NCBI GenBank assembly: GCA_977020255.1
Contig: CDROCS010000091.1
Coordinates: 124,001-188,000 of the forward strand
Length of the DNA stretch: 64,000 nt
Reading direction: 5' to 3'
Source: Obrimoposthia wandeli
Lineage: Eukaryota
The position numbers were made by a program, and so were the translations under genes. This document shows, piece by piece, positions 1 through 64,000 of this stretch. The notes under the pieces were generated by a model. The model ran no database searches and was not told where the DNA came from. It saw only the letters and a list, made by a program, of their open reading frames with translations. The number at the start of each line of letters is the position of its first letter. Within the stretch, counting starts at the first letter, position 1.

Positions 1-299
1 AAATAATAAATGACCTGTTTGCGTTCTGGATCGGGCTCACCAAATTGTAAGGTTTGTTTGTTGATTAAATTTTTGTCTTCAAATATCAGAAAAATATGAA
101 TAATAACCAAAGATTTCTATTAATTTTCCCAATAATAATTTTTGTCTTCAAATCAGAGAAATAGGAATAATAACCAATAATAATTTTTGTGTTTTTGTTG
201 TCAAATATCCAAATCGTAAATTGCTATTTATAGCAATTGGTTCATTGCACACATATGCAAATTGTAAATGTCAGACTCTGGATTCAGACATCCAGCACA

Positions 300-950
300 C
301 CAGTCAGCAGAGCGTGCATATAAAAAAGCTGGCCGAGCAAATATTCACCCACGAGGCACACGCATGCACACCCAAATGTCAACTAGCAGAAGTGACATTA
401 GTCTCCCTGGCACTCAATCCTACTTCTGCGATAATCAATTTACACTTCTGGCTGTAGGGATGGACCAAAAATCCATATAGTTACTAACTCCAAAGAAGCG
501 TTGGGAAATATGCACCCGGAGAACACTGTTACAATCACCACTGCGAATTGCCACATCTGAAGAGAGGGATTGCATGCCACAGCATACAACACAGGGGGAT
601 CAGCTGCACCGAGGGTTACTGTCAAAACTACAGTCGACATTGATTTCGACCCAGACAACCATGGTCGCAGTCTGAGAATCGGCGGTAGTTGGGAGATAGG
701 ATATTGTTTGAAGGGAGTCTGGGACATCAGTGGAAACAGCAGTTGCGGGGTAACCGAGGCACAGTAGGGAGAAATGATGTGTTCTGCCGAGTAGGATGAC
801 GGGGAATACGGGGAAGGATGGTGGAGAAGGATGGTGGATGAGCTGGACCAGACTTGTCGCTGGCCGAGAAAGGGCAGACCGCCGCCTATCTGCTGCTATT
901 GCTGGGCGGAAAAAACATTGTTTCATCTTATTATCATGCCGCCTTCCTGA
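300..950 (+). mobile_element. Possible decayed non-LTR retrotransposon 3' end (RNase H-like and Cys/His knuckle-like fragments)
   Basis: GC-richer island. Broken frames give AEVTLVSLAL and KIHIVTNSKEAL (RNase H-like) and PPICCYCWAEKTLFHLII (knuckle-like). Weak and frameshifted. Confidence 0.3.
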
Positions 951-2793
951 TGAGCCTGGCAAGGCGAAACGGGACCACCCCGTCGGAGGCTGAATTTGAA
1001 AACCTCCCTAATTGTGGGCATTTTAGATTACTTTTAAAATGTCAAATTAAATTGACAAAAATTAATTATTTTAATTAACAACCCAACAAATATATATCGA
1101 ATTATAAAAGATTTTGTCATCTAAGAATCAAAACAAAAGTAGAAATATTCAAATCTTCAAAACACGACTTCAAAATTTGTCATTAAAATAATGATACAAT
1201 TTATTTTAATATTCTGAATAAAAGTTATTAAAAGTCTCTCAATGTAGAAATTGTTAAAGAAACAGTGAAACTAACATAATAAACCACGCCTCATTTAGAA
1301 ACTGTATCTTCAGATAAGCTTGAAATAGCAACAGTTATAAACATAACTAAATTATCAGAGCAATAAAGAATGTAAAAGAGTTAATTTGAATGAAGAGTAT
1401 AAACTAAATTATTTTATAGATTATCATTTATCCTCAAAAATCTTCTACTTATTGGTATTTTAAAATTTGTGTAAAAAATAATAAATGTGCTGGATTTATT
1501 AATAAATATTTTGAGGTTTCCACAATCACGCGAATAAGAAATTCAAACTCGCTCTTAAGGCTGGACGTGTGTGACCCACCATCTCACAGCGGATGAGTCA
1601 GGAATTGAATTGAACTGTCGGCAATACGAACTCAGGATTCCGTTTTTTTGTAGAAATAGAATCAAAGCGATAAATTTGTTTATGTCTTCTGCCTCTCGAC
1701 CGATTCAATTATTGTCAGATTCAACAGTTTTTGTTAAGATTTTTTAAATGTTTTGCTGCTGCTACCCTTGCGATTGTGTTCTAAACGTAATATATCTAGT
1801 TTTTAGCTATTGCTGGCTATACAATTCATCTTAAAACGAATCAATTTTAAAGTGATAAATTGTGGCCTGGTAGCAGCATGCTGCCATTTCTATAGGTCGT
1901 TGTGTGTTGGATCCTCTCTCGTATATAAAAGATGGAGAGGCTCCATGATTTGAAAAGTTAATGTGCATTATTAGGTATATTTTTATAGTTTGGAAAGAAG
2001 TTTATGGGCATTTTTAAAGTTTAAATACAAAGTTGGAAAGGAATAATTATTTTGTTTTTGATGAGTAAGAAGAAAAAAAATCTTCCTCAATCCACATTGA
2101 TCAGCGAAGATATTCAGTCAAAGCAATTGATAATTAACAATGAAAAAACATTCTCTAATACTCTCTTTACATTGTTTGCATATGATGCCTGACACTCTTC
2201 ACCGATGTCAATAGTGTATCTGTTTATGAAGAATTAAGATGTAGACGTATAAAAATAACCCAGGGAAATTTTTTCACGCTTTTATTAATTTTATTGAACT
2301 ACATATGAAACCTCAATAAAACGAAACGATTTTCGCAGTTTATTGGATTATGTCATATTGGTAATATAAAGCCTAAAATCGTTTTTCAATAAAATAAAAA
2401 TCCTATAAAAATTAAAGCAAATAAAGGAACAGGCAAAAAGCGGTTTGCCAAATTCTTGTATTTATAGACTGCTGGTTAATATTTTTAATCGCCTTTAGTG
2501 TAGTTAATCGTATGAATATGGAAACGTTCAGAAAACTTGAAGTTCTGTCAACATTTGAATAATTTTATTGGACTTTTAACCTCTTTTTATTTAGAAAATT
2601 AAATTTCTTAACTGGAGTGATTTTTTAATTTTTTGTTTAATTGATTCAATTTGTCAGGGTCGATTAATTTAAATAGATATTTAATTGTACTTTTAAAATG
2701 AAAAATTAATGCAGAGTTTTTGCACATGTAAGAACAGAAAGTGCCAAAGTTCCAGAATCAGGATGAACAGACAAGGATGGGGGAAATGCGAAT

Positions 2794-2919
2794 TCAGACA
2801 TCGTCAAGAGCACCGTTGGCAGGTCGAAGAACACTTGAATCCCGCGGCTGTAGGCGGCCTCTCCACAACATTAAACTTTGACAGAGGAAAATACAGCCCA
2901 TGACAATAGAGACGGTTAT
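2794..2919 (-). CDS. SEL1L3: SEL1L3-like last coding exon (TM helix ITVSIVMGCIFLCQSLMLW + short tail, TGA)
   Basis: tttacag acceptor at 2920-21, hydrophobic segment followed by RGR, stop at 2794-2796. A small exon hidden in the N gap cannot be excluded. Confidence 0.75.
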   Translation of the reverse strand: MTVSIVMGCIFLCQSLMLWRGRLQPRDSSVLRPANGALDDV

Positions 2920-5900
2920 CTGTAAATATACATCAGATTTTCAATATATNNNNNNNNNNNNNNNNNNNNNNNNNNNNNNNNNNNNNNNNNNNNNNNNNNN
3001 NNNNNNNNNNNNNNNNNNNNNNNNNNNNNNNNNNNNNNNNNNNNNNNNNNNNNNNNNNNNNNNNNNNNNNNNNNNNNNNNNNNNNNNNNNNNNCCCTCAC
3101 TGATACCCTCACTGTCACTGGCACCCACTCACTCACTCTCATGCATTATTCTAACCTGAATTATCCATTTGAACTCTTTCCAGAAACCTTCTAACTGCAA
3201 TCTCTGGATGGCCAGTCTGCAGGCAATGTACTCTTCCTTCTTTGACAGCGCTTCACATCTGAAAGTAGACAGTCTTCATATTGACTAACGTTATTTTACA
3301 AGGTCATACGATTATCGGGAGAGCTACAATTGAGCGGTCTAAAGTTGACTTCTGCACAGTATCATAATTAAACTTGAAATCTTCAATGAAGTCACAGAAA
3401 ATCTTAGAAGGACTGAAATACTTGCTGTGTCACAGACGTGTTCATGGTATACCCAAAAATATTCATATTTTCCCAATAGACCTCAAATAAAGTACAAAGA
3501 ATTTATTTTAAAGATCGAGAACATAAAAAAGGTTAAATTTTAGTATAAAAAATTATTTAATGTAATAAAGTCTTAACACAGCAAATGATGAATTCAAAGA
3601 AAAATTAACGTGTCTATATTTACTGAAGCAAAATGTTTAAAGAAGGTCAAATTTTGCTTAATGATGATGTTCGTTGTGGACAGCCATTAATTGCAATTAA
3701 TAGTGAACATGATCGGCTCATAAGCAAACTTTTGATATCTTTTCTTATCCCATCAGTTGAAACTGGTGTATCACAAGAGTCAGTTTGCAGGAAATGGGAG
3801 TTTGTCTGACAAGGGTACCGCATCATTTTCCTAAAAAACGAAGAAGACAGCGTTGTGTGAGCACTATCAATAAAGGATTGATTTAGCAAAATTCTGTGAA
3901 TGATGGGCAGCAGAATGTGTTTGAGTCGCCTCTCTTGAAAGAGGACAATATGGCATGGTTACGAAAACCATCCCGCAGGCAATACTGCGATTTTGCGAGG
4001 GTAGCTAAACAAGCAGTCTCAGACTTGAATCAATCCGATGGTTGGCGGTTTGCAATATTGCAAATGGAGCTGAGAAAAGAGAATCAAATACTAGAGAATC
4101 AAAAATACCTTCCAGAAAAGCGGTTCAAGGAAAACCTTTAAACATTGTATTGATCTGATAAATGTTTTAGAAAATTATGTCATAAAATGGAAATGATTTT
4201 GTTGGTCCATGTTCTCTTATATATTTTAATCGTCAAAACGTTTGCAACACCACATACAGATCAAAGAAGTCGGTAATTCTGCTATTGAATCGATCCTTCA
4301 CTTTTCCCGACAATGGATTCGGTTTCAGTTTCCTCTGATTTTGGAGTATGCAGCTAAACATACAGCTAAATATCAAAAGTTAAAGCACAAAAGTCATTCC
4401 TTGATTCACAGTCCTGACTAGAGTGGAGGTCATCAATGGTGTGTTTAAGGATTATTTCCGGTTGCAAACTATCCCAAAGGAATATTGGTTGAAATGAAAT
4501 GTAGACCACCACAGTTGCACAAAGAGTCTGACACCCCAACGGCAGATAACTATCCCAGTACTTTAAGATGAAAAGTAATTAAATGTAATGTTTTCAGATC
4601 AGTTTGTGAAATTTATATTAATTTCCACATAAACTTAAAATACGTTTATGTTATTTATACTACAGTACTTCTCACTCTAATTATTTAACAGGTATAGTTG
4701 CTTTTATGTTTTGTTCACTGTGGAAATTCTTTGTTTGTGTGTATCGTGGATTTATGCGACAATTTAATTTTGTTAGTGGGTTGTTTAATTTTTTGTCAAA
4801 AGATGTTGCCTTTTTGGATTATGATACTGACAGCTTGGCCTATATAGTTTGGTCGATCGAGACAAATAAAGTATTTTCTTAATAAAACAGCTATTAAATT
4901 ATCATGAATTTCAATTGATCGTTGAAACATAGGTTTGCTAGTATATCTGAATAATTTTGTAGAACTAGTGCAGATAAAAAGCTTCAATTGTTTCTTAACA
5001 TTTTCAACGGTCTTTCCATACAAACTAACATTTTAAAGTTTATAAAAATCTTTATCACATTTATTCGTGGCTTGAGACCTTATTTCTGAATTATATTCTA
5101 TATTTTCTGCGAATATCTCGTAGCCTGAGAGAAATTTACTGCTCAATGAATAATTGTTACCACTGCTCCTAAACTAACATACATCTGCAATAATCTCCAA
5201 TGAATAACATAATGACTTTTTGGCGAATGTGTCATTAATTTTTTTAAAATTTTTTTACCAGGAGGACATTTCTTTTCTGGGTAGATCGTCTAAAAAGTCA
5301 TGAAGGTTTTCAGATATTACCAAGTCTACTTCCATAACATAACCATAATCAATATGTTCCATGTCCACATTTTTCATTTCATGCAAGATTTAAGTTAATT
5401 TTATATCATTAAGAATCCATTCAAAATCTCCTTTTGGTAAAGGTTGATCGAGAGCCCATCCATATAAATTATTGACATCTATATATAAAAGACTCGTTTC
5501 TTCATCAGCGACTACATGATGCTTATTGACAAATGTATTTCCTTCACGTATACTAGAAGAAATCATGTTGTACATTTCAGGATCCTGCATCAGTTCAACC
5601 TTATGTTTTAAAGTTTTTGAAGCAATTGCTCAGCTTAACCCAGGAATGCTATCTTTTGATGTGTTTTGTGTGGCCCTGTGGTCTTTGTTGTTTTGATGTG
5701 GCCGTAAGAGACCGGTTACTCGTGACCATTCTAACGATTCGTTCGTTTTCTATGTGTTTTTAAGGAATATAAAAATATACGTCAGTCTTTAAGTTAACTA
5801 AATTATAGTTCGCCATATTTCTACAAGTTTTTTAATTCTCCAAATATCTTGTGCTTTTTGAAATTCAGTGTCTGTGATTTTATCATTCCATTTTTCTGGT

Positions 5901-8900
5901 AAACTTATCTTATTCTGGAGAACATTCAATGAAGTAGCAAAATTATATGGGAATATTCCTTTGCCAGCAATGAGTTCAGATGGAAAAACTGATCTTGTTA
6001 ATGGAATACTTGACAATTTATTGGATAATTCTTTAAAGATGATTGTAAAAATTGCAAAGAATCTATAAATCTCAGAGTTATTTGACCTAATCTTACAATC
6101 ATTGCTTGACATTTTTCTGTCGATTGAGGTATAATATTTATATTTCATTCAGTAAATTTATTCAATGCATGTTTTAAAATATGATGCAAATCATAACCTC
6201 TGAGATTATGAAACACAATTAGTAAAGTTGGACGAAGTTTTCTTAATAAATTACATTCATTGCATGCAGGACCTAGATACTAGATATTCAAGTTTTTATC
6301 TAAAATATTAATATATCGAATAATTGACTGCATATATGCTAATGAAAAATTGTTATTATTTAGATTATAAGTCTCTCAATAATCTGTATTTCTAGTTAAT
6401 GATATTGTTGAAACATTAAATGTATTGAACTAAGAAGATATAACTTTGTATTCCTTACCACCCTGAGATGTAGCTTTGAAAGCAATCAAAATGGACTTTG
6501 GTAAACGATAGTCTCCAAATATTTGATTTTTATTAATTTCCAATGAACCCTGCATCATCATCATACCCGGAGTATTCAAGGTTAGTATACTTGGTATCAA
6601 TACTAAAATTCAAAAGAGTATCGAATATAGCCTTATGAGTATACGTTCCATTACCTCCTTCAATCTTTACATTATTAAATGTTAGAATAACATCTCTAAA
6701 CAAAGTTTGAAACATGTAATTATCTGGAGTTATATCGTTATCTTTCATTAAATCAGAACCATCTTCGTTTACAACTTTTAATTTTATATTTAGCAAAGTA
6801 TTATTCAAATCCAGATAATCTTCTTCAGATGCATGAATAATAAATTCTATGTCATTTAAATTTTCACCAGGAATTGAATTGATTGGAAATATTTCTTCAA
6901 AACTTGAAATTTTAATCACTGCTTGTGGCAATGGTCTATCGAAAATACACAATTCAGATTTCACACTAGCCATTTTAGAAAACAGTACCTTTAAGACGTT
7001 TTTTATACTATTTAAATTATTTCTTTTACGTTTAAGACCATTTACATTTTGTTCAACACAATTTGCGACTTTATTTAAACTCTCAACAGCATTATTTTTT
7101 AAATTTTGGAATTAAAGTTTTGACTTCTTTGACTGTATTTTCTTTGAGAGATGAAATTAAGTTTTTTGGATTTGTTAACGTAGTTCCTATCGTTTCACCA
7201 AGTGCATTGGCAACACTTGTAGCAGCTGATAAACCAGTTTTTTTAATAAATTGAATAGCTAACCTAGAAATAGTTTGAAACCCTCCAGAGCCGTATTGTT
7301 TACCAATAAAATAAGGAAGTTCGCCGACCTGAATACTTTTTCTATAAAAGTTTATAATTGATGTATTCATTTATACTTTACGTAAATGAAAAGTTAAACT
7401 AGTTTTTTCTCCATATGAAAATGGAATTAAATTACCAGAATCATCAAGTATATTTACCTCAATTCTTTTAATACTTGAATCTCTCATTTTCAAGTACATT
7501 GGATTATCAATTTTAACATTTACTACATCTCCATATCGATATTTTAATGATTTTAACCAAATAGACTTTAACAGTGAAACATAATCAGATCCTACTAAGA
7601 CAGAATCTGTTAAACTAGTATAAATATACATTTGATTAAATGAGCTAGAAAGTTTTGGTTCTTTAAAACCCTTTAATTCTTTTCTAAAAGAAAACATTAT
7701 TTAAATCTAATAAAGAAGCACGTTTTTCATAAAATAAAACTGATTTCACATTTTTCTTTAATTCAATATAAAATAATCCGTTTGAATCTATATTTTAAAA
7801 ACCTCTTTGCATTTACTGGCTATAATATTACATAATGAAGAACTATCTTGTATCAAATAATTTTGATCAAATTTCACTTCGTATTCATATTCAGCTAAAG
7901 AATATATTATAATTTTCATTTTAGCATGAAATTTTTTTATCGATATCAACAATTTCATCACTTCTTATATTACATGACTAGAAATTTTTTTGTATTTCAT
8001 TAAAACCTGTAATTTTCGATTCTTCTAAAGTTTCGAATTTCAACAACATGTTAATTGTACTCATTTCTAAATTTGTATCCTTTGTAATTTTGAAATTGAA
8101 AACATTATTTAAATTACTAAAAATTCATTAATTTAAAATTGCAAAAGATACATAAAAAATTTCATATCTATCTTTTCCATTTTATAAAGTATTTTAGAAT
8201 TTTTTTGTATCGTTAAAGGAGTATAATTAAATACAAATTCAAGGCAACCTCCCATTCACCATCTAAATTGAGAGAGTTTTCCCAACCTACAGTAAATTGA
8301 TTGGCTGTATTGTTAGGTTGAGTACTTGGACAACTATTACTAGGTAAAATAATATATTTTGACATTATTCAATTTGAGAAGCGAATATCCAAGGAGGTTC
8401 AGAGTATCCGTACCACTTTGCGTAATATTGTTTATTCTTACCACGACCTTTAGTTTCTAACATTTCTTGTATTCGATTTAATATAGGTTTATCAATTAAT
8501 TGTAACTCTTGTTTATAAAATTTTCTTTTGATGATGACGTTATCAATATCTTTTAAAATATACATTATTGGATTTTGTTTATAATTAATATTATGAATTT
8601 GTAAAACTTCATAACTCCAATTTGGATTAAAATTTTTGATAAATGGACTTGTACGTATTTTTGATATTCGAATATAATCATCAATTTTATATTTGAATTT
8701 AACTTTCTTTTCCTTTGGATTTTGTTTCAACTAAATTTCAAATGCATTTTTATTATTAACATTTACATGTTTTAAACCATCTAAACCTCTATGTTTAGAA
8801 TTATCATAAGCATAAATAATTTTTGGTAATACATTAACCCATTTCTTATTACCTTGTTTAGTAAAATATTTCTTTAACCGTTCTCTTAGCGTTCTATTAA

Positions 8901-11900
8901 ATCTTTCAACTACTGCAGCTTTATATTGAGAATATACCGAATAATGAATGATATTTTCAGTTTTGAATAATTTCTTAACATGTGAATTAAAAAATTCTTT
9001 ACCTTCATCAGTTTGGATATTTACTGGTACATCATCAACGATTAAAGATTCTATTGCATGTAATAAATCAATACCTGATTTTGATTTAACACCAACTGCC
9101 TTGCAAAACGACTAAATACATCAATACAAGTTAAAATATACTTGAATCCTTCATTTACTGAAGAATAAGGAATCATTTCCATTAAATCCATCTGCCATAA
9201 TGAATTAATACCGTTAGTTTTATATGATATAGTAGGGAATTTACGTCTTAAAGGTTTATTCAGACTATTTGATAATTCATTTCTTAACCATTTTTGTGTG
9301 TTTGTTTTTCGTTGTTTGACTCTTTTTGTCAATTTTTATAACCCTGTATATCGGTCTGGATCTTCTGGATTGTTCAAAACCTGTTCCATTGCTGCATGAA
9401 GAATTAAAATTTATAAATAAATTAGACAACTTTGTATTGTTTATTCCAATTTTTATAAAAGTTTAATATATTTTAATCTGTTTATAAGTTTGTATAAAAC
9501 GAAAGTGATGCATAATTTTAACTTCGTGAACTTATAAAACCACCTTTTAAAAATGCTATAACTAGAAAGTATGGCCATTATGAGCACCATTTTGATAGTA
9601 TATTATGTTTCTTTTATTAATTCTACTACTTGAATTTGCCAAATTTATTAATGAATTTTTATATTTTAAAATATTAGGATCAGGTTTAATTTTACCATAA
9701 ATTATTTTATTTAAATTTTTTATTAAATCATCAACTACATAAATTGGAAATGATTTCAACATTTTCATTTTATTCGTTTTTGATACGTCAATTAAGGTTT
9801 TAAAATAAGGTAAACTTTTTGAAAATTCAGTATTATTACGATCATATAATACAGTGTTTATAAATTTTTTAACTTCATTTTTATCTGTCCTTTTACTATG
9901 TTTAAGAATACTCTTTTTAAAATTTATTTTATTTTAAAACTTTATTATTATTTCTTTTGTTTATAAACTGTAATACCATTACGGTTAATTATATCAGTAA
10001 GAATTCTTAAATCGTTAGGACATGATTGAGTAAAATTTAAAAATAAATAACCATGAGGTAAAGATGTAGCATAATGAAACGAATCAATTAAATAACTCTT
10101 GCTATAAGGAAATGCTTGACGAGCAATAAAATCTATCACTGTTTGATCTCTAGAATATTTAAATAAAATAATGTACATTAAGATTATGAGTACGATGATT
10201 TCCTCCTTTATGAAATAAATTTTGTGTTATAAAAATTACAGTAACTTATATATGTCTTGCAATTTTTTGTAAATAAATGATTAAAATCAGATTCTTTGTT
10301 AGCCTCTTGATATAAATCATCAATAACAATTACATCACTTTTTTCAAGTCTTGTAATCCAATTTTGATCAAAACCGTTAATAATCTTAATGTTGTTTATT
10401 TTATTAAATTCTTGGTTTGTTAAACCAGCTTCTCCATCACTACCTTGATGCCAATATATTTTATTAAATTTATTTTTAAACATTTTGGATTTTAATAATT
10501 GACAAACAAATAAAGTTTTTCTTGTACCACTTGAACCTACTACTTGAAAAGTTGAATTGTTAGTTAATAACATTATATATTAATATTAATATAAAATAAA
10601 TATATCAGAATAAGTACATGTTTATAACAAAAACAACATTTTATTAAATATTTATTAAACATCAAAATATTCAGTCACCGTATGAATCCTCCAGATGACA
10701 GTTGTTTCATTCTTCTTATTTATTTTATATCCGAGAATTTTTATTTCGAGCATTAACTTCTTCCATCTTCTTGAATATCCGAAATCTTTGTTCCAGAAAA
10801 TCATAAAATTTGCACTTATCTCCGCGCATAAATATACCCTCATTCTCAAGTTCAACGTCAATCTTCAAATATTTGATGACATCATTGAATTGTTGAATGT
10901 CTTTGTTGTCAAAATCAGAGACTCGGTAATTGTACGAAGTTTTTGATAATGTCACTGGCATAGTCATTGGATGAATCCATGCAAATGTCAGGAAGAACAT
11001 ATCGTACTTGTAATACTTTTGATAAGATAAGAAAACTATAGTAAACACATGCAGGGAATTAAATTCTCGATAGCAATAAGTCAATTTAAATTGAATGTTT
11101 GTATTAGAAATTGTTTCATATTTATATAATTTTTTTTAATGTATGTCATGATATCATTAACTTGATTGTGAAAATATTCACACGCAATGGATTGAAAATA
11201 TTTAATCTTAAGCCTGGGAAAATCTCAGGGTCAAATGAACATGTATTACGTAACACATTCCATAATTTAAATAGATTGATACTTTGATCTAAATTTTCAC
11301 ATACCGTAATTGATTGTATACCAAGTATATTTATTCTTAAAGGGTAAGAAATATTTTTAATAGGTACCTTACATCCCATAATCCTGCATTTTCTATTTCT
11401 AAAAATAAGTATTGTATAATCTTTGGCTTTATAAACGTATTGTTCTGGTCATGTTCGAAATTTTAATTTGGTTACATTATCTAGGCAAATTCCTTTATAA
11501 TTAATATTTGTTAACATTGTAAGTAAAATAATTAAATTTATTGTATTTATATTGTTTTTTTTAATTTAGTATACAAATCAATCAATGTCTCAAAACCAAC
11601 CAAATCAACAGATAAGTAATTACAAAACATATTCAAATTACTGTTCATCGGTAACACATTTTAAGCCTCAAGTATATCATGATATAATGAAAAATTATTA
11701 TAGTTATTCATACAATAGGGTAAATTATTACATATATCCACAATGTTTAAGTACTTAAAATGTTGATTATAACTTATTTTATAGTCGATATGTTAGTCAT
11801 TTAACAGAATATTAAAATGGTGATAAGAAAACATTATTTAAAGTACCAGTTTTAAGCAAAAGAACGTATATATTTAATGAACCAAAAAGCATAGTAATTC

Positions 11901-14900
11901 CAGCTCCTACTCCATCACGAAAATTTAAAATAAATGAAAATATACAGACTAAAATATCGTTAGAAAATAGTTATTCAACGATATCCATGAAAGTAGATCA
12001 TCTCAATCTTGTAAGTCTTAACATTCCAGATGCATTATTAAACGAACTAGAAAAGAATAATACAATTAATGGGAAATGCAAAGATTCAATACATCATTCA
12101 TATATTAAATCCCCAATGTCTCGCTCTCGTATATATCACTAACTACCTTGGGTGATGGGCGAATGTCTCGCTCTCGTATATATCACTAACTACCTCGGAT
12201 GATGGGCGAATGTTTCGCTCTCGTGTATATCACTAACTACCTCAGGTGATGGGCGAATGTCTCGCTCTCATGTATATCACTAACTACCTTGGGTGATGGT
12301 CGAATGTTTCGCTCTCGTGTATATCACTAACTACCTCAGGTGATGGGTGAAAGTCGACGGGTGTTGGATGGAAACACCCACCGACTACCACCCGCCCCTT
12401 TAGGGCGGGCTCTATTCTCACAAAAATAACTACGATGGGTGTTGGTTGAAAATCGATGAGTGTTGGGTGAAAGTCGACGGTTGTTGGGTGAATGTCGATG
12501 GGTGTTGGATGGAAACACCCACCGACCACCACCCGCCCCTTCGGGGCGGGCTCTATTCTCACGAAAATAACTACAAATACATGCGTTACCGTATCAATTT
12601 ACCTCTCACAACTACAAATGTAAACGACCCGTGTCATACCCTAGACCCTAACATAACTGCCTTTTCTATTTTCTGTTTAAGATATTGAAAATCAGGTTTT
12701 TGAATACCTGATAGATAGTAGCTGAACTTTCTTCTTTCAATTGTCACAGGATTTACTAAAGCAATCAGTTGAGCCTTTTTCAAGAATCTGACTTTGTATT
12801 TGAAATATTGTTTCACTTCTTCATACATATCCTTATCCGATTCTTCAAACATTTCTTCGTCATCGCTTAATACCCGTTGGCTATCGTCCATCGTTGATAA
12901 TTGTCTTTGATATGAATGCATTTACTGTGATTTGTCCTCCAATGACGCATTCTTTTATACTAATTTCTAACAAAGACATGAATCTCATTGGTTAATATAA
13001 CTAAAGCATTGAATTTGATTGGACTAAATATATCATCCAATTATAATAGGTTTGCAAGATAATTACAAGAAACGTGCAATAAAAAAGCAGGTTCAGACAT
13101 ATATAAAGAAGATTTTATAGAATACAATTTTAGTCTAATGAAACTCGTAAATATAAATTATAAAGGTAGAACAGAAGATGATGTTTCGTACTTACCATTC
13201 AATGAATGGAAGCCGAGACAATATGTGGAAAGGTTTGATAATTTCACAGTTGTTATTTTTCCTACAGGTTAGTTTTTTTATTTCCATATTGAATTCTTTT
13301 AGGAAATTGTCGTGTTATGGGATGCAAAATACCAATGCTGGGGTTCAATTTACCATTTGGAATTCAAATCACTGCAATACAATCAATCACGATTTCAGCT
13401 AATCTTGGGAAACAGATAAATCTTTTTAAAACTGCAGAGAAAATGAAAGAAGAATGCATGTTTGAACCAGAAATATTTCCTGCTCTCAGTTATTTGAAGT
13501 TTAAAACGCTATGTGTAAATATATTTTCCAGTGGTAAAGTTATGATATTGGGATTGAAATATTTTGATTATCCAAACATTGTTGATTTGATTTTAGAAAA
13601 TATATCTTATTACATCTTGTTATCTTTTTCTATAAACAAACCCGTTTAAACTTATTGTTTCAAATGAATAATGCTATAAAAAGAGACAATGAAGTGGATC
13701 GGCTTGCCGACGAAATATTTTCTGGAAAAATTAGGGGTAAAGAAATTTTATCAGAATTAAAAAATAATGATATAACAAGAGATAACATTGAAATATTGGT
13801 TAGATCACACGTTATTCGAGAATTTAGAAATCGTACACAAATAAATAAAATTATAGCCAAATATTCATTAATTAATTTTTGTATTTCATCTACAATAGCT
13901 CTAACATTGTACATTTCAATAAGGAAACTTCTATGATAATATAAACAATATTAAAAAATGAAAGATTATATGCAATGGAGCTAAATAATAATGCTGCATT
14001 TCAAATAGTTGATCCCAGTGGAAGTGGAAAGACACATTTCGTATGTAAATTGTTGCAAAATGAATCTCTTTTCAAATATAGTTTCAAAAATATTTATTGG
14101 CATCAACGTGGAGGAGGGGAAAGCGGATTAACCAAAACAGAAGTTTGCAAGTTGAAGGGAATACAATTTATTGAAGGATTTGAGGCAAATTGGTGTGAAG
14201 ATTGAAAAAAGAAGATGTAATAATAATTGATGATTTGTATCAGGAAGCTAACAAGGAATCAGACTTTAATAATTTATTTACGAAGATTGCCAGACATCGT
14301 GAAGTAACAGTTATATTTATCACTCAAAATCTTTTTCACCAAGGAGGTCACCATAGAACTAGAAATCTTAATGTGCATTACTTAGTTTTATTTAAAAATC
14401 CTAGAGATCAAACAGTTGTCGATTTCGTGGCCAGACAGGCATTTCCCCAAAATAAGAACTTTTTAGTTGATTCATTTCACGATGCTGCTAAACAAGCACA
14501 TTAGTATATATTTATTGACTTTACACAAGCTTGTTCAGATGATTTACGTGTTTTAACCGACATATTTAATTCTAAGGGAGTAACTGTTTATAAACAAATA
14601 GAGAACAATCATAAAAGATAAATTTATAATGCCTTTTAAGAAGTTGATAGTAAAACGTAAAGCAAAGCCTAAGAAATCAAAAAAAAGAATCATTAAGAAA
14701 AAATAAGTGAAAAAATTAATCAAATCTGTAGTTAGAAATAAAAAAAACTTAAATGGCTTCGAATATAAACAATATTTAAATTGAAATTTTTTTATTAAAA
14801 TGAAGAAAATACAAAGAAGCATACCCTATTTTAAAGCTTTAGTCAAAGACTCTTCTCTTAAGAGAATGATTATTCTTAAAGCATTTCCATCTTTTGTTGT

Positions 14901-17900
14901 AGATGATTTATTGGAAGTTTTGTATAATATAGTTTTGGGTCAAGTAAAAGTTGGAAATCGGAAAAATATATTAAAGAAATATAGAAAAACTCTTCTAGAT
15001 ATTGCTAATGTAAAAAGTAAAAAAGGAAACGAATTATTATTCTTAAACATAATGGTGGTTTCATAGGGGTTGTTATTCCAGTTGTTGCTTCAATTATCAG
15101 TAGTATTATAGCTGCGACACGTTCATAAACAATTATTTATAAAATCAGTTAAAGATATAGGTGCTAACCCTTCTTTACCTAAATTTAAATTATCTTTCTA
15201 TTCAAATTGTTGTAATGGAGAAGATATGGTTCAATCCAAAAGATCCAATTGGCTACACCGGAGTTTCAAAATTACCAAAAAGAACAAAACAAAAATACAA
15301 GAAAACGCAGAAATGTCTGAGCAACTAGTTAGCCTACAGTCTGAACAAGCCGATGAGAAGAAGGTTTCCAACTAGAGCTTACAAAACCAGCGGTCCTAAT
15401 AATTTATGGCAAATGAATTTGATGGAGATGATCCCATATTCTTCCATTAATAAGGGATATCGATATATTTTAACATGTATTGATGTATTTAGCAGGTTTG
15501 CTCGTGCAATTCCAGTTAAAGCAAAGTCTTCAATAGCTATGCTTGAAGCCATTAAAGAAATATTAAAAGAGTACATTCCACAAAATGTGCAAACTGATTT
15601 AGGAAAATAATTTTATAATAAGCAAGTTCAATCTTTATTTAAACAAAATAATATAAATCACTACTCTGTGTTTTCACAGTAGAAAGCAGCAGTAGTAGAA
15701 AGATTTAATCGTACTTTAAGAGATCGAATAAAAAAGTATTTCACAAAAGAAGGAAATAAAAAATGGATCCAAGTTTTACCTAAAATAATACATGCCTATA
15801 ATCACTCGGAACATAGAGGTCGGAACAATATATAGAATATAATTCAGAAATGAGGTCTCAAGCAACACATAAATGTGACAAAGAATTTTATAATCTTAAA
15901 AATGTTAGTTTGTATGGAAAGACCGTTGAAAATGTTAATAAACAATCAAATCTTCGTATTTGCACTAGTGAAAACAAAATTAATCAGATATACCAGCAAA
16001 TCTATGTTTCGACGAACAATTGAAATTCATGATAATTTAATAGCTGTTTCATTAAGAAAAGACTTTATTTGTCTCGATCGACCAAACTATATAGGCCAAG
16101 CTGTACTAGACTTTAGCAAATTATGAATGTAAACTCTTCAGTATTAGGATTTACAAATATATCGTAATTTATTCAATTGTTCAATTAATATAGTTGCCGA
16201 AGATACTGATTCGTTCTTTTTAGAATGCAAATATGTTAATTTAAGAAATCAGTTGTTACCATAAATGATTGCAGATGGAGCATTAGATACGTCAAATTAT
16301 AATGTGAATGATCCATTGTATTCTTATAAATTTAATAGTAAAATAGGTTTATTTAAAGATGAATCAGAATAAAGAATGTATAAAGAATGGATTTTCTTAC
16401 TTTGTAAATGTTATTCACTTAAGTTTGAAGATGACTCTGAAAATATTAAAGCAAAATGAGTAAATCTTAAGGGATCAACGGTTGTACACCAAACATATTT
16501 GGACGTGTATGAAAACGGTAATGCATATACTATACCATAAAAGAAGTTTGGAACAATAAATCATCAATTATACACAATCATAATACAAAAGACTGATCTC
16601 AGCTCATCAGACGACAAACGCTATTGGATCGAGAAAAATAGAAGCCGCGCTTATGGACATTATGAAATTACATAATACATGTGTTTAATTTTGTATTATT
16701 CTCTGACTTCTTTCTTATTTTATATTTTATTTTTCTCCATTGATTATGTAAATTGTATATAAATATATTTATTAATGATATTATTTAATTTTCATTTTTT
16801 ATAGATAATATAAGTTATTTAAAGAAACTTTATCATAATCTTTTAGATGCGCAAGCCTGGGAAAATTTGACCTACATTTTCACATAGCGTAGTTGATTGA
16901 TTACTACAAGTGTGTTGGACAACTATAGATGGTGGTAAGCCTACCTTCAAACCTTCAGTCATAACTAAACCAGACCCTTTCATATATGGTCGACCATAAC
17001 CCCTTGGGTAAGTTGGCCAACCAAAGACGGTCACGACCATACCTTCAAATCTTCATAACCTTTCTGAGCCAGACCCTTATGGTGTGCCATCCTTTAACAT
17101 TGTGTGCACACACAGGGGGTCAAATGTTCTAGACTCCATCCTTCTACCTACTGACCTCGTTGCAACAGAATACGGCATCAGCTAATACAGAGATGCATAT
17201 CCCACAGCAAATACAAATGAGGTATTTAAGTCAATACATCGACATTTTACGTGCACATTATTGCAGGTCAGTAACAATACGGAATCGTGACGGAATTGCA
17301 GCTTGCAGCAACAAAGAACTGGAATCGTGATCAAATCCGACAAACTCGTAAGAATGCCACACAGGGACCGAGACTTGATTAAATGAAAGTAAATTGGCAA
17401 GTATCAATAGTGCAAACCTCGATCAATCAAGGTTTGTTAACGAGTACATCAACATGAAACAGAGGAGGACGGTTAAGGTGGCAAGCGAACATGCAACAAG
17501 CAGTAATCAGTCAATCGGTTAGAAGCCTAACTGAATTTGTCGAACAACTTGATTAACAGTAAATTAAAAGTAAAAGAACTGTAGAGTGTCGTAGAAACGA
17601 ACTAAATGTAACTCTTATAACTATTTTCGAATAGTGTTGTGAAAAACAAAAACTTTTAACTCAAATGCATAAGGACATTTTGTTTTTATACTAACTGCAA
17701 ATTGTAGACTAAGAATTGAGAGCGATAAACAATAGTACACGGCTAAGATTCAACCAGTGAGATACTAACCTAAGCCCTGACACATTCAGAGGGTTATCGT
17801 TGACATTGATTGAGTCCGGCTTGATTTTTGCCTATTCCTGATCTTTACTGTGCCAGACTATGTTTGAATTGAAATCAAATTCGGCCTAACCGGCTTATTT

Positions 17901-20900
17901 AAACAGCCCCATGCAACACAAAAATAGTTTTAGGGAATTTCCAGTTTTCTTGTGCTCATGCTTATACACTTATACACAGCACAAAAACCTTCAGAGACTT
18001 GGATAGGCCACATCCATCTATAAGCCCTATTGCTACAGAACTCACATTGGGGTCTTCGTACGAGGATCTATCTGAGTTTCAATAGAAAACATCAACAAAT
18101 TGATGGTGGTTTAAACCATCCTTTAGGTCAGTGTTGCTCAACCTTTTTCTACTGTAACCCACTAATTTCATTCAGAAAAGTCCGTAGACGTTCAAAAAAT
18201 ACTTAACATTTATTATAGCAATGAACGCCAAGACTAGTTGCTAGATAAACAATATTTTTAAAACATAAATCGTATTCAGTCACTTGTTTAATCTTTATGC
18301 TTATTGCACAAAATGAATAACCAATATTAATAAACTTGTTCAAACTCAATCGCATTTTCCCTCGCTCATTAACATCTGTTTTGTTTCGTTTATTTGTGAA
18401 CATTTCTGCCGATTCTACTAGCCAGGTTGTTGGGGAAATTATGCTTGCTTCAACTAATTCAAATAATTTTGTTAACTTTATTTCAATATATTCAGAAAAC
18501 TCTTAATAACTCTTAGGGATTTATATCAACATCTAGCTCAATTTTTGGTAAATCTACTAGACAAAAGGGTAAATTGTGGGGGTAATTTCCTGAAATCACT
18601 GCTCTACATCTTTGTGAATTCCATCCAAATATTTGATACATTCAATGATACAGCTTGAAGTAGAATAAATGTATTATACTTTTTTAAATAATGAGAGAGA
18701 TTGCTTTACGAACGTTTTTCTAATGCTTTGGCTTGTGGGCAGCTGATCAGGTTTGACTTTCTTCCTTGGAGCTGTAAATTTGATTCATTTACAAATTTGA
18801 AATGATCGCTCAGATAAAATATTTTGGATTTAATTTCATCGCAGAGATTATTCCATATTTTCTGTTCTTCGATGAATGTTTTTTAGAGTTAGGTTCCGAC
18901 TTGAACTCCAAGAAGTCTGTCACAGCTTACCACAAACTCTCGCATGTATTAAGACGGGCTGCTCTAATTTATGTATGTTTACATGCTAAATGTCATCACT
19001 ATTGATACGAAACCCTTCATCAGTCCTCTCATCAAAGCGGAACCATCTGTACTGATTTGATTAAAATTAATAAATATAATGTATTTTCAAAAAAATCTTT
19101 CCTTCTAAAAAATATACTCTTCGAGTTTAACATTTCTTCTCTGATATCAGTTTGATAAATATATCTTGCATATGAAAACTATAGGACCATCAACTTGGAT
19201 GGGAAACTTTAATAAGTTTGTTTAATTGAAACCGTCATTCTTGAAATATGAACATTATTTAGGATTAATACAATATCTTTTCTCAGAAGTTCTTCAGCAC
19301 AGGTGAACATAGCAGGGTTAATCGACTTCTCTCCATATCCTAGAGGTGCTCCGGCTTTGGCTGTGATTTAAGATACTGAATAACTGGGCTTTGATTCACT
19401 TTCTTGAACAATAAATATAATTTCCTTTCAGAACATTTTCTATGTTAACCTTCATCAGCTCTTTGGGTCACTTTAGCCCGAAAGTGAACTAATTTTGCCA
19501 TTAACTTATATTATTCTTGTGATAACAATATGTCGTTCCGTGACTTTTATTATTCGGTAAATTTAAACAGTTTGTGATAATATTTTTGTCCAGTTTTTGT
19601 TTTTAGGACCCTCGGGTCAACTTAGCCTATATAAAATTTGAAAAGCCACGATTCAAAATTCTTGACACTGCTGATAATATGGTAGCAGCATAAAGTTGCA
19701 ATAGAATGACCAGACGAAGGCCTCTTAGATGGTAGATATATCACGCTATAATCCATATCGTGAGAGGAAACTAAATAAAACTCGTCGAAGACAAATCTTG
19801 GAGTCACTAGGGACTGAATTAATAGATGAACAACAGAACGCCAAACATATATGCCACGTACAACACCGTCTGTTGAATCTGATGAAAGGCCACAAACAAG
19901 AAAAAAGAGAAGTCGATTATAAATTAAAATTTTTTCCCCAATTTATATAATGAACTTGTTGTGATTTTCATTATATTTTTATTTTTCCAAACAGCTATTT
20001 TATTTACTTATTACATATATGTTATTAACACAATAAATATTATCGGCACGTGTTACGTTTGCGAGGAACCGAGGAAGGTTAAGCTGTAGATAAATACGGG
20101 TGTTTTGTTATCATTGAATCACCAATTTTACCCCTTCCCTCCAGTCGTTAGACATAAAAGACCACATTCGACACAATCGTGGTCAAAAATGAATTCAAAT
20201 AAAACATGATCATTCTTCTCCGTTTTGCAACAAAATCACTTCCCATTTCCCTAAAATACACAAATAAAAATATACAATATAAAAATTAAATTTAAACAAA
20301 TTGAAAAGAAGCAAAAATTATTTTCTATTTTTCAAAGTTTTACATTTTTGGAATTAAATTCAAGAAAAATACTTTAAGACCTTTTTTGTATAATAAAATT
20401 GTAATAAAACTTTTTAAGTTGGGAATAAAATATAAAATTTTGCAAATATTCTTTCTTTACATAAATATGACTGTTAACAATCGAAAAGCTCTGTAGACTC
20501 CAACTGGTTCGCATGTTTCCCACTAGGACTCGCTGATTTAGTTATTAGTTCTATTGGGTTTTGATATTTTACACAGAAGGTTTAGGTCTGAGGATCAGTT
20601 TGAATTTTCTATTTTTAGTATGGTTTTAGTTTTTATTTTCCTTATAAGTTTATGGATGAGGCTAAATTTGAATTATAAATATCCCATGAACCGCTGTCAA
20701 TATTCACACTAAGTAAGCTCACTTCTTGTAGAGCGTGATGGCCATCTGGAGTCTTGAATCCCGGGGGTTGCTGGAGAGAGAGAAAGAAGCTGGCACAAGG
20801 AATGTGAGTCTGCGCAGATCCAAGGAGTTGAGTGTGTCGTGCTCTACAATGTAGCCCAGATTGAAATATGCCTGCATCACAATGATCGAGAACCTGAGAG

Positions 20901-23900
20901 CTGGACATCAATGAGAACTAAAGCAGTCATTTCTGAAACAATGACCACGCACCGATGGACGGTTGACGATTTACAAACTGGCTCCACAGAAGAAGCTTTG
21001 AGCAAACAAATTAACAATGTTGAATAAAGCTGTACAATCCATAAATTCACTTATTTGGTGGTGAATTTAGGGAGATACAATGAAGTGTAAATAGTAAAAT
21101 TACAAGATTTACTTTCTGTCAATGTACTAAATGGCAAATAGGAAATATTTACCTGAGGTTCAAGTTTCACAGCAGCCCGGATGTACAGCTCCACTGCGCA
21201 GGATATATTACGATCTTCACCAAGCTGGCTGCCATACCAGCTACGATCAGCCATCTTAATGAGACCTGGACATAAGAGTAGTCGAGTAATATAAAAGATA
21301 AGATAAGAAAATATAGACTGCATCAAACTACACCACGCTGCACCACACTACATCAATTTGCACTACGCTGCACCACACTACACCACGCTGCACTACACTA
21401 CATCTATCTGCATCAAACTACACCACGCTGCACCACACTACATCAAACTACACCACGCTACACCAAACTACATCAAACTACACCACGCTGCACCACACTA
21501 CATCAATATGCACCACACTGCACCACGCTGCACCACACTACATCAAACTACACCACGCTGCACCACACTACATCAATCTGCACCACACTGCACCACGCTG
21601 CACCACACTACATCAATCTACATCAAACTGCACCACACTACATCAATCTGCATTAATCTGCACCACACTGCACCACACTGCACCACACTACATCAATCTA
21701 CATCAAACGGCACCACACTACATCAATCTGCATTAATCTGCACCACACTGCACCACACTGCACCACACTACATCAATCTACATCAAACGGCACCACACTA
21801 CATCAATCTGCATTAATCTGCACCACACTGCACCACACTGCACCACACTACATCAATCTACATCAAACTGCACCACGCTGCACCACACTACATCAATCTG
21901 CATCAATCTGCACCACACTACATCAATCTGCATTAATCTGCACCACACTGCACCACACTACATCAATCTACATCAAACTGCACCACACTACATCACACTA
22001 CATCAATCTACATCAAACGGCACCACACTACATCAATCTGCATCAATCTGCATCACTGCACCTCACTTCAATAAAAATTAGAATTAAACTCACTGTATGC
22101 ATGAATAAATGAATCCTCTCGAAGTTGTGTGGAAGCGTTGTAGTGGTACCACTGGCATTCACGTCCTATGAACCGTTTTGCTATTTCCTTAAATAAACAA
22201 TAAAAATATTGTATCCTCAAAATATTTATTTAGCCTTCTCACTACTGTAATGCGCATGTTGCTTGGGTTGTTTAATGCATACTTGCAAGCGAAGACAGTG
22301 AAAGTCATCATTCAAATAAATAAAATAGTGCTGACGAACTTCCCTAAGATTTTTGAATAATCCCTTGAATACTTTCTGTCGATATATGTACAAATAACTT
22401 GAGGGCGGCGACAGTGCTGCACACGAGCCAACAATTGACACTGCATTATATTGCTTAAATGGCACCATAGAAAATCGAACCAAGTACATTCATACCCGGC
22501 GGTGGTCAGTGTCCCACTTACGTAATCCCAAGACAGAAAATTGGGACAATCTGATTGTGTAAAAGATATTGAGCATGTTATGACCTACAATATGATTCAA
22601 TAATTATTAATGCATGCATGGTTGCTGCCTGATCGAAAAAACATCCTGGTCATTATCATGAGGCTCAAGCTCATCATAGTGCAACTTTGCATGATGACTG
22701 TTCAATTCAAATGTTAATTCATACGAACCAATCGGTATCACCAATGACAGCTCGCAGGAATTACGGTTTATAAATAAGCTTCAATTTCAACAACCACAAT
22801 AAGCTCCCGAGTAGCATGATTAAACTGCCTAAAACTGCCTAAAACTGCCTAAAACTGCCGGGTTCCTATCGCCAGAAAAGTGTAATTTAAAGATTCCTTA
22901 TCACAGACAGTGTCAAAGTGGGAACAAGAACCTTCACCAGACAATGGACTATTGTAATCGAACATGGCACTGCAGTCGGACTGAAATGTGCTCAATTGAT
23001 AGACAAATTCGCAAATAAAAAATCACGGTAAAACTCTATGACGGTGATGGACTTTTAATATTATAAATAATTTCTCAATATTTTTGTTCAATTTTGTATG
23101 ATCCTGTTTGGATGAACGGGTTCTGGAGAGGTAACGCTGCTACGTATGATGGTCATAGGTAAAAAGAACAATCAATTAGTTCAAAAAACCGCAAAAGATC
23201 TTTGTAGCGCTTTTCCCATTCCAGTAAACTGTCAGTGTCACAATGTCAATTTATTCAACAAACACTTCAGAATATTCGACTAACTAAACAATCATCAATT
23301 ATGAAAATAATTTTATTTTCCAATCGTCCTGTAAACTCTCTCCTTGCACTAACCCTAACTTTCCTTTCTCACCTACCCATAGTGGAGGATTGGGATTTAC
23401 TCCATTGGAGGTTTAATTCCTTCTCCAAACCATAGCCCACACTTTCGTGGTCCTCAACAGCAAAGACCCCATGACATAGACATGTCACCAAACAAAGGTT
23501 CACTGACCTCAATTCCCGTCACCTTGATGCCCATGCCTCACTTACTGAATGAATCAATGGCCCAGCACAATGCACCAGTACCCACGCTAGATGCTGCTGT
23601 AATTGGTTCCGCAATGCACTTCGTTTTCTCCACTCCACCTTTCCGATTAGGCTGTCATTGGAATTTTCATGAAGGTCGTCTTTTCCTCAACATGGATGTC
23701 GATAGATTCCCAAATGGTCCTGCCATCCTCGCCACTTATCAGTGTCGTCAACTCCCCAAAATTCACCGTTCCATATGGCTCCGCAGCATCACCCCAAACA
23801 TATTCTTCTGAGTTGAACCACACAAACCATCCAGTCTGTTAGTCTCCCCTTTATGGCCACTTTCAAACAGTCCAACTGCTCCCTTGGTCGCAACCTCATT

Positions 23901-26900
23901 GCACCTAAAACTTTCAACTTCACTCTCCGTGCACGCCTCAATCTCCTTCATCTTAATGCCCACCATAGCATTTATGGTGATGGTAAATCGAACCAGTGTC
24001 TCCTTGGTTGTCAAGTCCCTGAAACCATTGGCCATGTCCTTGAATGCGGCCCCATTTTCTCTTCTGTAAGCACTGCCCACCACAACAATGTCCTTCAGAT
24101 AGTATGAAGGTTATATATGAAGGAGAAACCTACGAAATTATTTTACTTTGCCCTGATCTTGTTGGCATCAATCACACCCGCAAATGCATAACTATTATTG
24201 TATTCAAGATAATCATTGAATACCTCAAAAACGTTGATCATATACGCACTGAAACCCCTAAAATACCTTAATTTTTACTCAATACCTATCTCTCGTCACT
24301 CACACAATATCAAACGATGATACAATTTTTTTAAAACTTGCTTTCACAGATCGGGTTAGCTTATCCCAAATGCGGGCCATCGATCTGAGTCTCGGGTGTT
24401 AAATCTTTGCCGGCCGAGTGGCGTCTCTTCTTCTCCGGGCCTGCACCAAGTTCTCTCTCCGGACCGACACACTCCAATACCTCCTCAGTCATGTATCCTC
24501 GTTCCTGCCCAGCAGCCCTTCTTATGTTGCCATATCCATGTAACTGGTCTTTTCATCTTCTCTATCCCTGGGCCTGCGCCCTCCAATTTCTTCTCACACT
24601 ATCTCTTCCTATCTGGCTTCGGATCTCCTGATATCAATCTTCTGCTCAAGATTGTCCAACATTTTGTCACCCGTAAAGGTGACACCGGCTCCCTTGAATC
24701 TTGATTTCGAATATAGGAATTTCTTGTCTGTTCTTGCAACTCACGGGGCCCTCTGTTGGGTGTTGTGTGCTCGACTATCACGCACGCGGAACTTATCGGG
24801 TACTCGTCCTACATAAAATGGTCCAGTGGGAGATCGCAGACGATGTGGTCGGATATGCACGGTGTACTCGAATACCAATACAGAGCAAAAATCTAGATCC
24901 GAATGAGTATCAATTGAGAGTCCGAAAACAAGATTCCCCACATCACCATTGCAGACACAAATGTAAACTCAAATCGGTAGACTTCCCAGAAATCAGAAAT
25001 TGGAACCAATAACAATACAAAGATTTCGTCGGAGAATTAGAGCATACTACAAACAACAGAGTGAACCTTTATGAAATTTGCATATGAGCTCCAGGATGCC
25101 GGGACGACGCAAACGATCAACTATCAATCACTTGTGGAAGAATTGCGAAAGAAGAATCTAACAAAATCTACATGGACCGTCTGTTATAAAAGTTGGGGCT
25201 GACACTCCTAAGTTTCCACAAGCACAAGGAGCAGAATATGCTGCTTCTTCTGGTTCAGGAGATAACAGGGGTTGCTGAAGGCCTTGTTAATCAATTGTGT
25301 TTCACATTAATATATTTAGTGGTTGGGAAGAGAGATAATGAACTGAGATGTATCAGTGGTAGAATGCGGACTCGCGAGGGGAGAAAACTGGAGTGGTTGC
25401 TCCTTACTTGGTGCTCCTCACACAGAAGTGCTGTATTGAACTGTGCCAGCTCCAGTCCGGAGAAAGCTCCAAGTAAGTAGTAAAACAGACTGAGAGATCT
25501 GCAAGGACGAAGGATTTTCTTTTAGTCAATTTTCAAAATAAAATAATAGACAGTTTTCTGACATAATTTAACCATGTACCACAAAGATTTTAAATTTTGT
25601 TTTTGATGTCAAAATATTTTATTTAATTAAATATTTATGCATACCTGTTTGCATAAAATTATTAAACTTTTAACACATTTTTCAGATCGAATATTTTATA
25701 TATACATAATATTTTTTACCTAGAAAAATATTTAAAAAATCTTAATAAAAATGTAAAATTCACAATCTTTAATAGCCACTCCGGGAAAGATTAATTCAAT
25801 GTGTTCTACAAAGCAACTTTTGACTTCGTAACGAACTATATTGAGGTTTATTGCCATAATTTTGATGACTATCCCCAATTCCCCGGATATTTACCATCAT
25901 ATGAAAGTCCGGGAGAAAGCGCCATACAAACGAGATTTTGTTTCTATCCCATAGCGGATCTCGCTTTATCTGGTTTAGTTTGTCGGGCTGGAAAATAGTA
26001 AAATTATGTCAAGCTTGTTTCTTCCTTCTAAATCTAGTTCACAAAATTTATTTAATTTTATGTCCCACACCATTTTTCTGGGGGAAATATTGTTGCTTCT
26101 GAAATTAGCTGCTCAGTTTTGGGATCGATCTAGAAACAATTAACACCGTCTGGTTCACACAGTTCTTTTGTAAGCCTTTGAGAAGCATACTTTCAGAGAA
26201 TGTTTTTGTAAATTTGGGATCTGCTTCTTTTTCTCTCATATCGACGTTAAGCGTGCCTAGTTGACACATTCTTGATTTCGAATAGTCTCCAGATGCTCTC
26301 TTTCTCGCTAAATATTTAGGTTTCTTACCGCCATCAAAGGGTGACTTCAGGAAATTTCTGATCGTTTCTTTGAGTTATTCTTCTCTTATCAAACATTTAT
26401 TTTTATATTCAGCCATTAATTTATATTTCCCTCACAATTGGCTTTAAATATGTTTAAACAAATAAATTTATCTTAACGTATAACAGCTAGACTGAAATCA
26501 ATTTATTACAGTAAATTTTCACAAAATGTCGACAATGTTTAGAACAAATGCTCTAAAGTATGGAAGTAAATAAAATTATGCTCTAGTGTATTTGATGTTT
26601 TATAATTGTTTGAGTCGGATTTACTTATTTTGGATGTAATACTTTTTGGGTATTTTTACCCGCCTTTTTCTTTTACACACTTTTAATTGAATTTGCTATA
26701 AACCGTTAATGATACGATTTTATTTTCAATTGTAATTTGTTGTATCCAACGTTTGTATGGTTTTCCGAGAGAAATCAGTCTTCGTCAGTAACCATTTTGT
26801 GTCAACTTTAATTTATAGTATCTTTTTTTAAAAAGTTTATTCCTGTGCACGCAACAGCCAAATTTTATTTACACCAATAACAGCCGCAGCGGTCAATGAA

Positions 26901-29900
26901 GGTATGTGGGTTGTAAATGTTTACTATGAATGCCAAATAATCAAAAACAATATTTATGAATGAACTGAAACATCAAGTGTTTATAAACTGAACAAATCTG
27001 TATTTCCTAATTTGAAACTGAATCAAAAATTCTTATCAGGTAAACTGTTAATGCATATTTTATAAGAAAAGTAAAATTCTTTCAAAGATTAAGACACCGG
27101 GGAAAGAGGGTTGTGGCGAACAACAAATTCAAGTCAGACGAGTTAATAATTTGAAAGGCCTGAAGAAATTGTGCTCGAGGTAAGAATCAGTCTTGAAGCA
27201 GACGCATGTTGAGTAGAGAATTGTGATTTTCTGAAAAATGCCAACCCGATAAACAGTTATTTCCTCTGAATCAGTTTGTATAAACTTCATTGGGTTGTAC
27301 TTTCGATATGGTGTAGAGGACGTAAATGCGCTGCGTGGATTTTCTCTCTCGCTATTCTCCCTGTGTATGTCGAGCGAAATGAGCTTGTTACACTATGAAT
27401 CGGTGTGGTGAGCCTAATACCAAACTGACATATCAACGTTCATTTATAGAGCACGAGCTGGTAACCTAGATTAGACATTTTTTAAAATTTTTCCTTTGAA
27501 AATTTCTTTGGAAGATTTTTCAAATTTTCGGGAGAGAAACGCATGTAAACTCCCGTTGAAGTTCAACAGTTAACCTTTTAAGTATTTTCAAAACTACAAA
27601 AATTGTTAACTTATTTAGAAATTAGTATAAAATTACAAATTTTCATTCACTGCTTTGGTTTTGAAAAATAGGCTAATTGAAAGGTATATTCTTTATTTTT
27701 ATAAATATCGTAAGTTGACGACTAAATTTTAATATTTTGGGTTACTGGAATTTTGAATTTGATGATTGTTTGAATGACGTTCTTAAAGTTCGAGAATCGA
27801 ACCGTTTCTTTGTAAGTTTGTATTTTAAATTTATCATTTTTGAGAGTTTTATAAAATTTGATTGTAAACTTTTTAAAATGATTTAAAACATTTCAAAATG
27901 TTTAAATATTTCTTGAGAATTAAGAATCATTGAAGAGAGCAGATAATTTTTTTTAAATCAAGATACTTTTGGAATTGATCAAACATAAATCCGACAGACC
28001 GCGGTGTCAAGCCATTCACATACAACCAGTACCTAGGCATCTCTTATATCTGCTCTCTCGATACTGCACTAGCCTGGGGGTGGTTTCCCGAGTACAATAA
28101 CCGCATAAACTTGATCAGAAGACTGTAGAATCGGTCGAAACGGGAAAGTATAGGATGTTGTTTATCAAGTACTGAGAATTATGATTTGATACATAGGAGC
28201 GTTGTGAGAGGGACTGAACAATTAGAAAGGCGCTAAAGAGTAATTAAAATCATTAAAAAATTCCACACGTGTAATGAAGCTATTTTTAGATAATTCACTC
28301 TTCTCTGTTTAAGTTGTGAAAAAGAAATGCAAAAATGGTGTTCCAGTTTGGAAGATAAGGAGAGTTATTGTAAGTTTGGTCATCCCATGGTCAAGATAAA
28401 GAATACTGGAGGAATTGTGTCAATTGATGGCTGCATCGCAGAAGAGGTTTAGATTAGCTGATATTATTCCCATACCTCAATTCGATCACTCCAATACAGA
28501 CCATAGAAATTTGCCGGTCATAATTTCCAGTGTCTGTCAAATGAAATTATTATCCCGTGTGACAAACTGAGGCTTCATCAGAGAACCAAACTTTTTTCCA
28601 TAAATCCTCATGTTGGAAACGTTCTAGCAAGTTAATTGATTTCAAGTTTCGAGCTTCTTTGTGACGTTCTGTCAGTTTGTGACATTGTATACGTTTATAA
28701 CATTTTAGAGAACATATTCGTAATTCTCTAAAGACTGATGTCTTTGATATTCCTAATTTTTTAGCAATTTGTCTTTGGCTGCTATGCCTATGACGAGGAC
28801 TGCTTACAGGGGTTACAGCCAGTGCTTTTATTTCCTGCTTCATTGGAGTAGTTATTATTTTTAAACTTCCTGATCCTTTCTTTCTTTTTTAGCCATCGCT
28901 GCGCCTTCCGTCTTCAACCGAACACATGCTGCATAAAACTGATTTTCAGTTATTTTACTAAAAAACTGGGGTAAAATGCTTTTACATTTTTCAAGTCCCC
29001 ACTTAGGATTTTCTTCTTTAAATAAAATAATTACTTGCCTTTGAAAATTAGAAATTTGTGGAGTCATAATTTAAATCTAATAAAATTTTAATATTTTATA
29101 ATATTTAAAACTTACATTTATTGAAAATAGATAAAAATAATTCTTTTAAACAAATCCTTTGGTTTTCTACGGACCACCCTGTAGATACCACTCAGCAGAG
29201 AGCAATTTCCGTTTCAAACGTCCAATTCTGTGCTCAAGTTCGGATATGTCCTCAAAATCATTCCTAGATTCTGTGTGGTAGCCTCTCTCACGTTACTGCC
29301 AGTTGTAGACTTGCATGTGTACTCGGGAATGTAACAATCTCATCTGCAATAGCCTCTCTCATGTTACTGCCAGTTGTAGACTTGCATGTGTACTCGGGAA
29401 TGTAACAATCTCATCTGCAATAGCCTCTCTCATGTTACTGCCAGTTGTAGACTTGCATGTGTACTGGGGAATGTAACAATCCCATCTGCAATACCCTCCC
29501 TCATGTTACTCCCGGTTGTAGACTTGCAGGTGTACTCGGGAATGTAACAATCTCATCTGCAATAGCCTCTCTCATGTTACTGCCAGTTGTAGACTTGCAT
29601 GTGTACTCGGGAATGTAACAATCTCATCTGCAATAGCCTCTCTCATGTTACTGCCAGTTGTAGACTTGCAGGTGTACTCGGGAATGTAACAATCTCATCT
29701 GCAATAGCCTCTCTCATGTTACTGCCAGTTGTAGACTTGCAGGTGTACTCGGGAATGTAACAATCTCATCTGCAATAGCCTCTCTCATGTTACTGCCAGT
29801 TGTAGACTTGCATGTGTACTCGGGAATGTAACAATCTCATCTGCAATAGCCTCTCTCATGTTACTGCCAGTTGTAGACTTGCAGGTGTACTCGGGAATGT

Positions 29901-32900
29901 AACAATCTCATCTGCAATAGCCTCTCTCATGTTACTGCCAGTTGTAGACTTGCAGGTGTACTCGGGAATGTAACAATCTCATCTGCAATAGCCTCTCTCA
30001 TGTTACTGCCAGTTTTAGACTTGCATGTGTATTCAGGAATGTAACAATCTCATCTGCAATAGCCTCTCTCATGTTACTGCCAGTTGTAGACTTGCATGTG
30101 TACTCAATGTAACAATCTCATCTGCAATAGCCTCTCTCATGTTACTGCCAGTTGTAGACTTGCAGGTGTACTCGGGAATGTAACAATCTCATCTGCAATA
30201 GCCTCTCTCATGTTACTGCCAGTTGTAGACTTGCAGGTGTACTCGGGAATGTAACAATCTCATCTGCAATAGCCTCTCTCATGTTAAGGGTAAAATTTGT
30301 AGATGTTGTATATTTAATTTATTTCTAAATACCCAAAAGTCCAATTGCAATTCCCTTATCACAAGTCTTGCAAGCACGCGCTTTAAAAATGGACGTTTCA
30401 TTGTCTTCTATGTTCAGGGTTATTATGCAAATGACATAAACAATCTGAGAACACAAGTGGCAAGTTGTTCTCCAAATGCCTGGAGCCTTGATGTATCTTT
30501 ATCAAAATCTGACTAATTTAGTCACAGCCTCCAGATTAGAAAATCTAGCAACATTCTCGGAGTTGGATTTATCGAATAATTGCGTAATCACAAAATTTGT
30601 AGGACCCCCTCGATGTCTCAGGGAATCTTGAGAAGCAATTCCACCACTTTGTATTTGAAGAGGTTCTGTAAAAATTGCCTTCCTCCGATGTCCCTTTTCC
30701 CGATTTACAAATAGAAACACTTTTTGATTCGGATTCTTCTTCATCGGCGGTAGAAATGATTCACTTTCATCTTTTCATTCACTAATTATTCGATTTTCAT
30801 TTCATAATTTACGTAATATTGCCAATTTTTTCAAATCTTGTTTCAGGCATACAATTTAAATAAAAACACTGATTTACAAGTTCATTATTGAAACAAACAA
30901 TAAATTAATAAAGGAAACCGGTCAATTGACCAGAAAGGAAACCTGCTGTCAGAATCCGTAAAAAAATAAATAGAAAGTGAAATTAAATAATAACAATTTG
31001 CAAAGGTATTGAAAATATTAAAGAATTATGCAATATAATTATAAAGTATGGTATCATGTTAAGTAAATTGACAGCCTTGATCATGATAATTTAAAATGCA
31101 ATTTTTAAACAGAAAATAAATTTAAACACTTAATTAAAAATAAAATATACAAAAAATATTTTATATAAAAAATGAATTAAAATAAAAGATTGTGTCATTT
31201 AAATAAAAATAATTTATTAAAATTGAAAAATATTAAAATTTTGAATTACATTTTTTTATTAATGATAAAAAAATAAAGTTACTTTTAACAATTCTGTATA
31301 AAATATATATTTATAAATAAGCTACACTTTTTTTTCATATAAATAGAAGTAAAGTTAGTATAATATTTGTAACAATTATTTTATGAAGTCATCGTATTTA
31401 AGCAATACACAATCAGGATATACAATATACAATATACAACTAAAATAAGCATAAAATTTGAAATATTACAAACTTAAAACAAAACTTTAATCATTATTTG
31501 TACTTATTTTGTTTTGTAAGAAATAAATTTAGCAAATTTTAAGCTAAGATTCGCCGCCAATTTAATATTATAGATTTTTTGAAAAATTGAAGAATATCAC
31601 TTAAGATTATTATCTTGTTAAAATAGTTAAAATATGTAAAATATAACAATCTATTATTATTACTTCCAGTTTAGTGATGTCAATTTACTGAGTTGAATAT
31701 ACATAAAACTATTTGATGAGGAAACTCACATTTGTCTCCTTCTAAAGGCTCGAACTCCTTCGCTGAGAAATCTCCCGAGACGGGGATTTTGTTCGGCCAC
31801 AAATCGAGCCCAACTGCGAAATTCGGGTGGAGCGTTTATAGTTTTTCAGATATTGCAGGGAATTTGAAGATGAAAGCGTTGAAGCCTTAAAATCCAAGTT
31901 CCCGAAATGGACCGACTCCTAAAACAGGTTATAGTCATTTGCAACAGTCTCTGTAAACGGGAATTGGCCGAGATGTGGATATGTTGTATTATACGAAAAT
32001 GCACTTTGAGAGATATTTTTATCCCTTCTCTGTAATTTTCCGTCTTAGAGATATTCAAATTCGAAATAACAACATTCAAACAACTGTGTACTTAATTGTG
32101 ATGATAATCCCAAATATTTTACAGCCGTACCCCCAATAAACAGTTCAGTCAAACTTGTGATTGTGTTAAATGCTTGAAATTGTTTACTGAAAATGTGATG
32201 TGTGAGGGTGTGAAAATATCGATTTTTCCTTTTCCAGTCTCTTTTTGGCGTTTTAGCTGAAAGTTATCGAGAAGCACTTCCTCTGCATTGTAGTATGAAA
32301 ACCGAAGTGTCTTTCAGCATAAACATTTTGTGTTTATTTTATGTCTTATCGGAAAATAAAAGTAGTGGCAGATTTAAAGCGTAAATCGATGGTGGGTTTG
32401 AATCCGCGTTCTCTGGATGGCAAGATTTTTCAAGCTCATTTCAGAAAATGTTTGTGGAAAAAATGTTAGATACATCAAAATTACTTTGTTATTGTATCCA
32501 TCCAGGTTAACACACAAAGTCGTGGTTTACAGATAAGGCTGTTTGATGCGACCTGAATAAACGCAACTTGTTATTTCTTGATCATCCAAGCTACCATGAC
32601 CTATTTTAAAAGTGAAATGTCGGTGTCACATTACCTTCTTTTCCTTGATCCATGACAACGCTCGAGCACAGCCGGCCCAACTCGTTAACAACGGTGTTAT
32701 ATTTGATAAATGTTTAATGAATAGTTATTTCCAAATAATTCATTAGCAAATTTTTTTGCCTTCAGTATAAACAGCAACAATTACATTTTCAGCAATAACT
32801 ATAAAAATAATGATCAGGAAAATTTCAGTTTTAATCAATAAATGCATTAACAATGGTCAGCAATACTTTATGTATTCTTTAAAAACAGTAATAAATATGG

Positions 32901-35900
32901 TCAGCAATAATTCTTCTTTTTTATAGAAATTTAAAAATTGGTCTTAGAAATAATTACAAATCTTTATTTGCAAATCAAATTTTTATTCATTTTTCTGTCG
33001 TAAGTGATATATAAATTTGCAGACACACACGTAAATCGGTATCACTATACAGACATAATCAGTAAAATAACAGGTGTGTGTGTGTGGTGCACTTGAAAAT
33101 TGTCAGACAGGAAAATCAATAGAGGAGGCAGTAATTCCTTCTGTATTATCTCCTACTTCGCAGGCAATAAGCAGAAAATAAAAACCGGTAATCGCTGTAT
33201 AATTTTATTTTCGTTTGACTGTCTCGAATGATAAACTAAAACTTTAAATTGGAATATATCAAGTCCCAACCGATATATTAAAAGAGTTCTACTCGTATTA
33301 TCTAAATTTGATTATAAAATAATATTATCTTCGCTCGAAACAAGAAAGAGAAAATTTCTAGTTGAACATGTTGTCCTATATGGATAGAGGGGATTAGATC
33401 GGACATATCCACCTACGTGCTAAATGACATGTTGTCCTATATGGATAGAGGGGATTAGATCGGACATATCTACCTACGTGCTAAATGACATGTTGTCCTA
33501 TATGGATAGAGGGGATTAGATCGGACATATCCACCTACGTGCTAAATGACATGTTGTCCTATATGGATAGAGGGGATTAGATCGGACATATCTACCTACG
33601 TGCTAAATGACATGTTGTCCTATATGGATAGAGGGGATTAAATCGGACATATCCACCTATGTGCTAAATGACATGTTGTCCTATATGGATAGAGGGGATT
33701 AGATCGGACATATCTACCTACGTGCTAAATGACATGTTGTCCTATATGGATAGAGGGGATTAGATCGGACATATCTACCTACGTGCTAAATGACATGTTG
33801 TCCTATAAGGATAGAGGGGATTAGATCGAACATATCCACTTATGTGCTAAATGACATGTTGTCCTATATGGATAGAGGTGATTAGATCGGACATATCCAC
33901 CTACGTGCTAAATGACATGTTGTCCTATATGGATAGAGGGGATTAGATCGGACATATCCACCTATGTGCTAAATGACATGTTGTCCTATATGGATAGAGG
34001 GGATTAAATCGGACATATCCACCTACGTGCTAAATGACATGTTGTCCTAAGGAGGAGGGACGTAGATTAGACCGAACTGCCACATTGGCTTGGAAAAGAG
34101 AAGGAATGCACCAAGAAATTCCAGGGACGCAGAACAGTCGGAGAATATACCGGAGAATCATACGGACCCCATATGGAAACTGTAGACCATGTCAATGAAT
34201 CAGCATTTTAAAATATCTAACTTGAACTGTTTGAATTTTTGTTGTCTTTGAATGGAGAATAAAGAAGCAAGTACATGTGTTGATGTGTTGACGTGTTGAT
34301 GTGTTGATGTGTTGACGTGTTGACATGTTGATGTGTTGATGTGTTGATGTGTTGATGTGTTGACGTGTTGATGTGTTGATGTGTTGACGTGTTGATGTGT
34401 TGATGTGTTGACATGTTGATGTGTTGATGTGTTGATGTGTTGATGTGTTGATGTGTTGACGTGTTGATGTGTTGATGTGTTGACATGTTGATGTGTTGAT
34501 GTGTTGATGTGCTGATGTGTTGACATGTTGATATGTTGATGTGTTGATGTGTTGATGTGTTGACGTGTTGATGTGTTGATGTGTTGATGTGTTGATGTGT
34601 TGATGTGTTGATGTGTTGATGTGTTGACATGTTGATGTGTTGATGTGTTGATGTGTTGATGTGTTGACGTGTTGATGTGTTGATGTGTTGATGTGTTGAT
34701 GTGTTGACGTGTTGACATGTTGATGTGTTGATGTGTTGATGTGTTGATGTGTTGACGTGTTGATGTGTTGATGTGTTGACGTGTTGATGTGTTGATGTGT
34801 TGACGTGTTGACATGTTGATGTGTTGATGTGTTGATGTGTTGACGTGTTGATGTGTTGATGTGTTGATGTGTTGACATGTTGATGTGTTGATGTGTTGAT
34901 GTGTTGATGTGTTGACATGTTGATGTGTTGACGTGTTGATGTGTTGACGTGTTGATGTGTTGATGTGTTGATGTGCTGATGTGTTGACATGTTGACATGT
35001 TGATGTGTTGATGTGTTGACGTGTTGATGTGTTGACGTATTGACATGTTGATGTGTTGATGTGTTGATGTGTTGACGTGTTGACATGTTGATGTGTTGAT
35101 GTGCTGATGTGTTGACATGTTGACATGTTGATGTGTTGATGTGTTGATGTGTTGATGTGTTGACGTGTTGACGTGTTGATGTGTTGATGTGTTGATGTGT
35201 TGATGTGTTGATGTGTTGATGTGTTGATGTGTTGATGTGTTGATGTGTTGATGTGTTGATGTGTTGATGTGTTGATGTGTTGATGTGTTGATGTGTTGAT
35301 GTGTTGATGTGTTGATGTGTTGACATGTTGATGTGTTGATGTGTTGACGTGTTGATGTGTTGACATGTTGATGTGTTGATGTGTTGATGTGTTGACGTGT
35401 TGATGTGTTGATGTGTTGACGTGTTGATGTGTTGATGTGTTGATGTGTTGACGTGTTGATGTGTTGATGTGCTGATGTGTTGACATGTTGACATGTTGAT
35501 GTGTTGATGTGTTGACGTGTTGATGTATTGATGTGTTGACGTGTTGATGTGTTGATGTGTTGATGTGTTGATGTGTTGATGTGTTGACGTGTTGATGTGT
35601 TGATGTGTTGATGTGCTGATGTGTTGACATGTTGATGTGTTGACGTGTTGATGTGTTGACGTGTTGATGTGTTGATGTGCTGATGTGCTGATGTGCTGAT
35701 GTGCTGATGTGTTGATGTGTTGATGTGTTGATGTGTTGACGTGTTGATGTGTTGATGTGTTGATGTGTTGATGTGTTGATGTGTTGATGTGTTGATGTGC
35801 TGATGTGTTGACATGTTGACATGTTGATGTGTTGATGTGTTGACGTGTTGATGTGTTGACATGTTGATGTGTTGATGTGTTGATGTGTTGACGTGTTGAC

Positions 35901-38900
35901 GTGTTGATGTGTTGATGTGTTGACGTGTTGATGTGTTGATGTTTTGATGTGTTGACTTGTTGATGTGTTGAGAATTACTTGAACTGGAAATCATTTGCCT
36001 CGTTGTTCTAAAATTCTAACAGACGGAGCTTACACATATTGGTCTGCCATTTCTTCTTCTCCGATCTTTGATTTGATGAATATGTCAGAAGAGATAATTG
36101 TTACACAAGAAAGAATATTTAAGGAAAATATGAAAATTGCTGTATTTTATAATAAGTATTTTTATTTCACTTATTTTACTAAAACGTCTCATCAAAAAGT
36201 TCATGTACAGATATTTTTGTTGGGTTAGCGGTTTTAAATCATGGCCTGACTTTTCTAATTGTTTTTATCAAAAATTGTGCTCAACGTTTTCAATCAAAAG
36301 ACAGCATAAAATAAAATGAGATTTACCGCGACCAAAGGCAACACAGCCGAATTCTCAACGGATCCCATTCAACTTATTCTAAGCTGCCGGTTCAGAAGTT
36401 TAGCTGAAGAAGAGACACAGCGAAATCACCACACATTGGGCCCGATAAAGTCAGCCTTGAAAACAGAGTCGAGAATAAATCGAGTTAGCAGAACGACCGT
36501 GAGAAATGGAGACTCGCGACTGTCAGTGAATCCTTCGACAAAAAGCAAGAAGACAGCAAAAGTTCATACTGCAAAGTTATATGAAAATTGTCTTGGTGTA
36601 AAGGAAATTATGAGCGTAAATACTTTTAAGAAAACGTCGAAGGAGGCATACTGAAATGTTCCTGTGCTTATGCATCCCAAAATCATTTAAAGATTGCAAA
36701 TTATTTCCATTCTCCTTATGTATTTTTACTTTAGACTAGATCTACATTTTCCAAAGTCGAGAAGATACTTACTTTCACTTTAAACTTTTTTATGTACTTA
36801 TTATTATGAGTAAACTATTGTTTTATAATTTTATTCAAATTATTTTTATCGATTTATTTTACACAAATGAGATGCATAAAATCTCAATTAACTTTTAGGT
36901 TTAATAGAAACTGTCTGACAATTAAAAAAAAATCAATTCGTCAGCAAATTTTCATAATCATTATATTTGATGGACCGTAGACAAAAATGTTTAAAAGAAT
37001 CATTGTAAGTCTGTCATTTACATTCTCTTTTCGTGGGAGTTTAAGTGGCTATGGATAAAAGAAGGATTAAATAAATCATTAATTTTCAGCTGTTGTACAG
37101 ATTCATCAAAGTTAGTTTTACATATATTAAAACACCTTTACCAACTTTCTTGGAAAGAAGGAATGACATTTTTGCACATTTTCATAGCTATTTTGTGCTT
37201 CAACTCGACAACATTTCTTTAGATCACGAATTGTGTTGGGTTTGTATTGGTGGACCTTCGTCTCCAATTGTTTCAGACAAAACACCTAAAGGGAAGGCCC
37301 AGGAAGACTTATCGGCGGTCATTCAGAACTGAGTCCGAAATTCTCTCACAGCACAGAATTAGGTCCAGGTGCTCCGTCTTGTTTATTTGGAGTGTATTTG
37401 GTTTACTAATGATGACATAAATAATCTCTGGTGCATGACAAAAATAGGTGCTGTTGACATTTTCATCAATAGAGAGAAACATCAAATACATTCCTTTGTG
37501 AGACACTCTTATGTCCACCCACACATGCACACAGGGACTTGAATGGTGACTGATGTGTATGACTAAACATTTCTGTGCCCCTTAACCGACAATTGACACC
37601 ATCCAATCGGAATGTCGACTCATCGGATAATGTTTTCATCGTCATTTATTCTTTCCAACAAATCTTCAATATCACTTTCTCCTCGCCCACAGAAGGTCAC
37701 TCGATTTGGGAAAAATCTATACACCTCCAGTGTTCCTAAATCTTTCACGTACAATGTCCTGATAAACATTCTTTCGTAATATTTTTCATGTTTTCAAGAA
37801 AGGGGCCACAGATATCTGTAATATTGACCAAATGAGAAAAAATAAAACTTTGAACAGTTTCAAATAAATTAATATATCACACGACATTAAATAAATTTAT
37901 TATATCAATCTTTTGTAAGCATTCTGTAATGAAATTCTTTTTCTTTCAAACGATTTTGGAGCTTAATTAGTTCATGAAAATTCAAAAGAAAAACTATATG
38001 GATACCGATAATAAATAGGCTGTTATCTCATCTGTTTGAACACAAAAAATCACTAAGTGATTCCTCGAATGCAAATAGACTCAGATTTATATTGAAACAA
38101 ATTTATTGTCAGCCAATTTCAAATCAAAATTCATAAAAAAGTTAATTTTTAAATATTTGATTTTTTTTACAATTTTTGACCTACGTTTTAAAAACTTTTA
38201 TTGTTCCATTTTCTTCTATTTCACAGTATTGTATTGTCAATGCTTGTTTACACCCACGACCCAAGTTCTGGCTCTAGTAATATATTCCTTTAAAAAGTTA
38301 TAAATGTATCTCCTTAGTTCAAATGAATATTCATAATGAATATTCAGTGTAATTACGGTTAGTAGGACCATATCGATACGTTTACTGGTATCCGTTTTGA
38401 TTTTCTTCTAGAAGATTCGTAAATAAAGTTAGTGTAGTAAAACAAATCTCAAATACACACCAATATTGACATTTCAGCTTAATAAATTCCAAATTAGGCT
38501 ATATTTGACTTTCGCATTTGTTTTATGAGCGTCCTTGCCTGTCTCCAGTTGACCTACTTGAGGGCGACCGCGGGATTTCGGGGAACGCTGGATCCGACCC
38601 CGGTAAGGAGATAGCGCGCGTACATGGCCCCAGAGTGCGGTTGACCTTGAGTTGCTGCCTTCTCGAAGTGACGGAAAGCGAGGATCTGAAATGGATATTG
38701 AGCAAATTGGCAAGCTCTTGAATAAGTATCTGTTGTTAGTAAAATATAATTTGTGTTTGCCTTTTAGTTGATAACTATTTATATTTTGTCCTTTAAAGAA
38801 AGTTTAAAATTTTGTTATTTAAAGATATTAATTCTCATTACATCTAAAATGGGAACACATTTTGCGGGAAGTTTTATTACTTAATTTTAATTTGATGGAA

Positions 38901-41900
38901 AGTGTTGATAAAAGTCATCGTTGTGGTCGTTTATGTGATCTTTCCAAAAGAAGTTGGGGAGATTGGTTTAGAAACGAAGATTGCCATGTGAAAGACGAAG
39001 ATTTAGAAGCATTTCTTGACGAAGACTCATATGAACACTGAATGTTGAATATTCGACTGTAATTAAGCGTTAAAAATAAATGGTTCAAGAACGGGGAAAT
39101 TGAATGTTGCGTGAACACTTGCGAATATTTACTCCGAATTACTGCTGGTGATGAAAAGTTGCTTATTACAGTAATCAAAAGAAAAGAAAATTATGTGTGA
39201 ATCCAACCCAGAATTTGACTTGATGATTGGAGTATTCAAAAGAACCAGATTTACTACCTGAAGATGGAAAAATGTCGTAGCTAGCAACGGGAAACATTTT
39301 GAATAAAGATTTTTCTATTTATTTTTCTATTTATTTTATTATTAGTTTTGTTTATTTTAAAGCGGAGGAAACCCTAACCCAAATTATAAATGTTCAATCT
39401 GCCCAACATTTCAAGGTCTCTTTGATAAAACGTTTGATGTAATTTGGACGTGTTTGTCTCTTTAACTGTAAATGCTTTTTAAATTATCCAAATGTATCGT
39501 TAACATTTAGATTATCTGTATTTCACAAAATTATTATCCCAATATATTCAAATAAATTAAGGGTACAAATTACAGTTTAAAATATGACAATTCAAAGTTG
39601 GAATCATTCAAGGGTCCGTAAATTAAAAAGACAATTAAAAGTTTTGCAAGAAAGCCAAGAAACTTTGATCTATATAACTAGAATTTGTTCTGTTAACTAT
39701 ACTTTTCTTTTTGTGCAACAAATTTTGTAATTTATGTAAAATACTAAAATGTTAAACTTAATTTATTTATATATATGTACTACTTATAAATAAAGGTGAT
39801 ACATGTATATTTTAATTATTAAAAAAATTAAAATTTTGGAAATGCCGATTCCAACTCTGTGACTATATTCCAACCTTTAACCCATTGTTTTATCAGCACA
39901 AAGTAACGTGATTCTGAAAATTATTCAAAATTTATCTATTTCAAATATTTTGTTTATAACCTAATACATGCTAGTAAGAATGATGATATAATTTTATTTA
40001 ATCTGTTAGTTTTGGAATTCTGTCCTTAATAAGTAGGCATTTAACTCGTAAATTCTTAAGGGAGAATGTTTTACTGAAGTGTCTTCCTTGACTCAGTCTT
40101 AACTCTGATGGTTGTCAATTGTACTTCTTCGGTCCTTTGTCTCCTTTTTCGACCCTAATTCTTGGCAATTCAACGTCTTTCTTCTATGAGTGTTTATCTT
40201 GATGATCTGAAGTATTTTGTATGAATTATCGTCTTATTGTCGTGATCCAACTCTTCTGCTGCTTCATTGACTTTTATACGAAATTGGCTCTGCTGTATGT
40301 TGAAGTTGCTGCCTGATGATTTGCTGAATTCGGACTGTTTATATTTTTACTCTATCCACATTTCTTTGCAGACTTTTGTGATTTGCTAGCAGTAGCTACG
40401 TTGCTTTTCCCATTAATCTACAACTCCACTACGCTGAAATTCTACAATAGCATCAATTATTAGTCATTCTCGGGCGACTTCTCAGTCTCAGAGATCACCC
40501 GCGGCCATTTAATCTGTTAATTGACAGTTTCTTATTTTCTATTCAGTTAAAAATGCTATTGACCCCATACCAATGAAGGACAGAAGTTATCGAAAAGCGC
40601 ACATGGGAACATGTTAATCATTTCTGTGGGTATGGAAACATTTAAGCTTATGGTCGGGAATTACAGTTTTAGCAATATGAAAATGACAAGCACAATATAA
40701 AAGCAACGTACTATATATACACTAACATGCACGTATTTGAAAATAGTTTATATTAGAAGTCAGCTATTTCTGTGAAAGATATAAATAAATAACATTATGA
40801 CGCAATCTTTATTAATTTAATTATTTTACAAGACATGCTATTAGAGATATTTCCTTAGTATATTTCCGAGAAATTTGAAAGAAACTGAAATGAGATAAAA
40901 TCGAAATCAACTTCCAGCCGCATAAAAATGAAACCAACTCTATAATGACGGGAATGTCGCCCCCACTGACCTTATCCTTGACTACAACCTGACCCGGAGC
41001 CTCGTGGTAGTACACACCAAGGTTGTACCGCGCATCAGCGTTGCCCAAGGCAGCAGCCTTCTCGTAGTAGGCCAAGGCTTGATGTAGGTTTCTGTACTTG
41101 GTCTCATGTAGCCAACCCAGCGCGGTCAGAGCTCGTGGATCCTGTAAGTGGGTCAGATTGCATTAATATATCTCTGCCGAACAGTGGTTCCAAAATGAAA
41201 ACTTATTAAGCAGTGTATTTCAGTTTGCCGTTTAGGAAGATTCAAATCACTTTCTAAGTCATCCAACTGACCCTGACGTTTCCACGTTTCCTAAACTGTA
41301 TTCGTAATATCATTCGCTATAATAATCTCAGCAGTATCTACCACAGATCAGAATCTTTATAAATTACAAAGTGAATTTTATCAATTAAGTATAAAAATTT
41401 TTAAAATGCCTATTCTAGAAGTAACATTAACATACTGAAGCTAACTTTTGGAAACGGGTACAATAATTTTGAACAAATGTTTACTTTATCAGAGTTGAAA
41501 ATCAGAACGAATGATCATGATCATAGAACGTATCAAATACATCAAAACATGGCAAGGAGTAAAGATTAATTGTTAACTTGAGGCAACAACTCATTCCCTG
41601 TGAAGAACTGATACAATGTAAAATGTCTGTTTGTCAACATGTTTGTGATTTGTCAACGATGTCGTGGCAATCCAATGTCGAGGGCATTCGTCTGTCTCCG
41701 AGATGATCCTTCTACCGTAGAAGTGATAAATGCATCCCACTCGAGCAAAATCTATTCAATCGACGAATATCGTATTTTACGAAATAATGATATTTGTTTT
41801 ATTCAGCTTACCGTTTATATCGAGGGCAACTTTGAACAGTTACCGACAAATATAATTTTTGATGGATTTGTGTTTTCGCTTATTTCATATTTCCCCCTGG

Positions 41901-42916
41901 AAATCAGCCAGTTCAAGAAGATCTTCCATTGTGTAAAGCATAAAATAAACATAAAACTAATTTTAAAACCTTTTGACGTCTGAAACCTCAGCCCTCGGCA
42001 GCATAAATTAATAATGAATAAATGAAATCACCAAAACGGAACGAAGGGTTGTCATAAATATCGAAAAAGCCGTCAGTTGTAATTTTATGGCGATTTCAGT
42101 GCTGAGTCCATCAGTTAAGACTTAAGCGAGAAGATAATTGCTGCAATTTCTGAGCAAACAGAGACAGAAAATCCGTTTCAGTTAATTATTTGAGTTAATT
42201 GAAATTTTAAATTCCACCAGAAATTTCACAACCAAAAGAAACATTTTCATGTAATTTCAGCCAAAAACTTTGATTCTAAAATAAATAATTATTGGGAGCC
42301 TGAGCCTTGCCATCAATATAACACCATCAAATCGGAAACTTTGAGTAGTAAATTGTCTGAATTTTTCAATATTTGAACAGTTTCTCACTGCCAATGCAGA
42401 ACCATCGTCCGCTTGTATGCATACCCTCACAACGCACGATTTGGATTTTGTCCTCTTTGTCCCCATTTCTTCTTAAATTTATTAAATTGCAATCTCAATT
42501 TCTAGAAGTTTGAAACATCACATTATTTACTTTATACTTTATTCGAGCATTTATCGGCAGCCAAAGTAGGTCAAATGTGTTTAGTTCTTCAGTCATCTTT
42601 CAAAAATAATTTCAATTCTTTGTCCTTAATTATTTCTAATCTGTTAAGGTAAAATAGCAGTAAAAATGTAGGTCACACCAGCTGCCAGCTAGAAATGTAG
42701 GTCACTACTTACCTTCTCTCCGGCCTTCTCCAGTTCAGCCTTACCCGTCTCTACAGCTCCCGCCTCTTTCTGCTTGATGAGAACCACTCCGTAGTCGAAG
42801 TGATTGGCTGCATTTGCATCTGGACCTTGGGCAGCCTGACGCAGATAGCCTATGGCTCCCCCGAGATTGCGCCTGACGCCATTGCTGCCCCAGTACAACA
42901 TCCGACCCAGCTTCTC
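2794..42916 (-). CDS. SEL1L3: SEL1L3-like SEL1-repeat membrane protein, 3' part (10 exons, 420 aa + stop); 5' exons outside the window
   Basis: Exons 42713-42916, 40971-41141, 38558-38685, 31730-31813, 25408-25498, 22094-22187, 21153-21265, 20723-20871, 3156-3258 and 2794-2919 all have AG/GT boundaries. Their phases are compatible and they total 1263 nt (421 codons). The spliced protein has SEL1 repeats (ALAYYEKAAALGNADARYNLGVYY), then LYKKCEALSKKEEYIACRLA and a hydrophobic tail, collinear with the C-terminus of vertebrate SEL1L3 as I recall it. Confidence 0.85.
2950..3093. other. Assembly gap (144 N)
   Basis: Run of n. Confidence 0.99.
3156..3258 (-). CDS. SEL1L3: SEL1L3-like penultimate exon (CEALSKKEEYIACRLAIQRLQLEGFWKEFKWIIQ)
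   Basis: ctttcag acceptor, gttaga donor, 103 nt, phase 2/0. Confidence 0.82.
4796..6270 (-). pseudogene. Protein-primed family B DNA polymerase (pPolB) fragments, copy A
   Basis: GPACNECNL...VFHNLRGYDLHHI, GKGIFPY, YIDVNNLYGWALDQPLP (motif A) and YGKTVEN...LDRPNYIGQAV (motif B region), in different frames. Confidence 0.88.
6533..6973 (-). pseudogene. Polinton major capsid protein, N-terminal part (truncated)
   Basis: VKSELCIFD...IEFIIHASEEDYLDLNNTLLNIKLKVV...YTHKAIFDTLLNF matches the N-terminal pattern of Polinton MCP. Confidence 0.82.
7092..7370 (-). CDS. Putative Polinton core/virion protein (QxGxG motif)
   Basis: ELPYFIGKQYGSGG followed by a Lys/Ala-rich helix; lies between penton and MCP. 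Confidence 0.55.
   Translation of the reverse strand: MNTSIINFYRKSIQVGELPYFIGKQYGSGGFQTISRLAIQFIKKTGLSAATSVANALGETIGTTLTNPKNLISSLKENTVKEVKTLIPKFKK
7371..8363 (-). pseudogene. Polinton minor capsid protein (penton)
   Basis: N-terminal YIILPSNSCPSTQPNNTANQFTV...LDGEWEVAL near 8.3 kb. C-terminal MYIYTSLTDSVLVG...IEVNILDDSGNLIPF...SLTFHLRK in ORF 7371-7697. The middle is disrupted. Confidence 0.8.
8365..9389 (-). pseudogene. Polinton retroviral-type (RVE) integrase with chromodomain-like tail, copy A
   Basis: WQMDLMEM...KYILTCIDVFSRFA, QTDEGKEF, VVERFNRTLRER, NWSYEV...KFYKQELQ, YYAKWYGY. Frameshifted. Confidence 0.88.
9562..9830 (-). pseudogene. Putative Polinton core protein, copy A
   Basis: Homologous to 14800-15128 (LPYFK...FP.YVVDDL). 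Confidence 0.55.
9948..10573 (-). pseudogene. A32/FtsK-like packaging ATPase, copy A
   Basis: Walker A-like VVGSSGTRKT, Walker B VIVIDDL, then FKYSRDQTV and HGYLFLNF. Frameshifted. Confidence 0.85.
10655..11084 (-). CDS. Unknown Polinton-associated ORF remnant
   Basis: Overlapping ORFs between the TBP-like and ATPase genes; no motif recognised. Confidence 0.3.
11146..11517 (-). pseudogene. TATA-binding-protein-like gene, Polinton copy A (internal TGA at 11449-11451)
   Basis: MLTNINYKG...YTILIFRNRKCRIMGCK (repeat 1) and IQSITVCENL...SFDPEIFPGLRL...VNIF (repeat 2) resemble both halves of the TBP saddle. Confidence 0.72.
12117..12348. repeat. 47-bp tandem repeat, ~5 copies
   Basis: Unit tgtctcgctctcgtatatatcactaactaccttgggtgatgggcgaa, starting at 12117, 12164, 12211 and onward. 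Confidence 0.95.
12345..12576. repeat. Duplicated ~88-bp block with GC hairpin, plus ~21-bp subrepeats
   Basis: ggatggaaacacccaccgac...cccgccccttcggggcgggctctattctcac occurs twice; 8-bp stem cccgcccc/ggggcggg in the second copy. Confidence 0.85.
12634..12921 (-). CDS. Orphan 95-aa ORF divergent from Polinton copy B TBP-like gene
   Basis: Intact ORF with an acidic N-terminus in AT-rich DNA; no motif recognised. Confidence 0.35.
   Translation of the reverse strand: MHSYQRQLSTMDDSQRVLSDDEEMFEESDKDMYEEVKQYFKYKVRFLKKAQLIALVNPVTIERRKFSYYLSGIQKPDFQYLKQKIEKAVMLGSRV
13138..13649 (+). CDS. TATA-binding-protein-like gene, copy B (exons 13138-13267 and 13303-13649, putative 35-nt intron)
   Basis: Spliced product MKLVNINYKG...FTVVIFPTGNCRVMGCK...IQSITISANLG...FEPEIFPALSYL...VNIFSSGKVMILG. 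TATATAAA lies ~40 nt upstream of the ATG. Confidence 0.75.
13655..13936 (+). CDS. Unknown 93-aa ORF with hydrophobic C-terminus
   Basis: Intact ORF between the TBP-like and ATPase genes. Confidence 0.35.
   Translation: MFQMNNAIKRDNEVDRLADEIFSGKIRGKEILSELKNNDITRDNIEILVRSHVIREFRNRTQINKIIAKYSLINFCISSTIALTLYISIRKLL
13975..14621 (+). pseudogene. Packaging ATPase, copy B
   Basis: DPSGSGKT Walker A, VIIIDDL Walker B, IARHREVTVIFITQNLF, FKNPRD. One frameshift near 14203 and a stop near 14502. Confidence 0.88.
14800..15128 (+). pseudogene. Putative Polinton core protein with NGG|FIGVVIP amphipathic C-terminus
   Basis: Basic protein; a shifted frame ends KHNGGFIGVVIPVVASIISSII, like the xGG-F motif of Polinton and adenovirus-type core proteins. 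Confidence 0.6.
15200..15825 (+). pseudogene. RVE integrase, copy B (3'-truncated)
   Basis: RRRFPTRAY...WQMNLMEM...CIDVFSRFA...QTDLGK, AAVVERFNRTLRDRI. Confidence 0.85.
15895..16680 (+). pseudogene. pPolB C-terminal fragment, copy B
   Basis: YGKTVEN, LDRPNYIGQAVLDFSK, EDTDSFF (motif C), GLFKDE, LSSSDDKRY. Confidence 0.85.
18129..19420 (-). mobile_element. hAT (Charlie/Buster-like) transposase remnant with one terminal repeat
   Basis: Terminus CAGTGTTGCTCAACC at 18129. Fragments: TAKAGAPLGYGEKSINPAM, YQTDIREEML, ISTDGSALMRG, FYLSDHFKFVNESNLQLQG, FPTTWLVES...KRNKTDV. Confidence 0.75.
20723..20871 (-). CDS. SEL1L3: SEL1L3-like exon (AYFNLGYIVEH...QMAITLYK)
   Basis: gatgcag acceptor, gtgagc donor, 149 nt, phase 0/2; continues EPQ|AYFNLG. 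Confidence 0.82.
21153..21265 (-). CDS. SEL1L3: SEL1L3-like exon (LIKMADRSWYGSQLGEDRNISCAVELYIRAAVKLEPQ)
   Basis: gtccag acceptor, gtaaat donor, 113 nt, phase 1/0, SEL1 repeat. Confidence 0.85.
21318..22060. repeat. Low-complexity satellite of shuffled 10-nt units (ctgcaccaca / ctacatcaat)
   Basis: Direct inspection; fills most of the 828-nt intron 21266-22093. Confidence 0.95.
22094..22187 (-). CDS. SEL1L3: SEL1L3-like exon (EIAKRFIGRECQWYHYNASTQLREDSFIHAY)
   Basis: tttaag acceptor, gtgagt donor, 94 nt, phase 0/1. Confidence 0.82.
23480..24270 (+). mobile_element. R2-superfamily (NeSL/Utopia-like) non-LTR retrotransposon 3' remnant with restriction-like endonuclease
   Basis: FNFTLRARLNLL, CLLGCQVPETIGHVLEC (CCHC knuckle), AHHNNVL, then CPDLVGINHTRKCITII (PD..D region). 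Confidence 0.7.
24400..24700 (-). mobile_element. Possible RTE-like LINE 3' fragment
   Basis: LEGAGPGIEKMKRPVTWIW loosely resembles the RTE C-terminal LEG..EGKR..GRP..W motif; weak. Confidence 0.25.
25408..25498 (-). CDS. SEL1L3: SEL1L3-like exon (SLSLFYYLLGAFSGLELAQFNTALLCEEHQ)
   Basis: ccttgcag acceptor, gtaagg donor, 91 nt, phase 2/0. Confidence 0.85.
28550..29181 (-). mobile_element. Tc1/mariner transposon 5' part
   Basis: TA|CAGGGTGGTCC terminus at 29181 (minus strand). HTH SQRQIAKKLGISKTSVFRELR and the first catalytic Asp in KVWFSDEA. Confidence 0.78.
29281..30285. repeat. 71-bp minisatellite, ~14 copies
   Basis: Unit gcctctctcatgttactgccagttgtagacttgcatgtgtactcgggaatgtaacaatctcatctgcaata. 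Confidence 0.97.
31730..31813 (-). CDS. SEL1L3: SEL1L3-like exon (WARFVAEQNPRLGRFLSEGVRAFRRRQ)
   Basis: tttcgcag acceptor, gtgagt donor, 84 nt, phase 2/2; joins both neighbouring exons in frame. Confidence 0.85.
33367..34049. repeat. 61-bp minisatellite, ~11 copies
   Basis: Unit catgttgtcctatatggatagaggggattagatcggacatatccacctacgtgctaaatga. Confidence 0.97.
34215..35968. repeat. 8-bp satellite (gatgtgtt)n, ~220 units
   Basis: Direct inspection; variants gacgtgtt, gacatgtt, gatgtgct. Confidence 0.98.
37130..37790 (-). mobile_element. Tc1/mariner-superfamily transposase remnant
   Basis: LSDESTFRLDGVN, VHVWV, KQDGAP, YKPNTIRDLK across broken frames. Confidence 0.6.
38558..38685 (-). CDS. SEL1L3: SEL1L3-like exon (ILAFRHFEKAATQGQPHSGAMYARYLLTGVGSSVPRNPAVAL)
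   Basis: tttcag acceptor, gtaggt donor, 128 nt, phase 0/2, SEL1 repeat. Confidence 0.85.
38848..39310 (+). mobile_element. Mariner transposase remnant, internally deleted
   Basis: KDEDLEAFLDED and the C-terminal RWKNVVASNGKHFE*, typical of Mos1-like mariners. Confidence 0.65.
40971..41141 (-). CDS. SEL1L3: SEL1L3-like exon (DPRALTALGWLHETKYRNLHQALAYYEKAAALGNADARYNLGVYYHEAPGQVVVKDK)
   Basis: cttacag acceptor, gtcagt donor, 171 nt, phase 0/0, clear SEL1 repeat. Confidence 0.88.
42713..42916 (-). CDS. SEL1L3: SEL1L3-like exon (EKLGRMLYWGSNGVRRNLGGAIGYLRQAAQ...ELEKAGEK)
   Basis: Acceptor catcag at 42917-18 and donor gtaagt at 42712. Encodes a SEL1 repeat. The acceptor choice is slightly uncertain because an alternative cag lies 14 nt upstream. 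Confidence 0.8.
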
Positions 42917-43730
42917 CTGATGCGTCATTTCTGGTCTCAAATATGGGTCAAATACGCTTCATCTGAGACTACAAATACAATTACAAATATTCGGTAGGAA
43001 GCCAGGAAATTTCCATGCATAAAACATGTCTTTCGTGTAGGCGTAATCTCTTTTGATTGTTTTATTGATTAACACAACTGATTTAGAATTTTTCAGCCAG
43101 CTGACAAATTTACCAGGGGTCAATTTTGCTTCAAAAGGGTTCCCCTATCAATAAGAACTGGGATATGAAGTTTGAGAGATTCAAAGGTTCATACAGAACT
43201 GACTAGAAGATGTTCATAAGCAAAGAAGTCACAATGATGAATTGATTAGGAAATAAAGATTTGAGGGAAGACTGATATCTATGAAGATCTCTCTGAGGAA
43301 TCTCTCTATGAAGATTTCTCTTGTGGCAAGATATAACTTTCGTTTTTGAGGGTTTTGCAGTAGGTCTAAACGTGACTTAGATTTCACGAAATGAAAAGAA
43401 GGCCGTGATGTCCTCAGTGTAGGTGTTAGGTTTATGTTAGGTTTGAGAATTAAGAAATTTAAATATTTTAGTCGATTAAATACTAAAATAAAAATCCTTG
43501 AAAGCAAGGTTGAAAATTAAATTAAAATATTAATTTTAGTTTTAAAATTAAAATTAGTGGAATTTAGGGTAAAAATTAGGAGGACCACGAAGGTCGTGTA
43601 TGGTGTGAGGTGTATATAAGTTTAGAGTTAATTAACCAAAAGGGCAAAAAATTAATTAAGGAAAAGTCATTAATTTAAGAAGCTAATTAGTAACGTCAAT
43701 CAAGAGACGTTATTCAGGAAAAACTATTTT

Positions 43731-43912
43731 CAGCTGTCGATTGAGTGACAGATTCCAGTTCGCCCATTTTCAACGAGGTAAGCACATTTTCGTGCAGTAA
43801 GCTAAAATTCATTTTCAGCTGTCAATTGATTGACATTCCTTGCCTCTCCGGTATATTCAGAACTCAATAGTTAGCAGCTGTAAATTGATTGACGTTCATT
43901 GCCTCTATATAA
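43731..43912 (+). promoter_or_regulatory. Putative LTR promoter: three CAGCTG(T)nnATTGAnTGAC motifs and a TATA box
   Basis: CAGCTG at 43731, 43816 and 43875, each followed by attga(g/t)tgac; TATATAA at 43906. Confidence 0.5.
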
Positions 43913-44040
43913 GGCAGATAGGAAAAACACAAATCACAAAACATACGGGATCAACTACGAATCAACTACAGAGTCGACCGGACCACAAATCGGTAAGTAG
44001 TGATTTTGTGTTAGAGGAAAATAATTGATTTAGATAAATT

Positions 44041-44476
44041 ATTCAAAGTCAAAGTGCAAGTGATAAATCCGTGTATTCAAAGTCAAAGTGCAAGTGATAA
44101 ATCCGTGTATTCAAAGTCAAAGTGCAAGTGATAAATCCGTGTATTCAAAGTCAAAGTGCAAGTGATAAATCCGTGTATTCAAAGTCAAAGTGCAAGTGAT
44201 AAATCCGTGTATTCAAAGTCAAAGTGCAAGTGATAAATCCGTGTATTCAAAGTCAAAGTGCAAGTGATAAATCCGTGTATTCAAAGTCAAAGTGCAAGTG
44301 ATAAATCCGTGTATTCAAAGTCAAAGTGCAAGTGATAAATCCGTGTATTCAAAGTCAAAGTGCAAGTGATAAATCCGTGTATTCAAAGTCAAAGTGCAAG
44401 TGATAAATCCGTGTATTCAAAGTCAAAGTGCAAGTGATAAATCCGTGTATTCAAAGTCAAAGTGCAAGTGATAAAT
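44041..44476. repeat. 34-bp perfect tandem array, ~13 copies
   Basis: Unit attcaaagtcaaagtgcaagtgataaatccgtgt, with no spacers. Confidence 0.97.
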
Positions 44477-44565
44477 TTCGAAGACGATTCCGAAAGACCC
44501 TACGGACCCTGCATCGGACGTCCCACTAGTCGCAGTAACTGGTAAGAACACCAACTAAACCATTC

Positions 44566-44999
44566 ATTGCCCCTAGTTGGCAATTAGGATAAATTCATTG
44601 CCCCTTGTTGGCAATTAGGTTGTTTAACATATTTTAAACATATTCATTGCCCCTAGCTGGCAATTAGGATTTCCGACTCTTTAACAAAATCATTGCCCCT
44701 AGTTGGTAATTAAGATCAGCCATTTATTCATTGTCCCCAGCGACAATTAGGAATCATACCCAGACTTTTTGCCCGTAAGATTCATTGTCCCTAGCTGACA
44801 ATTAGGTTCATTCATTGTCCCTAGTTGACAATTCGGATAAATACTCATTGTCCCTAGTTGACAATTCGGTAAGACTCATTGTCCCTAGCTGACAATTCGG
44901 CTCGTTCATTGTCCATAGTTGACAATTAGGAGTAAGTTTTTATTGTCATCTTGACAATTAGGTTTTTAGGAGACCCATTGTTCACAGTGGACAATTCGG
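44566..44999. repeat. Array of 12 short inverted repeats ATTG(C/T)C-N5-7-G(G/A)CAAT
   Basis: For example attgcc-cctagtt-ggcaat, attgtc-cctagct-gacaat and attgtc-atctt-gacaat, separated by variable linkers. Confidence 0.85.
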
Positions 45000-45488
45000 G
45001 TCAAACACACAGCAGATAGAGTTAAGGAACCAAGAAACTTTATCTAGAGATAAGAAGTAGGAGCAAAGAAATTTAAGAGAGTTGCGTTATAGATTAACCA
45101 ACCTAAGTAAGAAGAATAAACCTAAAAGCTTAATCACCTGAACGTAAAATCGATACGTGGTTCATCCCCACTTCTTGTAGAGACTTACAGAAGTCCTTTA
45201 GGAATTTTATCATACTTTTTAGAAATACGTACATAAACGTATTGTTGTGTTAGTTACGTGAATTACAAATAAACAATTTCCTACATTAGAACAAGTTGTT
45301 TTTGCACCCTTCAGACTAAGAGACATCAAATCAAATACCTTCAGATAGTACAAGAGATTAGGCAACCATAACACTAAGTAGGCCACGACCAACTTTAAGA
45401 CCTGCTTCTAATCGAACTCACGTTGGGGCCCTCCGCACATTAAGAGGCTCTATACCAAGTTTCGTATAGAAACCCCAACATATTAAAG

Positions 45489-45506
45489 TGGTGCCCCGAG
45501 TGAGGA
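45489..45506 (+). promoter_or_regulatory. Primer-binding site complementary to elongator tRNA-Met 3' end
   Basis: TGGTGCCCCGAGTGAGGA is the reverse complement of TCCTCACTCGGGGCACCA, one mismatch from the vertebrate elongator tRNA-Met end as I recall it. Confidence 0.8.
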
Positions 45507-45536
45507 TAGCTCGTCGGACACAGCGAATTCACGTAG

Positions 45537-46530
45537 ATAAGTTTCAGATAATTGAGAATAAGTTTCAGGTAAATAGAATAAGTACAGATATTAAGAATAA
45601 GTTACAGATATTAAGAATAAGTTTCAGATATTAAGGATAAGTTTCAGATAATTGAGAATAAGTTTCAGGTAAATAGAATAAGTACAGATATTAAGAATAA
45701 GTTACAGATATTAAGAATAAGTTTCAGATATTAAGAATAAGTTTCAGATATTGAGAATAAGTTTCAGATAAATTGAGAATAAGTTTCAGATAAATTGAGA
45801 ATAAGTTTCAGCAGAAGAATATAGACAATTGAGAATAAGTTTCAGAAGAAGATATAAGTAAATTGAGTTAAGAATTTGATAAGTGTTGAGAAATCGAGTA
45901 GATTTGTTCCTCGAAGTTAAGAATTTGATAAGTGTTGAGAAATCGAGTAGATTTGTTCCTCGAAGTTAAGAATTTGATAAGTGTTGAGAAATCGGGTAGA
46001 TTTGTTCCTCGAAGTTAAGAATTTGATAAGTTTTTGAGAAATCGAGTAGATTTGTTCCTCGAAGTTAAGAATTTGATAAGTGTTAAGAAATCGGGTAGAT
46101 TTGTTCCTCGAAGTTAAGAATTTGATAAGTTTTTGAGAAATCGGGTAGATTTGTTCCTCGAAGTTAAGAATTCGATAGGTTTTGAGAAGCCGAGTGGATT
46201 TGTTCCTCGAGTCAGTAAATTTTATAAGTGAGAATCGAGTGGATTGATACTCGAAGTAATTAATTGAATAAGTTAAGTCGGGAGACTCTGTCCTCGAACT
46301 AATTAAAAAGATAAAATCGTAAATAAATTTGATAAAGTGAGAATCGAGTGGATTGATACTCGAAGTAATTAATTGAATAAGTTAAGTCGGGAGACTCTGT
46401 CCTCGAACTAATTAAAAAGATAAAATCGTAAATAAATTTGATAAAGTGAGAATCGAGTGGATTGATACTCGAAGTAATTAATTGAATAGGTTAAGTCGGG
46501 AGACTCTGTCCTCGAACTAATTAAAGAGAT
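45537..46530. repeat. Leader tandem arrays (~20-bp, 49-bp x ~7, 109-bp x ~3)
   Basis: ataagtttcagata.. units at 45537-45845; 49-bp period from 45867; 109-bp period at 46228, 46337 and 46446. Confidence 0.9.
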
Positions 46531-46903
46531 AAAAAATTGTAAAATAAGAATTGTGAAATAAGATAAAAATAATAAGTATATTGATATCGTAAACGAATAC
46601 ATAATTGATAAGACAACGGATAATAGAAAAGGACCCGCGTTTAATACTAGAAGACAAAGCCAGATTCCCAAGGAAGAGACAAATAATAATAAAGTTAACC
46701 GAATTGAACAAGTTCCCCAAACAGATAACAAAGTAACAAAAAAGACTAGAGTCGAAGAAAACGTATCAGAAAGAGACGTAAATCAATCAGCAGTTTCAAC
46801 CGATAGTTTTGATCTGACTGAGTTATTTGGTGACATAAACCCAGAAGAAATTGATAATCTTGAAGTTCAAAACCCAGAAGAAATTGAAATTGCCAATCCA
46901 GTA

Positions 46904-49900
46904 GTGATTGAAGAAGTTCAAGTAAATAATATTGAAGGAATAGTTGAAGACGATATAGTTGAAGATATGGCTCAACCAGGAGCTCAAGCAGATATTAATG
47001 CAGGAAATCATGTAGGTGACATGAATGCCGAGCAGTTGGCACAAGCTTTAAATGCGACGTTGAGACCCAATTTTTCAGGATCATTGCAGATTACAAAGTT
47101 TAAAGGAGATGAGGAAAGTATTTGTGACTTCCTCGCAGAATATTCGAGTTGTGCAGATGTTCAAGGATGGAACGATAAAGAAAAATGTGTCAGAGTACAG
47201 GCACATTTAACCGGATTAGCACTTGAAGTGTATAAACATTTGACAGAAGCAGAACGTTTAGACTGGCCAACGTTGGAAAATGCTTTTATTGGAAAATTGG
47301 TATTAGGAGATTTAGCCAAAGTAAATAAGCGACTCATGAGAGAACGGAAACAGAAACATGATGAAGGCGTGAATGAATACGCGTATGTTTTGAGAACCTT
47401 GGCCGCAAGAGCGTACCCAAGAAGAATAATGAGAAATCAGGACGGTATTCCTGTACCTCAAGAAGCACAAGCAGCGGAAAATGACCGGAACCAAAATGAA
47501 ATGGCAGAGGTTTTGTTAGATATATTTAGAGGAGGATTGAAAAAGGATATTAAAGTGTTATTAGCAGTATCGGATACAAATGATTTTGATAACGCCGTGC
47601 GAAAGGCGAGAGAGATAGAGAAAAATATAAAAAATAACGCAGCATTGGCAATCTACGCAATGACTGCAGGTGACGACGATAAGACAAAGGTCTTCGTGAA
47701 TAAAACAGAACCGAGTAATTTTCAGAATCGAAATTATGGACAAAATAAGTTTGAAAAAGTAGATGAATCCAGTAACGGAAATAGAGATAATTTCCGAAGT
47801 AGGAATCGAGATGATTCGAGAGGTAGAAATAATAGTGAGTCTTGGAACAGGAATCGAGATGATTCAAGAGGTAGAAATAATAATGATTCGTGGAATAGAA
47901 ATAGAGATGATTCCAGGAATAGATTTAATAGAGATGATTCAGGAAATCGTCAACCTTGGAGAGGAGACGATAGGAATTATAACGCCAACAGAGGAGAGCG
48001 AAGCGACTCTCGATTTGGAAATAATACAGGAAATAGTGACGGAAGATTCAATAATCGAGGAAGCGGTTTTGAATCGAATTTCCGAAGAAATGATTTTAGA
48101 GGACGCTACGATAATAGACAGAATAGTCGTCGAGTACAGTTCGAAGATGAACAAAATAAGATAGATATTCGAGGGAGAATAATGTGTTACACATGTAAAC
48201 AAATGGGTCACTATTCGAGAGATTGTACGAGAAGTAAAGAGTTCGGAGCTAACAGATTTGGAAATAATAATTTCGGTAATAATAATTTTGGAAATAATTA
48301 TAGAGGATATAATTCACCTCCGCCATGGAATAGAGGTGGTGGATATACTCCACAGCCATGGAGACTGAATAATCAGTATACAGATAGACAACAGTCACCA
48401 GGTAGATACAATAACTATGCAGATAGACAGCAAGGAGCTGAGAGATACAATAATTACGTAGGACAGCAAGGAGCTGAGAGATATAATAATTCTGGTAGAT
48501 ATAATAATAATAATGTTGACAAGACAAATAGTCGTGAGAGTTCGCCGAAACCGAAAGGAAATTTTAGTTATGTAAGCGATGACAGTGATAGGAATCGCGA
48601 AACCGAGCTGCGACGCGAAATAGATTTTGAGGATAGTGATAGTAAATTTGAACGAATGTTGGGAATAATTAAAGATTCACCACATACAAAGATGGCAAAT
48701 TCATCTACGTTGTCGAAACAAGAGAAAAGTCTACACTCAAGAGAAGAGATGAATGATTTAATGAATAGAATATTAGAAGCATATGAGACACCAATAGAGA
48801 AAACGTGTAACGCACAACCTATGACTGATCATGTGGAAGCAGCGAGAAATGCTACGAGTATGGAAGATGTAAAAAAGATAATTAGTGAAGCTAAGGAGAC
48901 GTTGAATCAACCGTTAGATGAAACGAGTGAAGCTCCAGAAGTTTTGGCCAAATTGCAAACAATTAAAGTGCACCGATTGGAAGAAGTACGTGCAGAATTG
49001 GTTAAACATAGTCATGATAACTTGGGTTACAAAGAAGTACCCCGAGGATTATTGAAAGGTTATGGTCGTTATGTACAGAGATCAAACCAAAAAGGAACGA
49101 TGAAAATTTCACTTCGATTAATTTCCGGACAGATAATACATGAAAAACTTAACGTGTATCAAACAATGAAAACGATTCGGAAAAAGTTGGCTGAGAAACT
49201 TGAAATTGATGGAATGAATATGTTGTTCCATTATAAAGGAAGATCACTAGATGATGAGGACGTACCAGTCGAGTTTGGATATCCGATAGGAAATGAATTA
49301 GAGGAAAAAATTGATGTCATCACTGTAGGACGTCAAGAGTTAGTAGATAATGAAGGATTAACCGAGATACTGAATTCTGCGTTAGAAATGATAAAAACGC
49401 CTATAGAAATTTTAGACAGTTCAAGTGAAAGCGAAGATAATGATGTAGCTGAAGCTTGGAACAAGACATCCACACCAGAACCGTACGTAACTGAATTACA
49501 AGACATGAATTTAGAAAATGAGTTGACAACTCCAGTGGTCGAGGTACCACCAGAACCAGATATAATTCCAATCAGACAAGATGAAGTCACGGATACAGCT
49601 AACCAAGTGAGACAAAACGAAACCGTAACCCAACTAGTAGGAGAAGACGAAGTCTCCGAGATTGTAGATTTGGATTCACCAATTTGGCATGCCGCATACA
49701 AAGATAGACAAGCAGAGCAAATGATGCGACAAAGTGAAGAGATTGGCCATGAAGAAGGACCAAGTCAAGAGATACAGTATAATGGTGAAACGTATGATCC
49801 AGGAGAGAATCAAACTGAGTATCAGTATTTTCGAAGAGGACCTGGAAGACCTAGAAAAGGCGAAAGTATATTACGAAATGTTCTAACAGCACCACAAACT

Positions 49901-50662
49901 GATGAAGAGAGACATCTAAGTATTGGACAGTTAGCAGCGTCATTAGAGCAGTATAGTGCAGAGAGGAATGAAGATATCAGATGTGATATGAATTCGGAAA
50001 CTCCAAGTAGTAAAGATATACTTACGGGAATTCTCAGGCAAGTGAAGCCGAAGTTGTTCAAAATGTACAGAGATGAAACAACCGATATAACAGACAATTT
50101 GACTAAAGCAGTCAGATCACAGATGTCTGCAGTAAAGAGAATGACCGCGAATAATGTATACCATGCATCCATAGATAGATTTTATGACGGTGAAGTTTTA
50201 GCGAGACTATGTGGAAACCAGACTACAAATAAAAAGTTAATTACAGCGATCACATATCTATGTTTCCAATTGACGGAACGAACGAGCCAACCTCACGAAG
50301 TCAAACAAGGAATAAATGAAGCGATGTATTTGATCGAGAATGTGTTACAGAGACGAATTGACGAAAATGGAGGTTGGGCAAAATTAAGTGACTATGCTAA
50401 AACCATTGTGGAAATGAATGAAGACGATGACGAACAATGTCATGAGAATCGTCAAAGGGAAAATAAACAATACCGTCCGAAAGAGAGAAACAATCAACCA
50501 AATATGTCCACAACAATGATGATGATGATGTTAGTAATGTTTATGGGAATGCAACAGGCATCAGGATTGATAGCATATGACTGTAGCATACCAAAGATGG
50601 GACAAAAGTATTCACTGCTTGACAGCGAAGACTGTCCAGAATCACAACCAAATCAAAACTAG
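46904..50662 (+). CDS. gag: Gag polyprotein: capsid, CCHC knuckle, ubiquitin-like, AT-hook, Bcl-2-like, env signal peptide
   Basis: ITKFKGDEESICDFLAEY...QAHLTGLA...RKQKHDEGVNEY (Ty3/Gypsy capsid) and CYTCKQMGHYSRDC (48185-48226). First in-frame ATG at 46967. Confidence 0.9.
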   Translation: MIEEVQVNNIEGIVEDDIVEDMAQPGAQADINAGNHVGDMNAEQLAQALNATLRPNFSGSLQITKFKGDEESICDFLAEYSSCADVQGWNDKEKCVRVQAHLTGLALEVYKHLTEAERLDWPTLENAFIGKLVLGDLAKVNKRLMRERKQKHDEGVNEYAYVLRTLAARAYPRRIMRNQDGIPVPQEAQAAENDRNQNEMAEVLLDIFRGGLKKDIKVLLAVSDTNDFDNAVRKAREIEKNIKNNAALAIYAMTAGDDDKTKVFVNKTEPSNFQNRNYGQNKFEKVDESSNGNRDNFRSRNRDDSRGRNNSESWNRNRDDSRGRNNNDSWNRNRDDSRNRFNRDDSGNRQPWRGDDRNYNANRGERSDSRFGNNTGNSDGRFNNRGSGFESNFRRNDFRGRYDNRQNSRRVQFEDEQNKIDIRGRIMCYTCKQMGHYSRDCTRSKEFGANRFGNNNFGNNNFGNNYRGYNSPPPWNRGGGYTPQPWRLNNQYTDRQQSPGRYNNYADRQQGAERYNNYVGQQGAERYNNSGRYNNNNVDKTNSRESSPKPKGNFSYVSDDSDRNRETELRREIDFEDSDSKFERMLGIIKDSPHTKMANSSTLSKQEKSLHSREEMNDLMNRILEAYETPIEKTCNAQPMTDHVEAARNATSMEDVKKIISEAKETLNQPLDETSEAPEVLAKLQTIKVHRLEEVRAELVKHSHDNLGYKEVPRGLLKGYGRYVQRSNQKGTMKISLRLISGQIIHEKLNVYQTMKTIRKKLAEKLEIDGMNMLFHYKGRSLDDEDVPVEFGYPIGNELEEKIDVITVGRQELVDNEGLTEILNSALEMIKTPIEILDSSSESEDNDVAEAWNKTSTPEPYVTELQDMNLENELTTPVVEVPPEPDIIPIRQDEVTDTANQVRQNETVTQLVGEDEVSEIVDLDSPIWHAAYKDRQAEQMMRQSEEIGHEEGPSQEIQYNGETYDPGENQTEYQYFRRGPGRPRKGESILRNVLTAPQTDEERHLSIGQLAASLEQYSAERNEDIRCDMNSETPSSKDILTGILRQVKPKLFKMYRDETTDITDNLTKAVRSQMSAVKRMTANNVYHASIDRFYDGEVLARLCGNQTTNKKLITAITYLCFQLTERTSQPHEVKQGINEAMYLIENVLQRRIDENGGWAKLSDYAKTIVEMNEDDDEQCHENRQRENKQYRPKERNNQPNMSTTMMMMMLVMFMGMQQASGLIAYDCSIPKMGQKYSLLDSEDCPESQPNQN
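49100..49328 (+). other. Ubiquitin/SUMO-like domain within Gag ORF
   Basis: MKISLRLISGQIIHEKLNVYQTMKTIRKKLAEKLEIDGMNMLFHYKGRSLDDEDVPVEFG follows the beta-grasp pattern. Confidence 0.65.
49990..50400 (+). other. Bcl-2-like domain within Gag ORF
   Basis: BH3-like LRQVKPKLFKMYRDETTDITDNL, BH1-like IDRFYDGEVLARL and BH2-like VLQRRIDENGGWAKL, in the expected order and spacing. Confidence 0.6.
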
Positions 50663-52370
50663 AAGTTCAAGGTGTTGAAAACTACTTTGTGTATCAGGAT
50701 GTTGATAAAGTACAAGTAGAAGTGAAAGAATGTTCAATCCATTCAAGTTATCACGAATTCTATTGGGGTCATAGAAGTTTATGTCGGAAATCACACCTAC
50801 CACACCGTACAAGGCACATAAGGTTTTGCCGAGAGATTGCGAAGACGCATTTCGAACGGGAACAATAGAGGTAGACAAGAATTACAAACCTGAAGTAAAA
50901 ATTGGAGTGAGACGATACAAAACAGTCACGAGAGTCGGACAACGATGGGCTGATGGATCTTGTGACGGAGAAACAAAAAACGTGCGTGGAACCAAAGTAT
51001 CTGAGTTAGTAATGGATGTAACTTACAAAATCGAATTAAAAACATGGACCGCCAATTTTGATAAAAAGACACAACTAATGATGAAGTATCCAGAATGTAA
51101 AATGACAGATACATCTTGTTTTACAGGTGAATCCACAATTGTGTATAACATAAATCCGAAACAATGCTCTTTAGTATTTTTGAAAGAGATTAGCTTTAAT
51201 AAAATAAAAGGATTCCTGTATAATAAAGATGGAGAAGGATTCCTGTATAATAAAGTTGGAAAAGGATTGCTAAATGAAACAAGACCAATTCCAATGACAA
51301 AGACACCTACACTGTTAATGGCAACATCAATAGAAGAAGGATTGATATTTATTAAAAAGAGAAACAAAGCGCGATGCGGAATGACTGTTAGTACCACAAA
51401 CTATCCAGGAATAGTTTTGTCTAAAGAAGCAATAGCATTGGCAGAAACCAAGCTAAAACCAAAAGATATGCAGCTACACACGTATTTTAATAATAAAATT
51501 GATTTCTATTATCATAAAGGATTGATGCAAATGGAACAGTTATATCGAATGATGATCGAAAGAGATTGCCAGCTAAACAAAGAGATCGTAAGAACAAAAT
51601 TAGCATTAGCTATTACGAATCCAGACATGGTAGCACCATTATTACCCTTGGATGAAGGAGTATTTGCTAAAACCATGGGAGAAGTATTGTATACTTACAA
51701 GTGTAATAAAGTAGAGGTACAGTTGAGGAAAACAGATCGATGTACGAGTGAATTGGCAGTAACGTATAATTTAAAAGATCTTTTTGTTGAACCAATCACG
51801 AGAATGTTACTTCCAAAAGACACACCAACTAAAGAAATCAGCTGCTCTAATATAATGGCACCTGAATATCAGATGACGAATAATCTATGGATAACGTTAC
51901 CTGATCGAAAGCCAACGACAACCCCAGCGATGATAAGAATGACGAATCTTAAAGGTAAAATGAAATTCCAAGCGGTGGAAAATATGGAGAACGCAGGATT
52001 GTACAATGAAAAAGATTTAAAAGCAGCGTGGAACGAAATAATGTTTCCAGTAAGAAGAGCCAGAGTACTTACAGAGATGGTACATCGAGCATTACCGCCA
52101 GGAGCGAGATATGCGAATTTCGATATGTTATTATCGCCAAGTAATTTCAAGGAAGCAGCACATCAGACACTTAGAAAGATGTGGGGGAAATTCCTTGTTT
52201 TAGGACAATTATTTTCGGGTATCATAGGTATTTATGTTATAATTAAATTTGTGCAGGTAATTATAGCCCAGGTGTTGTCTACGTATAGTTTATACAGGAT
52301 AACCGGAATCACCTGGCAACTTATAATTGGATGTTTTCCAGTTTTAGCAAAATATCTAATGCACCATCAT
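50504..52370 (+). CDS. env: Env: chuvirus/Monjiviricetes-like class III fusion glycoprotein (frameshifts near 50655 and 50780)
   Basis: Signal peptide followed by GLIAYDC; GEVLYTYKCNKVEVQLRKTDRCTSELAV; C-terminal hydrophobic MWGKFLVLGQLFSGIIGIYVIIKF...YSLYRITG. Confidence 0.82.
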
Positions 52371-52721
52371 CACGAGAACGAGTTGCGAGCCCTCAAGAAG
52401 GAACAACACCAAACGAGAACCATGATGAGAGAACCAAGAAACTATCGAGACGACAACGACGACGATAATGATAGTCCAGAAGTATATGCAAAGATACCAC
52501 GAAAACCAAAGATTCCGTTACCAGACAAGGAAGAAGTGGCGTTAAACCTATATCCAATGAAGGAATTGAAGGAAGAGAAGGAAAATTTCAAGAGAGGCAT
52601 CTTAATGACAAGATGGCCTAAAGTGAGCTACAGTGAAATTCCACAAGCAGAGGAAAAAGACAAAAAAGATAATTCCAGAAGAATTCTGAAATCTAGAATA
52701 TCAAATGAGAATCCAAATGCT

Positions 52722-53006
52722 CCACCACAAGTAGCAGTAACATTGAACGGAAGAGAATATCTTGCCGAAGTTGATACCGGATCAGCAGTATCAGTGCTAA
52801 GTAAAGAAATCTTGTCATCAAAAGAATTAAGAGAAGTATGTCCTAGAAAACAGACATTTGTTAACGTGAATGGTACAGATGTAGTGTCGGAAGGAACACT
52901 GAAATGTTCATTGAATATCGATGGAAGAGCATTACAGTTAAATGCTAGAATATTCACAGATTGCGGTAGTCCAGTCATGATTGGGATGGACGTAATACGA
53001 ATGTTT
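52722..53006 (+). other. Retropepsin-like aspartic protease 1
   Basis: VTLNGREYLAEVDTGSAVSVL...PVMIGMDVI. Confidence 0.85.
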
Positions 53007-53255
53007 GAAGGAATAATTATACTACCAAACAACAAGAGTTATAAGAATGACAGTTCAGTGAGAGAGATAAAAATGTTGAGAGGACCTATAGTCGAAAAGG
53101 AAAAATACACTACGTTCCGTATGGGAAGTTCGTACCCAGACAGAAAACAGGAAGCGCTAGCAAAGTCGATACTTCACTACAAAAATGTAAATTTCGGACC
53201 ACAAGATACGACGAGGAGAAAAATAACATACGTAAATCTGTCAGAAAGGGATCCC

Positions 53256-53480
53256 ATGAGATTCGAGAGAAAGAGGCGAAATATATTAGAACAGTACTAT
53301 TCAAAAGGAATGGCACGTAAAATGGCAAGATCAGGTTTAGAAATGTTAAACGCGACAAGCAGTTATGGTCATGAGATAGTAGTACGATGCGTATGGTGTA
53401 GAGTAAAGTTCAGAGAATGGGAAAAGAATGAAAACCCAATGAGACGTCATAAAAGAGATGCACCAAATTGTCCATTTCTT
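53256..53480 (+). other. BIR domain
   Basis: CVWC-x16-H-x6-C (RCVWCRVKFREWEKNENPMRRHKRDAPNCPFL), the exact canonical BIR spacing. Confidence 0.9.
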
Positions 53481-53649
53481 TTGAAACTGAAAACGTCAAA
53501 CGTACCAGAAATCCAAAAAGGAAAAGCACCCGATTTCGATTACAGTGACGGGATTCCAAAAGGAGAATCAGCTCTAATAACAGGTAGAGTAATAACGAAT
53601 AGTCGAATTGAAGATATATTCGAAGTTATGCGAGAAGTGAACGAATGTG

Positions 53650-53845
53650 ACGAACAGTATCGAGAAATAACTTTCGAACCCAAGACTTAAAAAATTGGCA
53701 AAAAGGACTTTTTGCTATAAAAAAGGATGGTAAAGACGTAATTAAATGCCACAAGTGTAAAAAAGAACGAATTATCGACAGATATACTCTTGAGCTACCT
53801 AAGAAAATTTTACATCATGAATTTTGCGAATTTTGTACTTTTAAA
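53650..53845 (+). other. Second, degenerate BIR-like / Zn-binding segment
   Basis: After a -1 shift: NWQKGLFAIKKDGKDVIKCHKCKKE...ILHHEFCEFC; spacing is non-canonical. Confidence 0.45.
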
Positions 53846-54126
53846 AACAAAATAAAGCAAAAAGAACAGAAAACAGAATGTATAATCGAATACCAAATCA
53901 CACGAAAAGAGATTTTGGCTCAACAAGACACACCGGTAGTGTCATTCGTGAGAAGATTATATCCAAAAGAAGCAGAAAGAATCAGAGAATTGGTAGAATT
54001 AAAAATAAAAACTACGCGAAACGGATACGGATCGATTTTGAATTACTGCGAGATAAAGATGACAGTACAATTGAAACAAAGAAGGAGTACATAAATGAAC
54101 TAGAATACGTACTAGAAGATCCGGAA

Positions 54127-54270
54127 TGCGCAGTTTGCATGGTCAACAAAATAGAAGTTGCCTTTCTACCATGCGGACATGTAAGAACATGTCGGAGATG
54201 TGCGAATGAAATGGTATCATGTCCGATTTGTCGAAGAATAATAGATCGACAAGTGAGAAACATTAGATTT
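54127..54270 (+). other. IAP-type RING-HC finger
   Basis: CAVCMVNKIEVAFLPCGHVRTCRRCANEMVSCPICRRII. Confidence 0.9.
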
Positions 54271-54357
54271 CACTATCCAAACATAGGAAGTGGACTGACA
54301 GAGTGTAATAATTCAATAAATACAATATACCATATGGGAAACATAAATGGAGCACAG

Positions 54358-57300
54358 CGACCAGCAGCTATCATTAGAGTAAATAATTTAAGAGTAAAAG
54401 CCTTGATTGATACAGGTGCTGTAGCTTCGATAGTAAGTGAAGACTGTTTGACAGAGGAACAGAAACGAACAATGGCAGAACCAGATGAATTCTTGGTATC
54501 AGTCAATGGAGACCCTGTAAAAGTGACGGGAATATTACCATGTACATTTATAATTGGACGTAATACGATCACTATACCAGTTAGAATCATGAAAGAATGT
54601 CCTGAACCTACAATTTTAGGAATGGATGTATTATCACAACTTAAAGGGATAAGTATTGATTTACAAGATCCAAGATTGAAGGATAGCACATCAAACAGAC
54701 AAATAAACCAAATTGATGTAATTATAGAGAATCCTATAAAAATCGGTAAAAGATCACAATTTCTCATTCAAGGTCACACATTATCAGAAGATAAAGGACC
54801 AGTTGTGTTCGAACCATCACGAGATTTCATAGAGAAATACGAATTACCAGTTGTGAGTACAGTATGCCTGATCGAAAACCACAAAATACCAGTTAGACTG
54901 ATGAATACAACCAACAATGACATCCTATTATACAGAGGAATGAGGTTGGGAAAGATAGCACAGATGGAGAATTCCACTGTATGCGCTATGAAACTCGATA
55001 AAGATACGAATGATTACGAAGAAATAGTAATCCAATCAGAAAGACTGACAACTAGAGAAAAGCAATTACTTGATCTAATACATAAATTTCCGAAAGTAAT
55101 TGCAAAAATCCATATGACATAGGAGAAACACCTGTCATAAAACATACAATACCACTGACAGAAGACAAAGTAGTCAGAAGAAGACCATATCGAGTACCAT
55201 TACAATTACAAGATGAAGTAAAAAGTCAGATTGAAGATATGTCTAAAACAGGAGTAATTAGACCGAGTTTTCGCCATTCTCAGCACCTGTGGTGTTGGTA
55301 AGAAGGATGGGAAAATGAGATTCTGTATAGATTTCAGAGAACTGAACAAGATCACAAGAAAAGATGTGTATCCATTACCTAGAATCGAAGAGATGCTCGA
55401 TAAATTGGGTAATTCAGATTATTTTACGACATTGGATTTGCAGAGTGGATACTGGCAAATCGAGATAGAGGAAGAGGATAAACACAAAACAGCCTTTTCC
55501 TGCGGAGATGGATTATACGAATGCGAAAAGATGCCATTCGGACTGACAGGAGCTCAGCAACATTTCAGCGTTGCATGAATTTTGTACTCGCATCGTGTGC
55601 AAACACGATGGTTTATATCGATGACATAATAATATTTTCAAAGAAAACGTTCGAAGAACATTTAAAAAATCTTGAAGTTGTATTTAAAAGACTGGAAAAC
55701 GCTAAATTAAAAGTTAAACCTACAAAATGCGAATGGGCTAAGAGGCGAAGTAACATTTTAGGGACATATAGTATCGAAAGAAGGCATTCGACCTGATCCA
55801 GCAAAGATCGAGAAAGTAAAAGCGCATTTAGCGCCAAAGACTGTTAAGGAGATACAGAGTTTTTAGGTCTTTTTTGCGAATTATTATAGACGATTTGTTG
55901 AACATTTTCCAGATATAGCAACACCATTGAGAAAGACGGCAGAGAGAGAAAAGATGAGAAGTTCATATGGGGAGAAGAAGCCCAACAAGCGTTCGAGCAT
56001 TTAAAAAGAAAGATTGATAAAAGCACCGATATTGCGTTTCCAGATATAAACCGACAATTCATACTTATGACAGATGCAAGTAACTATGCTGTAGGAGCAG
56101 TATTGGGACAAGAGGATGACGAAGGAAGAGAACACGTCATCGCGTATGCGAGTAGAGGATTAAACAGAGCTGAAAGAGGATACTCTGTTATCGAAAAGGA
56201 ATGTCTAGCCATAGTGTATTCATGTAGACAGTACAGACACTATTTGCTAGGACAAAAAGTATTCCTGTATACAGATCACAAACCACTACAGTTCTTGTAT
56301 AAACATAGAGATGAGAGATGAGTAGATTAAACAGATGGTTTCTAAAATTGGCCGAATTCGATCTAGAAATCCGTTATAGAACCGGAAAGTCGAATGGCAA
56401 CGCAGATTGAAATTTATCGAGATTGACAAATGTAGACGAGAAAGGAAACATAATTCCAGAAGAAGATGTAGAAACCAATGATCAAAAAGGAGAAGCAAAT
56501 CTACTGACGATTTTGCTAAAGACGGGTAAAATAGACAAAGAGATCATCAAAGAACAGAAAGAAGATGAAGAACTGAGTCTAATTAAAGAATTGTTGGTGA
56601 AAAGGAGATCTAAACCGATGAAATGACGAAAAAATACTCGATAAAAGAAGGAATCTTGTATATTGTCAATAACGTCGGAAAGATAGTAGTAGTAATTCCG
56701 AAGTCATTGAAAACAGTATGATCAGTATCACGACGGAACACTAGGAGGACATCTGTCAGGGCGAAAGACAATAGCCAGAATCAAAGAGAACATGTACCAT
56801 TGGGATGAGTATGGAAGACGACATAAAACAATGGTGTAAACAATGTAAAGTATGTTTAACCAGAAAAGACGCATGGAACTCGTACTAAAGTTCCGTTGAA
56901 ACCAATGCCACTTGTTCCTTAGGCACCAATGGAATTCACAGCGATGGATATATTAGGACCATTGAGAGAATCAAGTAAAGGGAAACAAGTACGTCATAGT
57001 ATTTACGGACTACATGACGAGATGGTAGAAGCATATCCATGCAGGGCAACCAGAAAGCTGAAACAATAGCGCAAATCTTAGTGGAAGAGATAATATTTCG
57101 ATACAGGTGCCTAGAAAGTTGTTAACGGATCAAGGAAAGAACTTCACTGGAGAAGTCATAAAAGCAGTATCGAAGATATTCGGAATTATGAAGTTACAAA
57201 CTTCACCCATATCACCCACAGACAGATGGTCTGGTAGAAAGGTTTAATAAAACTTTATGTATGATGGTACAATCCTATTGCTCAGACAAGCAAGAGGATT

Positions 57301-57790
57301 GGGATAAATATTTACCTTCATGTTTATATGCTTACAGGAATTCAGTTCGAGAGGCGACAGGTCACACACCATTCTATCTGATGCATCTCAGACAGAACAA
57401 TATGCCAATGGATCTGAATGGACCGAGCCAACATCTCAGTACCTAGAAACTGAACAATACATTGTCGTCATGAAGGAAAGATTACAAGATGCTTGGACCA
57501 AAGCCGGATTGAAGTTGAAATTCAATCAAAGAAGGTTACAAGGAACAATACGACAAAAAGCAAAACCACATGAATTTAGAGTCGGAATCAAGTGATGATA
57601 TTTTATCCAGTCATCGAACCAGGTCTATCGTTTAAACTTCATAGACCATACAATGGACCGTACAAAGTGATCAGACAACCTCAACAAATTTGAAAGTAAT
57701 CAACGAAGAGAATCGGAACAAGGAACCGATGATTGTACATGCAAATCGATGCAAATTAGTACCAAATAAAGATAATGCGTCACGATATGA
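54358..57790 (+). pseudogene. pol: Pol: protease 2, RT, RNase H, integrase (multiple 1-nt frameshifts)
   Basis: LIDTGA; RFCIDFRELN, LDLQSGYWQI, MPFGL, VYIDDII; TDASNYAVGAVL, EKECLAI, TDHKPL; HDGTLGGH/CKQC, MDILGP, TDQGKNF, YHPQTDGLVERFNKTL; GPY. Confidence 0.95.
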
Positions 57791-57989
57791 GTTAAGATCA
57801 CAGAAATCGAAATCGAACACCAATACCATTAAACTTACACGAATGGTAAGTGATCGGAACTACATAAACACGATGACGAGTGGTAGCGAGAAAAACCAGC
57901 GAGGCGGAATTGGTATGCTCAGAATGAAGTACCAAGAGGAAAAGGAAGTAATCAAACGACATCGCACCACAAGAGATATTAGAAGAAGA

Positions 57990-58546
57990 CGAAGAGATAA
58001 TAGTCGTTTTCGAAAAACACAACCAACAGATGTAGCTAAAGAAGTCATTGTGAAAGATGCACTAACAAACGAATTTCTGTGCGAACTTAGAGTGTCATAC
58101 TACGACGGAAATACATTAGTCGCTGCACTTTATCAAAATTCCAATGTGTTTACGACTGAGAAAGTGATAATCGAAATCACATTGACACCAAACATAGTTG
58201 CATGGCAGAACTATGACAGTACTGAAGCAGGACTAGCCAGTCAGGAAGAAAAAGAACCGGCCGGTGGTCACATACTGCATGGTACACCAAAAGACTCAAA
58301 CAAGAATACCACGATGTAATAATGGTATTACGTAATTCACATGGGAAAAGAGATATCATGAGAGTCCATTTAATCGACGCTGACACTGAAAAGATAATTT
58401 GTCAGATGGACACCAAATACTTTGATGGAAAGACAATTGTATGTTGTATACCAGAATCTCACCGATTAGAGACAGATCAAACGGAAGTATCTGTAAGGTT
58501 GAGCGTAATAGAAATTCCATTCGCCAACCCATCCGGAAGTGACTAA
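57990..58546 (+). CDS. Unknown post-integrase region with an internally duplicated ~60-aa unit
   Basis: VIVKDALTNEFLCELRVSYYDGNTLV versus VHLIDADTEKIICQMDTKYFDGKTIV. Confidence 0.45.
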
Positions 58547-59369
58547 CAATAAAATCATCAAAGCAACGGCAGAGTTACGCATTGACAGCGGATACCGGAA
58601 GTGGGAAGCTAAAAATAAAAAGCCACAAAGAATCAATATGATCCGAGAACAAGTGACCAACTCAATCCAGCCAAAATATCATGCTGAAATAGTATCATCC
58701 GCACCAAGTGTAATTACATCGATAAACGACGAAATTATAATTTTACTAAAAATCGATGGCCGTCATCAACTTCGAGATACGAGTAAATTTAATTAATTAT
58801 GCGAAAACACCGATATCTAAGCTGAATGTTACCTATTTTGATGGATTGTCCATCATGGGTAAATGGAAACAATTGTCATGTGCTATGGAGCACAGTTCCA
58901 AGTTGAGATACTTAAAGATAGTGTAATACCGTATCCGATTCACAAATACGAAGGAAATCAATCCAATTATTCTAACACCTTCATTAATTTCAGTTCAGAC
59001 AGACATACCAGAATACCCTTCGAGCGAGTCTAGTGAAGACAGCGAACCGGAGAGTAACGATACAGAATCAACAGAATCCGAAGATAACATAATAGAGCGA
59101 TTCGGAAGAACCATGGAGATTGAATTCGCTAAAGAGGCAGAAAAAGACAAAACATAGAATTCGTAGAAACAGAATATACAAGAAAGACGAATTAAATCTG
59201 CAGAGGAGACCGAGTCGGAAGAAGACTCAACAAGGAACAGACATCAGAGACAAAGATGAATATCTCTCAGCAATACGAATGCTGAGAGGAAAGAAACTGG
59301 CAAAACTATCTAACATCGACGAACAGATAGAAGAGATTAGAAAGATTAAAACTTGAAGAGTCAGAATTA

Positions 59370-59760
59370 ATGCCACCAATGAGTGAGATCATTCCAGGTA
59401 AGTTATACCTCGGAAATGTAGAGGATGCAACAGATGAAAGAAACTGTTGGAACAAAGGGATAACATACGTGATCAGCGTTACAATGAATCACAAATCACA
59501 ATATCAGACGAAATCAGAGCTATGACATTAAGAGTAAAAGACTCAATGGACGCTAATCTTCCTCCAGATAGTTCATTAGAAACAAACGAAATACTTCACA
59601 GAGAACTCGGAACCGAGAAAGTGTTGGTACATTGTCAGAAGGAATTTCTCGATCAGCAACTCTAGTATTAGCATATCTAATAAAGACTAGACAGATGCAG
59701 GTACTAGAAACGCTAAAATACCTACAGGAGAGAAAGAAGTATTGCAAACCCAAATCTTAA
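59370..59760 (+). pseudogene. Dual-specificity protein phosphatase (frameshifted)
   Basis: MSEIIPGKLYLGNVEDA...GITYVISV, VKDSMDANL, KVLVHCQK/GISRSATLVLAYLI; restoring one G gives HCQKGISRS. Confidence 0.85.
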
Positions 59761-59859
59761 TTTTTTGGGACAGTTGGCAATTACCAACTTCTGTTACAGA
59801 ACAAAGACAGTTGGACGACATTCCTGAGGATCAAAGGAAAGAATTCCTCCAAGCATTAT

Positions 59860-60340
59860 CATTATTGAGTTATTCTTGGCCAGGTCGACAAATACACAGA
59901 TAATGCAAAGTATTTTATATCATCAGGAGATATAGACACTGCTGGATTAAAGTTCCACAGTATCAACCGAGTAATCAACATTTGAGTCGAGCAAGAGATA
60001 ATTAGTCTGTCAAAATACTGAAGATGACACCACTCGATACATACATGCTTCCAATCGAGGAGATAAACGTGCACAACAACATCTGACGAAAGTGACTCAA
60101 ACCATCAAGCCGAAGTCACAGAAGAGCAGCGTTTATCAGAAAAAAGGTACGATGTTAGCGCCTATCATAGGTATCCTTGTTGGTAAGTACCATGGTCACA
60201 CGCCAGAAGAAGCGATGGTCTACATCAAACAGAATAGACCAGATACGGAATTCAACCCGTTACTCGTTCGAGAAATAGAAATTTTTGAAAGAGGAAGCAA
60301 CAACGAGAAAGAAATGAAACTACAACAACAGTGCCCAGCT
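59860..60340 (+). pseudogene. Second DSP-like domain, apparently lacking the catalytic Cys
   Basis: GLKFHSINRVINI and EEAMVYIKQNRPDTEFNPLLVREIEIFE match DSP N- and C-terminal patterns; the P-loop position reads VYQKKGTMLA. Confidence 0.5.
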
Positions 60341-63019
60341 TTCAATACCAAAGATTGCTAGCGATAGAAGCATTAAGTTGTCTAATGCCAAATAACAGGA
60401 GCACAGGAGACTAGGCTCTAACCACGGGAAATAGCTCCTGGTTCAACAGAAATCACAACTACACCATACAGTACCCATACTGGCACTGATAGTGCTATTA
60501 GTGTTGTTAGGACTAATTGATGTGTGGATCATCCGAAAATATCTTCGATCTATGAGAACCGACAGTAAAGATTTCAGTTTGTAAAGATAGAAAGACCAAA
60601 TGGACCAACGAACAAAGTGCTTGTGTGTATTTAGACACTTAAGAAAGGATCGAGGACAACATAGTAAATGAAGCGATATTTTACCCTAAAACAGAATGAA
60701 TCAATTCCGAATAGATTATGAAGCTGACCGACAGCACACATGACCGAATATCAACAACATTCGCCGGATGCAAGCGGAGAAAACGAAGGTTGTAAAGGAA
60801 ATACAAAAGATGCTGATACAAAAGGACCAACGTATATTCAACGGCGATGTCATCAAAACACGTGAGTATGGAAGTAAGTGATAGTGAAACAATGGAAGGA
60901 CATAAAACATGCTTGTCCGCAAAAATGAATTCGGAAAGTTGACGATACAGGTAAGCCAGTACAGTTGAGATTGGCATCGGACGAAGATGGAATCGAGGAG
61001 ATGTCAAAACAACGACAGACAACAAAACGAACCAATCAAGCAGATATCTCTCAAACGATTGATAATTAAAACCCTTTGCAAAGGTCAGTCAAGGCCCTGT
61101 ACCGTTGCACAAGGATTGATTTATGGAGTAGTAATTAGTTGGTACTACAAGCCATGCCGACCAGTAAAGCTGAAATAGTGACATTATCCGAATATAATCT
61201 ACATTTGAAATCTAGACAACACCCTAGAAATAATCAAGACATCCTACAGTAAAGCTGTAATGATCATGTGTGTAAAGGATGTCCAGGACGGATATGTATA
61301 GTTCCAGCGACCAAAATGAAAACACTTAATAGACATTATGGAATTGATGTTGTCACATGTGAAGACTACACATTTGGACAAACTAAAATAGTACTTCTCA
61401 GTGACATCAGCAAAATGCACACAAAATTTAAAATATTAACCATCAAGGAAGTAAAGGAATACCAGCAGTACGTTATGGTATTCTAGAATTGAATTAATCA
61501 ATACTGGCACTGATCATTGGATTTATAATATTAATACACTCATCTTGTTTTGTTGTACAAAGATAGAGTCGAGATCAAAAGAAACGTCATGATCTCATAA
61601 GACGAACAGTCAAATGAACTTACAAAAATTCAACACAATTATACCAAGACCACCATTTCTAGATGAACCAGCACCAGAGTACCAGCCAACGATATGAACA
61701 TATTGAGGAAAGACCGTACTATATGAGAGTAATTTGACTTGTTCATTGAAGTTCCTGAGTTTGGAATCGAACGATCATAGGAATCATGCTGATCGTACAA
61801 ATCCACCCACCTACCAAGGCTAGATTATGAGATCATGATCAGTAAATGGAGACAAGACGTAATACGGGCAGTATACATACAGAAATTCCCTACTAAAAAC
61901 AAATCACGTGTAGACATTTCATCTACAGACGTCAGCAACTGACAATATCGATCAGAAATTGCTATGTCATCCGACAAGGTCAGAATAAAATCGACCAAAA
62001 TACGCGATTACAATTTAATATTATTGTGACATCATGAAAGAGTGTGCCTACGGATAACAATATCAAAGGAAGCGGATTATCAAAGTATCCGAACAAAGTC
62101 ATTAATATTGCCCTAGAGATGAGCGCATCTGGAAAGAGTGTCGACAGGATTATGATCACAGGTAGACGACGTAAAGCCGTATAGATTCCGTTAGGATATT
62201 TTTCAGATTGCTAGAAACCGACAGCGTGACAGTAATGTGTCCCAGCAGATGGCGGAATCAGATTCGAAATCAAAGCCAAATGTTGAGAACACCACATTTT
62301 AACACAGAATGTCTGTGTAATCAGATTGCCAATAATTCTACAGAGACCTCGATATAATCATGATAATAACAGGTGAAATATTCTACATAACTCTAAGATA
62401 CCAGAACCGTCGATTTCGTAGATACAGTATAAGTATCAAACCCAGAAAAATCATTCCCAAAGACCAATCTGTGAAAGAAGGCAAAAGTAAGCGAAAGTAG
62501 AAACGACATTCGAAACCGACAGTGAAAAGTAAAGAAACAAAGGAACCAAACGAAGAAAAAGGTCAATTCCAGAACCAAAGTACAATTATTAAGAGGACAA
62601 GGTAGAGAACGATCCACTAGATCCCAAACATCATTTCCAATCCAAAATAATAATACCTGTTCCATCAGAAACAAAACACCCCATCCCGAATTTTTAGAAA
62701 ATCGGACATAATACATGAAACCGGTAAAACCCATGGAAATGTCATTCGAACCAACAAACATAGGAAATGAAGTATGATTATAAAGCATCAGACAGCGGAA
62801 TAACAGCGGTCAATGCCCTAGTGGAATAGCCGTAGTGTCAACAGCAGTGTAGTTCTATTGACAATCGTGTGCGTAAAAGGCAATCAAGTATGCCCAGAAT
62901 ACGACGAAAATGCGAAAGATTGCGATGCTGTGACACACCCATCATGGAGAGTAGAATTGCGACCCTTACCTCCGCCTCCATCAAGATATGATAAGGTCAG
63001 AGGGGGTTGTAGATAAATT

Positions 63020-63280
63020 AGTGTGTGAAATATGTAAGAAATATCTAGAAGTGATTGTACAAATAGTAGAAATATATAAAACTCATGTAGAAATTAATCA
63101 TCATCATGTATTTAGAATGTCGAAAGAGATACTTATGTTTGAAGATCTAACCGAACGAAGAACAAGACCCGAAACCTGCAACCATTTACACCACGAGGAA
63201 TGTTTATCGACATGGATCCAGAACTTATGAACAGTTCAGGACATTCAACATACTTGTTGCCCTGTCTGAAGACAGAATTC
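63020..63280 (+). pseudogene. RING-H2-like finger remnant
   Basis: CEIC...CNHLHHEECLSTWIQ...CCPV*RQ, with in-frame stops. Confidence 0.5.
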
Positions 63281-63448
63281 ATAAGATTCATCATGTTAGA
63301 ACCAACCAAGAGGATGTATTCTGTTTGGAGAATTTAGGAGAATCTTGGTGTTATTACTGTTTGTCAGATCGGCAAAATCAGACCACTTTTGTAAACATCA
63401 CACAACCACCAGTCCTCAATCAACCCAAATTTAGCATCAACCCTCGTA

Positions 63449-63620
63449 ATGTCACGGAAATGTTCCATCTGCTACGAAAAGGAGCATCGTGGACTTCTAC
63501 CAAGCCCAACAACTGCGACCACCTCTTCCGTCAGATGCCTCGAGACGTGGATCCCCATTGCCAACAGCAACAGCCCCTCGACTTCCCAACCTGCCCGATG
63601 TGCAGGCAACCTTCTCAGTA
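63449..63620 (+). pseudogene. RING-HC finger (frameshifted)
   Basis: CSICYEKEHRGLLPS/PNNCDHLF/VRCLETW/FPTCPMCRQ across alternating frames. Confidence 0.65.
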
Positions 63621-64000
63621 CACTACGTGTACAACCGAGACAGCTTTCAGGCAGTGGTACCCGTATACACTGCTGGAAAACCATCTGCGATTGCTGGTGC
63701 TCGTTCTGCGTGGAGGAGCAGCACAAGGCCGGCCCAATTCCCAACAATAATCGAAGGTAACTTTCTGACTTGGGCAATGACATCATGAACTACCCTGTGT
63801 CGCATCACTTGATAAATTCGCTACCATAATTGCTTAATCACTATTATATAATCTTGTGAACTGTAAATTGACCATTACCATTTTTATGTATGATGTTTAA
63901 CTGAAATTGTAATTATTATACACAATTTCTAAAAGACAATTTTTTATGCTTAGTGTGAATGCGTAAACATTGCCTAAATCAGAAACAAAACTCAGTAGGA

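Follow-up and report, generated by a model that had tools for sequence, protein, structure and literature searches.

Does a Polinton carry a transcription factor of its own with which it could switch on its late genes? This question is raised by a 64,000-nucleotide stretch of the Obrimoposthia wandeli genome (hereafter the window), in which two genes resembling the TATA-binding protein (TBP) stand next to genes of Polinton type. A first-pass annotation had taken them to encode a viral late-gene transcription factor, a reading that our data support, with the late-factor function itself being predicted. Neither of the outcomes that would have spoken against it, absence of the TBP fold or linkage to Polintons at this locus only, was observed.

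Two Polinton families with a TBP gene

Within the window, the TBP-like genes, their upstream TATA boxes and the other element genes are arranged as follows.

11146..11517, minus strand: TBP-like gene, family A copy; ATG at 11517, no intron, broken
11544..11551, minus strand: canonical TATA box (predicted early promoter) 5' of the TBP gene in copy A
13100..13108, plus strand: canonical TATA box 5' of the copy B TBP gene
13138..13267, plus strand: exon 1 of the family B TBP-like gene; ATG at 13138, 43 codons plus 1 nt, encoding the N-lobe strands
13268..13302, plus strand: 35-nt GT..AG phase-1 insert, predicted spliceosomal intron; in-frame stop if unspliced
13303..13649, plus strand: exon 2 of the family B TBP-like gene, encoding the rest of the N-lobe and the entire C-lobe with the EPE stirrup
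6286..9389, minus strand: decayed family A genes for the integrase, a putative minor capsid protein, a small core-type product and a putative major capsid protein
9957..10573, minus strand: A32-like packaging ATPase, family A, broken here
10725-11000: ORF Y homolog, family A, following TBP
11585..12098, plus strand: family A pPolB gene, 5' part, head-to-head with TBP and cut by the family B fragment
4830-6281 and 15827-16732: further family A pPolB pieces
12634..12921, minus strand: ORF Y, family B, divergent from TBP
13664-13936, plus strand: 90-aa ORF, family B
13975..14618, plus strand: A32-like packaging ATPase, family B, frameshifted here
15215..15821, plus strand: rve integrase, family B, truncated

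The elements are Polintons/Mavericks by their pPolB, rve integrase and A32 ATPase, for which sister copies gave matches to DNA_pol_B_2 (E 7e-19), rve (E 4e-11) and Pox_A32 (E 5e-6). Metagenome homologs matched Peptidase_C5 (E 8e-4) and a DJR-like profile (E 0.039), both below the cut-off, and a search of the PDB with the MCP profile gave no match; the minor and major capsid labels are putative and based on gene order and the weak DJR match. As candidate terminal repeats, inverted matches of 580–715 nt flank copies of families A and G; in family B, four out of five pairs show only 56–97 nt.

The two TBP genes had been described as divergent copies. They do not, however, belong to one duplicated element but to two distinct Polinton families, which are approximately 70% identical in DNA over the ATPase. 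A family B fragment (12115-15821) is inserted within the family A polymerase gene, and both TBP copies sit in decayed elements: the family A gene is interrupted by a stop codon in frame (11449-11451), and its 3' end is truncated by a small deletion close to 11165. Among 27 family A loci with the same start, picked by their likeness to the copy A protein, the frame is open for at least 145 aa in 18. The two ORFs reported initially are present and match TBP far above chance in Pfam and PDB searches, but they cover only the C-terminal parts of genes that actually start at ATG 13138 and ATG 11517, and the peptide FEPEIFPAL...IFSSGKVMILG, attributed to both copies, occurs in B only.

In both families, the TBP gene stands at the head of the ATPase–INT–capsid block, as had been proposed. 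This linkage is not confined to the present locus. Family A has at least 1,977 and family B at least 6,120 genomic copies (by sequence-pattern or junction matches), together more than 8,000 TBP gene copies, and the gene is carried by nine of ten elements selected via their capsid gene as well as by unrelated metagenome contigs.

The short insert in the family B gene recurs, with 35–40 nt and differing sequences, at the same codon and phase in three other families (E, F and G). Forty family B stretches were collected, of which one (L197) was dropped due to a missed junction; 38 of the remaining 39 have GT..AG ends, with lengths of 34–40 nt that keep the exons in register, and there was no insert-free copy among 6,120 junction matches. 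Clean GT–AG ends are found in families B and G, and the donor is degenerate in the single copy read in each of families E and F. With its GT..AG ends, restored frame and conserved position, the insert is likely to be a spliceosomal intron, even if the intron of the host TBP gene, with 48 nt, is longer than these inserts of 35–39 nt. In four runs consisting of contigs of one sample, of recorded library type none, 15 of 529 joints were listed and none of these fell at the intron, which is neutral as to splicing. As to its history, the tree needs three changes, but the starred branches force only one, and therefore single gain and repeated gain both fit.

A TBP saddle with a remodelled DNA face

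The copy B ORF (13293-13646, plus strand) matches Pfam TBP with E 7.3e-12 (45.4 bits) and a PDB TBP with E 3e-12, and the copy A ORF (11149-11448, minus strand) matches Pfam TBP with E 4.5e-6 (26.9 bits); both exceed the curated PF00352 cut-off of 22.9 bits, and both matches cover the C-lobe only. Thus, of the two saddle repeats originally claimed, the C-lobe is recognized by sequence, whereas the N-lobe is revealed by its fold. Two structure models (pLDDT 92.6 and 95.7) gave Foldseek matches to TBP with E ~1e-9 and TMq 0.6–0.74 over 157–201 columns, including both lobes, and VIA Z values of 10.4–12.3 against TBP (the best, 12.3, over 149/157 residues). By these models, the Polinton proteins are members of the TBP family with its two-lobe saddle fold. 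The first ~80 residues are modelled without a helix in either case, i.e. both N-lobe helices are absent. Searches spanning 24–340 aa yielded 452 homologs, the best 120 of which are all 131–194 aa long, with no large multidomain architecture among them.

Compared with cellular TBP (PF00352; 1mp9, 1cdw, 1ytb), the two-lobe saddle aligns over 149–153 residues and the equivalents of F116, F190, P191, F207, N69 and the E-P-E stirrup are kept, but the Polinton protein has ~150 instead of ~180 aa and is only 20–25% identical. Moreover, cellular TBP has two helices per lobe and four kinking phenylalanines, whereas the Polinton protein lacks the N-lobe helices and has three. In the phylogenetic comparison that had been suggested, cellular TBPs, including that of the host, which has its own TBP and TRF-like genes, fall on one side of a branch with 99/97 support and the Polinton TBPs stand apart; this tree is based on partial sequences, its bootstrap has not settled and its rows include no named NCLDV TBP. 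The best sequence matches are archaeal TBPs, which may reflect divergence only. Foldseek matches in BFVD had E 2e-7 and weaker, scans of viral contigs with the TBP alignment, the MCP, the ATPase alignment and the MCP alignment found no relatives, and a phage collection contained no match.

Residue conservation was counted in 63 representatives at 50% clustering, with TBP numbering assigned by motif alignment and DNA contacts listed according to PMC12529657 (Table 1). The kinking phenylalanines equivalent to F116, F190 and F207 are kept in 61, 63 and 63 of these, respectively, while the F99 position is not aromatic. The glutamates equivalent to E186 and E188 in the stirrup are each present in 61/63; EPE glutamates bind TFIIB, and helix H2 of the N-lobe binds regulators (PMC7221094). 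Residues other than the canonical ones are fixed at the V71, V122, T124, N159, V161, I194, V203 and L205 positions, with Arg in place of V122 in 61 representatives, Met in place of T124 in 63, Asn in place of L205 and V71 in 63 and 56, respectively, and Ser in place of N159 in 59. The DNA face, as read from this alignment, is therefore invariant yet non-canonical, with several polar positions; in KSHV ORF24, the V122, V161 and L205 positions are polar as well (PMC12529657). Within family B, selection appears weak, with pN/pS of 0.23–0.62 for shared variants versus 0.56–0.72 for singletons, both from small counts.

The ATAAACA box before late-type genes

If the DNA face is altered, is there a matching DNA element? 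A search upstream of the capsid genes, as originally suggested, found a motif that separates late-type from early-type genes ('late' and 'early' being labels by gene function, with starts placed by script). In the window, it occurs at the following positions.

13631..13638, plus strand: TATAAACA box before the 90-aa ORF
13940..13947, plus strand: TATAAACA box before the family B packaging ATPase
14764..14771, plus strand: TATAAACA box in front of the ORF next after the family B ATPase
10619..10626, minus strand: TATAAACA box before the family A packaging ATPase
9958..9965, minus strand: TATAAACA box in front of the ORF next after the family A ATPase
9479..9486, minus strand: TATAAACA box upstream of the family A integrase

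On the sense strand, ATAAACAA occurs 8–9 times per late block, compared with ~1 in shuffles (at most 3 in 40) and none on the antisense strand; in three stretches outside the elements, sense-strand counts are within the shuffle range. The ATAAACA box lies 25–120 nt before 43 of 50 late-type starts and 25–60 nt before 32 of 50, as against 5.2% of random places, with a spacing mode of 32–45 nt to the ATG, although the 50 starts are not independent because the families are related. At 25–60 nt before TBP, pPolB and Y starts, by contrast, the box is found in 0/17 and a canonical TATA in 9/17 cases; for the TBP genes alone, these numbers are 0/9 and 6/9. Thus, a variant TATA-like box with a late-type distribution, as would be expected for a viral late-gene TBP mimic, is present in these elements.

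The box also shows conservation and turnover that are independent of codon usage. The site before the MCP gene reads ATA AAC in 8/8 lineages, with AAC making up only 13–32% of Asn codons, and the site before the core gene lies within coding DNA in four lineages and, where it is lost there, is intergenic in three. Since the integrase (in 4/7 lineages) and accessory ORFs are preceded by the box as well, it is not strictly a capsid signal. Box and TBP gene co-occur, which is co-occurrence and not mutual dependence. The odd base of the box, C at position 7, presumably falls on the half read by the TBP N-lobe, i.e. the very lobe that is remodelled in the Polinton protein.

A potential late-gene switch and its alternatives

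With a TBP of their own and a distinct box before packaging and capsid genes, these Polintons therefore likely switch on their own late genes. We consider it probable, with roughly two chances in three, that the compact TBP-fold protein is the element's own late promoter factor. It would be made early, with host TBP acting on an ordinary TATA promoter, and its mRNA would be freed of the short intron by splicing. The viral TBP would then attach to the TATAAACAA box that precedes the late genes, preferring TATAAACAA over TATAAAAG, and recruit host TFIIB via its retained EPE stirrup, together with host RNA polymerase II; TBP and TFIIB are a textbook pair that requires DNA. Loss of the N-lobe helices could allow escape from the host regulators TFIIA, TAF1 and Mot1, which act on this lobe. 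That such a two-step cascade operates in a whole clade of animal Polintons, with the smallest known viral TBP as a one-protein specificity switch that recognizes TATAAACAA, relies on TFIIB and polymerase II of the host, is insensitive to the host's TBP regulators and is itself controlled by a tiny intron of host type, is a more open proposition, for and against which we would give equal weight.

Could host factors instead read the box? The reader might be a Forkhead protein or a host TBP that tolerates C at position 7, and the viral TBP might then boost the element's promoters in general, regulate its own gene or bind the termini during replication or packaging. The box is indeed only one base off the canonical TATA and equals the Forkhead consensus core, and the host owns TBP and TRF-like genes. 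A structure of TBP in complex with a C(-25) variant of TATA also exists (1qn3). However, the restriction to the sense strand and the 32–45 nt mode before the ATG are those of a core promoter and less those of an enhancer site, the box is missing from the TBP genes (0/9), of which 6/9 have a canonical TATA instead, and the DNA face of the viral protein is invariant yet non-canonical, which makes this explanation unlikely.

More doubtful still is a decoy or dominant-negative role, in which the viral TBP would bind TFIIB or host promoters and damp host transcription or antiviral genes: retention of the TFIIB glutamates (61/63) along with loss of one kinking phenylalanine and both N-lobe helices would suit a decoy, but the invariant new residues across its DNA face would be unneeded and the dedicated box before the late block would be left unexplained. 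Finally, the gene may have come from the host as a passenger, or may no longer function in family B, with the 35-nt insert as a disruption. The decay of both window elements, inserts shorter than the host TBP intron and degenerate donors in the single copies of families E and F would be in line with this. It is nevertheless highly improbable given 452 homologs, of which the best 120 share a narrow size range and invariant residues, the position of cellular TBPs, including that of the host, across the 99/97 branch, and inserts that have GT..AG ends in 38/39 copies, leave the exons in register at 34–40 nt, occupy the same codon and phase with differing sequence in four families and are never missing among the family B junctions.

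The late promoter factor that we favour would resemble the strategy of some much larger DNA viruses. NCLDV and poxviruses bring their own RNA polymerase. Their TBP-like proteins, the subject of PMC7221094 and PMC12917281, likewise are virus-encoded, have the TBP fold and have lost the N-lobe regulator surface, but often occur with a viral TFIIB and have diverged TFIIB-binding residues (PMC7221094), whereas the Polinton glutamates are kept. The vTBPs of beta- and gammaherpesviruses, such as KSHV ORF24, mimic TBP at late genes, where they use TATT as a variant of the TATA box, turn many polar residues towards the DNA and work with host polymerase II (PMC12529657), all of which has its predicted counterpart here. 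ORF24, however, comprises several domains in 752 aa, acts within a complex of six proteins and does not accommodate TFIIB in the model (PMC12529657). Herpes vTBPs also require several viral partners. The Polinton protein consists of a small saddle only, in which the TFIIB glutamates are retained, and no partner was found for it.

Animal Mavericks/Polintons (adintoviruses) share pPolB, an rve integrase with chromodomain and the A32 ATPase, and putatively also an adenain-like protease, capsids and inverted ends, with our elements, which add the TBP gene, the late box and the intron-like insert to the eight intronless core genes of the vertebrate set, for which no virions have been observed (PMC8097293). 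That TBP lies outside the described Polinton gene set, as initially stated, holds for the papers checked, with one exception; neither TBP nor TATA occurs in the full texts of PMC8097293, PMC10748475, PMC11131425 and 10.1101/2024.03.18.585575, and TATA is likewise missing from 10.64898/2026.06.19.733378. The exception is a gene, apparently of a Polinton-related midsize dsDNA virus (a MELD virus with adintovirus-like PolB), that is labelled TBP in the legend to Fig. 5 of Starrett et al. 2021 (PMC8502044), the available text of which gives this label only and describes neither a gene family nor a promoter box or an intron.

The timing of capsid gene expression in Polintons, and the question of whether particles are still produced, could thus be approached directly via a dedicated factor and its matching box: the box would predict start sites, and expression of the factor would mark the time and place of the late phase. 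With its more than 8,000 gene copies, the factor might also affect host promoters that contain the same box, and, if our reading is true, a 150-aa TBP with altered specificity and a preserved TFIIB surface would be a natural orthogonal promoter system. No RNA polymerase or TFIIB gene was seen in the elements, and Pfam scans found no TFIIB-like neighbour of TBP. ORF Y was considered as a TFIIB-like partner, for which there was no support; Pfam was uninformative, and the Atlas search points, as a weak lead only (score 0.85), to poxvirus I3-like ssDNA-binding proteins.

TBP-like genes of two Polinton families

Both ORFs that the first-pass annotation had likened to the TATA-binding protein (TBP) are indeed TBP matches (E 7.3e-12 and 4.5e-6 in Pfam, and E values starting at 3e-12 against TBPs of the PDB), with the extents then proposed holding for the 3' parts of both genes but missing the 5' parts. 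The two window copies belong to two different Polinton families, A and B, organized as follows.

TBP genes in the window and gene order of the families
11517-11146, minus strand: TBP gene of copy A, broken by an internal stop and by a deletion on its 3' side
13138 (ATG)-13649, plus strand: TBP gene of copy B, with a 35-nt insert at 13268-13302
Family A (ten copies compared): pPolB divergent, then TBP, Y, ATPase, small ORF, integrase, putative minor capsid, core-type ORF, putative major capsid, protease, one more ORF
Family B (ten copies compared): X and Y divergent, then TBP, 90-aa ORF, ATPase, same block as A; pPolB convergent

Exact junction patterns give lower bounds on copy number, i.e. 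at least 1,977 for family A and at least 6,120 (6,109 + 11) for family B. The family B copies are young, with a median identity of 97% across exon 2 (300 pairs among 25 copies), and 33 of 39 copies, sampled irrespective of coding state, carry an ATPase motif inside a 1.4-kb stretch. Within the window, the family A polymerase gene is split by a family B fragment (12115-15821). At 12115-12655, ORF Y is directly abutted by GC-rich repeats and 47-bp tandem units that belong to the opposite family B end, so this fragment has undergone internal rearrangement; in locus L003 these units reach about 20-fold amplification, and a near-perfect hairpin lies at one family B end (L038:7700-7800). Family A pPolB pieces flank the nest at 4830-6281 and 15827-16732 in opposite orientation and overlap, so copy A is partly inverted or duplicated. 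In most lineages, ORF Y (12634-12921 and 10725-11000) is a direct neighbour of the TBP gene, as it is on six metagenome contigs (L081, L083-85, L087, L091); family B has two paralogs, X and Y. As a weak lead, Y may be related to poxvirus I3-like ssDNA-binding proteins.

Linkage to Polintons, first proposed from these two copies, is not confined to this locus: in nine of ten capsid-selected elements, picked from 98 scored capsid-gene matches to span length classes, TBP lies upstream of the ATPase/integrase block, and the tenth is a family B copy truncated at its 5' end. The nine fall into four further families (D, E, F and G). Of 36 metagenome loci, 25 code for members of the mini-TBP family; Polinton core genes occur on three of these short contigs (L088, L090, L092), and some gene common to the window's elements on 14 of the 25. 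Protein searches picked out 452 matches from 1,587 candidates, with lengths of 131-194 aa for the top 120 matches; in the set of 50%-identity representatives, 57 clusters matched with E no higher than 1e-30. The earlier view that TBP lies outside the described Polinton gene set agrees with the Polinton papers checked by term, which mention neither TBP nor TATA, except for one gene that Starrett et al. 2021 mark as TBP in a figure on related viruses; this paper and its preprint were also the only literature found to join maverick, TBP, transposon and capsid.

A reduced TBP with an altered DNA face

Predicted models of one uninterrupted homolog and one natural family A copy (pLDDT 92.6 and 95.7) both have ten or so strands, with helices confined to the C-lobe, and align to TBP across both lobes (Foldseek E ~1e-9, TMq to 0.74; VIA structure comparison: Z 12.3, rmsd 3.5, 149/157). 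The mini-TBP has the TBP fold but departs from canonical TBP in its helices and DNA face. Among 63 diverse representatives, F116, F190, F207 and two TFIIB-glutamate equivalents are retained in 61-63, whereas the F99 equivalent is lost and V71 is fixed as Asn, V122 as Arg, T124 as Met, N159 as Ser, V161 as Thr, I194 as Arg, V203 as Cys and L205 as Asn, in a numbering assigned by motif alignment and least certain in the N-lobe stirrup; the pattern was additionally examined in 120 closer homologs. According to PMC7221094, TFIIB contacts the C-lobe stirrup glutamates and regulators contact N-lobe helix 2, and viral TBPs have usually diverged at both surfaces; in contrast to these, mini-TBP keeps the glutamates and deletes the helix.

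In a rough tree, cellular TBPs, including the host's, stand apart from mini-TBPs (support 99/97). A further set of divergent TBP-like proteins, 170-220 aa long (P0209, P0214, P0220, P0232, P0244, P0255, P0266), has the FRxMG / ELFPAL / VNVF signature in common with the mini form but retains N-lobe helix-length spacers; these proteins may represent an intermediate stage from TBP to mini-TBP. The host is an animal, probably a flatworm to judge by the likeness of the giant LTR element listed below. Its genome (1.35 Gb, AT-rich) has its own intron-bearing TBP, whose CDS occurs as two mutually inverted copies inside a stretch of about 2 kb (L137/L138, G000:C238:871792-873996), plus TRF-like genes, two of them intron-free and near-identical (contigs C60 and C1092).

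A box upstream of late-type genes

A look for shared motifs upstream of capsid genes had been suggested, and in the upstream regions inspected (T)ATAAACAA does precede most packaging and capsid-block genes. On the sense strand it occurs 8-9 times in each A or B late block, compared with about once in dinucleotide-shuffled sequence (maximum 3 of 40), and six times versus 0.8 in L090, counts that all come from TBP-bearing elements. It never occurs on the antisense strand of the A and B late blocks, and sense-strand counts in three window stretches outside the elements are within the shuffle range; the interval 8510-14771 holds 11 of the window's 19 TATAAACA sites. Across nine lineages, which are related, and with starts placed by script, ATAAACA lies 25-120 nt upstream of 43 of 50 starts labelled late-type by gene function, and 25-60 nt upstream of 32 of them versus 5.2% of random places. 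At 25-60 nt it precedes none of 17 TBP, pPolB and Y starts, nine of which have a canonical TATA (TBP genes alone: 0/9 and 6/9), and the integrase has the box in only 4/7. Before MCP, the site reads ATA AAC in 8/8 lineages, even though AAC is the less used Asn codon. Upstream of the core gene, it is within coding DNA in four lineages and reappears in the intergenic gap in the three that lost the coding site. MCP codon choice and core-gene site turnover thus argue that the box DNA, and not the overlapping protein, is conserved.

We regard the mini-TBP system as real, and the most likely reading, which we consider reasonably probable, is that of an early, TATA-driven viral TBP. Its gene would be transcribed early by the host machinery from an ordinary TATA box and its transcript spliced in families having the intron; the protein would then read TATAAACAA via its remodelled face, recruit host TFIIB and Pol II, and evade N-lobe regulators. 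The C at box position 7 is presumably on the half that the N-lobe reads. Alternatively, the box might be read by host factors, with the viral protein having another job, which we think unlikely; that mini-TBP is a decoy seems more doubtful still, and that its gene is a passenger highly improbable. The way of working proposed for mini-TBP is similar to that of herpesvirus vTBP as described in PMC12529657, but mini-TBP is far smaller, keeps its TFIIB surface, has no partner complex in view and is not a member of that group.

The insert in the TBP gene and other features

All 6,120 family B junction matches carry the insert, with no insert-free copy among them, and family A is without it. In 39 family B copies it is 34-40 nt long, with GT..AG ends in 38. 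Family G has an insert with clean ends at the same codon and phase but of different sequence; those of E and F (one copy read each) also share codon and phase and differ in sequence, with a degenerate donor region, and A and D have none at that codon. The insert is likely to be a spliceosomal intron; the host TBP gene has an intron of 48 nt. Among the representatives listed, 13 of 150 start at a Met just past the insert point, the kind of start expected from a gene caller for an intron or a fragment. Selection may, tentatively, act on both exons of the family B gene, in which shared variants lean synonymous (pN/pS 0.23-0.62 versus 0.56-0.72 for singletons). In one family B copy (L153, G000:C2335:184112-184162), the exon ends are adjacent and followed by a short rearranged repeat replacing the usual insert, possibly a repair product.

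Other features of the window
46562-64000, plus strand: giant region resembling an LTR retroelement, in which a gag zinc knuckle, BIR, RING, RT and two aspartyl proteases are encoded
40821-42958, minus strand: presumably host gene exons with SEL1-like repeats

The giant region, which we take to resemble the Burro elements of planarians, also encodes a Monjiviricetes-type fusion glycoprotein (E 1e-79). Long simple tandem repeats at 34118-36015 (8-bp unit) and 21282-22112 (CACCA-type) generate spurious long ORFs.

Follow-up and report, generated by a model that had tools for sequence, protein, structure and literature searches.

Organization of the element and its open frame

The window, meaning the whole 64,000-nt stretch analysed, carries an LTR retroelement that spans approximately 23.8 kb, counting both its 5′ LTR and the following LTR, which sits just beyond the window. 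The following features, all on the forward strand, were placed along it.

43435..45480, forward strand: 5′ LTR (TG...CA), about 2 kb, with internal tandem repeats including a 34-bp array; four more copies, located past the window on its downstream side, have the same ends
45489..45506, forward strand: primer-binding site, starting with TGG 8 bp past the LTR end, read from the sequence
46967..50662, forward strand: open frame with Gag, ubiquitin-like domain, Bcl-2-like domain, Env signal peptide and the first Env residues, closed by a frame break
47201..47416, forward strand: Gag capsid-type domain (Retrotrans_gag, E 0.0063, below the cut-off)
48185..48226, forward strand: CCHC zinc knuckle, one only (zf-CCHC, E 1e-5)
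49100..49330, forward strand: Ubiquitin/SUMO-like domain (Pfam ubiquitin, E 0.0033, below the cut-off)
49991..50420, forward strand: Bcl-2-like helical domain, from profile homology
50192..50242, forward strand: BH1-equivalent, with EVLARL of helix 4 followed by TNKK (50225-50236) in place of NWGR, from alignments
50354..50377, forward strand: BH2-equivalent RIDENGGW, first Trp missing, from the sequence and the comparison of loci
50504..50566, forward strand: Env signal peptide, from hydropathy, in the same place in all seven domain-bearing relatives; the cleavage site is the one suggested by a small-residue pattern
50567..52455, forward strand: Env, a Monjiviricetes-type fusion glycoprotein (PF24664, E 1.8e-79), with frame changes near its start in the window copy
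about 52197-52290, forward strand: C-terminal membrane segment, within Env
52731..52992, forward strand: aspartyl protease 1, DTG present
53256..53478, forward strand: BIR domain (E 2.6e-9)
54118..54247, forward strand: RING finger (E 1.5e-12), forming an IAP-type module together with the BIR
54355..54646, forward strand: aspartyl protease 2, DTG present
55298..57258, forward strand: reverse transcriptase, RNase H and integrase, with many frame breaks in the window copy
59403..59785, forward strand: dual-specificity phosphatase, broken in the window copy and in frame with Pol in other copies (DSPc, E 1.5e-33)

The gypsy pol order (PR-RT-RH-IN), LTRs and a very high copy number are all found for this element, and its single-frame order of Gag, CCHC, ubiquitin-like domain, BCL2, Env and protease along with a BIR is the layout published for the planarian Burro elements. 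We regard it as very probably a Burro-type enveloped Ty3/gypsy retroelement, a membership judged against the published description of the layout.

From 11304 first-look candidates for the domain, a figure that counts candidates and not copies, 150 scored matches at 98-100% identity have no internal stops. Open frames longer than 4000 aa surround the domain in six of these 150 (counted by eye), and both long-frame copies that were scanned run for 3298 residues without a stop, with the domain, Env, protease, BIR, RING, second protease, RT, RNase H, integrase and phosphatase. Aligned with one of these long-frame copies, the window copy shows 96.9% identity and 77 gap openings, which may reflect either decay or assembly error. 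A comparison of the 5′ LTR flank with that of the last downstream LTR returned no matching target-site duplication. Three environmental runs contain only short pieces of low depth, mostly near-identical, that are uninformative about habitat.

Within the window the domain belongs to a stop-free frame at 46562-50662 (1366 aa from stop to stop), which houses both EVLARL (50192-50209) and IDENGGWAKL (50357-50386). The uninterrupted 1252-aa ORF reported by the first-pass annotation is indeed stop-free, but that length takes a GTG at 46904 as its start; when counted from 46967, where the first ATG of the frame lies, it is 1231 aa, and the end is a frame break just within Env, not a natural stop. The domain was likewise said to be in frame with Gag. 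It does share the stop-free frame with Retrotrans_gag and the zinc knuckle, but the part of the polyprotein that it adjoins is Env and not the capsid, with a gap of approximately 590 aa, the ubiquitin-like domain within, separating it from the zinc knuckle. This ubiquitin-like domain is present too in one relative, P0009 (Pfam E 0.031). In both of the other copies tested, the frame continues uninterrupted from the domain into Env, BIR, RING and Pol. By hydropathy, the frame in the window has a single hydrophobic stretch, the Env signal peptide, which lies 42 residues past BH2, and no mitochondrial-type C-terminal tail anchor was found in frame.

As for the host, its Bcl-2 gene is 81% identical to S. 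mediterranea Bcl2-2, and multi-copy COX1 in the assembly is best read with table 9, bacterial and other-animal COX1 being present as well. These sequence signatures therefore make a planarian host likely, the assembly being mixed. The host genome also has a Bak-type BH3 exon, and Bak, Bcl-2 and cytochrome c release are described in planarians in the accessible part of PMC7022251.

Profile evidence for Bcl-2 homology

Taken as a single sequence, the domain gives weak evidence of Bcl-2 homology. Against the Pfam Bcl-2 family (PF00452, curated cut-off 31.4 bits) the window domain scores E 0.13 and 0.068 (14.2 bits). PDB sequence searches with the single sequence and with a low-diversity alignment returned nothing significant (stathmin-like and SUS1 noise only), word-index protein searches using the domain gave no match, and HHalign with the low-diversity alignment reached 10.5%. 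If the likeness were due to chance, that is, a GGW motif in an unrelated helical spacer, one would point to this lack of a significant single-sequence PDB match, to a BLASTP E of only 0.055 against host Bcl2-2 and to a host five-sequence profile for which 18 of 2000 shuffles equalled or exceeded the window domain. A BH2 pattern occurring in none of 20000 shuffles was given little weight because it had been drawn after the motif was seen.

Element copies and outside relatives supply the evidence against chance. Pfam Bcl-2 matches 24 of 25 element copies (best E 0.00085, every score below the 31.4-bit cut-off) and is the most frequent Pfam family over them, Nipped-B_C matching 20; in a blind genome-wide Pfam search an old element copy comes last of 16 matches (E 0.62). 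A search for relatives, its query covering the domain and the beginning of Env, gave 272 matches, of which 150 were listed. Seven of the 152 proteins examined carry the domain, always immediately before the Env signal peptide, many of the others being fragments or unrelated Env types unable to show it. A metagenome DNA scan produced no relatives among 99 pattern matches. The seven outside relatives are only 14-23% identical to the window domain; four match Pfam Bcl-2 (E 7.7e-5 to 0.012, best 23.6 bits) and three have no match at 0.05. A profile of these seven alone gives the window domain 60 bits, against a maximum of 9.7 in 1000 shuffles. Moreover, an element-only profile (A5) built from three copies and the seven outside relatives, host rows excluded, has Bcl-xL as its best PDB match (E 2e-4) followed by BAX (E 0.011), all 60 matches listed being Bcl-2 family members, and HHalign puts the element-only profile at 95.1% (E 3.4e-8) when it is compared with five Bcl-2 proteins of planarians.

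The independent relatives and the element-only profile both speak against chance, which the Bcl-xL match largely refutes. Consequently, the Bcl-2-like domain proposed by the first-pass annotation is upheld, and we consider it almost certainly a diverged Bcl-2-family homolog. The HHpred-type comparison suggested there as a check succeeds with the element-only profile, but not with single-sequence or low-diversity queries.

Motif register

Motif counts rest on 108 loci read, or 109 for helix 2, where the 109 loci given include at least two that are one and the same place. BH3, BH1 and BH2 had been described as present in order, with EVLARL as a degenerate NWGR. IDENGGWAKL and EVLARL do lie where they had been placed, but the register of BH1 was one helix off, EVLARL corresponding to helix 4, which is the half of BH1 with ELF, and TNKK being what aligns with NWGR. 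Helix 2 reads LTKAVRSQM or a close variant in 109 of 109 loci, and the BH3 motif LxxxGD is absent from it in every one. BH2 keeps NGGW in 108 of 108 loci and its first Trp in none, R, Q or H standing in its place; six of the seven outside relatives keep this Trp and one has Tyr.

At the BH1 signature position, TNKKL is found in 104 of the 108 loci, TSKKL in three and TNKML in one. Neither the window domain nor any of the seven outside relatives has the W and G of NWGR, and all retain K/R at the Arg position, with Lys or Met at the Gly position in element loci and other non-Gly residues in all relatives. Compared with Bcl-2 family proteins, the domain has in common profile homology from helix 4 to helix 8, xxGGW at BH2 and a basic residue at the BH1 Arg position, whereas it is without the BH1 W and G, the first BH2 Trp, the BH3 GD and a free C-terminal tail anchor, and it is embedded in a polyprotein. 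On sequence grounds, then, the NWGR, BH3 and tail anchor that mark the canonical pro-survival subfamily are all missing, and the domain would fall outside that subfamily as so defined.

Structure models

The unguided, single-sequence model has a pLDDT of 40, and Foldseek returned nothing for it at E 0.001; Bcl-2 family members make up 40 of the 49 matches listed, in a PDB where this family is heavily represented, and a wide structure search placed three Bcl-2 chains in the top 37, none outstanding. Guidance by 12 rows of planarian Bcl-2 gives a model with a pLDDT of 75.7 (2/5 runs) and at the same time makes it partly circular. With that same guidance, Foldseek returned Bcl-2 folds in 34 of 34 rows (best E 0.011), and a structure search gave Bcl-2 folds at ranks 1-34 (top Z 10.0), the first non-Bcl-2 fold standing at Z 4.7. 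A179L, KsBcl-2 and DPV022 are near the top of this ranking.

The fold prediction and Foldseek comparison put forward by the first-pass annotation hence favour Bcl-2 folds exclusively in the guided model and reach no significance in the unguided one, and the guided model shows compatibility with a Bcl-2 fold but is no independent proof of it. The helix pattern agrees with Bcl-2 in both models; this and the 40 of 49 Foldseek matches add to the profile evidence against a chance likeness, which we consider scarcely credible.

A different alternative accepts the homology. The Bcl-2 fold may have been kept with its groove closed, the domain engaging some other host partner at the ER (in stress, autophagy, calcium or innate-immune signalling) in the manner of poxvirus A52 and B14. 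Groove-less Bcl-2 folds that inhibit NF-kB instead of death provide the precedent (PMC2494871, accessible part). The missing W and G of NWGR across the element family and all seven relatives, the lack of a BH3 motif in helix 2 and an anchor that is an ER signal peptide would all fit such a role, and the phosphatase and RING domains of the element could be seen as a broader signalling kit. On the other hand, the BH3-pairing K/R is retained in the element family and in all seven relatives, Bcl-xL tops the profile matches, and in the structure search with the guided model Bcl-xL scores Z 10.0 (rmsd 3.2, 118 aligned), ahead of A52 at Z 5.8 and B14 at Z 4.6, with the reservation that planarian Bcl-2 rows guided that model. 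We hold a closed groove to be unlikely, yet it is the alternative that deserves most attention.

Selection and distribution

Pairwise dN/dS between the window domain and six older copies is 0.07-0.11. The acidic linker gives 0.34-0.47 over five pairs, the sixth having just 12 codons, and for the ubiquitin region three pairs give 0.16-0.20. These pairs are non-independent, and domain dS is above that of the upstream flanks, domain dN being also below theirs. Among three old copies the domain gives 0.16-0.31. These codon comparisons indicate that the domain is kept by strong purifying selection.

A further alternative is a structural role, in which a matrix-like helical module and the signal-peptide stub would hold Gag at the membrane beside Env during assembly. 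The constant place of the domain between Gag and the signal peptide in seven of seven relatives agrees with it, as does the constraint on the short linker after the domain (dN/dS 0-0.17 in window pairs, over about 30 codons). Nevertheless, at least ten related gypsy-type Env polyproteins or fragments have signal peptide and Env with upstream sequence that lacks the domain, among them the three best Env matches of the matches listed, so the domain is not essential and assembly can dispense with it; retention of BH2 and of the BH1 basic residue across sequences of 14-23% identity also argues against a purely structural module, which we judge improbable. Such sister elements without the domain are natural controls. 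In an Env tree of 19 rows, domain-bearing and domain-lacking elements are mixed in one group (support 86/80, weak), and the tree does not tell a single gain followed by losses from repeated gains. A one-change count from it disregards ten ungrouped rows and was left out of account.

Origin of the domain

The best host match of the wider profile is S. mediterranea Bcl2-2 (19.7 bits), above two Bak-like exons (10.3 and 7.9). One Bak-like host exon, L030, for which BAK is the best PDB match and which has SWRS at the NWGR position, has the highest scores with three older copies when BLOSUM45 is used (z 6.8-6.9; z 5.8-6.8 in another run), whereas under BLOSUM62 the TWGR-type L022 and L024 equal or outscore it. 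A Bak-like exon was once favoured as donor by pairwise scores; a Bak-type donor then lost ground with the wider profile, which puts Bcl2-2 above both Bak-like exons, either type being at most a candidate donor.

The L030 scores under BLOSUM45 are also what would recommend a killer role, in which a Bak-type descendant promotes membrane permeabilization or cell death for particle release. Besides the BLOSUM62 result and the order of host matches in the wider profile, BAK is absent among the 60 PDB matches listed, and the domain shares its element with an IAP. Bak oligomers require a BH3 motif, and the domain has none. Altogether, a killer role appears highly improbable.

Relation to known elements and Bcl-2 proteins

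The first-pass annotation knew of no retrotransposon carrying both an IAP and a Bcl-2 domain. That novelty does not hold, for planarian Burro elements are listed with a BIR and a BCL2-like motif, the latter preceded by a Ubi/SUMO-like domain and followed by a mononegavirus-type Env in the same frame, and their interference with host apoptosis has already been suggested (PMC6431247); the BCL2-like cargo of these elements has been in print since 2018-2019. Likeness to Burro/GYPSM1 of Schmidtea mediterranea and to the Burro-like element of Dugesia tigrina comprises a Gag with CCHC, Ubi/SUMO-like and BCL2-like domains, a mononegavirus-type Env between gag and pol, and a BIR (PMC6431247). Thousands of copies, one polyprotein of ~5000 aa and, probably, a planarian-type host are further points in common with Burro (PMC6431247).

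There are also differences. The present element measures ~23.8 kb with 2-kb LTRs and has one CCHC, whereas Burro exceeds 30 kb and has two or three (PMC6431247); two proteases flank its BIR-RING, and its phosphatase, in frame past the integrase, is not mentioned for Burro in section 7 of that paper. MATH, ankyrin and dUTPase domains had no Pfam match in the parts of the element scanned; some MATH_TRAF_C, ankyrin and dUTPase-like domains of Burro were found by HHpred only, and MATH is missing from D. tigrina ORF1 (PMC6431247).

Protection of planarian stem cells from caspase-mediated death by the Burro1 BIR-RING (B-IAP) is reported second-hand in the accessible part of PMC13465017. BIR and RING domains are carried by both giant gypsy elements, the Burro1 report concerning, in that part, the IAP. 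BURRO1 is expressed upon PIWI loss, and Bcl goes unmentioned in the available portion of that source (PMC8532177). No functional test of the Burro BCL2-like domain was found in the literature searched, which did not cover two primary papers.

Viral Bcl-2 proteins of dsDNA viruses, reviewed in PMC11209288 (accessible part), offer another comparison. Like KsBcl-2, BHRF1, A179L, F1L, ORFV125 and the groove-less A52 and B14, the domain represents a Bcl-2 fold, probably captured, that has diverged strongly inside a mobile genome. In contrast, theirs are free-standing genes, while here a polyprotein segment of a reverse-transcribing element is joined to an Env signal peptide. To the published picture we add the homology shown by a profile of elements alone, the strong selection, a corrected BH1 register, the observation that the Env signal peptide is the sole anchor, and the sister elements that lack the domain.

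Proposed function

The reading that we narrowly favour is that of a membrane-tethered pro-survival decoy, a diverged Bcl-2 domain under purifying selection in a Burro-type polyprotein that would restrain host Bak/Bax-type killers. An ancient capture of a Bcl-2 gene of the host, more likely a pro-survival one, may have given rise to the domain. The internal Env signal peptide would insert in the ER and be cut on the lumen side, leaving Gag, the ubiquitin-like domain and Bcl-2 cytosolic on a peptide stub that could substitute for the usual Bcl-2 tail anchor, and the C-terminal membrane segment of Env would bring the remainder, including the IAP, back to the cytosol. A protease of the element may release the domain from Gag.

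Whether survival is promoted through BH3 capture we regard as an even proposition. The BH1 Arg binds the BH3 Asp, the Gly of NWGR matters in partner binding, and a viral protein with SPGR does bind, 250-fold more weakly (PMC9027176, accessible part). The retained K/R of the domain might still contact the Asp in a BH3 helix, within a groove that would be altered and probably weaker or narrower. With the domain acting upstream of caspases and the BIR-RING at caspases, particle-making cells would survive. A second anti-apoptotic module at the mitochondrial step beside the IAP had been envisaged by the first-pass annotation; the BIR and RING are indeed in the same polyprotein and such a role is plausible, but no mitochondrial targeting signal was seen, and the sole hydrophobic anchor, being the Env signal peptide, suggests tethering at the ER and not at mitochondria, as long as the domain is not released from it.

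A more specific version, which we offer tentatively and think doubtful as a whole, would have an ER-anchored inhibitor of death or stress in which the captured Bcl-2 and the Env signal peptide amount to a rebuilt tail anchor, with a distinct BH1 (lacking W and G but retaining K/R), acquired a single time, lost repeatedly and working with the IAP for the survival of planarian cells. If true, a reverse-transcribing element would possess a working viral Bcl-2, and its copy number would perhaps make it a major source of Bcl-2-type protein for the animal. If the domain is functional, a transposon would tune the cell-death threshold of its host at two separate points, and would do so in an animal that relies on surviving stem cells to regenerate.

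Env relatives and host Bcl-2 family genes

Among the matches listed in the protein search (150 of 272), the closest Env relatives by score are three proteins (P0004, P0006 and P0008), all of which retain a short basic RGRP-type motif resembling that encoded at window 49835-49860. In each of them the sequence passes from this motif to the signal peptide with no Bcl-2 domain between the two, an arrangement suggestive of loss of the domain.

The genome harbors Bcl-2 family genes of its own. In two adjacent host Bak-like genes (loci L027, L030 and L139) the canonical BH1 signature NWGR is replaced by SWRN and SWRS, and one of the two has a clear BH3 exon. For other host Bcl-2 genes (L021, L025 and L026) the domain lies in a single intronless open frame, from which an obvious tail anchor is absent; L021 is 81% identical to Schmidtea mediterranea Bcl2-2.

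Proteases, post-integrase cargo and a second IAP-bearing element

The BIR-RING module of the polyprotein is flanked by two aspartyl proteases, both with DTG (window 52731-54646), and at least two protease domains are also found in several relatives that lack a BIR match. Beyond the integrase (window 57300-64000), the polyprotein includes a dual-specificity phosphatase, and RING-like pieces were also recorded in this part:

near 62955-63750, RING-like pieces

Since the frames that hold many of the BIR matches of the genome-wide search are short, at 341 or 194 aa, we conclude that a second, high-copy IAP-bearing element is present in the genome besides the one in the window.

COX1 content of the assembly

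Stop-free COX1-family genes are numerous in the assembly and are likely bacterial. A table-5 COX1 from another animal is also present, and flatworm-type COX1 occurs in several copies within long contigs, likely as nuclear copies.

Genomic surroundings of the element

Exon-like frames lie directly upstream of the 5′ LTR, and several tandem arrays occur at lower window coordinates:

40821-42958, minus strand, exon-like frames
34275-35971, tandem array of an 8-bp unit, 212 copies
33366, 61-bp tandem array
29279, 71-bp tandem array
21317, 30-bp tandem array

The wording of these frames is, we presume, SEL1-repeat-like, and the element may sit inside or next to a host gene.

On the other side, directly downstream of the window (L097 and L098), the element is followed by three further LTR-to-LTR units of ~5.2-5.3 kb each. 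They are arranged in tandem, with neighbours having LTRs in common, and each comprises a primer site, a leader and a 3′ end without Gag-Pol. Identity of the downstream LTRs to the 5′ LTR of the element ranges from 79 to 97%, the nearest being the most diverged. These three units may represent a non-autonomous tandem derivative.

Follow-up and report, generated by a model that had tools for sequence, protein, structure and literature searches.

A probable Burro-like giant Ty3/gypsy retroelement with a chuvirus-like env in frame between gag and pol

The 64,000-nucleotide stretch of DNA analysed here (the window) carries a retrovirus-like Ty3/gypsy LTR element of about 24 kb that has recently multiplied, and env is a gene within this element. 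Very probably, this is a Burro-like giant Ty3/gypsy retroelement, likely of a flatworm, in which env is in frame with gag and pol and the polyprotein makes one predicted pass through the ER membrane. The gene order itself is not new: the available portion of PMC6431247 (2019) describes planarian Burro elements with env in frame between gag and pol, and GAG-ENV-POL elements are surveyed in the available portion of PMC13524379, so that the premise of an unprecedented arrangement, from which the earlier note started, was not supported. What is new is copy-level evidence for strong selection on the fused frame and on the env sequence in a very recently active family. A small addition is a concrete topology model with an internal signal, a single membrane pass, and a cytosolic Pol.

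Organization of the Element

Across natural copies, the element reads as a single frame in the order Gag-UBL-(BCL2-like)-signal-Env-TM-PR1-BIR-RING-PR2-RT-RH-IN. The following features were located in the window:

43435..45480, + strand: 5' LTR, TGTT...AACA, ~2.05 kb; the end motifs match the LTR termini of other copies
45489..45506, + strand: primer-binding site that pairs with the 3' end of a host tRNA-Met(CAT)
46967..48250, + strand: Gag, with first ATG, capsid-like region, and one CCHC zinc knuckle (zf-CCHC E 1e-5; Retrotrans_gag E 0.0066, below the Pfam cut-off)
49070..49336, + strand: ubiquitin/SUMO-like domain (Pfam ubiquitin E 0.0038, below the cut-off)
49985..50422, + strand: probable BCL-2-like helical domain, weak (Pfam Bcl-2 match at E 0.055; in relative P0008, E 0.00096)
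50504..50566, + strand: predicted signal peptide of env, internal and read in the Gag frame; hydrophobic core and small residues before the conserved x-[YF]-D-C start
50567..52178, + strand: predicted class III (Monjiviricetes/gB-type) fusion glycoprotein ectodomain, broken here between ~50,660 and 50,775
52179..52370, + strand: membrane region, with a strong TM helix at ~52,212-52,268 and then a weaker, likely amphipathic segment at ~52,314-52,370
52731..53000, + strand: aspartic protease 1 with a DTG motif, sharing the frame of env (gag-asp_proteas E 6.9e-6)
53310..53480, + strand: BIR domain (PF00653 E 2.6e-9)
54118..54249, + strand: RING finger, forming an IAP-like module with BIR (PF13920 E 1.5e-12)
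54370..54642, + strand: aspartic protease 2, DTG motif (gag-asp_proteas E 2.9e-8, RVP E 1.1e-6)
55258..57600, + strand: RT, RNase H, and integrase, with many frameshifts in the window copy (RVT_1, RT_RNaseH, and rve_3 pieces)
57600..62990, + strand: C-terminal polyprotein extension, fragmented in the window copy, limits approximate; seen as one frame in other copies

On the Gag side, a frame of 1,366 codons (46,562-50,662) holds the capsid-like region, the CCHC knuckle, the ubiquitin-like domain, the possible BCL2-like domain, and the signal-like segment. The sequence MSTTMMMMMLVMFMGMQQASG/LIAYDC (ATG at 50,504; LIAYDC from 50,567) lies within this same frame, which ends with the first 47 positions of PF24664 (Monjiviricetes_fusion). 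A second frame of 971 codons (50,775-53,690) comprises the rest of env, the hydrophobic helix, protease 1, and the BIR domain without a stop. The env of the window copy is not continuous, its two frames being interrupted between ~50,660 and 50,775.

The PDB matches of the ubiquitin/SUMO-like domain (ubiquitin, ISG15, SUMO, and NEDD8) were weak but consistent with Pfam. For the BCL2-like region, a search of the PDB with a 5-sequence profile returned nothing relevant, and the single-sequence fold had a pLDDT of 42.5, too low to be used. RING, protease 2, RT, RNase H, and integrase are present in fragments in the window copy, and the integrase domains were found whole in another copy. Between PR and RT, no dUTPase was matched by sequence in Pfam or the PDB (the published Burro call used HHpred); a region of 150 residues is conserved there, with 1 nonsynonymous versus 21 synonymous shared variants. 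The C-terminal extension was seen as a 2,182-codon frame, running from about the end of RNase H/integrase onward, in two of six downstream stretches. It holds two dual-specificity-phosphatase stretches (DSPc E 1.6e-40) and four hydrophobic segments; a DSPc piece lies at 59,572-59,757 in the window copy.

Predicted Fold of Env

The second frame of the window holds the remainder of the PF24664 match (E 1.8e-79), and the natural env of one other copy matched this family with E 6.3e-94. The structure of env was an AlphaFold2 model of the monomer, made from 118 sequences, with a mean pLDDT of 91. When this model was compared by Foldseek with viral models, chu-like virus glycoproteins G came out on top (E 2e-44, ~20% identity), and herpesvirus gB was the top match among solved structures (E 3e-13, TM ~0.4). 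Judged by profile and modelled fold, env is thus a chuvirus-like class III fusogen, in agreement with the earlier note, which had called it a chuvirus-like fusion glycoprotein. N-glycosylation sequons were of no help: the part of the ectodomain within the second frame of the window has one, and six others lie downstream.

Class, Recent Activity, and Host

The Pfam domains follow the Ty3/gypsy-type order PR-RT-RH-IN, and the termini are also of this type, with TG...CA LTRs, a tRNA primer site, and a target duplication of 4 bp (class range 4-6 bp). The element is a giant, measuring 23.6-24.7 kb in four copies. The total polyprotein of ~5,350 codons is the sum of two stretches read separately, with no single copy read end to end, and the longest open frame around an env match was 5,301 aa. 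A BEL/Pao (Anakin-type) pol was not indicated: no BEL/Pao-associated Pfam family, such as DUF5641, was found in the window ORFs or in the downstream frame.

Six copies were followed outward. Four of them have clear LTR pairs of 2.1-2.4 kb that are 98-99.9% identical, and the two others are nested or lack a clear LTR pair. The paired LTRs have TGTT...AACA termini and are flanked by 4-bp target duplications in all four copies read. The genome contains the complement of the primer site 55 times (control, 0), and seven tRNA-Met genes are present at the locus scanned. Near-identical LTR pairs together with 4-bp target duplications show that transposition is recent and that the family has been active very recently.

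A COX1 with eight similar-scoring full-length matches scored best under mitochondrial code 9 (437.7 bits, versus 424 for code 5 and 421 for code 4) and carries AAA at conserved Asn sites; code 9 is common to flatworms and echinoderms. Bacterial contigs and one further COX1 of animal type are also part of the assembly. Code 9 in COX1, taken with the Burro-like layout, makes a flatworm the likely host.

Continuity of the Frame across Copies

The element's own genome (1.35 Gb) was searched at the DNA level with a 2.4-kb env query, and the best 40 of 5,270 candidates, window included, were scored. All 40 match the whole query at 98-100%, and at least 40 copies are 98-99% identical over env. We then examined 10 kb around each of the 39 other copies, which were chosen by their similarity to the window and represent one young subfamily.

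The frame was open from the Gag side to the signal segment and from the signal to the env start in 39/39 copies, across the break of the window copy in 36/39, from the middle of env to TM in 37/39, and from TM to protease 1 in 38/39. Thirty-three of the 39 copies were open all the way from before the signal to protease 1. Over longer distances the number fell: 18/39 from the zinc knuckle to protease 1, 15/39 from env to RT, and only 2/38 from the capsid to RNase H. The weakest interval was BIR to RING, open in 23 of 37 copies.

Most frame-changing sites in the other copies (120 of 153) are private to one copy, and 29 of the 121 single-base frame changes lie in homopolymer runs of at least 5, compared with 50 of 1,000 random positions. 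Breaks that are scattered, mostly private, and homopolymer-enriched fit assembly error and post-insertion decay rather than programmed stops. A programmed frameshift or real stop at the gag-env or env-pol junction was likewise ruled out, since these junctions are open in 39/39 and 38/39 copies, respectively. The continuity of the frame from gag through env to protease 1 is not due to chance.

The earlier note had placed the signal and the LIAYDC start in the Gag frame and had described an env ORF passing through its TM region into protease 1. Both statements were confirmed in the window, apart from the break within env, and in the other copies. Its further proposal, that env sits between gag and pol in one polyprotein, is borne out by natural copies and by relatives in which the order is kept in frame, and the real stops that it had asked about in a consensus were not seen at the junctions.

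Purifying Selection and the Age of the Association

To assess selection, we counted codon variants of a single base that 2-36 copies have in common; the copies are related, and the events counted below are not independent. The env ectodomain had 6 nonsynonymous and 39 synonymous shared variants (omega ~0.04), and the signal with the env start and the TM region each had 1 nonsynonymous and 5 synonymous. No nonsynonymous variant was shared in either protease, against 15 synonymous in protease 1 and 14 in protease 2, and the capsid had 16 nonsynonymous and 19 synonymous. Env is clearly under strong purifying selection, a constraint that goes beyond keeping the frame open.

A search of 1.84 billion representative proteins gave 1,379 env relatives at E <= 0.001. 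Among 14 long relatives scanned, a protease follows env in the same chain in nine and RT in five, and a Gag motif precedes env in four; one chain holds CCHC-env-PR-RT-RH-IN. Even where relatives share only 29-43% identity, both env junctions keep the frame and contain no stops. In a quick env tree of 34 rows, picked by similarity to the query and with a midpoint root only, 14 polyprotein-embedded envs were split from 20 others by a branch with 99% SH-aLRT. A recent capture from a chuvirus is not favoured, as identity to free-standing relatives is ~20-27% and the embedded envs group apart.

It could be argued that env rides along passively, or that it was inserted recently from a chuvirus and does nothing for the element, because the downstream pol would force it to stay in frame anyway. 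However, the constraint on its amino acids is as strong as that on other domains and largely refutes this explanation, and the position of the embedded envs on one side of a strongly supported branch, at such low identity, indicates an old association; we find a passenger env hardly credible. Purifying selection means that env is needed, but it does not show that particles infect cells.

Signal Peptide, Topology, and Alternative Modes of Expression

All 17 proteins examined have a signal-like hydrophobic core (11-residue mean 2.15-3.42) ahead of the conserved [YF]DC start, and the segment is internal in relatives, which supports the internal signal put forward in the earlier note. In the membrane region, the Kyte-Doolittle 19-residue maximum was 2.32 for the TM helix and 1.26 for the second segment. 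One clear TM helix predicts, on hydropathy, that Pol is cytosolic and not left luminal, the outcome that the earlier note had regarded as damaging to its proposal. The simplest topology would therefore place Gag in the cytosol, Env in the lumen, and Pol in the cytosol, with a predicted cleavage by signal peptidase.

Expression could then proceed as follows. Gag and the accessory domains would be made in the cytosol, and the internal signal (50,504-50,566) would direct Env into the ER lumen, where signal peptidase would cut before LIAYDC. The helix at ~52,212-52,268 would stop transfer; the proteases, RT, and integrase would consequently come out on the cytosolic side and be set free by the element's own proteases. 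Env would trimerise and could give particles a membrane envelope for cell-to-cell spread. Such a strategy is the one used by flavivirus and hepatitis C virus polyproteins. If true, a reverse-transcribing element would be using ER-threaded processing of its polyprotein. Such a finding would have consequences for the suggestion, left open in the available portion of PMC6431247, that planarians carry Burro elements as true proviruses.

A fuller version of this scheme is more tentative, and we consider it possible without expecting it to be correct. It would make the element an active enveloped flatworm retrovirus with flavivirus-like processing, in which the env signal, once signal peptidase has cut, stays on the Gag-UBL-BCL2 block to anchor its tail in the membrane and at the same time acts as a BCL-2 tail anchor. 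The ratio of Gag, Env, and Pol produced would be 1:1:1, the two proteases of the element would free the IAP module, and the chain would re-enter the membrane after integrase.

Two other modes of expression were considered. In the first, the single frame in the DNA is real, but Env or Pol is translated chiefly from a separate subgenomic RNA or by starting in the Met-rich stretch at 50,504, which would turn the signal into an ordinary N-terminal one; the full-length chain would then not need to cross the membrane. The 21-residue signal of the window copy contains eight Met codons, and 10 of 13 long relatives have a Met 11-27 residues from the mature start. In this element family the signal is rich in Met and of no more than moderate hydrophobicity (19-residue mean 1.45), so an internal start is possible. 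By contrast, three of the 13 have no Met within 74-97 residues upstream of [YF]DC, the last ten residues excepted, and in these the signal cannot arise from a nearby start codon. Insect errantiviruses generally express env from a spliced RNA. As for the splice acceptor that the earlier note had raised as a contrary indication, no pyrimidine-rich acceptor-like AG was found upstream of the signal in 50,201-50,520, which speaks against a spliced env, whereas two weak acceptor-like AG sites between TM and protease 1 count in favour of this mode. Separate transcripts would not require both env junctions to be in frame, yet both are kept so in distant relatives. We consider this mode unlikely.

A hairpin of Env with two membrane passes is less probable still. 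It would leave the Pol of the full-length chain luminal, and cytosolic Pol would have to come from chains that skip the signal, a weak one in this element family. Downstream of the TM helix, the second hydrophobic segment is kept among relatives (polyprotein-embedded envs have a median of 1.43) and may span the membrane; moreover, some gB-type envs have two TM domains, although the accessible text of PMC13524379 describes these as flanking the ectodomain. However, this segment stays below 1.6 in 8 of the 9 embedded relatives and in 92 of the 102 others, attaining that value in one and 10, respectively. It has a high hydrophobic moment (~1.0), contains Pro, Gln, and Lys, and in the env model is folded as two short helices after the helix at 545-600. 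Recent transposition also requires RT and integrase in the cytosol, as the single-pass topology would provide.

Comparison with Known Elements

That the element works like Burro is well supported: most of the features tested were found, the likeness being judged by the published layout. According to the accessible text of PMC6431247, Burro/GYPSM1 has one huge ORF with Gag, a Ubi2/SUMO-like and a BCL2-like domain, an in-frame env with matches to mononegavirus glycoproteins, and PR, RT, RH, and IN, as well as a BIR domain, giant size, and a flatworm host; the present element resembles it in this layout, with a BCL2-like domain that is only possible and a flatworm host that is likely. A BIR+RING module in Burro1 is mentioned in the part of PMC13465017 that was available, which cites Lee et al. 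2026.

Differences from the Burro layout, as far as it is given in the same text, were also observed. The present element has one CCHC knuckle where Burro has two or three, and measures ~24 kb, whereas Burro reaches 30 kb or more. In the present element, two intact-looking proteases flank BIR-RING, no Pfam match was found for MATH, ankyrin, or dUTPase, and the integrase is followed by two phosphatase stretches and four hydrophobic segments. Section 7 of PMC6431247, in the portion available, describes Burro without discussing a signal peptide or topology. In the text of the open-access literature searched, whose figures may show signal peptides or fused ORFs, we found no statement of an internal-signal topology or mechanism for Burro-type elements.

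Among other LTR elements, Anakin (mosquito BEL/Pao; PMC7642597) resembles the present one in carrying a chuvirus-type glycoprotein, and Atlas virus (a belpaovirus; PMC9094657) in having its env within a single Gag-Pol-Env polyprotein, as described in the accessible parts of these papers. Both are BEL/Pao, whereas the present element has a gypsy-type pol and an internal env. Atlas has a class II env at its C-terminus, and its chain therefore need not return to the cytosol. Hepatitis C virus core-E1, described in the accessible part of PMC5402940, offers an analogy only, from an unrelated virus: its capsid-side protein ends with the envelope signal peptide, which is cut by signal peptidase. The available portions of PMC12440569, PMC10084718, and PMC8532177 left our reading unaltered.

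The GAG-ENV-POL errantiviruses of PMC13524379 (2026) have the gene order and env class of the present element. In its available portion, this survey, which cites Sacco et al. 2022, speaks of ORF order, and no description of a fusion into one chain or of its processing was found there. Its elements with an HSV/gB-type ENV occur in flatworms, nematodes, and bryozoans. Nine flatworm elements are listed; six of these belong to Schmidtea mediterranea, where copy numbers reach 215.

Proteases and the region after integrase

Several of the features considered here are listed by position in the window.

Annotated features of the element and its surroundings
6,533-7,111 (- strand): ORF of 192 codons
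44,040-44,477 and 44,560-45,000: two arrays within the LTR, the first a tandem array of 34-bp units and the other degenerate
52,731-54,642: a pair of aspartic proteases, each with its DTG motif intact, one on each side of the BIR-RING module
57,600-62,990 (L045, a downstream stretch of the element, 1-6549): polyprotein extension past integrase, carrying four hydrophobic segments as well as two stretches of dual-specificity phosphatase
about 63,100-63,750 (L045:6672-7361): separate Cys-rich ORF of ~229 codons, 3' of the polyprotein

Both aspartic proteases flanking the BIR-RING module were found to be under purifying selection, and the number of protease stretches per relative ranged from one to four. 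The polyprotein ended in PPIKI in four of the six downstream stretches and in PSIKI in one. A Pfam search with the Cys-rich ORF that follows it returned no match.

State of the window copy and its flanks

The 3' part of the window copy (56,500-64,000) was only 91-93% identical to other copies, as compared to 98% for gag-env, and contained numerous frameshifts. The sequence here may be of low quality, or the copy may be recombinant. Beyond the window's end, L040 carries two LTR-like copies, 89% and 95% identical to the 5' LTR of the window, which suggests tandem or nested elements. Additional RING-like Cys patterns were also observed in L040.

The 5' part of the LTR was only ~70% identical between some copies. 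The Gag frame was already open for 135 codons (46,562-46,966) before its first ATG, and it is possible that Gag has an N-terminal extension or a non-ATG start.

Primer tRNA and assembly content

In a further assembly locus, L065 (G000:C2252), tRNA-Met genes were found in a tandem array with a spacing of ~284 bp, and this array is likely to correspond to the primer tRNA of the element. Numerous oxidase genes of bacterial type were present in the source assembly, as was one further animal-type COX1 (L063); the assembly thus includes contaminant or prey DNA.

Elsewhere in the window, the 192-codon ORF bears a resemblance to a Polinton/Maverick capsid-type protein and lies near long inverted repeats (4,830-5,106 and 15,827-16,104). 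Long satellite arrays with 8-bp and 5/10-bp units were observed at 34,118-36,015 and 21,300-22,100.

What the first reader, a model, noticed from the sequence alone, without database searches (positions are those of the whole stretch)
53256..54270. IAP-like BIR(-BIR)-RING cassette embedded in the polyprotein between two proteases
Seen: a canonical BIR (C-x2-C-x16-H-x6-C), a degenerate second BIR-like segment and an IAP-type RING. They are separated only by 1-nt shifts and sit directly between protease 1 and protease 2. Known: BIR-BIR-RING is the architecture of baculoviral IAPs and Drosophila DIAP1. Inference: a captured caspase inhibitor/E3 ligase released by the element's own proteases.
Basis: partly seen in the sequence, partly recalled or inferred. 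Interest (0 to 1): 0.86.

Follow-up and report, generated by a model that had tools for sequence, protein, structure and literature searches.

The report
Anti-death gene inside giant retrotransposon polyprotein
A giant, recently multiplied virus-like jumping gene carries a conserved cell-death-inhibitor (IAP) module between two protease domains of its one long protein; such a module is already reported for flatworm Burro elements, but here related elements hold other cargo in the same place, so the proteases likely cut out a swappable payload.

Summary
Real, and largely a known kind. Earlier notes of this scan describe the same family on other contigs of this genome. The window holds a damaged copy of a ~24-kb, high-copy, env-bearing Ty3/gypsy element of Burro type. 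BIR, RING and both proteases are confirmed. In 44 of 70 other copies PR1-BIR-BIR*-RING-PR2 lie in one open frame; breaks are scattered; the module is under purifying selection (dN/dS about 0.2). A BIR+RING 'B-IAP' with anti-apoptotic function is already published for planarian Burro1 (second-hand). Added here: the module is BIR, derived BIR, UBA-like, RING, closer to cIAP/XIAP than to BIR-BIR-RING. It is homologous to free-standing IAP genes of two Polinton families in this genome. The two proteases appear older than the IAP: 9 of 15 env-bearing relatives have both, with zinc fingers, ankyrins or other sequence between them. Release by the element's proteases and caspase control are inferred, not shown.

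The parts
43433..46320 (+). 5' LTR, approximate ends, rich in internal tandem repeats
   Evidence: matches both ends of other copies and the stretch after the window
46562..50500 (+). gag region: retrotrans_gag-like part, one CCHC knuckle (48185-48226), weak ubiquitin-like (~49094) and weak Bcl-2-like (50189-50377) segments
   Evidence: Pfam: CCHC E 1e-5, gag E 0.009, ubiquitin E 0.14, Bcl-2 E 0.06
50504..52460 (+). env, Monjiviricetes-type fusion glycoprotein; frameshifted here, in frame with gag in other copies
   Evidence: PF24664 E 1.8e-79; gag-env-PR1 in one frame in L014 and L017
52731..53024 (+). protease 1 (accessory type), DTG at 52773
   Evidence: Pfam E 7e-6; groups with accessory proteases of relatives, 92/86, not starred; dN/dS ~0.1
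53151..53255 (+). N-terminal extension of the IAP module
   Evidence: aligns with the starts of Polinton-borne and library homologues
53256..53483 (+). BIR domain 1, canonical zinc-ligand spacing
   Evidence: PF00653 E 2.6e-9; ligands kept in 39 of 39 copies
53658..53830 (+). derived BIR (C-x2-C-x18-H-x3-C); two frame breaks in its start in this copy
   Evidence: hhalign 83%, E 9e-6; four ligands invariant in 9 of 9 rows, 5 of them near-copies; dN/dS 0.09-0.15
53909..54060 (+). UBA-like domain of cIAP/XIAP type; one frame break in this copy
   Evidence: hhalign 95%, E 2e-8; fold match to XIAP UBA Z 5.5, rmsd 2.4, 56 aligned; no Pfam hit
54090..54276 (+). IAP-type RING
   Evidence: PF13920 E 1.5e-12; cIAP1 RING E 7e-11; 8 ligands in 40 of 40 copies
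54265..54282 (+). candidate processing junction after the RING (aromatic residue followed by proline); inferred only
   Evidence: kept in 39 of 40 copies; lies near where free-standing homologues end
54364..54657 (+). protease 2 (canonical pre-RT type), DTG at 54409
   Evidence: Pfam E 3e-8; sits among pre-RT proteases
55290..57300 (+). RT, RNase H and integrase, frameshifted in this copy; integrase limits approximate
   Evidence: Pfam on window pieces and on a natural copy; collinearity
59380..60360 (+). dual-specificity phosphatase domains in the 3' part of the polyprotein, approximate limits
   Evidence: PF00782 E 9e-40, two stretches, in a natural copy

Best explanation
This is an IAP module (BIR, derived BIR, UBA-like, RING) fused in frame between two aspartic proteases in the polyprotein of a Burro-type giant enveloped gypsy element, and it is likely cut free by those proteases to act as a ubiquitin ligase that would dampen caspase-driven death of the host cell. 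Shown: the domains, their frame continuity in many copies, purifying selection, homology to free-standing Polinton IAP genes, and a two-protease layout with other cargo in related elements. Inferred: (1) translation as part of the 5,000+ aa polyprotein; (2) cleavage after protease 1 and just after the RING, freeing a ~375-residue protein whose ends match those of the free-standing homologues; (3) RING-dependent ubiquitylation of caspases or their activators, with BIR1 or the derived BIR as substrate recruiter; (4) a benefit to the element, and perhaps the host, through survival of cells that express it, as reported for Burro1. The IAP probably entered a slot that already existed between an accessory protease and the canonical one.
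For: One open frame from PR1 to PR2 in 22 of 31 DNA-hit copies and 22 of 39 protein-hit copies, and in 4 of 16 older env-chosen copies. Open frames around the cassette reach 5,487 aa. Module: 98 synonymous vs 56 non-synonymous changes over 378 codons in 40 copies, dN/dS 0.16-0.24; both proteases ~0.1. 117 of 143 IAP-like library proteins end exactly 13 residues after the last RING cysteine, so a free C-terminus is the norm. Polinton IAP ORFs start and stop near the module's ends. cIAP1 is the best solved match in sequence and fold (Z 7.6, rmsd 8.1, 108 aligned). Burro1 B-IAP is reported to protect stem cells from caspase-mediated apoptosis (PMC13465017 passages). 9 of 15 env-bearing relatives have two proteases with different inserts.
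Against: No cleavage, expression or activity data. The free homologues tolerate tails of 13-29 residues, so the need for an exact cut is weaker in this family. Either protease could do all the cutting; position does not show division of labour. BIR1 differs from cIAP1 BIR3 at several groove positions, and the UBA lacks the usual Met-Gly-Phe motif (roles recalled). Fold Z values are under 8, which the tool calls common; Foldseek gave nothing at E <= 0.001; the whole-module model was poor (pLDDT 41). The dN/dS set was chosen for open frames, and its changes are not independent. The protease tree split is not starred, and one accessory protease fell outside it.
Confidence: 0.6

Rival explanations
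1. The freed module is a ubiquitin ligase or scaffold aimed at immune signalling, restriction factors or the element's own proteins, not mainly at caspases.
For: cIAP-like BIR-UBA-RING layout; altered BIR1 groove; RING and UBA more constrained than BIR1 (dN/dS ~0.1 vs 0.22-0.33); the element also carries phosphatases and another RING gene.
Against: The Burro1 B-IAP is reported to act against caspase-mediated apoptosis (second-hand); a weak Bcl-2-like segment lies in the same polyprotein.
Confidence: 0.22
2. The IAP is made separately, from a spliced or internally initiated transcript, or works while still fused to protease 1 or 2; the flanking proteases have other jobs such as env maturation.
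For: Six of 15 env-bearing relatives manage with one pre-RT protease, and several two-protease relatives have only short, featureless inserts. Family tails are variable.
Against: No methionine aligns with the homologues' start; no shared stop follows the RING; module ends match those of the free-standing genes.
Confidence: 0.15
3. The module is a decaying passenger, or an assembly chimera, with no current function.
For: The window copy is broken; only 4 of 16 older copies are unbroken.
Against: Present in 15 of 16 env-chosen copies; contigs of two public runs of one sample cover it throughout; purifying selection on all four domains.
Confidence: 0.03

Closest known systems
Burro1/GYPSM1 giant gypsy elements of planarians and their B-IAP (PMC6431247 section 7 read whole; Lee et al. 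2026 Dev Cell seen only through passages of PMC13465017)
   Same: Giant LTR element with one huge ORF; env of mononegavirus type in frame between gag and pol; BIR (+RING) in the polyprotein; weak ubiquitin-like and Bcl-2-like segments in the described order.
   Different: About 24 kb rather than >30 kb; one CCHC knuckle; no MATH or ankyrin hit; phosphatases present. Two proteases, a derived second BIR and a UBA are not mentioned in the texts I could read; the primary papers, figures and supplements were not available and may show them.
cIAP1/2 and XIAP (PDB 3t6p, 2kna)
   Same: BIR, UBA, RING in the same order; best sequence and fold matches.
   Different: No CARD; second BIR has H-x3-C spacing; UBA lacks the usual motif; groove residues altered; embedded in a polyprotein without its own start or stop.
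Baculoviral IAPs and DIAP1 (BIR-BIR-RING; architecture recalled)
   Same: Two BIR-type domains and a C-terminal RING; carried by a virus-like element.
   Different: Extra UBA-like domain; DIAP1 matches BIR1 only (E 2e-7); retroelement polyprotein rather than a free gene.
GAG-ENV-POL errantiviruses of Platyhelminthes, Nematoda and Bryozoa (PMC13524379, passages)
   Same: Ty3/gypsy with a class III-type env placed between gag and pol.
   Different: That paper uses 'protease' once, in a general legend, and never 'apoptosis' or 'Burro' in its main text; its supplements were not read.
IAP genes of two Polinton/Maverick-like families in the same genome
   Same: 34-39% identity over the whole module, shared N-terminal extension, UBA-like domain and RING tail; one group with the element on the UBA-RING tree, 93/98, not starred.
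   Different: Free-standing ORFs of 301-341 aa next to A32 ATPase and rve integrase; one family has lost the second BIR.

Membership tests
IAP (BIR-containing, RING type) | At least one BIR with C-x2-C-x16-H-x6-C | tested here: met
   Pfam over cut-off; motif at 53388-53471
IAP (BIR-containing, RING type) | IAP-type RING with eight zinc ligands | tested here: met
   40 of 40 copies
IAP (BIR-containing, RING type) | RING at a free C-terminus | tested here: inconclusive
   As encoded, the RING runs on into protease 2; a free end needs cleavage, which was not testable. Norm of 13 residues in 117 of 143 library hits
IAP (BIR-containing, RING type) | Caspase binding, E3 activity or protection from apoptosis | not testable with these tools
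   needs bench assays
cIAP/XIAP-type IAP | UBA domain between BIR and RING | tested here: met
   hhalign 95%, E 2e-8, above 40 of 40 shuffles; XIAP UBA Z 5.5; Pfam alone misses it
Baculoviral/DIAP1-type BIR-BIR-RING | Two canonical BIRs | tested here: not met
   second BIR is below the Pfam cut-off and conserves H-x3-C across relatives; BIR-derived by profile
Burro/GYPSM1 | Giant LTR element with a single polyprotein of about 5,000 aa | tested here: met
   about 24 kb between LTR ends; open frames up to 5,487 aa
Burro/GYPSM1 | Mononegavirus-like env in frame between gag and pol | tested here: met
Burro/GYPSM1 | BIR in the polyprotein | tested here: met
Burro/GYPSM1 | Ubiquitin-like, Bcl-2-like and dUTPase-like segments | tested here: inconclusive
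   E 0.14, E 0.06; the PR2-RT spacer is homologous among relatives but has no Pfam or meaningful PDB hit
Burro/GYPSM1 | RT groups with named Burro1-4 sequences; planarian host | not testable with these tools
Ty3/gypsy (Metaviridae) | PR-RT-RH-IN order with LTRs | tested here: met

The most novel reading that the evidence does not exclude
A widespread clade of enveloped gag-env-pol gypsy elements uses extra, separately evolving aspartic-protease domains as brackets that define interchangeable cargo slots in one polyprotein (IAP here; zinc fingers, ankyrins or coiled coils in relatives; ankyrins between 3' proteases in one). The IAP cargo is a mobile-element-specific lineage traded between Polintons and retroelements.
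Probability: 0.4. Interest if true: 0.75.

Novelty: new variant of a known kind. Interest (0 to 1): 0.5.

Why it matters
The headline, an anti-apoptotic IAP inside a giant planarian-type retrotransposon, is already published with function. What is added makes its mechanism testable: predicted ends of the mature IAP, a candidate cut site, and a cIAP-like rather than baculovirus-like build. If the protease-bracketed slot is real, it explains how a single-ORF retroelement gains and swaps host-manipulation genes as large DNA viruses do, and it links the gene pools of Polintons and LTR elements.

Tried and rejected
Word-index protein searches with the module found one hit near its length and none longer; the HMMER search found three collinear relatives. 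Whole-module fold too poor to use. Foldseek on the BIR*-UBA model: no match at E <= 0.001. UBA piece alone against PDB sequences: nothing meaningful. BIR-only tree unresolved; the two host-like BIR exons among the 30 best own-genome BIR loci are distant (23% and 35% identity), so no donor gene was found. Direction of transfer between Polinton and retroelement is not resolved. No RNA holder listed. An env search of the own genome for sister families returned only this family in 26 of 26 loci examined. No third protease after integrase in this element. Frame counts were inflated by an overlapping pattern and redone; one search was in the wrong frame and unused. The idea that protease 1 is a recent duplicate left by the IAP insertion is rejected: 30% identity, separate tree groups, two proteases in relatives without IAP. 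Grohme 2018 and Lee 2026 are not held. Searches for multi-protease retrotransposons in print found no description; one search found no paper on RING-tail length, so that mechanism is recalled. PMC12440569 (Troyka; parts 1-3 of 5 read) is unrelated. No complex prediction was run, as a pass would only reflect solved RING or protease dimers.

Full report
Observation. The window from about 43.4 kb to its end is one copy of a large LTR element. Pfam on its open frames gives a CCHC knuckle, a Monjiviricetes-type fusion glycoprotein (E 2e-79), an aspartic protease, a BIR (E 3e-9), an IAP-type RING (E 2e-12), a second protease, RT and RNase H. A natural copy adds integrase and two phosphatase stretches. 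The window copy has three frame-breaking small deletions inside the cassette.

Is it in the polyprotein? The genome holds many copies: 40 other places at 96-99% DNA identity, and 150 of 150 scored protein hits at 98-100% with open frames up to 5,487 aa. PR1, BIR, second segment, RING and PR2 share one open frame in 22 of 31 fetched DNA hits and 22 of 39 fetched protein hits. Among 16 copies chosen by env alone, 15 are collinear across the whole cassette and 4 are unbroken. Over 86 copies the breaks are 158 frameshifts and 19 stops, with at most 5 copies sharing a 5-codon bin. So no programmed stop or shift isolates the IAP. LTR pairs of three other copies are 97.1-99.95% identical and span about 24 kb: a recent burst.

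Selection. In 40 equal-length unbroken copies (of 44 unbroken) the 378-codon module shows 98 synonymous and 56 non-synonymous changes: dN/dS 0.16 unweighted, 0.24 with transitions weighted six-fold. Per domain: BIR1 0.22-0.33, derived BIR 0.09-0.15, UBA-like 0.10-0.15, RING 0.08-0.12, both proteases about 0.1. The copies were chosen for open frames and are related, so the P values overstate certainty.

Anatomy. The best solved match is cIAP1 (3t6p, E 2e-15), with BIR3, a weak UBA stretch and RING collinear. An alignment with Polinton-borne and library homologues shows that the second segment keeps the RxxTF start, the LAxxG motif and four ligands spaced C-x2-C-x18-H-x3-C. Its profile matches canonical BIRs at 83%, E 9e-6; the next segment matches IAP UBA domains at 95%, E 2e-8; both beat 40 of 40 column shuffles. 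A model of these two segments, built without canonical cellular IAPs in the alignment (pLDDT 62), ranks cIAP1 first (Z 7.6, rmsd 8.1, 108 aligned) and the XIAP UBA second (Z 5.5, rmsd 2.4, 56 aligned) of 48,161 chains. These Z values are modest, and Foldseek found nothing significant. The module is therefore BIR, derived BIR, UBA-like, RING. Several BIR1 groove positions differ from cIAP1 BIR3 and the UBA lacks Met-Gly-Phe; by recalled structure-function data this weakens direct caspase inhibition and ubiquitin binding.

Relatives of the cargo. Of the 30 best own-genome BIR loci, 28 fall into two repeat families that lie next to A32-type ATPase and rve-chromo integrase genes, one also near a weak double-jelly-roll hit, so they are Polinton-like. 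Their free-standing 301-341 aa ORFs align with the whole module at 34-39% and begin and end near its ends. Three unnamed library proteins are also collinear. These eight sequences form one side of a 93/98 branch against 24 of 55 library IAPs with UBA and RING; long branches make this unsure. No host donor was found. An earlier scan note (e1-8577180) had already reported the Polinton link on other DNA; I confirmed it.

The two proteases. Of 120 listed long relatives (910 passed), 15 carry the same env family. With two env-less partial proteins and this element they form a 100/99 RT-RNase H clade against 12 outgroups. Nine of the 15 have two proteases between env and RT, six have one, and eight have another after integrase. 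Two pairs are near-duplicates, and the first protease is weak in some. The inserts are 77-389 aa: ankyrin repeats in one (Pfam E 3e-13), C2H2-like fingers in four (weak Pfam hits in two, visible motifs in all four), no family in four, and BIR in none. In a protease tree PR1 joins 18 other post-env and post-integrase proteases (92/86, not starred; one long-branch exception) and PR2 sits among pre-RT proteases. The two-protease state needs three changes on the RT tree, so gain and loss are not resolved. The accessory protease is best read as older than the IAP.

Mechanism. Shown: a selected IAP module inside a protease-flanked part of the polyprotein. Inferred: cleavage frees it. 117 of 143 IAP-like library proteins end 13 residues after the last RING cysteine, and RING dimer formation through the free tail is recalled. 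Here an aromatic-proline junction follows at positions 15-16 and is kept in 39 of 40 copies; such bonds are a recalled retroviral protease site type. Family tails of 13-29 residues soften this argument. I put protease release plus anti-apoptotic E3 action at 0.6, a non-caspase E3 role at 0.22, separate expression or action while fused at 0.15, and no function at 0.03.

What is known. PMC6431247 section 7 (read whole) describes planarian Burro/GYPSM1 elements with a ~5,000-aa ORF holding BIR, BCL2-like and ubiquitin-like domains, and env between gag and pol. PMC13465017 (passages) reports that Burro1's B-IAP, a BIR plus RING, protects stem cells from caspase-mediated apoptosis (Lee et al. 2026; not held). 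PMC13524379 (passages) covers GAG-ENV-POL elements without mention of apoptosis genes. PMC8532177, PMC11410931 and PMC7831173 were seen as passages only and add background. Two searches found no account of multi-protease LTR polyproteins, but the primary Burro papers, their figures and supplements were not visible and may show the layout. Earlier scan notes describe this family on other contigs.

Verdict. Real, selected and correctly seen. It is a new variant of a known kind, not a new kind. Interest 0.5. The protease-bracketed cargo slot is the part worth pursuing (probability 0.4, interest 0.75 if true).

Noticed in passing
window 62876-64000 and L013 (G000:C91:188001-198000): After the window the 3' end of the element plus LTR-like sequence repeats head to tail at about 5.2 kb spacing, unlike the simple 3' LTR of other copies.
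   Followed up: no
L014/L016, L020/L022, L026/L028: The two LTRs of three other copies are 99.95, 99.84 and 97.1% identical over 1.9-2.6 kb, so insertion was very recent; LTR middles differ among copies.
   Followed up: partly
window ~59380-60360: Two dual-specificity phosphatase stretches in the polyprotein's 3' part; noted before by this scan.
   Followed up: no
window ~63400-63760; L016:1137-1685: A separate RING-finger ORF of 183 aa near the 3' end of the element.
   Followed up: partly
L021:1-2199 (-), residues 247-294: Weak match to orthoreovirus p10 membrane-fusion protein (E 0.03) in the unannotated 3' part of the polyprotein; may be only a transmembrane segment.
   Followed up: no
proteins P0045, P0047, P0057, P0058, P0067, P0068, P0069, P0100, P0070: 8 of 15 env-bearing relatives have a further protease after integrase; P0070 has ankyrin repeats between two such proteases.
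   Followed up: partly
L046, L047, L048 (G000:C3084): Three identical-scoring BIR ORFs at about 7.15 kb spacing: a tandem array of a Polinton-derived segment.
   Followed up: no
window 34192-36015 and 21307-22112: An 8-nt tandem array and a second low-complexity repeat block give long spurious ORFs.
   Followed up: no
window 6533-7111 (-): 192-aa ORF that looks by eye like a Polinton capsid-type fragment (recalled likeness); no useful Pfam hit.
   Followed up: partly
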